Of a stretch of 20,000 nt of DNA, positions 1 to 20,000 are shown piece by piece. The DNA comes from an uncultured virus (IMG/VR IMGVR_UViG_3300020413_000007). Its lineage: Duplodnaviria; Heunggongvirae; Uroviricota; Caudoviricetes. The notes below the pieces were generated by a model that searched no databases, had not been told where the DNA came from, and was given only the letters and a program-made list of their open reading frames with translations. The position numbers and the translations under genes are program-made. How positions within the stretch are numbered: position 1 is the first letter of the stretch; every line of letters begins with the position of its first letter. The stretch lies in IMG/VR virus record IMGVR_UViG_3300020413_000007; one strand, written 5' to 3'.

Positions 1-2925
1 AAATTCCGTACATATGGTCTCGGAGATTCTGCTTCTGCAAATACTATATTGGTTCCTACAAAAGGAAATAGTGTTAAAACTATTACTGGTTCTGGTACAG
101 ACACAGTTACAAATGCTGCATATGTTCCGTCTACAGGAGTTCTAACATTAACCATTCCTCATCATGGATTATCAACAGGTGATAATATTAAACTTGCAGA
201 TGAATCATTAACATTTAGATGTTCGATGGATAATTATGCTACCGAACATAAGTATCCTAGAAATACTACAATTACACATACAGCTTCTAATGCATCTTAT
301 ATACCTTCTACAGGTACATTGACTATTACAACATCAAAACCTCACAATTTACAAACAGGTGACAGAATTAAAATTGGTGATAATTCATTAACATTTAAGT
401 GTGCTTTAGATAGTTATCAAACTACACATACATATCCAAGATCAACTGATCCATTTAGTGATAAATGGTTGCCTGTAAGTAATATTACAAACACAACATT
501 TACAGTAAATGTTGGTTCATCTACATTAACCACATACACACCAACTGCTGTCGATTATGAACCTAGTACAGGTGACATGACACTGAATATTGGTTCACAT
601 AATATTTCAATTGGTGATCCTATTAGAATTGCTGATGGATCTCTAACATTTACTTGTACATTAGATGGAAATATTGCTGAAAAATCTTATCCAAGAAGTA
701 ATGCTACATATCATTCAATAACAAATGCAGTTTATGATCCTACATCAGGTATTATGACTGTTACTCTTAACAATCATGGATTTATAAAAGGTGAATATGT
801 TAAGTTCTTAGTTAATTCATTACAATTTACATGTACAACTGATGGAAATACAATTCCAAAAACTTATCCTAGACCTACAGATCCAGCATATGATACATGG
901 TTAAAAATTGATAATATAACCACAAATACATTTACAGTCCAAGTTCTTGATACTGTACCTTCAACAAATACAGCAGCACATACTTTTGTTGGTGCAAGTG
1001 TAAATGGTTTGGCGAAGAAAGTTGATCAAGCATATCAAACTGCTCTTTCAGTAATTAAAAGAACTACTGATACTATTACTGTAAATGTTCTTGCTAAAAT
1101 TCCATCCACAAATCTTAGTGTTCATACATTTGTTAAAGCTGCAACTGGTGCTATAAGTTCTGGTGGTGGTTATTTACATAGATTTGTTTCTGCTGCTGCA
1201 GATAGTATAAGTGAAAAGAGAGATTTTGCATCAGAACAATTCCTACAATCAACTGTAGTTGACGAAGATACACTTACAGTTAATGTTGGTATAGTTCTTC
1301 CAAACACTCAGTATACACCAACAACAGGAACATCATATGATCCTGCTAGTGGATTATTAGTTTTAAATCTTGGTGCTGACTATAATGAATTGAAAGTTGG
1401 TAAGAGTGTTATTATTACCGACAATGCACTTAAATTTAAGTGTGCTATGGATAATAATGATTCTATTAAGTCTTATCCGAGACCAGGCTTAGATAAAGCA
1501 TCTGAAAGATCTCTTAAAATTACTGCAAAATCTGGTAATACTATAACCGTAGATGTTGGTGTTGCTGGTACAAACAAAACATTTACACCTAGCATGGCAC
1601 ATTATAATCAGATAACTGGTGATATGGTCATATTTATTGGACAACATGGATTGCGTAAAGATGCAAATGTAGTTTTAGTTAATAATTCACTTACATTCCA
1701 GTGTGCTAAAGATAATTATGTAAGCTTACATACTTATCCTCGTGCTGGTACAGATCCATATGCAAATGAAAAATCAATTGCAATTACAAACGTTGGATCT
1801 ACTGAACATACAGTAACTTCAGCATCATATGTTTCTTCAACTGGTATTGTAACAATTAGTGTTTTAGATCCTAGTAACAAATTTGCAAATGATGATTACA
1901 TCTTAGTTAACGATAATGCTCTTGTATTTACATGTAATTTAGATGGAAATGCAACACAACATCCATATCCTCGTGCTGGATATGATTTACCAAGTAATAA
2001 ATGGTTAAAGATTTCCAGTAAAACACATAACAGTGGTACAAGTACATTTAATATTAATGTTGGATCATCAACATATACTGGTACTCATACATTTGTAGGT
2101 GCTGCTGTTGATGCTTTACAGAGACAAAATGGTGAAATTACAATTAACGTTGGATTTGATTCTGACGCTGGTGATCAATATGAACATAGATTTGTTTCTG
2201 CAACTACAGGTGCAGTGAAGTATACACCAAATTCAACACATACATTCCAATCTGCTGATGCAAATTCAGTTAAGATGCTTGGTGATGCTACACATAAATT
2301 TGTAAGATCAACTACAAATGGTGTTTCAGTTGAAGCAAAAACCTTTGTATCAGTTGGTGATACAGTCATTGATTATGTTGGTCATAATCTCAGTAATACA
2401 ACATTAGTTCCAACTTATGAATCATATGTTGTAAGAGATGAACAGTTAAATTCTAGTGACGTTACATTTGGTACTAAATTATCATCTGGTATTAATACAT
2501 CAGTCGAAACTATTCCAGTTACAGGTACAGGAATGGCTTCCGAAAGTAATATTGGTATCACTATAACATCTGGAAGTGGATCTAGTGCAGTTCTGCAACC
2601 ATTTGTTGTTGATGGAAAAATCACTAAAGTAGTTGTAGAAACTGCTGGAAGTGGATATGATTCTAATGATATTGTATTGACTGTAACTAACGGAGGTGGG
2701 TCTGGTGCTGTACTGGAACCAGTTCTGAATGGATCGGGTGCATTTACTAGTGTGACTGTTACAAATGAGGGTATTGGGTACGATTCTTATAAGGCTTTCA
2801 TAAATAAGGAAGTTATAGAGTATACGAATCATACTACAACAAACCTAAAAGGTGTGACCAGAGGAATAGCGGGTAGTACTGCCGCAACTGGTGCTCAAAA
2901 TGATAAGGTCTATTTTGACTCGTAA
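1..2925 (+). CDS. Large baseplate wedge protein (gp7-like), 3' part; 5'-truncated by the window
   Basis: Frame 1 is open from base 1 (KFRTYGLGDSASANTILVPTK...), so the TTG at 49 is not the real start. Lies directly upstream of gp8, the gp7 position in T4-like cyanophages. Thr/Ser/Gly-rich beta-type sequence with seven YPR-containing repeats and a C-terminal E-x-I-x-Y...L-x-G-x-T-R-G-x-x-G-S-T-A module. Confidence 0.65.
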   Translation, partial: KFRTYGLGDSASANTILVPTKGNSVKTITGSGTDTVTNAAYVPSTGVLTLTIPHHGLSTGDNIKLADESLTFRCSMDNYATEHKYPRNTTITHTASNASYIPSTGTLTITTSKPHNLQTGDRIKIGDNSLTFKCALDSYQTTHTYPRSTDPFSDKWLPVSNITNTTFTVNVGSSTLTTYTPTAVDYEPSTGDMTLNIGSHNISIGDPIRIADGSLTFTCTLDGNIAEKSYPRSNATYHSITNAVYDPTSGIMTVTLNNHGFIKGEYVKFLVNSLQFTCTTDGNTIPKTYPRPTDPAYDTWLKIDNITTNTFTVQVLDTVPSTNTAAHTFVGASVNGLAKKVDQAYQTALSVIKRTTDTITVNVLAKIPSTNLSVHTFVKAATGAISSGGGYLHRFVSAAADSISEKRDFASEQFLQSTVVDEDTLTVNVGIVLPNTQYTPTTGTSYDPASGLLVLNLGADYNELKVGKSVIITDNALKFKCAMDNNDSIKSYPRPGLDKASERSLKITAKSGNTITVDVGVAGTNKTFTPSMAHYNQITGDMVIFIGQHGLRKDANVVLVNNSLTFQCAKDNYVSLHTYPRAGTDPYANEKSIAITNVGSTEHTVTSASYVSSTGIVTISVLDPSNKFANDDYILVNDNALVFTCNLDGNATQHPYPRAGYDLPSNKWLKISSKTHNSGTSTFNINVGSSTYTGTHTFVGAAVDALQRQNGEITINVGFDSDAGDQYEHRFVSATTGAVKYTPNSTHTFQSADANSVKMLGDATHKFVRSTTNGVSVEAKTFVSVGDTVIDYVGHNLSNTTLVPTYESYVVRDEQLNSSDVTFGTKLSSGINTSVETIPVTGTGMASESNIGITITSGSGSSAVLQPFVVDGKITKVVVETAGSGYDSNDIVLTVTNGGGSGAVLEPVLNGSGAFTSVTVTNEGIGYDSYKAFINKEVIEYTNHTTTNLKGVTRGIAGSTAATGAQNDKVYFDS
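106..2325 (+). repeat. Seven copies of a ~100-aa protein repeat (Y.P.TG.LT....H.L..GD.I.I.DNSLTF.C..D.....YPR..DP....L.I...T..T.TVNVG...H.FV.A), nested
   Basis: YPR motifs start at nt 253, 433, 688, 865, 1474, 1735, 1966. Closing H-x-F-[VQ] motifs start at nt 979, 1123, 1177, 2086, 2185, 2239, 2293. Confidence 0.9.
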
Positions 2926-2931
2926 ATACAG

Positions 2932-2939
2932 TATAAATA
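2932..2939 (+). promoter_or_regulatory. T4-type late promoter TATAAATA
   Basis: Exact gp55-sigma late consensus in the gp7-gp8 intergenic gap, about 30 nt upstream of the gp8 ATG. Confidence 0.85.
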
Positions 2940-2971
2940 AAGATAAAGTTAAAAAACATCGGAACAGATAA

Positions 2972-4540
2972 ATGCCATCACTAGTTTCTGACAATTTCAG
3001 AGTATTTGCTGCAGAGCAGTTTATGGAGGCTCTTGAGGAACCTCTAGATTCTTCTGGCAACCCTCTTTCCGACTCTTCCACGGAGGCGTTGAGAGACAGA
3101 AGTAAAGTTTATATTTTTATTGGTCGTTCACAAACTTGGAATGCTGAGAGATACTCAGGTCTAGGTTTTAACGACATTGATACTATACCTTCACCAACGG
3201 ATTCATTTGATGAGTTGAGTGAAATTTATGACGATATGATCGCTATGAAGAGAATTACTCGTAGTGATGTCAATCAAGTTGTAAGAAAAAGAACTTGGAA
3301 GACAAATACTCGTTATGATATGTACAAACATAATTATTCTACTGGTTATCAGTCAGCGACTGGAGCTAATAAATTATATGATTCACAATTCTATGTGATG
3401 AATAGTAATTACGATGTTTATAAGTGTATCTATAATGGTGAAACTCCTGCTAATCCAAATGGAGTAATTTCTACTGTAGAACCAACAGGAACAGCAACTT
3501 CTATTTTTACTACATCTGATACTTACAGATGGAAGTATATGTATACATTAGGTATTAACGATTTTGTTAAGTTTGTTTCTAGTGATTTTATGCCACTTAA
3601 AACTGATTCTAACGTTGTTAGTGCTGCTACATCAGGAGCAATTGATCAACCTTTAGTAAGAAACGTTGGAAGTGGTTTAACTCCAGGCACATATTTCTGT
3701 CCAGTTATAGGTGATTATAGTACACTTGCAGTAGTTACATTTACAGTATCAAGCACTGCTCCGATTGCAAACCAAATTGATCCAAGCACAGTATCAATGT
3801 CTGTTGTTGGTGCTGGATATACTTATGGTACTATTAACCTTGCAGAATGTTATTCAACTTTAGCTGCTGCACAAGCAAGATCTGCTTCACCAACTGATCT
3901 TTCTACTGGTAGTGCTTCTATTGATGCTATAATCTCACCTCCAGATGGACATGGTTCTAATGTTGTGAGAGAACTTGGTGGTTACAGAGTAATGGTTAAT
4001 AAAGCTGTTGAGTTCTTGGATGGTGCTGGTGACGTACCAACTGATATGCAATTTAGAAGATTTGGTCTTGTTTCTGATCCACAAACTCCAGGCAACACTG
4101 ATTTAACATCAAGTACTGCTGCGGTATGTAAAGCAATTAAATTTCCTGCTGCATCATCTGTCAACTACACTATTGGTGAAGTAATTACTCAAGCAACTAC
4201 TGGTGCAAAAGGTAAGGTAATTCATTGGGATTCTGTTAACAAAGTTCTTAGATATTTCCAAAATGAATATACTGCTGCAACTCAATTAACTACTAATCAA
4301 TACAAGTTAGTAGAGTTTAGTGGTGCAAATGCGATTACTGGAGGATTATCTAGTACTGCATTAACTCCTGATACAGCTGCTAGTGGTACTACAACTGTTG
4401 CTGGTAGATCATTTACTACTGGTTACTCTAGTTCAGAGGTTAAAAAATTTAGTGGTTCTATTCTGTACATAGAGAACAGAAAAACAATCATTAGATCTGA
4501 TGACCAAATTGAAGACATTAAACTCGTTATTGAGTTCTGA
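2972..4540 (+). CDS. gp8: Baseplate wedge subunit gp8
   Basis: Characteristic gp8 motifs: N-terminal FRVFAAEQF, YIFIGRSQTW, YDDMIAMKRI, YDMYKHNYS, FYVMNSNYDVYKCIYN, EPTG..YRWKYMYT, SPPDGHG, FRRFGLVSDP, C-terminal SGSILYIENRKTIIRSDDQIEDIKLVIEF. Confidence 0.95.
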   Translation: MPSLVSDNFRVFAAEQFMEALEEPLDSSGNPLSDSSTEALRDRSKVYIFIGRSQTWNAERYSGLGFNDIDTIPSPTDSFDELSEIYDDMIAMKRITRSDVNQVVRKRTWKTNTRYDMYKHNYSTGYQSATGANKLYDSQFYVMNSNYDVYKCIYNGETPANPNGVISTVEPTGTATSIFTTSDTYRWKYMYTLGINDFVKFVSSDFMPLKTDSNVVSAATSGAIDQPLVRNVGSGLTPGTYFCPVIGDYSTLAVVTFTVSSTAPIANQIDPSTVSMSVVGAGYTYGTINLAECYSTLAAAQARSASPTDLSTGSASIDAIISPPDGHGSNVVRELGGYRVMVNKAVEFLDGAGDVPTDMQFRRFGLVSDPQTPGNTDLTSSTAAVCKAIKFPAASSVNYTIGEVITQATTGAKGKVIHWDSVNKVLRYFQNEYTAATQLTTNQYKLVEFSGANAITGGLSSTALTPDTAASGTTTVAGRSFTTGYSSSEVKKFSGSILYIENRKTIIRSDDQIEDIKLVIEF

Positions 4541-4547
4541 TTATACT

Positions 4548-4555
4548 AATAAATA
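4548..4555 (+). promoter_or_regulatory. Late promoter (AATAAATA)
   Basis: NATAAATA in the 36-nt gap, 21 nt upstream of the ATG at 4577. Confidence 0.75.
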
Positions 4556-4576
4556 CTTAAAAGAAGTCCTTCGACA

Positions 4577-7500
4577 ATGCAAAAGACCAATCTACAACTG
4601 GCGCCATACTTTGATGATTTTGATAGTTCCAAAAACTATCAAAAGATTCTATTTAAACCTGGCTATCCAGTGCAGGCGAGAGAACTTACTCAACTGCAAA
4701 CACAGTTACAGAACCAAATAGAGAAATTTGGAAATCATACATTTAAAGATGGTTCTGTAGTAATACCAGGCCAGATTGGTTACGATCTGCAATATGATGC
4801 TGTTTTAGTTCAGAATTTAATTGGTGGTGTAGAAGTAGAAGCAACAAGAACAAGTTTAGTAGGTAAAACTTTAAAAGGATCAACTACTGGTGTAGAGGCA
4901 GAAGTTGTAAATACAATATCAGTTACAACAAGTGAAAAAAATGCGATTACATTATATGTAAAATATACAAAGAGTGGTTCTAGTACAGCTGGTATCCAAT
5001 CAACTAAATTTGGTAATAATGAGACTTTAATTGATACATCAACTAATCTTAATGTTGCTCAAACATATCTTTTAAATGCTACTGAATATACTGGAAGTAT
5101 AGCATACATTACAAATGGCATCTACTATATTCGTGGATTTTTTGTAGAAGTTATAGATCAAAATATTATACTTAATCAATATAGTAACAAACCAACATAT
5201 AAGATTGGTCTAACAGTTACAGAAGAAAAAATAACAAGTGATGAAGATAGTACATTATTCGATAATGCAAATGGATATTCTAATTTTGCTGCTCCAGGCG
5301 CTGATAGATTAAAAATTACTGCATCATTATCAAAAGAGTTGACTAGTTTTTCTGATAATGGTAATTTTATAGAATTATTAAGATTAAAAGATGGTATTTT
5401 AGAAAGAATTGTTGAGACTAGTTTATACAGTGAATTAGAAAAAAATCTTGCTAGAAGAACATATGATGAATCTGGTGATTATACAGTCAGAGATTTTACT
5501 GTTAAGGTAAAAGAAGCTCTTGATAATGGAGATAATGGTGGTATCTATAATCCTAATGAAGTTCTTGCAGATGGTAGAAGTATTTTAGCAAGAGATCCAT
5601 TAGAAACAGATCCAACAAATTCTTTTAATGGTAATAATTATTATGCTTTAGAAGTATCTTCTGGAAAAGCATATGTAAGAGGTTTTGAGATTGATAATGT
5701 TGCTAAAAAATATGTATTAGCTGAAAAAACAAGAGTAACATCTGCTTCAAATAATAAAACTACAAATACAAGTTTTGGATCATATTTTACAATATCTTCT
5801 GCCGTACAAACTGTTACTGCTGGTCAGACTCTTTCTTTAAGAAATAGTAGTAATGCTGTTATTGGTAATGCTCGTGCTGTAGGTGTAGTTCCTGCTAGTA
5901 CTGGTCATTTATTATATGTTGAGGAAGCATTTACATTTACAGATGTTGTAGTTACAGGTGATGCTACTGCATTACAATCTGGTGATTTTATATTTTCTTC
6001 TAGAGGATCTAGAGGTGTAGTTGTATCTACAACTCTTTCTAGTGGTAATACAACACTTAGATTACGTCAAGTTGTTGGTAGATTTGTAAATAATGATGTT
6101 ATAAACAATAGTAGAGATTCAATTACGTTTACAATTTCTAGTCTTACTGATTTTAAATTTACAGATGTTAATAATATAATCAATGGTCTTGGATATGTTG
6201 CAACTGTAACTTCAAATACTGGTCTTAAAACAAAAGGTAAAAATAGTTTTATTAAAATATCAGATTTACCAGTAGCAACAATTAGTGATTATTCATACAC
6301 AAAATTAGCAAGAGTAACTCTTACTGTTCAAAGTGGAGCAGTATCAATTACTGCACCAAATAATTTTACTCCTTTAACAACTGGATACTATATCACTTCA
6401 GCTACTGGAGATCATACAGCAACTGCAACTCTTACTGGAAATACTTTAGTATTATCGTCTATTAGTGGAAATCCTACTAATGGAACTAGTGTAACAATTT
6501 GGTATAAATTAAGAGTTAATAATGTTTCTGTTAGAACTAAGAAAAATAAAACATTCCAATACTTATCAGTCACAAAGAAAAAATCATCAACTGATGTAGT
6601 CTATGGTAATAGGTATGATGATAAAGAAATTAATTTAAGATTTCCAGACGTTTATAAAATACATGCTATTCATGAGGCAGCTGTAAATGGTGTAACTGAT
6701 ACAAATATGTTTGATCGTTTAATTATAAATGATTCAAGTGAGGTTGAAACTGGTGATATTATTCAAAGTGGTTCTTTAAGAGCAAAAATTATATTTAAGA
6801 ATGGTGTAAATCTTCATGTAAAATATTTACAGAATCAAAAATTTACACAAGGAACAAATTTAACTACACAAATTACTATTGTCAATAATCCTACTTTAGT
6901 CGGAAGATTTTTAACTGAAGTTACACATGGTAACTATATCGATATTACAGATAATTATGCTTTAGTTAAAAATGATGTAGAAGATAATTATAGAATTTCT
7001 AAATTATCTAGATTAGGTAATAGATCAACACCATCACAAAAAATTACTATTGTATTTGATTATTTTGAACATGGAAATACTACAAATGATTTTTATGCTA
7101 CAAGTTCATTTAATACTGATGATGATGGAGATATAGAATATACAAATATTCCATATGCATATGATGGAACTCCTTATACTGATATCTTAGATTTCAGAGG
7201 AACCTATACACCAACAACTGCTTCTGGTAGTGGTACTGTAACTGCCCCATATGTTACTAGTAATGGAAAATCAGCATTTGATATTTACGAACAAACCAAG
7301 AGTGCTGCTATAACAGCATATCCAGATGAGTTTGCTACATATGATTTAAGTTACTATACTGCAAGAATTGATAGATTATATCTTAATAAAGAAGGTAAGT
7401 TTGTAATATCACAAGGATCACCAGCAATCAATCCAGTAATACCTGAGTCTGTTTCAGATTCTTTATTAATCAATACTATTTCTATACCAGCATATCTTAG

Positions 7501-10500
7501 AGATGTAAATCAAATTTCTATACAGAAAGAAGATACTAGAAGATATACTATGAAAGATATTGGTGCTATTGAATCTAGAGTGGATAGTATTGAATACTAT
7601 ACAACTTTAAGTTTACTTGAAACTGATACTAACAATATGATGATTCTTGATAGTAGTGGAAATAATAGATTTAAAAATGGATTCTTAGTTGATAACTTTA
7701 AATCTCTTAATTTTACAGAATCTAAAAATCCAGATTTCAATATGTCCATTGATACCACACAAGGTTTGATGAGACCATATCCATATGTTAATAACATAGG
7801 TTTCAAGTGGCTTGAAACTATGGATGGTACTGCAACAAAAGTAGGTGGGTTACAAAAGACTGGTGATTTCTTATCTTTACCATATAAAGAAGAACAATTT
7901 GCTTCTAATCCATATGCAAGTAAGGTAGTTAATTTAAATCCATTTAATGTGTTTACATGGGTAGGAGATTTTAAAATATCACCAGAAAGAGATGTATGGT
8001 TTGATACAAAAAGATCTGCTCCTGAGAATGTACCTCAAGTAGATCTTACAGGACCTATTAAATTCCTTTATGATAGGAGTGGTGCTGATGGTGAGAAATG
8101 GGGTAGTTGGAATAATACTGGTAGTGAAAGAGTAAGTGGTGGTACTGAATTTACTGATAAAAGAACTGGTGTAGAAAACAGTTTTAGTACTGTCACACAG
8201 AATATTGAAGTTGGTGATAGAATTGATGGTATTAAAAATATTGAGTTTGCTAGATCAATTGTAATTGATGCAAAGTCATCAAGAATGAAACCAAATACAA
8301 ATTTATATTTCTTTATTGATGGTGAAGATTATAATGATAGTGTATATCCTAAAATCTTTAGAAATATTACTAGAACTGTAAATAGTACTTCTTTTGTAGT
8401 TGGTGAGAAAGTTAGAATTGAATCACAATCTGATCCAGGCACTAATCAAATTATTGCAGAAGTAGTTGTTGCATCTAAATATGATTCTACTATAACTGCT
8501 AATTATAGTGGTGCATCTACTGTAATCGCAATTGATAATGTAACCACTGTAGATGGTACATTATTAAATCCATCAAGTCCTACAGACAAAGTTAAAATAA
8601 CAGGACTTACAACTGGTGCTGTTGCAGAAGTGGACTTAACTTCTCCTAGAATTTCTACTAACGATGAAGGAACTGTAGACTTCTTTATTTTAGTTCCTCC
8701 AGAAAAATTAGAAACTGGTAAGTCAAGATTAGTAATAACAGATGAAAGCACATCTACAACTGTAGAAGGTGTATCTGATACTAATGCAGTTGCTAATTAT
8801 GATTCAGAAGGAACTTTATTTGAACTAACAAGTTTAAGTATAGATATGCAGATTCCTCAAATTACTGTAACACCTATTGAGGAAACAAGACAAAGATTTA
8901 TACCTGATCCTCCTCCACCTCCACCTAGAAACTGTGACCCATTAGCACAATCATTCTTTGTTGATGCTATTGAAGGTGGAATGTTTATTACATCTATAGA
9001 TTTATATTTCCAATCTAAGGATACAAAAGTTCCTGTAACAATTGATATTCGTACTGTAGAAAATGGATCACCAACACAGACAATTCTTCCATTTAGTGTA
9101 AAAACAATTGAAGCTGCTAATGTATCTGTAAATGCAACTAAAGCAAATACAGTAACTAAGTTTACATTTGATGCTCCAGTATATGTAGCAAATGGTCAAG
9201 AATACGCATTTATTTTAAGATCTAGATCTTTAAATTATAAAGTTTGGGTATCTAGATTAAATCAAGTTGATGTAGATACTAGTCAATTAATTGACAAACA
9301 ACCATATGCAGGGTCATTATACAAATCTCAAAACATGAGTGTCTGGGAACCAGATCAGTTTGAAGATATCAAGTTCAATATTAATAGAGCTAAGTTTACA
9401 ACCAATAGTAAATTAACTGCTCAATTAACAAATGGTATTGTTCCTAGAGTAGATCTTCCAACAGATCCATTGATTTTTACATCTGATTCAACTGATATTA
9501 CTATATTACATCCAAATCATTGTATGCATACAAAACAAAATTTTGTAAATATATCTGGTGTAAAATCAGATGTACCAAATACTAAACTGGTAACTCCATT
9601 AGGAAATGCACAGTTTATAGTTGATACAGCTATTACATTAGCAGATGGTACATTCACACCCACCCAGTTTAATAATACAACAGTAGGAGATAATAATTTT
9701 GGATACATCAAAATTAATGATGAAATTATTGCTTACAAATCAGTAAGTGGTTCTACAATTACAGTTCCTAGTGGTGGTAGAGGTGTTGGTGATACAGTTA
9801 TTGTTTCACATGCTACAAATTCTGTAGTTGAATACTATAGTATTAATGGTATACCTTTAACAGAAATTAATAAAGTACATTCATTAAAAGATGTAATTAG
9901 TATGGATAAATATCAAATTTCTGTTAATTCAAAAGCAAATGAAACAAAACAATCAGGTGCTAGATACATTAAGGCAAGTAGAAACTTACAGTTTGAAAGT
10001 ATTACACCTAGATTAAATGAAATTATATTTTCTGGTACAGAATTAACTACAAGATTAGGTACAACTTCTGGTTCTTCAGTAAGTGAAAAGAATACAGGAA
10101 CTTTCTCAACATTACAAGATGTAAGTCTTGCTAATTTAGAAGTGAATGAATTGGATGCATCCAGTGTTATTCTTTCACCAGAAAACCAAACAGTATACTT
10201 TGGTTCTACTGATTCATTTAAATTTTATGCTGATATGAAGAGTACAGTTGATAACTTAAGTCCGATGTTTAATCTTTCTGGATCATCTGTTATTACTGCA
10301 ATGAATCGTATCAATAGAATTGATAAAACAGATGGAACTGTAGATCTTACTTCTGAACTTAATTCAGAGGGATCATTACATGATTCTGTTTATGTAACTA
10401 AAAAAGTAACTCTAGAAAACTCTTCTACTTCTATCAAAATTTTATTTGATGCAATTAGAAGACAGGGTGTTGATATTAAAGTATTTGCTAAAGTGAAAAG

Positions 10501-10720
10501 AGATGATGAGACAGATGATTTCAACTTATTAGATTACGTTGAAATACCTTCTACAAATTATCCATTCTCACCAGACAAAGAAACATATCGGGCATTTGAA
10601 TATGAAATTACTGGTTTAGTAGGTTTCAAAGAATATGCTATTAAGGTTGTTATGATTGGTAACGATCAATCTAATGTGCCTAAAATAAGAAACTTTAGAG
10701 GAATTGCCCTCGCAGTATAA
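4577..10720 (+). CDS. Large virion structural protein, VrlC-like / DUF4815-type (baseplate or tail associated)
   Basis: 2047 aa. Recognisable motifs: N-terminal PYFDDFDSSKNYQKILFKPGYPVQARELTQLQ, APGADRLKI, LARRTYDESGDY, GKAYVRGFEI, RRYTMKDIG, RFKNGFLVDNF, NPFNVFTWVG, DPLAQSFFV, C-terminal PKIRNFRGIALA. Occupies the usual post-gp8 position in cyanomyoviruses. Confidence 0.85.
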   Translation: MQKTNLQLAPYFDDFDSSKNYQKILFKPGYPVQARELTQLQTQLQNQIEKFGNHTFKDGSVVIPGQIGYDLQYDAVLVQNLIGGVEVEATRTSLVGKTLKGSTTGVEAEVVNTISVTTSEKNAITLYVKYTKSGSSTAGIQSTKFGNNETLIDTSTNLNVAQTYLLNATEYTGSIAYITNGIYYIRGFFVEVIDQNIILNQYSNKPTYKIGLTVTEEKITSDEDSTLFDNANGYSNFAAPGADRLKITASLSKELTSFSDNGNFIELLRLKDGILERIVETSLYSELEKNLARRTYDESGDYTVRDFTVKVKEALDNGDNGGIYNPNEVLADGRSILARDPLETDPTNSFNGNNYYALEVSSGKAYVRGFEIDNVAKKYVLAEKTRVTSASNNKTTNTSFGSYFTISSAVQTVTAGQTLSLRNSSNAVIGNARAVGVVPASTGHLLYVEEAFTFTDVVVTGDATALQSGDFIFSSRGSRGVVVSTTLSSGNTTLRLRQVVGRFVNNDVINNSRDSITFTISSLTDFKFTDVNNIINGLGYVATVTSNTGLKTKGKNSFIKISDLPVATISDYSYTKLARVTLTVQSGAVSITAPNNFTPLTTGYYITSATGDHTATATLTGNTLVLSSISGNPTNGTSVTIWYKLRVNNVSVRTKKNKTFQYLSVTKKKSSTDVVYGNRYDDKEINLRFPDVYKIHAIHEAAVNGVTDTNMFDRLIINDSSEVETGDIIQSGSLRAKIIFKNGVNLHVKYLQNQKFTQGTNLTTQITIVNNPTLVGRFLTEVTHGNYIDITDNYALVKNDVEDNYRISKLSRLGNRSTPSQKITIVFDYFEHGNTTNDFYATSSFNTDDDGDIEYTNIPYAYDGTPYTDILDFRGTYTPTTASGSGTVTAPYVTSNGKSAFDIYEQTKSAAITAYPDEFATYDLSYYTARIDRLYLNKEGKFVISQGSPAINPVIPESVSDSLLINTISIPAYLRDVNQISIQKEDTRRYTMKDIGAIESRVDSIEYYTTLSLLETDTNNMMILDSSGNNRFKNGFLVDNFKSLNFTESKNPDFNMSIDTTQGLMRPYPYVNNIGFKWLETMDGTATKVGGLQKTGDFLSLPYKEEQFASNPYASKVVNLNPFNVFTWVGDFKISPERDVWFDTKRSAPENVPQVDLTGPIKFLYDRSGADGEKWGSWNNTGSERVSGGTEFTDKRTGVENSFSTVTQNIEVGDRIDGIKNIEFARSIVIDAKSSRMKPNTNLYFFIDGEDYNDSVYPKIFRNITRTVNSTSFVVGEKVRIESQSDPGTNQIIAEVVVASKYDSTITANYSGASTVIAIDNVTTVDGTLLNPSSPTDKVKITGLTTGAVAEVDLTSPRISTNDEGTVDFFILVPPEKLETGKSRLVITDESTSTTVEGVSDTNAVANYDSEGTLFELTSLSIDMQIPQITVTPIEETRQRFIPDPPPPPPRNCDPLAQSFFVDAIEGGMFITSIDLYFQSKDTKVPVTIDIRTVENGSPTQTILPFSVKTIEAANVSVNATKANTVTKFTFDAPVYVANGQEYAFILRSRSLNYKVWVSRLNQVDVDTSQLIDKQPYAGSLYKSQNMSVWEPDQFEDIKFNINRAKFTTNSKLTAQLTNGIVPRVDLPTDPLIFTSDSTDITILHPNHCMHTKQNFVNISGVKSDVPNTKLVTPLGNAQFIVDTAITLADGTFTPTQFNNTTVGDNNFGYIKINDEIIAYKSVSGSTITVPSGGRGVGDTVIVSHATNSVVEYYSINGIPLTEINKVHSLKDVISMDKYQISVNSKANETKQSGARYIKASRNLQFESITPRLNEIIFSGTELTTRLGTTSGSSVSEKNTGTFSTLQDVSLANLEVNELDASSVILSPENQTVYFGSTDSFKFYADMKSTVDNLSPMFNLSGSSVITAMNRINRIDKTDGTVDLTSELNSEGSLHDSVYVTKKVTLENSSTSIKILFDAIRRQGVDIKVFAKVKRDDETDDFNLLDYVEIPSTNYPFSPDKETYRAFEYEITGLVGFKEYAIKVVMIGNDQSNVPKIRNFRGIALAV

Positions 10721-10722
10721 TC

Positions 10723-10944
10723 ATGGAAAATCCAGAAGTTGAAGGCCATCCAGATCTCGCAAGGGATTCTGGATCTGGTGCTATAGTTAATAGAAATCCA
10801 TATAGTTATGAACAGTATATGGAAAGTTATAAGAAAAGAATTGAGAAAGAAGATAGAATAGATAATATAGAAAAAAACTTAATTGAAACTAGGAAAGAAA
10901 TAGATACTATTAAGGATCTTATTTTACGGCATATAATGTCATAA
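10723..10944 (+). CDS. Conserved small T4-like cyanophage protein with C-terminal coiled coil
   Basis: 73 aa, VEGHPDLARD..SGAIVN motif followed by heptad-like IDNIEKNLIETRKEIDTIKDLI. Starts 2 nt after the upstream stop. Confidence 0.8.
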   Translation: MENPEVEGHPDLARDSGSGAIVNRNPYSYEQYMESYKKRIEKEDRIDNIEKNLIETRKEIDTIKDLILRHIMS

Positions 10945-10975
10945 ATAGTGATGGGAAACAAATCTCCTATAAATA
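10940..10975 (+). promoter_or_regulatory. Two tandem late promoter motifs (CATAAATA 10940-10947; TATAAATA 10968-10975)
   Basis: Both match NATAAATA in the gap upstream of the ATG at 10997. Confidence 0.75.
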
Positions 10976-10996
10976 TAGTATAAGTGGTAGACCCTA

Positions 10997-11326
10997 ATGG
11001 CAGCAGTTCATAATTTACACATTGATCAAGGTGCTGACTTTACTGTCGAAGTTGGTATATATGATGATAATAATGCGGCTTGGGACCTTACTGGTTATGC
11101 AGTAGCTGCCAAGATTCAAAAATCGTATTATAGTACATCATCAACAAGTTTTGTTGCAACTGTGAGTTCTACCGCATCTGGAACAGTAGTTCTAACCCTT
11201 CTCGACACTGTTACTGCAGCCATGGATCCTGGCAGGTATCTGTATGACGTAGTTGTTACGTCAGCTGGTGGTATAAAAACACGAGTCATAGAAGGAATTG
11301 TTACAATCAACCCTGGCATAACATGA
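10997..11326 (+). CDS. Small virion structural protein (Ig-like beta-sandwich; probable fibre anchor)
   Basis: 109 aa with NLHIDQGADF...DLTGY...IQKSY...G.V.LTL....T..MDPGRYLYDV......TRVIEGIVTINPGIT, a pattern common in cyanophage structural regions. Confidence 0.8.
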   Translation: MAAVHNLHIDQGADFTVEVGIYDDNNAAWDLTGYAVAAKIQKSYYSTSSTSFVATVSSTASGTVVLTLLDTVTAAMDPGRYLYDVVVTSAGGIKTRVIEGIVTINPGIT

Positions 11327-11535
11327 ATACTAAAGTTACTGTTCGGAACACACCTCAAGTCATTACTGTTGCCGCTTCGGCTGGTGCTAGTGGTAGTTTA
11401 GCCACCTTGACTGATGTAAATTTATCTTCTGCGGGCGATGGTGCCGTTCTTCAATATGATGTTACAACTCAAACTTGGATAGCTAGAAACATACTAGAAA
11501 ATTCTGGTTTAACTATCAATGCAGGCTTCTATTAA
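11323..11535 (+). CDS. Small fibre-associated/adaptor protein
   Basis: 70 aa, ATGA overlap with the upstream gene. L..LTDV......DG.VLQYD.....W fibre-type motif, C-terminal INAGFY. Confidence 0.75.
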   Translation: MNTKVTVRNTPQVITVAASAGASGSLATLTDVNLSSAGDGAVLQYDVTTQTWIARNILENSGLTINAGFY

Positions 11536-11557
11536 ATCTTTCACATAGGAACAAAAA

Positions 11558-13690
11558 ATGGCAACTTTTATTAAAGTTAAAAGGTCGAGTACAACACCAA
11601 CCGCAACTCCGAGTAATCTAAGAAACGGTGAATTTGCACATAGTTATGGTGCTGGTACTTATACTGACTTTCAAACTACAAACAACGGTGCATCAAACGT
11701 TACTTCGAGTGGTAAACTCTTCATCGGTCAAGGTACTGAAGATGGATCTGGACATGCTGCAAATATAGATGTAATTGGTGGTAAGTATTTTACTGACATG
11801 TTAGATCATGGTCATGGTACTTTAACTGCTAACTCTGCTTTAATTGTTGACCAATCTAAAAAAGTTGATGAATTAAATGTAGATAATCTTAATTTTAATT
11901 TAAACACAATTTCAACAACAAACAGTAATGGAGATTTAATACTAGATCCAGCTGGAACTGGTTCTGTTAATATTGTTGACGATACTAATCTTGCTTTTGG
12001 TACGGATGAAGATGGTAAGATTGAATATGATGAAGATGGAACTGACAAAGTTCAAGTAACTGGTGCAAACTGGAAATTTAATTGCACAGTTGAGATGGAC
12101 AATATTATTGTTGGGCCTGATAATCCTCATAGTTTTGACATGCCAGATAATAATGCTACAGCTTTAAAAATTCATGAAGGTAGTAATAATTATCTTGTAT
12201 TTACAACAACAAACGGTTCTGAGTTAACTAAATTCAGTACTGCTGCTGTTGATATTGATCTTGATTTGAATGTTGACGGTGGAGATATTACAACTAATGC
12301 AACAACATTTAATTTATTAAATACAAATGCAACTACAGTAAATATGGGTGGTGCTGCTACTCAGATAGAAATTGGTGCTAACACTGGTTCATTTATTGTT
12401 AATAACCCAACAATTGTTGGTAGTCAGACAACACAGAATGTTTTTAATAGCTCTGCAACAACAGTTAATGCTTTTGGTGTTGCAGCTACATTGAATATGG
12501 GTGCTACAAGTGGTACTGCTACAATCAACAACCCAACTGTAGTTGGTACTCAGACTACTCAAAACTTATATAATACAACTGCAACCACAATGAATTTTGC
12601 TGGTGCAGCTACTACTATTAACATGGGTACTAATTCAACTACATTAGACCTTGGTGATATTAGAATTAAAGGAAATACAATTTCTACAGATAGTAACTCT
12701 GCAACAGAACTTGTCATCGACCCATTCCCCGATGCTGGAGATGCTGGTGGTGATGTTATCATTCGTGGTAATCTTCAAGTTGCTGGTACTACAACAACTG
12801 TTAACTCTTCTGAATTATCAGTTAACGATCCTATATTTACAGTTGGTGATACTGTAAGTTCTAAGACTGTTGTTTCAACTGCAGCAAGTGGACAAAACCA
12901 AGTTATAGTTGATAATCCTTCATCTGTTGTTGAAGGTGCAACAATTACTGGTACTGGAATTGCAACATCAACTACTGTATCTAATGTAGAGGTTGAGTTT
13001 AATACTAACGCTGGTGCATCAAGTAACGGACAATTTGGAACCGCTCCTTCTGCTGGAGATGCTATTTACTTCTATGATGGTACTTTATTCTCACAAGTTG
13101 GTACATTTGTATCTCAAACAACTAACGCTGTTAAGATCAATCTAATTGCAAATATTTCTCTTGGATCTGACAATTTCTATGACGGTGGAAGCCTAAGTAG
13201 TGTTGGAACTGGAACTCCTACTGCTAACCAAAAAGTTGGTATTACTAAAGTAAGTACAAAGGTCTTTAAGACAACTACATTTACTCTAAGTAATAACACA
13301 ACATCAAGTATTGCAGTAGATACACAACTTACAATCAGTCAAGCAGTTGACGACAACCTAGACCGTGGTATTCAATTTAAGTATTTAAAATCTAACTCTT
13401 CTAAAGTTGGTTTCTTTGGATACGATGATTCAAATGATGCTTTTGTATTCATCAAGGATGGTTCAAATAATTCTAATCTCTTTAGTGGTACTAGAGGAGA
13501 AGGTTGGTTCAAAACTATTAAGGTAGATGATGGTGTACACAAAGGTATCGCCTATTTTGATTCAGATCTTAAGATAACTAGAACAGTTGCTGCTGGTTCT
13601 GCTGATGTTGACACATCTTTCCAAATATTAACTGCTACATCTAGTGGTGTTCCTACATGGACTACAACTGTAGATGGAGGCACTTATTAA
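11558..13690 (+). CDS. Tail/virion fibre protein
   Basis: 710 aa, AGGA SD upstream. N-terminal MATFIKVKRS...L..GE.A.S.G...KLFIG attachment-type domain, IGGKYFTD, G.V.I.GNLQV.GTTTTVNS....VNDP, DDNLDRGIQF, C-terminal GVPTWTTTVDGGTY. Confidence 0.8.
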   Translation: MATFIKVKRSSTTPTATPSNLRNGEFAHSYGAGTYTDFQTTNNGASNVTSSGKLFIGQGTEDGSGHAANIDVIGGKYFTDMLDHGHGTLTANSALIVDQSKKVDELNVDNLNFNLNTISTTNSNGDLILDPAGTGSVNIVDDTNLAFGTDEDGKIEYDEDGTDKVQVTGANWKFNCTVEMDNIIVGPDNPHSFDMPDNNATALKIHEGSNNYLVFTTTNGSELTKFSTAAVDIDLDLNVDGGDITTNATTFNLLNTNATTVNMGGAATQIEIGANTGSFIVNNPTIVGSQTTQNVFNSSATTVNAFGVAATLNMGATSGTATINNPTVVGTQTTQNLYNTTATTMNFAGAATTINMGTNSTTLDLGDIRIKGNTISTDSNSATELVIDPFPDAGDAGGDVIIRGNLQVAGTTTTVNSSELSVNDPIFTVGDTVSSKTVVSTAASGQNQVIVDNPSSVVEGATITGTGIATSTTVSNVEVEFNTNAGASSNGQFGTAPSAGDAIYFYDGTLFSQVGTFVSQTTNAVKINLIANISLGSDNFYDGGSLSSVGTGTPTANQKVGITKVSTKVFKTTTFTLSNNTTSSIAVDTQLTISQAVDDNLDRGIQFKYLKSNSSKVGFFGYDDSNDAFVFIKDGSNNSNLFSGTRGEGWFKTIKVDDGVHKGIAYFDSDLKITRTVAAGSADVDTSFQILTATSSGVPTWTTTVDGGTY
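12284..12635 (+). repeat. ~3 tandem 42-aa (126-nt) repeats in the fibre shaft
   Basis: NNPTIVGSQTTQN at 12401 and NNPTVVGTQTTQN at 12527 (126-nt period). TT.N..N..ATT.N..G.A....[IM]G occurs three times. Confidence 0.85.
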
Positions 13691-13709
13691 ATTATAAACT
13701 GAGGTTATT

Positions 13710-13883
13710 ATGACACCTGATGAAGCAAATGCACTCATGCAAGTTATGAGTGAAAAAGTAAATCAATTGACTAGAGAAAATATGTTATTTGAGTCAAAAA
13801 TAATTTATTTGACTCAACAATTGAAAAAATTTGAAGATGATAAATCCTCTGAAATCCTAGAACCCGATGGCAAGTCCAAATAG
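13710..13883 (+). CDS. 57-aa coiled-coil protein (not in the ORF track)
   Basis: GAGG SD at 13701 and ATG at 13710: MTPDEANALMQVMSEKVNQLTRENMLFESKIIYLTQQLKKFEDDKSSEILEPDGKSK*. Fills the gap after the fibre gene and overlaps the gp13 start by 17 nt. Confidence 0.8.
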   Translation: MTPDEANALMQVMSEKVNQLTRENMLFESKIIYLTQQLKKFEDDKSSEILEPDGKSK

Positions 13884-14712
13884 TAAAGCCACTCTCAAAG
13901 AATATTGCTTAAGACAGCTTGGTAAACCTGTCATTGAGATTAATGTTGACGATGATCAAGTAGATGATTTGCTTGATGATACTATACAACTTTTCAATGA
14001 GAGGGTTTATGATGGTGTCGAGAGAATGTATTTAAAATACAAACTCACTGAAAATGATATTACAAATGGTGGTGGAGGAAGTGCAAACGCAGGCAGAAAT
14101 GAAACTGTAACTGCTACAGATAATAACGATGGTGCTTCTGGTACTTCTCGTACTCTTAATTTTGAACAAGGAAGAGGATATTTAACATTACCAGACCATA
14201 TCTTAGGTGTTGAAGGAATCAAAAAAGTTTCTAACACTATGGTTAATAATATGTTTGGTTTTAGATATCAGTTTTTTTTAAATGATTTCTATAATTTCTA
14301 TGCATATGATATTCTTAATATGGAAGTTACATTGCAGTATCTAGAAACATTAAATTTTTTAATAGAAGGTAATAAAGACGTTAGATTTAATAAGGTAACA
14401 AATAGACTCTACATTGATATTGATTGGGATTTAGCACAAGCGAATGATTATATTGTTGTAGATTGTTATAGAGCTTTAGACCCTGTGACATTTACTAAAG
14501 TATATAACGAAAGATTTGTAAAAAGATATGCTACTGCTAAAATTAAAAAACAGTGGGGTCAGAATTTAATAAAATTTACTGGTATCAAAATGCCTGGCGG
14601 AGTCGAGTTTAATGGTAGACAAATATATGATGATGCTACTCAAGAATTAAGTACTATTGAGGAACAAATGTTATCAACATATGAAACACCTCCATTAGAC
14701 TTTGTAGGATGA
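13867..14712 (+). CDS. gp13: Neck protein gp13
   Basis: LKEYCLRQLGKPVIEINVDDDQVDD, FNKVTNRLYIDIDW, VKRYATAKIKKQWGQNLIKFTGIKMPGGVEFNGRQIY, C-terminal YETPPLDFVG. Confidence 0.96.
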   Translation: MASPNSKATLKEYCLRQLGKPVIEINVDDDQVDDLLDDTIQLFNERVYDGVERMYLKYKLTENDITNGGGGSANAGRNETVTATDNNDGASGTSRTLNFEQGRGYLTLPDHILGVEGIKKVSNTMVNNMFGFRYQFFLNDFYNFYAYDILNMEVTLQYLETLNFLIEGNKDVRFNKVTNRLYIDIDWDLAQANDYIVVDCYRALDPVTFTKVYNERFVKRYATAKIKKQWGQNLIKFTGIKMPGGVEFNGRQIYDDATQELSTIEEQMLSTYETPPLDFVG

Positions 14713-14713
14713 T

Positions 14714-16546
14714 ATGGCTAAAAACGTATACTTTACTATAGGTACGAAGTCTGAACAAAGACTTTATGAAGACTTGATCATCGAGTCTATGAAAATTTAT
14801 GGTCTTGACGTATATTATCTACCTAGAGAAATGGTAACAACCGATAGGTTGTTTAGAGAAGATACTCTTTCTAAATTTGATGAGAACTATCTCATAGAAA
14901 TGTATCTTACAAACTATGATGGATTTGAAGGTGATGGAACATTACTAACAAAATTTGGTGTAAGAATATCAGAAGAAGCAACATTTATTGTATCAAGACG
15001 TAGATGGGAAGATTTGATACAAGCAAAATCAAACAATCTTGTTTCTGCTGAAAGACCAAATGAAGGAGATGCAATATATTTCCCATTAACAAAACAGTTA
15101 TTCCAAATTAAATTTGTAGAGAATGAAACACCTCTAAGACCTCTTGGAGATGTACCTACATTTACACTCGTTACTGAACTCATGGAGTTTGCTGATGAGA
15201 GACTTGAAACTGGTCTTGCTGAAATTGATAAAATTGCTGCAGAAGCAGCATACTCTATTGTTCATAAAGTCACTAGTGGTATCAAGTACATTTACATTAC
15301 TTCTGCTGGAACTGGATATGGTTCTGGTACAACAGTTACATTTAATACTTTAGCTGGTGCTGTTCCTCCAACATCTATTGTTCCTACAGTTACAAATGGA
15401 TCTATAGCATCAATTGCAATATCAAATCCTGGCAGTGGATATACAACAACTGCTCCAACAGTAACTATTGGTGGCACTGGAACTGGTGCTACAGCACAAG
15501 CAATTCTATCTGCTGGAGGTAATTTTACATTCGGTGAATTTGTATATGGTACAAAGTTTACCGCAGATGTAATTGCATCTAATCCAAATGCTACTTACAA
15601 TTTAACAAACGTATTTACGATTCGTAAAGTAGGAAGTGGATATACTACTGCTCCTCTAGTTACTATAGGAAAACCTGATGCTGTAACTGCAACAGCTACT
15701 ACCTCTTTGTTATCTGGTGCAGTTGATACTATAGCTTTAACATCTGGTGGACAAGGATATCCCGATAACTTAACCAATGTTCCTACTAGTGGTGGTACTG
15801 GTACAGGATTAAAAGTAAATACTACAGCTGTTAATGGAGTTATTACTAGTGTAACAATTCATACTAGTGGTAATGGATATACAGTTGGTGATACCATTAA
15901 TATAGTTCCAAATGGGTTTGGTGGAACTCAAGCAGTAATTACATTATCTACTGTATCTAGTCGTGTATCTTCAGTTGTAATGACTAGTGGTGGTAGTGGA
16001 TACACATCTACACCTACAGTTACATTATCTGCTCCAGAAACATCTGGAGGAACTACAGCTACAGCTACAGCAAATATGAGTGGTGGTGCTGTTGCCTCGA
16101 TTACGGTAACAAATGCTGGTACTGGATATACATCTTCACCCACAGTTACCATTGCTGAACCAACTAAAGTACAAGCACTTGCACAAGCAACAGTAACAAA
16201 TGGAACTATTTCTGCTGTAACTTTAACTACTGCTGGTAATGGTTATGTAAGTAAACCTAGAATCATTATTGCTCCATCTCCTAGTGAACCAAAAGGTAAG
16301 GTTGCAAGATGGGATGTGACAAACAAAGAATTAGAACTTATAGATATAGTAGGAACATTCTCTGATGATGATACTTTGATTGGTGTTGAATCACAATCTG
16401 AAACTGTCATAGATAGTTTCAGTAGTATAGAAAATGAGAACGCATCTAATTCTGAAAACGATTGGTTTGAAACTGAAGGTGATAATTTAATCGATTGGTC
16501 GGAAGGTAATCCATTTGGTGAATTTGGTAATTCTGGAGTATTCTAA
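14714..16546 (+). CDS. gp14: Neck protein gp14 with large repeat insertions
   Basis: N-terminal EQRLYEDLIIESMKIYGLDVYYLPRE, IEMY...DGFEG....LTKFG, RPNEGDAIYFP...LFQIKFVE; C-terminal DWSEGNPFG. At 610 aa it is over twice the size of T4 gp14, owing to eight G-x-G-Y repeats. Confidence 0.93.
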   Translation: MAKNVYFTIGTKSEQRLYEDLIIESMKIYGLDVYYLPREMVTTDRLFREDTLSKFDENYLIEMYLTNYDGFEGDGTLLTKFGVRISEEATFIVSRRRWEDLIQAKSNNLVSAERPNEGDAIYFPLTKQLFQIKFVENETPLRPLGDVPTFTLVTELMEFADERLETGLAEIDKIAAEAAYSIVHKVTSGIKYIYITSAGTGYGSGTTVTFNTLAGAVPPTSIVPTVTNGSIASIAISNPGSGYTTTAPTVTIGGTGTGATAQAILSAGGNFTFGEFVYGTKFTADVIASNPNATYNLTNVFTIRKVGSGYTTAPLVTIGKPDAVTATATTSLLSGAVDTIALTSGGQGYPDNLTNVPTSGGTGTGLKVNTTAVNGVITSVTIHTSGNGYTVGDTINIVPNGFGGTQAVITLSTVSSRVSSVVMTSGGSGYTSTPTVTLSAPETSGGTTATATANMSGGAVASITVTNAGTGYTSSPTVTIAEPTKVQALAQATVTNGTISAVTLTTAGNGYVSKPRIIIAPSPSEPKGKVARWDVTNKELELIDIVGTFSDDDTLIGVESQSETVIDSFSSIENENASNSENDWFETEGDNLIDWSEGNPFGEFGNSGVF

Positions 16547-17610
16547 TGTTAGGAAAACATTTTTATCACGAAATTCTTAGAAAGACTATTATTGGTTTTG
16601 GAACTATATTTAATAATATAGAATTACAAAGAACTGATAATGCTGGGAATGTCGTACAAACAACTAAAGTTCCTTTGAACTATGGCCCAAGAGAAAAGTT
16701 TCTTGCAAGAATAGAGGCGGAACCTTCATTGGATGGTCGTGCTGAAACACAAATTACATTACCTAGAATTTCATTTGAAATGAAAGGTATTAATTATGAT
16801 CCATCTAGAAAGTTAGGCCCCGTACAAATACAAAGATCACAAAAAACTAGTGATACAGAAAAGAGTTACTCTACATACAGTCCTGTACCATATAACTGTG
16901 AATTTGAATTAAACATTTTAAGTAAAAATAACGAAGACTCTGTACAAATATTAGAACAGATTTTACCTTATTTTCAACCGATGTTTAATATTACAATTAA
17001 TTTAATAACATCAATTAGTGAAAAGAAAGATATACCTATAATTTTAAACAATGTTGGAATCTACGATGACTATGAATCAGATATGAGTACAAGAAGAACC
17101 TTGATTCATACTCTTAATTTTACAGCAAAGACATATATGTACGGACCTGTATCTACTGCTGAAATGATTAGGAAGGTTAATGTTGATATTAGTGCTGCAA
17201 TGACAACTGGATCTAGACACGTTAGATACAGTACAGAACCAGCTGCTAAAGTTGATCAGAACAGAGATGGTACATCAATTCCACCTACACAGTTTAATGT
17301 TTCTAGTAATACTATTACATTATCAAGTCATGGATTTGTTACTCAGGATAAGGTTACATACAATCAAGACACATCTGGTACACCTGTTGGTGGATTAACT
17401 GATAAGAATAATTACTATATAATTAAAATTGACAATGATAACTTTAGAGTTGCAAAATCAAAATCTTATGCTAGACAAGGATTTGCAATTGACATTACTG
17501 CACAACCTACAGGTAATGATCATAAGTTCTCTGTAATCAATACATTAGATGATGCATTTATGGATGCAGGCGATGACTTTGGATTCAATGAAAGCTGGAC
17601 TAATTTCTAA
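16546..17610 (+). CDS. gp15: Tail sheath stabiliser / tail terminator gp15
   Basis: MLGKHFYHEILRKTIIGFGTIFNNI, VPLNYGPREKFLAR, TLPRISFE, PVPYN..FEL.I......QILEQILPYFQP, DIPIIL, FTAKTYMYGP, C-terminal DDFGFNE. TAATG overlap with gp14. Confidence 0.96.
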   Translation: MLGKHFYHEILRKTIIGFGTIFNNIELQRTDNAGNVVQTTKVPLNYGPREKFLARIEAEPSLDGRAETQITLPRISFEMKGINYDPSRKLGPVQIQRSQKTSDTEKSYSTYSPVPYNCEFELNILSKNNEDSVQILEQILPYFQPMFNITINLITSISEKKDIPIILNNVGIYDDYESDMSTRRTLIHTLNFTAKTYMYGPVSTAEMIRKVNVDISAAMTTGSRHVRYSTEPAAKVDQNRDGTSIPPTQFNVSSNTITLSSHGFVTQDKVTYNQDTSGTPVGGLTDKNNYYIIKIDNDNFRVAKSKSYARQGFAIDITAQPTGNDHKFSVINTLDDAFMDAGDDFGFNESWTNF

Positions 17611-18029
17611 TGAGTGATACATTTGACAAATTAAATAACACCTTCAATATAGAGGTTGATAATACAGGTGAGATGCCCAATAAATTATCAAAGGTAACGA
17701 ATGAACCTCCAACAGGAGAGACAGATGTTCATGATGATTATCAATATAGTCGTGCTCAATTATATTCATTGATTGAGAAGGGTCAAGAAGCGATTCAAGG
17801 CGCTTTAGATGTTGCACAGAACACAGATCACCCTAGAGCATATGAAGTCGCTGGTAACTTAATTAAAAACATAGCAGATATTGCAGATAAATTATTAGAT
17901 ACACAGAAAAAACTAAAAGATATAGAAGAAGAAAAACCAAAAGGTCCTTCTACAGTAAATAATTCAGTATTTGTTGGTTCTACAGCAGAACTGCAAAAAA
18001 TACTTAAACAAAAAATGTCAGATAAATAG
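17610..18029 (+). CDS. gp16: Terminase small subunit gp16
   Basis: DYQYSRAQLYSLIEKGQEAI...A....HPRAYEVAGNLIK..AD..DKL.D.QKK.K....NNSVFVGSTAELQK.LK; follows gp15 with a TAATG overlap. Confidence 0.96.
   Translation: MSDTFDKLNNTFNIEVDNTGEMPNKLSKVTNEPPTGETDVHDDYQYSRAQLYSLIEKGQEAIQGALDVAQNTDHPRAYEVAGNLIKNIADIADKLLDTQKKLKDIEEEKPKGPSTVNNSVFVGSTAELQKILKQKMSDK
18021..18028 (+). promoter_or_regulatory. Late promoter (GATAAATA)
   Basis: NATAAATA at the end of gp16, 22 nt upstream of the ATG at 18051; GAGGA SD at 18038. Confidence 0.7.
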
Positions 18030-18050
18030 AATTAAACGAGGATAAAAGTC

Positions 18051-18311
18051 ATGTTATTAAAAGGTGTAGAAGCAGCATTGGGTACTAACACTGCTGGTGC
18101 TAATATTTTTAGTAATGCGAGACTGGTTCGTGTTGTGAATACAACTACTACTGCACATCTAGTTACACTAGTGGCATCAGTTGGTGGATCAGCACTTGGT
18201 TCTTTTACTTTAATCGGTGGTGAGTCAGTCTTATTAGAAAAAGAACCATTAAACGGTATCTTTGCTGCAAATGCTGGAGTTAAAGCTTCTGCTGTAGGAT
18301 ATACAAACTAA
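18051..18311 (+). CDS. Small conserved cyanophage protein, probable virion decoration (beta-rich)
   Basis: 86 aa, Ala/Gly-rich, ARLVRVVN...VT......LGSFTL.......LEKEP...IFA...VKA.AVGY; has an upstream late promoter and SD. Confidence 0.75.
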   Translation: MLLKGVEAALGTNTAGANIFSNARLVRVVNTTTTAHLVTLVASVGGSALGSFTLIGGESVLLEKEPLNGIFAANAGVKASAVGYTN

Positions 18312-18571
18312 TGGAATGGGATCTAGAAGATCTTAAACAATCCATTATACAAAGTTCTATTGATCATGAAAAAATTATGGACGACACATTTATTGAATCT
18401 TTGAAATCAGAGGGCTTTGTTTATGATGAAGACAAAGACAGATGGTTTCGTTTATGGAATGATGGTGATGATATTGGTTTAGAATTATATAAGAAACAAC
18501 CTGACGGTAAATGGGAACAAATTTTGTCAGGTCAAAGTGAGGATAGTGCTTTCCATGAAGATATCATATAG
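18311..18571 (+). CDS. Acidic hypothetical protein
   Basis: 86 aa, TAATG coupling to the upstream ORF, Asp/Glu/Trp-rich. Confidence 0.7.
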   Translation: MEWDLEDLKQSIIQSSIDHEKIMDDTFIESLKSEGFVYDEDKDRWFRLWNDGDDIGLELYKKQPDGKWEQILSGQSEDSAFHEDII

Positions 18572-18764
18572 AACTTGTTTAGCATGTGATTCAACATGGT
18601 TAGAAGGACAATTATACTGGAGTGACGGTAAAATTGGATGTCCACATGATCTTGCAGGCTTACTTTGTAATGATCTGAAAGATCCAGATTGTATAAATCC
18701 ATGTAAGGGGTCCAATAGCGGAACCACATGGGAACATAAAAGATTTTGGCAAGATAAAAAATGA
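18555..18764 (+). CDS. Cys-rich small protein (putative metal binding)
   Basis: ATG at 18555 preferred over the track's start at 18537 because of the upstream GAGGA. MKISYRTCLACDSTWLEGQLYWSDGKIGCPHDLAGLLCNDLKDPDCINPCKGSNSGTTWEHKRFWQDKK has six Cys including CxxC. Confidence 0.8.
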   Translation: MKISYRTCLACDSTWLEGQLYWSDGKIGCPHDLAGLLCNDLKDPDCINPCKGSNSGTTWEHKRFWQDKK

Positions 18765-18910
18765 AACTAGAAATTAAAAAATCACTTAAATATCTTTGTT
18801 CAGTAATTATCATTGGACAATTGTGTGTAATTATGGTACAATTAAACCGTAAATCAGGATTTACATGTAGAATGTCTCCTGATAGAATTGTTTATTGCTT
18901 ACAAAGATGA
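18761..18910 (+). CDS. 49-aa putative single-pass membrane protein (not in the ORF track)
   Basis: ATGA overlap with the upstream stop. MKLEIKKSLKYLCSVIIIGQLCVIMVQLNRKSGFTCRMSPDRIVYCLQR*: basic N-terminus, hydrophobic segment, C-terminal Cys pair. Confidence 0.65.
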   Translation: MKLEIKKSLKYLCSVIIIGQLCVIMVQLNRKSGFTCRMSPDRIVYCLQR

Positions 18911-18990
18911 TCACACCAAGAGCTCCTAAACCTAAGATAAGTTTTTTTGAAAGACTTCTAAGGTTATGGAATAAAGACAAGAATAGGTAA
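18907..18990 (+). CDS. 27-aa basic amphipathic peptide (not in the ORF track)
   Basis: ATGA overlap. MITPRAPKPKISFFERLLRLWNKDKNR*. Confidence 0.45.
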   Translation: MITPRAPKPKISFFERLLRLWNKDKNR

Positions 18991-19006
18991 AAATACCTTT
19001 GTTGTC
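18976..19006 (+). terminator. Stem-loop ending the 18051-18990 ORF chain (possible terminator or processing hairpin)
   Basis: GACAA-gaat-AGGTA-aaaa-TACCT-ttg-TTGTC; overlaps the stop at 18988-18990 and abuts the late promoter. AT-rich with no clean U-tract, so function is uncertain. Confidence 0.35.
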
Positions 19007-19013
19007 ATAAATA
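19006..19013 (+). promoter_or_regulatory. Late promoter (CATAAATA)
   Basis: NATAAATA in the largest intergenic gap of the accessory region, 34 nt upstream of the GTG at 19048. Confidence 0.75.
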
Positions 19014-19047
19014 ATAGTGTAAAATTACGGGCCCACGGCTTAAAATC

Positions 19048-19212
19048 GTGTCTCACTATACAGTCGGTTATCACGACTTACAACATCATCATTATGAAAT
19101 ATGTGAATATGCTACTGATGCATACGAAGCAAGAATAGAAGCATTGGAGGATGTTCCTGATTTGAAAGGGCATCCTCATTTTATTGACTATGTTACTAAG
19201 GAGGAACAATGA
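19048..19212 (+). CDS. 54-aa His-rich protein, GTG start (not in the ORF track)
   Basis: MSHYTVGYHDLQHHHYEICEYATDAYEARIEALEDVPDLKGHPHFIDYVTKEEQ*. In-frame stop upstream at 19015 with no ATG between; ATGA coupling to the next ORF. Resembles a small conserved picocyanobacterial/cyanophage protein (from recall, not searched). Confidence 0.8.
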   Translation: MSHYTVGYHDLQHHHYEICEYATDAYEARIEALEDVPDLKGHPHFIDYVTKEEQ

Positions 19213-19313
19213 AAAACTTACCAATCAAATCATCATGTATTCTTTTTGGTTTAATTATTGGAACAGGATCTTTTCTTATACCAATAGCATGGGCTCATCC
19301 TATATTAGCATAA
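19209..19313 (+). CDS. 34-aa hydrophobic single-TM or signal-like peptide (not in the ORF track)
   Basis: Strong AAGGAGG SD at about 19198-19204 and ATGA overlap. MKNLPIKSSCILFGLIIGTGSFLIPIAWAHPILA*. Confidence 0.7.
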   Translation: MKNLPIKSSCILFGLIIGTGSFLIPIAWAHPILA

Positions 19314-19316
19314 AAA

Positions 19317-19556
19317 ATGGAATTAAATGATTTTAATGTGAACAGTGTGCTTGACGAAATACGTCCTTACATTGAAGCAGATGGAGGAATACTTGAGTAC
19401 GTTGCAATAGATTACCTTAAAGAAGGACCTATTGTAATGATTAGAATGTTGGGTGCTTGTGCTGGATGTGCTATGAGCGCCCAAACTTTAACTATGGGTA
19501 TTGAACAAGCAATTAAAGATAAATTTCCAGAAGTTCAACAAGTTATCAATGTATGA
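19317..19556 (+). CDS. nifU: NifU C-terminal domain / NfuA-like Fe-S cluster carrier
   Basis: V..VLDEIRPYIEADGG.LEYV......V.IRMLGAC.GC.MS..TL.MGIE..IK..FPEV..V: the standalone NifU-domain signature with an intact CxxC (CAGC). Confidence 0.93.
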   Translation: MELNDFNVNSVLDEIRPYIEADGGILEYVAIDYLKEGPIVMIRMLGACAGCAMSAQTLTMGIEQAIKDKFPEVQQVINV

Positions 19557-19663
19557 ATGAAGTTGTTTGGTCAATCAATATAATGTGTGGTATACTGTTG
19601 ATAGCAGTAGGTATTGTAATTTACTACATATTTAAGTACGATGAATTTTGGCCTAATGAATAA
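19553..19663 (+). CDS. 36-aa single-TM protein (not in the ORF track)
   Basis: ATGA overlap with the nifU stop. MNEVVWSINIMCGILLIAVGIVIYYIFKYDEFWPNE*, with a ~22-aa hydrophobic helix. Confidence 0.75.
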   Translation: MNEVVWSINIMCGILLIAVGIVIYYIFKYDEFWPNE

Positions 19664-19931
19664 AAAACTGATTACTGTTTTGAGTATTCTAAGTCTTTCT
19701 GCAGCTGTTAAAGCTGAATTAGTAGCAGATTTTACTGATGAAAATTTTGATATGAATGTATTTGCTCAAGAATGGAATCAGGGGTTGAGAGAATGGGAAT
19801 CGGAGAAACGTAGAACCGATCCAGAAACATCTATAAATAAAGCATTAACAGGATTCTGGGAGGAAAATTATGGGAGCGATGATACCCCCAAGCAGGAAGA
19901 GTTGTTACAACTTCCGAGTGACGGAGATTAA
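19656..19931 (+). CDS. Acidic protein with Sec-type signal peptide
   Basis: Start at 19656 (MNKKLITVLSILSLSAAVKA|ELVAD...) gives classic n/h/c regions and an 8-nt overlap with the upstream ORF. The ATG at 19641 is an alternative start. Confidence 0.7.
   Translation: MNKKLITVLSILSLSAAVKAELVADFTDENFDMNVFAQEWNQGLREWESEKRRTDPETSINKALTGFWEENYGSDDTPKQEELLQLPSDGD
19832..19839 (+). promoter_or_regulatory. Late promoter TATAAATA embedded in the upstream CDS
   Basis: Exact consensus 30 nt upstream of the nuclease ATG (19870), followed by GGAGG SD at 19859-19863. Confidence 0.6.
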
Positions 19932-20000
19932 TCGTGTTGTTGACGGCGATACTATTGATGTCACCATTGATCTTGGGTTTGACTTATACAAGAAAGAAAG
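19870..20000 (+). CDS. Staphylococcal nuclease (thermonuclease)-like endonuclease, 3'-truncated by the window (not in the ORF track)
   Basis: GGAGG SD, then MGAMIPPSRKSCYNFRVTEINRVVDGDTIDVTIDLGFDLYKKE..; RVVDGDTI is the SNase catalytic-loop motif. Overlaps the upstream CDS by 62 nt. Confidence 0.88.
   Translation, partial: MGAMIPPSRKSCYNFRVTEINRVVDGDTIDVTIDLGFDLYKKE

Follow-up and report, generated by a model that had tools for sequence, protein, structure and literature searches.

A giant virion protein of a T4-like cyanomyovirus contains a probable tree of seven beta-barrel domains inserted into one another

INTRODUCTION

How is a polypeptide to be read when it opens several copies of one repeat in succession and closes them only later, in reverse order? 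The question is raised by the start of the window (the whole 20,000-nucleotide stretch of viral DNA analysed here, IMG/VR record IMGVR_UViG_3300020413_000007). An initial annotation had divided each repeat into three ordered parts, A, B and C, and proposed that seven copies, R1 to R7, are nested within each other's loops as a branched tree, with R1 carrying two arms of three domains each. Recursive insertion within one domain family has been published for Si3 of the cyanobacterial RNA polymerase beta' subunit (rpoC2), which consists of recursively inserted HABAS/SBHM hybrid-motif domains, eight in number, in a six-level architecture with bifurcating nodes (PMC13114784). The idea is thus less unprecedented than the initial annotation assumed: recursive self-insertion itself is already known, and it is the domain family found here that is unnamed. 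Full-text searches found no literature on nested domains in cyanophage structural proteins.

RESULTS

The giant ORF occupies the gp7 position of a T4-like structural module

The window opens within a giant virion/baseplate ORF, of which it holds the C-terminal 974 aa, counting the stop codon (1..2925, plus strand, open at the 5′ end). A near-identical record, G001, with 8 mismatches to the window in 3,000 nt, was used as a stand-in for the full ORF; its length there is 4,777 aa, and the nested cluster covers aa 3,838-4,578. PHROG families named 'baseplate wedge subunit' match the N-terminal ~216 aa of the giant ORF, phrog_2885 with E = 4e-65. The next ORF (2972..4540, plus strand) encodes a T4 gp8-like baseplate wedge protein (PF09215, E = 2e-16; phrog_438, E = 2e-152), which places the giant ORF in the gp7 position, and homologues of gp13, gp14, gp15 and gp16 lie downstream of the gp8 homologue. 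The source is a marine T4-like cyanomyovirus, in which the giant ORF, like T4 gp7, immediately precedes gp8 within a structural module of T4 type. The same barrels occur in a protein of Synechococcus phage S-SSM7 named 'Baseplate wedge initiator'.

The designation 'gp7-like' draws on gene position and on the PHROG match, and found no counterpart in sequence matches to solved structures: phmmer searches with the N-terminal 500 aa of the giant ORF and with its C-terminal 974 aa against all solved chains returned nothing relevant. Three queries (the 974-aa protein, a 29-row domain profile and the N-terminal 500 aa) were used in sequence searches of solved chains, and none gave a significant hit, the best being a carbonic anhydrase repeat at E = 0.005. 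Megablast of the window against phages gave a 49-nt match only. T4 gp7 has about 1,030 aa, so that the giant ORF is some 4.6 times longer, and we know of no nested barrels in T4 gp7. Beyond the cluster lies a different, unnamed region of about 200 aa (2326..2922, plus strand), in which the sub-profile search described below found no A, B or C piece below E = 0.3 and Pfam gave no match.

Repeat pieces occur in an order that balances like parentheses

A motif scan of the window located YPR at nt 253, 433, 688, 865, 1474, 1735 and 1966, and the H-x-F closing motif at nt 979, 1123, 1177, 2086, 2185, 2239 and 2293, the seven openings and seven closings that the initial annotation had reported. An eighth H-x-F, HGF at nt 775, falls within part A of R4 and does not close a repeat. 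We then derived sub-profiles of A, B and C solely from copies that are contiguous in other giant proteins. In the window these gave seven A matches (each E = 1e-19 or better), seven C matches (each E = 5e-4 or better), and six whole B matches (E = 3e-6 or better) together with two half-B matches that are weak alone (E = 0.05-0.16), making seven B parts of which one is split in two.

All pieces are on the plus strand. The cluster begins with part A of R1 (103..267, aa 35-89; E = 2e-29), and the first arm, R2[R3[R4]], is inserted straight after its YPR. Parts A and B of R2 come next (274..525, aa 92-175; E = 5e-26 and 4e-16), with R3 inserted after B. R3 is interrupted in turn, its part A (529..702, aa 177-234; E = 4e-27) being followed after YPR by R4, which is contiguous and has parts A, B and C together (706..1008, aa 236-336). 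Parts B and C of R3 then close that domain (1030..1155, aa 344-385; E = 8e-8 and 2e-6), and part C of R2 closes the next (1174..1209, aa 392-403; E = 6e-5). Between the two arms stands part B of R1 (1222..1293, aa 408-431; E = 3e-6). The second arm, R5[R6[R7]], starts with parts A and B of R5 (1306..1563, aa 436-521; E = 1e-19 and 2e-9), R6 being inserted after B. Part A of R6 and its first half-B (1579..1794, aa 527-598; A, E = 1e-23; half-B weak, E = 0.05-0.1) lead into R7, inserted in B and contiguous with all three parts (1801..2115, aa 601-705; whole-domain profile, E = 7e-31). R6 is closed by its second half-B and part C (2137..2217, aa 713-739; half-B weak, E = 0.05-0.16; C, E = 2e-6), and columns 72-99 of the whole-domain profile match these closing pieces at aa 709-739. 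Part C of R5 (2233..2271, aa 745-757; E = 4e-7) is followed by part C of R1 (2290..2325, aa 764-775; E = 5e-4), which would close the whole tree.

The order recovered by the profiles, A1 A2 B2 A3 A4 B4 C4 B3 C3 C2 B1 A5 B5 A6 B6' A7 B7 C7 B6'' C6 C5 C1, is identical to that given in the initial annotation. It parses as the nested word R1[R2[R3[R4]] R5[R6[R7]]] with an edit cost of 0, as the proposed balance demands. Seven A, seven B and seven C pieces can be ordered in 399,072,960 ways, of which 7,752 are valid nestings, a chance of 1.9e-5; in a simulation of shuffled piece orders, 40 of 2,000,000 were valid. R4 and R7 are indeed the only contiguous domains, so that two of seven units have the contiguity of a tandem repeat protein of the beads-on-a-string kind. 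Interruption of a domain by one of its own family (pattern A1-B-A2) is present by profiles, R3 being split by R4 and R6 by R7. Every host-guest junction in the window measures 1-7 residues.

When the inserts were excised in silico and the seven domains rejoined, these scored 88-129 bits against a whole-domain profile made from other proteins, comparable to the two contiguous domains (R4, 129 bits; R7, 99 bits). Linear profile annotation of the standard kind sees five of the seven domains as fragments only, as had been anticipated. Pairwise identity among the seven is 29-47%; no parent/child pair stands out, and nothing points to a domain having recently duplicated into one of its own loops.

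The bracket order is a property of the family

The family was found in 315 cyanophage records and 750 cluster representatives, and neither Pfam nor NCBIfam has a model for it. Phages with matches include Syn1, S-RIM44, ACG-2014j and S-SSM4. Homologues were parsed in two ways, strictly, with a reset upon error, and with tolerance of errors, by dynamic programming with an edit cost. The strict parse yielded 1,176 domains, of which 351, in 270 proteins, were split, and subtree heights reached 7. The comparison of nesting depth that the initial annotation had called for thus showed other depths in homologues, with up to 7 successive closing pieces. All three insertion loops named there (after YPR, within B and after '...VNVG') are occupied across the family.

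Error-tolerant parsing of 121 proteins gave a total edit cost to valid nesting of 673 for the real piece order and a mean of 1,440 for shuffled orders, and the real cost was below all 5 shuffles in 113 of them. Over the whole length no protein had a cost of 0, and only 4 had a cost of 1 or less. We put these grammar errors down chiefly to short C and half-B pieces that escaped detection; some may be real exceptions. In two relatives (L011 and L012), half-B pieces return last-in-first-out, as a stack predicts.

The three-level arm is preserved nearly free of gaps in six distant giant proteins (P0002, P0014, P0034, P0025, P0031 and P0051) at 37-45% identity, and four closer rows of the arm alignment have 71-82%. 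The closing His is invariant throughout this alignment, that in part C of R2 being present in 11 of 11 arms. Another relative, L014, has a four-domain nested chain; 308 residues of the window, about one arm, have no match in the pairwise alignment, and one-to-one orthology of the pieces is ambiguous. Indel blocks of the multiple alignment were left out, as they are scrambled by repeat misalignment.

From sequence alone, a reading as tandem or circularly permuted repeats is conceivable, with orphan B and C pieces folding onto their sequence neighbours and a bracket order devoid of structural meaning: A begins with a strand (H/Y-T-x-T-x-A-x-Y) similar to the closing strand of C (H-T-F-V-x-A), and the C profile weakly matches the start of A4 (E = 0.27). 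The grammar statistics, both the chance given above for the window and the costs in 121 proteins, argue against it, as do runs of three or four bare C pieces with no A or B neighbour. Taken with the pairing and structural results below, this reading is extremely unlikely.

Separated pieces are coupled as nesting predicts

Sequence couplings between the parts of a domain were scored with a mean-field model, whose training set comprised contiguous copies with under 60% identity to the test items. For held-out contiguous domains the model placed the domain's own B and C at a mean rank fraction of 0.16-0.20 (chance, 0.5). Split domains, paired as nesting prescribes, reached 0.22, the true partner ranking first in 143 of 341 cases, and after centring the cognate A was the best A in 244 of 341. 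Where the guest lies between A and B, the cognate was best in 39 of 61 cases (7.5 expected by chance), and where it lies between B and C, in 78 of 243 (30.7 expected). Of 379 parent/child pairs, 372 scored higher when paired as nested than when swapped, a result that again counts against permuted repeats.

In the window all seven centred diagonal terms were positive, and the nested assignment ranked second of 5,040 permutations, the top-ranked one exchanging R3 and R6. Such couplings can stem from common ancestry as well as from physical contact.

Structure models place the same barrel on contiguous and discontinuous spans

We compared AlphaFold2 models with a set of 48,161 solved chains and analysed the 50 matches listed for each model. 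Modelled discontinuity was inferred from the first and last aligned residues together with the aligned length. The arm R2[R3[R4]] (aa 90-405, 316 aa; 11-row alignment) was predicted with a pLDDT of 91.0 and a pTM of 0.80, and with pLDDT above 82 for B3 and C3, the pieces that close R3. Of its 50 listed matches, 16 cover the range of R4 (model residues 145-150..251-254) and 8 that of R3 (85-88..299-300). FCCH barrels also align on the limits of R2 (1..316), one of them over 76 of 79 residues with an rmsd of 2.5 Å.

The model of the whole region had a pLDDT of 73 and a pTM of 0.38. Its 50 listed matches include 15 to R4, 16 to R7 (578-582..689-693), 6 on the limits of R6 (503-505..724; 66-86 residues aligned) and 5 on those of R5 (415-417..741-750; 71-84 residues aligned). 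Altogether, matches on the split domains R2, R3, R5 and R6 align 66-86 residues out of 210-326 spanned. At least two levels of nesting are therefore represented: all three ranges of R2[R3[R4]] were matched, and so were those of R5[R6[R7]] in the whole-region model. The models support the presence of the same FCCH-like beta-barrel, of about 80-100 residues, at R4, at R7 and on the discontinuous R2, R3, R5 and R6, in favour of the nesting that the initial annotation proposed; matches that cover discontinuous limits also speak against permuted repeats.

A subtler alternative is that the domains are nested in sequence and interdigitated in space, with host and guest barrels swapping strands rather than forming seven clean barrels. 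Strand exchange has been reported for some of the recursively inserted domains of Si3. Here, 6 of the 50 listed arm matches and 8 of the 50 for the whole region fit no single domain. Among them, four arm matches span 145-150..277-278 (R4 and B3), and four whole-region matches span 530-533..690-692 (part of A6 and R7); DSSP assigns long strands that cross the junctions of R6 with R7 (model residues 574-584 and 687-697). Some sharing of strands between host and guest is therefore possible. As a general description we consider interdigitation unlikely, given that limits are clean in 44 of 50 listed matches for the arm and 42 of 50 for the whole region, that an FCCH barrel fits the limits of R2 almost completely, and that rejoined domains score the same as contiguous ones. 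Separate barrels, one per nested domain, remain the preferred reading.

R1 as the probable root of the tree

The branched tree was supported in its two three-domain arms, which were modelled and matched; its root rests on sequence evidence. B1 and C1 have pLDDT values of 25-61 in the whole-region model, and none of its 50 listed matches spans R1. This would fit a protein in which only the two arms are nested and independent of each other, A1, B1 and C1 being decayed remnants or linkers of no common domain, and it is true that B1 and C1 are the weakest of the whole pieces. The low confidence around R1 may instead come from a shallow alignment, since B3, C3 and C2 were also poor in the whole-region model and became good in the arm model, with its deeper alignment.

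Several observations make a rootless pair of arms very unlikely. A1 is among the strongest of the A pieces, and there is no other B or C with which it could pair. Rejoined R1 scored 110.6 bits, its junctions are 2-6 residues, as elsewhere in the cluster, and its coupling term exceeds all others in its row and in its column, A1 and C1 being each other's best partners. In 24 other proteins we counted 33 hosts with two occupied loops, and in 10 of these hosts the occupied loops are, as in R1, those after A and after B. A prediction of A1, B1 and C1 as a complex of three chains, which we count neither for nor against R1, gave scores of 0.41, 0.37 and 0.42, as against 0.25 when chain 3 was replaced and 0.00-0.01 in the partner-replaced controls. 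Piece order, profile score and couplings agree with a possible bifurcating node at R1 with two guests, where the whole-region model has low pLDDT, and the sequence data support R1 as the domain that would carry both arms.

DISCUSSION

The evidence makes it likely that aa 35-775 of the window's protein fold as a tree of seven homologous beta-barrels, each of ~100 residues and five of them discontinuous. R2[R3[R4]] would be held between A1 and B1, and R5[R6[R7]] between B1 and C1, both inside R1. Five of the seven would be discontinuous because a complete copy, or a nested stack of copies, occupies one of three loops. Two linkers, each of 1-7 residues, connect a guest with its host, so that adjacent barrels would be tied by two chain crossings and not by one. 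Such two-stranded links may stiffen the structure, as the short linkers and, for one arm, the pTM of 0.80 suggest. We wholly infer the function of the array, which could be a rigid branched module that serves as strut or display scaffold at the baseplate periphery. Folding would proceed inside-out, R1 closing only some 740 residues after its first strand, and the family may have grown by insertion of whole copies or stacks into loops as well as in tandem.

The barrel itself has the small closed beta-barrel fold of FCCH domains. E1_FCCH (PF16190) scored 16 bits (E = 0.013), short of its gathering cut-off of 29.5, and the nearest named cluster in the ESM Atlas, a viral FCCH-domain cluster (score 0.89), is a lead only. 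The YPR loop, an invariant Cys in part A and the closing His distinguish the cyanophage family from the E1 FCCH domain. The beta-barrel domain of the phage phi92 endosialidase (PDB 4hiz), which we take to be itself an inserted domain, differs in being a single barrel in another kind of host protein. In siphophages, FCCH-type barrels have been reported to point outwards from the tail tube proteins (PMC13576161). The phage examples known so far are lone domains at a terminus; those of the cyanophages are nested.

The closest architectural parallel is Si3 (PMC13114784). Both systems insert one small beta domain family into itself over several levels; Si3 has hosts with two or more guests, as the piece order suggests for the cyanophage family too. 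The two differ in their fold matches, the best here being barrels of the FCCH, FAD-binding and EF-Tu-domain-2 types, with no RNA polymerase beta' chain among the 50 matches listed for either the arm or the whole-region model. They differ also in host, an enzyme's trigger loop for Si3 and a phage virion protein here. The cyanophage family, unlike Si3, has three insertion loops and hundreds of instances of varied depth, and its array probably has a structural rather than a regulatory function.

A wider proposal, to which we give slightly less than an even chance, is that the giant virion proteins of marine T4-like cyanophages are the largest natural system of recursive self-insertion. A barrel of ~100 residues with three permissive loops would follow a context-free grammar to build rigid branched trees of at least 7 levels, serving as baseplate struts or display scaffolds. 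Folding would be strictly inside-out, doubly tethered links would resist force and proteolysis, and diversity in host contact would arise by insertion and deletion of balanced modules.

With this family, recursive insertion of a domain into its own kind would have a second case, independent of RNA polymerase Si3 and with far more members. Its hundreds of natural variants in depth and site make the folding and evolution of discontinuous domains directly testable, and it offers a natural template for the design of stiff, branched, single-chain scaffolds. For annotation, a model aware of nesting would account for long stretches, now unannotated, in the largest genes of abundant ocean viruses.

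Genomic context of the giant ORF

Positions 1–2925 (+) of the window form a single reading frame with an open 5′ end. The near-identical virus record G001, which has 8 mismatches to the first 3,000 nt, carries the ORF at its full length of 4,777 aa, the last 974 aa being the window portion. The N-terminal ~216 aa match phrog_2885 ('baseplate wedge subunit', E = 4 × 10−65), and the next gene, at 2972–4540, is a T4 gp8 homologue (PF09215, E = 2 × 10−16; phrog_438, E = 2 × 10−152). A second very large ORF follows, encoding a 2,047-aa DUF4815 protein (4577–10720; PF16075, E = 1 × 10−50; phrog_358, function unknown), and farther downstream lie genes for a head–tail adaptor (gp13-like), a T4 neck protein (gp14-like), a gp15 tail-sheath stabiliser and a small terminase subunit. 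Window aa 20–780 matched 315 phage records by tblastn, whose names begin with Synechococcus (262), Cyanophage (25), Prochlorococcus (20) or Marine (8), and whose gene names are tail fibre, structural protein or baseplate wedge subunit. From the gp8-like neighbour, the downstream T4-type genes, the phrog_2885 match and the cyanophage records, the source is assigned to an uncultured T4-like cyanomyovirus, with the giant ORF at the gp7 position as judged by gene order and PHROG match. The initial annotation's term 'gp7-like' rests on gene position upstream of the gp8 homologue and on the N-terminal PHROG match, rather than on sequence resemblance to T4 gp7 itself.

The gp14-like neck protein (610 aa, 14714–16546) and the gp15-like sheath stabiliser (354 aa, 16546–17610) both have C-terminal extensions, which match PHROG families of the giant baseplate proteins (phrog_701, 5342, 2885 and others). 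Decoration domains seem to be common to neck, tail and baseplate proteins. Within the giant ORF, a YHYH domain (PF14240, E = 2 × 10−29) lies midway, at full-ORF aa ~1612–1718 (nt ~5160–5480 of sequence L006), and precomputed Pfam annotation places LamG-type domains in many relatives. No family matched the ~200 residues that follow the barrel cluster (aa 776–974, window 2326–2922). Gly/Ser-rich stretches of 'GSGY' type occur there, as they do close to the N-terminus of the complete ORF. The region C-terminal to the clusters in the relatives L009–L013 differs from that of the window.

Order of the domain pieces

Window aa 35–775 had been read as seven domains (R1–R7), each with an opening part A (YPR), a part B and a closing part C (H-x-F), recursively inserted as R1[R2[R3[R4]] R5[R6[R7]]]. 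All seven YPR motifs and all seven closing H-x-F motifs were found in place; the eighth H-x-F of the sequence (HGF, nt 775) falls within part A of R4. So as not to depend on these motifs, profiles were built from other proteins. A cluster-region search among 1,200 scored candidates returned 382 giant proteins (2,627–8,360 aa) at E ≤ 0.001, and 120 of them were used for profile building. A seed profile from R4 and R7 found 1,810 stretches in the 120 proteins, 352 of which (346 unique) spanned the whole ~99-column domain. Sub-profiles were taken from contiguous copies over columns 1–58 (A), 57–84 (B, plus its two halves) and 84–99 (C).

These sub-profiles reproduced the proposed piece order exactly, each half of the split B of R6 being weak alone (E = 0.05–0.16). 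The whole-domain profile by itself broke up into fragments, as had been predicted for linear annotation: A only at aa 34–89 and 177–234, A plus B at aa 92–178 and 437–525, B plus C at aa 340–385, and complete domains solely at aa 237–336 and 601–705. Linkers between host (interrupted) and guest (inserted) domains were 1–7 residues long at all 12 junctions. The seven domains are mutually 29–47% identical with no close parent/child pair, so the tree appears to be old, with no recent burst of self-duplication. Outside the window, the full ORF has one further contiguous barrel copy at aa 928–1026 (G001; L006 nt 3108–3404) and, at aa 2713–2911 (L006 nt ~8463–9059), a second nested pair, in which A plus B is followed by a whole copy and then a closing C.

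Structure models

AlphaFold2 was run on window aa 20–780 with a 19-row alignment (job 1; pLDDT 73, pTM 0.38). Low-confidence model residues 337–399, 403–414 and 743–761 correspond to B3, C3, C2, B1 and C1. Among the 50 structural matches listed, R4 was covered in 15 rows (model residues 215–217 to 321–323) and R7 in 16 rows (578–582 to 689–693). The outer limits of R6 (503–505 to 724) were spanned in six rows, with 66–86 residues aligned, and those of R5 (415–417 to 741–750) in five, with 71–84 residues aligned; eight rows covered other ranges and fitted no single domain.

The first arm, R2[R3[R4]] (aa 90–405), was modelled separately with an 11-row, nearly gap-free alignment, comprising six distant versions of the three-level module (37–45% identity) and four closer ones (job 2). 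Confidence was high (pLDDT 91.0, pTM 0.80), with zero residues under pLDDT 50. Of the 50 rows listed, 6 fell at other ranges and fitted no single domain, four of these covering R4 plus B3. A compact 80–100-residue target can align to ~76 ordered residues distributed over 316 only if these residues form one compact unit. Since compact targets span discontinuous ranges, and these ranges agree with the domain limits predicted from sequence, barrels for R2 to R7 have good model-level support. The deeper alignment of job 2 succeeded on B3, C3 and C2, where job 1 had failed, and the failure of job 1 on R1 is thus uninformative.

The arm alignment showed that the whole three-level arm is conserved as a module. 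In the C3–C2 linker (aa 386–392, window 1156–1176), S/T-G-G-x-Y is conserved directly before the closing His, and its Gly-Gly is invariant in 11/11 arm versions, including those of 37–45% identity. Invariant across 29 contiguous copies are a Tyr, a Gly, a single Cys within part A, the YPR motif, an Asp and, in part C, the closing His (noted for window 706–1008, 1801–2115 and alignment A2). A Cys–His contact or metal site stapling the closing strand onto part A is possible. Part A opens with a strand (H/Y-T-x-T-x-A-x-Y; window 697–738, aa 233–246, and all A starts) similar to the closing C strand (H-T-F-V-x-A), and the C profile matched the start of A4 weakly (E = 0.27). This resemblance may point to an internally pseudo-symmetric barrel whose two ends lie side by side.

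Couplings between separated pieces

After in-silico excision of the guests, the seven rejoined domains scored 88–129 bits (contiguous R4, 129; R7, 99) against a whole-domain profile that left out close relatives, in agreement with the initial annotation. As profile scores do not reveal which B and C go with a given A, a mean-field coupling model was trained on contiguous copies only, and each A piece was tested against the B+C pieces within the same protein. Five-fold cross-validation on contiguous domains served as the control, any training sequence that shared at least 60% identity with a test item being dropped. Here the true partner reached a mean rank fraction of 0.16–0.20 (chance 0.5) and came first in 360/703 cases. 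Split domains were nearly equal to this control (mean rank fraction 0.22; true partner first in 143/341). With row and column effects removed, the cognate A was best in 244/341 split domains, and nested pairing exceeded swapped pairing in 372/379 parent/first-child pairs. For truly separated pieces, the cognate was best in 39/61 cases where the guest separates A from B (chance expectation 7.5) and in 78/243 where it separates B from C (chance expectation 30.7).

For the window itself, again with close relatives left out of training, all seven diagonal coupling terms were positive, that of R1 being the maximum of its row and its column. The nested assignment ranked second of 5,040 permutations; the top assignment swaps R3 and R6. 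The coupling signal may stem from common ancestry as well as from contact between residues. Both readings make the separated pieces two parts of a single domain.

Nesting across the family

The family has 750 cluster representatives at E ≤ 0.001 and no Pfam or NCBIfam model, and its nearest ESM Atlas clusters are unnamed. Piece orders were parsed with a bracket grammar in which A opens, B continues and C closes, and guests are permitted in three gaps. The window's string parsed at edit cost 0; valid nestings make up 7,752 of 399,072,960 possible orders, and 40 of 2,000,000 simulated shuffles formed one. The test was extended to 121 proteins, in which each contiguous ABC unit was first reduced to one token and the order was then shuffled five times per protein. 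The real orders needed 673 edits to reach a valid nesting, against a shuffled mean of 1,440, and were better than all five shuffles in 113 proteins. A full-length parse at cost 0 was achieved for none of the 121, and one at cost ≤ 1 for just 4. Inspection of imperfect parses showed that short pieces had been missed; real exceptions to the grammar may also exist.

A strict parse, in which everything after any violation was discarded, closed 1,176 domains in 270 proteins (825 contiguous, 351 split). Guests in the split domains lay after B (214), within B (57), after A (47) or in two loops (33 domains, 24 proteins), so that each of the three proposed insertion loops is used across the family. Nesting depth varies among homologues, with subtree heights up to 7; runs of at least 3 consecutive closing pieces occurred in 147/270 proteins and runs of 7 in 4/270. 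As the nesting predicts, the six-level chain of the relatives L011 and L012 is closed last in, first out, and two half-B pieces return at the exact stack positions where the first halves stayed open. An A piece was preceded by B at 634 junctions, by C at 557 and by A at 306, and by the first or second half of B at 171 and 98, respectively.

Discussion

The family, the piece order, the compatibility of the separated pieces, the short linkers and the conservation of the arm as a module are established here, and the models show barrels for six of the seven domains. The claim of seven recursively nested domains is thus supported for R2 to R7, by modelled barrels, order and couplings, and is probable for R1, where it draws on sequence evidence. 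The array would form a stiff, branched structural element at the baseplate periphery, in which the chain crosses twice between each barrel and its host; a pTM of 0.80 is compatible with a fixed geometry of the three-domain arm. Folding would necessarily proceed from the inside out, and arrays would change by gain and loss of whole balanced modules in three permissive loops, also in tandem.

Nested barrels are no new principle. Recursive insertion within one domain family is already published for Si3, an insertion in cyanobacterial RNA polymerase β′, in which eight domains are nested over six recursive levels with bifurcating nodes; it is presented as the extreme case among 48,551 insertion events (PMC13114784). 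Searches of the main text of openly accessible papers turned up no account of nested domains in cyanophage structural proteins. What is new, and sets the cyanophage proteins apart from Si3, is the virion-protein context, the use of three insertion loops, and the number and variety of instances, together with the barrel family itself. The family offers a rich natural system for the study of domain insertion and an aid to annotating the largest cyanophage genes.

Follow-up and report, generated by a model that had tools for sequence, protein, structure and literature searches.

Phages avoid restriction sites, and methylation that overlaps a site can block it, as in the case of Dam/Dcm overlap. 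Among the enzymes by which phages modify their DNA are Mom-type GNATs (PMC7824862), and the Mom protein of phage Mu (PF25680, PDB 8bv8) is described as acting on adenine N6 in the context SAS with Gly-tRNA as donor (PMC13219725). Phage C5-methyltransferase/TET pairs of clades I-II are reported to be specific for GpC[C/T] and not GpCA (Burke et al. 2021, PMC8256090). For phage CAjan, PMC7544227 describes modification of GA and GGC together with resistance to HaeIII. The DUF4338 domain, also found in DruA of the Druantia type I system, has been classed as GNAT (PMC10853773), and Synechococcus phage proteins structurally similar to DruA have been described (10.1101/2025.08.05.668817). Our searches of open-access papers gave neither a function for phage DUF4338 proteins nor a report of the flank rule described below; the link of this rule to a candidate DruA-like gene is new here.

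The DNA analysed here is a window of 20,000 nucleotides that forms the right end of a linear virus contig of 72,439 bp (G000), whose completeness is estimated at 39%. Its gp13 is ~52% identical to gp13 of S-SKS1 and of P-TIM40, which identifies G000 as a T4-like phage related to cyanophages, and the sequencing runs containing it are marine. A first-pass annotation had claimed that the window holds 11 CCWGG sites, all in-frame Pro-Gly and all followed by C, and no CCGG. Our computed scan recovered exactly these 11 sites at all 11 positions (Table 1), each an in-frame Pro-Gly (11/11), together with 0 CCGG and also 0 CCSGG. GGC had further been called an uncommon glycine codon that Pro-Gly nevertheless always uses, and this holds in the window: genome-wide, it is found in 28 of 34 Pro-Gly pairs, compared to 5.7% elsewhere, and at the genome's GGC share the probability of 11/11 is ~2e-13. 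The C after CCWGG, in contrast, holds throughout the window (11/11) but is not the full rule, since only 33 of the 40 CCWGG of the whole contig have it, whereas each of the remaining 7 has a G directly before it. As a G before the site equals CCWGGC on the opposite strand, 40/40 sites read GCCWGG on at least one strand. A genome-wide count against a codon-shuffled null, as had been proposed, supports the rule as well: HCCWGGD occurs 0 times in the called coding sequence of G000 where 32.0 ± 3.1 are expected from 300 synonymous-codon permutations, in which the number of sites with neither flank ranged from 23 to 40. The 6 Pro-Gly pairs with GGT or GGA each stand after a codon ending in G, and the single CCGG of the contig, which lies outside the window, reads GCCGG. 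The flank rule is real and strong. As a separate observation, Pro-Gly is scarce in G000, with 34 pairs as opposed to 66 from amino-acid frequencies.

Table 1. Sites and genes in the window (positions counted from its first nucleotide)
Feature	Position	Strand	Contig (G000) position or remark
Baseplate, fibre and neck genes of T4-like cyanophage (gp8, virion structural protein, gp13, gp15)	1..17610	+	bear the sites; modifier not among them
GCTGCAG, PstI-type, G before	1195..1201	+	53635
CCAGGC, in-frame Pro-Gly; GCC on minus strand	1483..1488	+	
GCTGCAG, PstI-type, G before	3008..3014	+	55448
CCAGGC, Pro-Gly within gp8-like baseplate wedge gene	3683..3688	+	
CCAGGC, Pro-Gly	4088..4093	+	
CCTGGC, conserved Pro-Gly	4658..4663	+	employed for enrichment scan
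CCAGGC, conserved Pro-Gly	4766..4771	+	employed for enrichment scan
CCAGGC, Pro-Gly	5294..5299	+	G-flanked GCGC at 5298 overlaps
CCAGGC, Pro-Gly	8435..8440	+	
CTGCAGC overlapping GCCATGG: PstI-type with C after, NcoI-type with G before	11214..11225	+	63653, 63659
CCTGGC, Pro-Gly	11228..11233	+	
CCTGGC, Pro-Gly	11312..11317	+	
CTGCAGC, PstI-type, C after	12879..12885	+	65318
GCCTGGC, Pro-Gly, within gp13	14592..14598	+	both strands flanked
GCTGCAG, PstI-type, G before	15236..15242	+	67676
CCTGGC, Pro-Gly	15428..15433	+	
CTGCAGC, PstI-type, C after	19699..19705	+	72138

CCWGG is not the only site under this rule. Scanning palindromes and 5-6-mers in G000, we found that CTGCAG is G-flanked in 16/16 cases, with HCTGCAGD at 0 versus 15.0 expected, and that GCGC without a G flank occurs once versus 13.1 expected. 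(CTGCAG is a PstI-type and CCATGG an NcoI-type site.) CCTGAA without a preceding G is likewise found once, with 45.7 expected. GGTACC, TTCGAA, TACGTA and CGCG are wholly missing from the contig, which resembles ordinary restriction-site avoidance. The difference is that avoidance of the other sites is flank-conditional, so that the genome would record the specificity of an unseen shield.

The same pattern recurs in other phages. Among 80 gp13 loci, 78 of which have at least three sites, the CCWGG rule is obeyed in 2/78 (L001 and L004); both are close relatives, whereas other close relatives break it. Loci mostly divide cleanly into rule-obeying and rule-breaking ones. An enrichment scan with a pattern requiring GGC at two conserved Pro-Gly pairs yielded 72 loci, and 48 of the 71 informative ones are without unflanked CCWGG, a proportion that is no frequency since the loci were selected for GGC; CTGCAG is purged in some of them and tolerated in others. 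A 55-kb contig bearing psbA (G001) has G-flanked CCWGG at 48/48 and CTGCAG at 7/7, and a 99% complete genome (G045) at 208/215 CCWGG, 30/30 CTGCAG, 15/15 CCATGG and 5/5 CCGG. In the cultured phage S-SSM7, 196/206 CCWGG, 27/27 CTGCAG and 18/21 CCATGG are G-flanked, and every one of the exceptions (10 CCWGG and 3 CCATGG) overlaps GGWCC.

S-SSM7 also allowed us to delimit the protective context. Unflanked CTCGAG occurs 0 times versus 13.6 expected, and CTCGTG is present only after G (unflanked 0 versus 25 expected). The CA-starting sites CAATTG (0 versus 95) and CACGTG (0 versus 15.5) are absent, which shows that GCA is no shield; ATGCAT and GTGCAC, with their internal GCA, are fully purged. The S-SSM7 footprint hence corresponds to GpC[C/T] specificity, in which GCC and GCT shield and GCA is excluded, and this is identical to the context of the C5-methyltransferase/TET pairs. 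CCWGG sites with C before or G after are purged too (observed versus expected: G000 0 versus 5.0, G001 0 versus 9.5, S-SSM7 2 versus 62, G045 3 versus 60). As read from the footprints, the shielding context is G-C-pyrimidine (GCY). C and the paired G are not separable by sequence, and we infer that the modified base is C. Some words do not fit: GCCGG and GGGCC, both containing GCC, are at 0 in S-SSM7 (~59 and 48 expected), and GCGC with A/T flanks occurs only once in G000 versus 9.9 expected despite the GCT inside. These misfits might reflect enzymes that the mark does not hinder, or additional words under avoidance.

Several simpler accounts were considered and set aside. A codon-pair effect is rejected, as the flank rule is strand-symmetric and holds outside Pro-Gly. 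An explanation through tRNA-Gly(GCC) was abandoned, the G000 match appearing at a relaxed threshold only and being lost at the default one. A shield formed by the GG/CC step is at odds with the purge of CCCWGG without a G/C flank, and a separate GCWGC methylation for CTGCAG is superfluous, because GCTCGAG and GCTCGTG in S-SSM7 show that GCT is enough. Depletion of AGCT as a methylation scar is unspecific, being equally strong in phages without the candidate gene described below.

To explain these data, we propose that a phage enzyme would modify GCY sites after replication and thereby block host restriction enzymes at G-flanked copies. Selection would then purge only the unshielded sites, and CCWGG and CTGCAG would survive where their first C follows G on either strand. 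As Pro-Gly forces CCNGG, the least costly way out would be to switch the glycine codon synonymously to GGC, whereby a modifiable GCC arises on the opposite strand. Which motifs are lost would be set by the restriction enzymes of the hosts encountered, so that carriers would vary in the motifs obeying the flank rule. The writer would be a DUF4338/DruA-like GNAT-fold gene that occupies the gp44-gp62 slot in relatives, with a predicted acylation of cytosine N4. To this explanation as a whole, i.e., GCY modification by the DruA-like GNAT and purge of unshielded sites, we assign a probability of roughly 0.5. Judging from the footprints, it is quite probable that the phage DNA is modified at all and carries a GCY shield. 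That the DruA-like GNAT, the best-supported candidate, writes the mark is about an even bet, and cytosine N4 as the target is a guess modelled on Mom, which acts on adenine N6, and on TmcA, whose N4-acetylation of tRNA is mentioned in PMC13219725. Only tentatively do we extend this to the whole phage GNAT family of DruA-like proteins, which might add an acyl or aminoacyl group to the cytosine of GCY, a modification so far undescribed, and so create a methyltransferase-free three-base shield. Synonymous codons would then be exchanged until the mark covers part of each restriction site that the phage cannot avoid.

The candidate gene is best seen in S-SSM7, where gene 173 matches DruA/DUF4338 (PF14236, E 1.4e-11) and sits between gp44 and gp62. 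DruA-like proteins of this kind comprise 370-380 aa, match PF14236 and phrog_19197 but not PF25680, and belong to a family of over 6,600 protein clusters. The neighbourhood comprises gp44, gp62 and regA, to which one clade adds a glycosyltransferase-like gene. A tRNA-Gly lies a few kb away in S-SSM7 and G045, and Bellamy, which is negative for the gene, has one too. The DruA domain is shared with Druantia type I; unlike in Druantia, the candidate stands alone within the replication module of the phage, and S-SSM7 has no other annotated Druantia gene. A structure model built from 55 sequences (pLDDT 62, i.e., middling confidence) gave 50 listed structural matches, nearly all of which are GNAT-fold acyltransferases. 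Mu Mom is among these listed matches with a Z-score of 6.5 (rmsd 3.9, 140 aligned residues), tied with many others and, as Z is below 8, indicative of a common fold only. Comparison of the profiles of the DruA-like protein and the phage's Mom protein was not significant (E 0.063), a sequence search of solved structures with the DruA-like protein returned nothing significant, and Foldseek with the model gave no E below 0.001. The proposed system would resemble Mu Mom in its post-replicative modification of a short motif by a phage enzyme with a modelled GNAT fold and in broad restriction resistance. It would differ in its inferred target, GCY, and in the candidate's family (PF14236/phrog_19197, not PF25680).

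The association between gene and footprint was tested in 28 genomes or long fragments, each scored over 48-239 kb (most over 50-80 kb), against a codon-permutation null; G000, G001 and G008 were left out, as the region of the DruA-like gene is unsequenced in them. A signature, defined post hoc, required that, at any of five sites, the null predict at least 10 unflanked copies, that <6% of this number be observed, and that at least 2 flanked copies be present. It was found in 10 of 13 carriers of the DruA-like gene versus 0 of 15 non-carriers (Fisher p 2.2e-5, uncorrected for kinship and with 6 of the negatives incomplete). Several carriers tolerate CCWGG and reveal the rule at CCGG (flanked;unflanked): G046 21;0, S-CAM9 16;0, DSL-LC02 5;0, Sf-FS3 4;0, S-SCSM2R 4;0, S-T4 2;0 and S-CREM1 2;0. 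Non-carriers are either without any CCGG (P-SSM2, P-TIM68, P-TIM40, S-SCSM1, G005) or keep flanked and unflanked copies alike (S-SKS1, Bellamy, S-CAM7, G010). The three carriers without the signature are S-SM2, S-SRM01 and AG-345-O18. GGCC is retained better in carriers (p 0.003). GCGC was not retained for judging the link to the gene, as genomes that lack the gene look alike at this site through avoidance of TGCGCA and CGCG. In a gp44 tree with 32 rows, from which AG-345-F15 was left out because its available stretch lacks gp44, the no-gene label requires 7 changes, 5 of them forced by well-supported branches. Among the best 80 loci around S-SSM7-type copies, the CCWGG rule is obeyed at 55 of 79 informative ones, largely kin, compared to the 2/78 gp13 loci.

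Other writers of the mark have to be weighed against this candidate. The ~61% of the G000 phage genome that is unseen leaves room for a C5 methyltransferase specific for GpC[C/T], either alone or paired with TET, and enzymes of exactly fitting specificity occur in marine metaviromes, as described in PMC8256090. The first-pass annotation had likewise suggested an overlapping methyltransferase at GCC. The shield at GCC is supported, and extends to GCT, but the methyltransferase is not: PF00145, searched for in phage genomes as the annotation had advised, had no match in S-SSM7, G045, G046 and 16 isolate genomes, several of which display the flank pattern. No C5 methyltransferase emerged from a motif scan or from comparing 51 S-SSM7 proteins with Pfam, and PF01555 had no real match in S-SSM7 and five other genomes (6 searched). 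Complete genomes that display the pattern thus yielded no recognisable C5 methyltransferase, although a very divergent enzyme could escape, and we consider this reading unlikely. A Mom-family gene (PF25680) lies at 197-826 of G000 and occurs in each of the four long sequences that purge CCWGG (G000, G001, S-SSM7, where it is SSSM7_282, and G045); it could write the GCY mark or a second one. Yet it is absent from G046, G006 and 16/16 isolates tested, 7 of which have the G-flank signature, and the CCWGG rule is obeyed at only 2/58 informative Mom loci. Moreover, the SAS adenine specificity described for Mu Mom (PMC13219725) would cover every CCAGG. In the footprint CCAGG, which contains CAG, is purged unless G-flanked, and CCGG has no adenine; a role of the Mom gene in writing either mark is therefore improbable. 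Similarly poor prospects attach to 7-deazaguanine, which might sit at the G of RGC, comparable to GGC in CAjan, and which the inseparability of C and its paired G would accommodate; we regard this as the most doubtful of the rivals, highly improbable. TGT was matched in 0/5 complete genomes by its Pfam profile, which a divergent DpdA could escape, and QueC matches in 3/5 cover the first 44-60 profile positions only, the one in S-SSM7 lying inside an annotated NAD synthetase. A GA modification would also spare CCWGGA, which is unprotected here and purged unless G-preceded.

The mark might also come from the host, whose methyltransferases could act on GCY, and on GGWCC, in progeny DNA. GGWCC is a classic methyltransferase target, and no phage gene for a GGWCC mark was found. 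However, C5 methyltransferases occur only sporadically among Prochlorococcus and Synechococcus (5 of 35 mostly incomplete genomes), and host loci retain unflanked sites, host DNA being without the flank rule. Phages of the same strain differ as well (S-SSM7 versus Bellamy on WH8109; S-T4 and S-SCSM2R versus S-SKS1 and S-SCSM1 on WH7803), with the reservation that the isolation host may differ from the natural host. We deem a host origin of the mark improbable. Finally, the pattern might arise without any modification, through nucleases with longer degenerate sites or poor cutting of G-flanked copies. Flanking sequence does affect restriction cleavage rates in general, and the avoidance of a single 7-bp site such as WCCWGGW was the other suggestion of the first-pass annotation. 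The latter is excluded, since the flank rule also governs CTGCAG (16/16) and the only CCGG of the contig. CCATGG and CTCGAG share the flank too, and the class with C before or G after is purged. With five different sites sharing one flank and the exceptions overlapping a second defined motif, an origin without modification appears unlikely in any form.

If GCY modification by the DruA-like GNAT holds true, it would provide a first function for the DUF4338/DruA fold and possibly a new DNA base, and abundant ocean phages would possess a three-base anti-restriction shield without a methyltransferase. Flank-conditional site avoidance would then be a general way of reading hidden modifications from viral genomes. 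Modification, motif and candidate enzyme are here predicted from sequence alone, in the cultured phages S-SSM7, S-CAM9 and S-T4 as opposed to P-SSM2 and P-TIM68.

For the phage of the window itself, the link to the gene is indirect. The DruA-like gene is not in G000, as the gp44-gp62 region is missing from the contig; a contig with 99% DNA identity (L197) and L186 have coordinates that stop at about the same place, short of the replication module. Clade markers suggest that the G000 phage would carry the gene in its unsequenced part. G008, whose gp13 is 67% identical to that of the window, has CCGG at 18;0 (flanked;unflanked), and G087, reached via a G008 scaffold protein, carries the DruA-like gene and has CCGG at 3;0 at the locus examined. 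Clade members without the gene between gp44 and gp62 (G006 and the freshwater-type L536-L540) have no CCGG. Unflanked CCGG persists in G101 and L589-L593 despite the presence of the gene, which indicates that the gene is insufficient for the footprint, and the CCWGG rule is obeyed in only 3/75 loci around G087-type copies. In the wider clade of the window, L584-L586 have CCWGG at 3/0, 6/0 and 5/0 (flanked/unflanked) and all carry the DruA-like gene. L585 and L586, with a GC content of 32-33%, cluster with G087 in the gp44 phylogeny, and their DruA-like gene adjoins a glycosyltransferase-like frame.

A Mom-family gene (PF25680) is common to all four long sequences from which CCWGG has been purged, and CCWGG is retained in carriers of the DruA-like gene that lack it. 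The phage sequences G014 and G015 encode both the Mom-family and the DruA-like gene, yet CCWGG is not purged from the loci examined.

Features of the compared phage sequences
Feature	Location	Domain
Mom-family gene	G000:C1:197-826 (= L081:197-826)	PF25680, E 3.8e-35
DruA-like gene followed by a 447-aa frame, sometimes with a 175-aa frame ahead (window's wider clade)	L570:158-3137	
DruA-like paralogue, HTVC008M	W15 86533-86973	
DruA-like paralogue, HTVC008M	W15 99535-100653	
SSSM7_129, small methyltransferase with NPPH motif	L235:10353-11057	PF05175
NifU-like domain gene	window 19317-19556	PF01106

In S-SSM7 (L225, L232-L236) and the long sequence G045, CCWGG and CCATGG are also rescued by an overlapping GGWCC, a second protective overlap that does not extend to CCGG. 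No phage gene responsible for GGWCC protection was found. The putative methyltransferase SSSM7_129 is not tied to the G-flank pattern. The coding DNA of DSL-LC02 (L464-L467) is devoid of GGWCC and three-fold enriched in GGSCC, the reverse of the usage in S-SSM7.

HTVC008M, which carries two DruA-like paralogues, shows only a partial shield at CCGG (22 flanked and 4 unflanked copies); a tRNA-Gly(ACC) was also called. Judged by eye, the 447-aa frame of the window's wider clade looks like a glycosyltransferase, and the 175-aa frame is nuclease-like. Neither gave a PHROGs match, and the former is absent from the other long genomes tested.

GATC is absent from the phage sequences G006 (L434-L439), L077, L146 and L149, the last two of which likewise lack CCWGG, CCGG, GCGC and GGCC over 20 kb. 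Most cyanomyoviruses are depleted in AGCT and GGCT, with or without the candidate DruA-like gene (L456-L535); S-CAM7 is an exception, but lacks GGCC. The NifU-like gene is a possible auxiliary metabolic gene, and close contigs end a few hundred bases past it.
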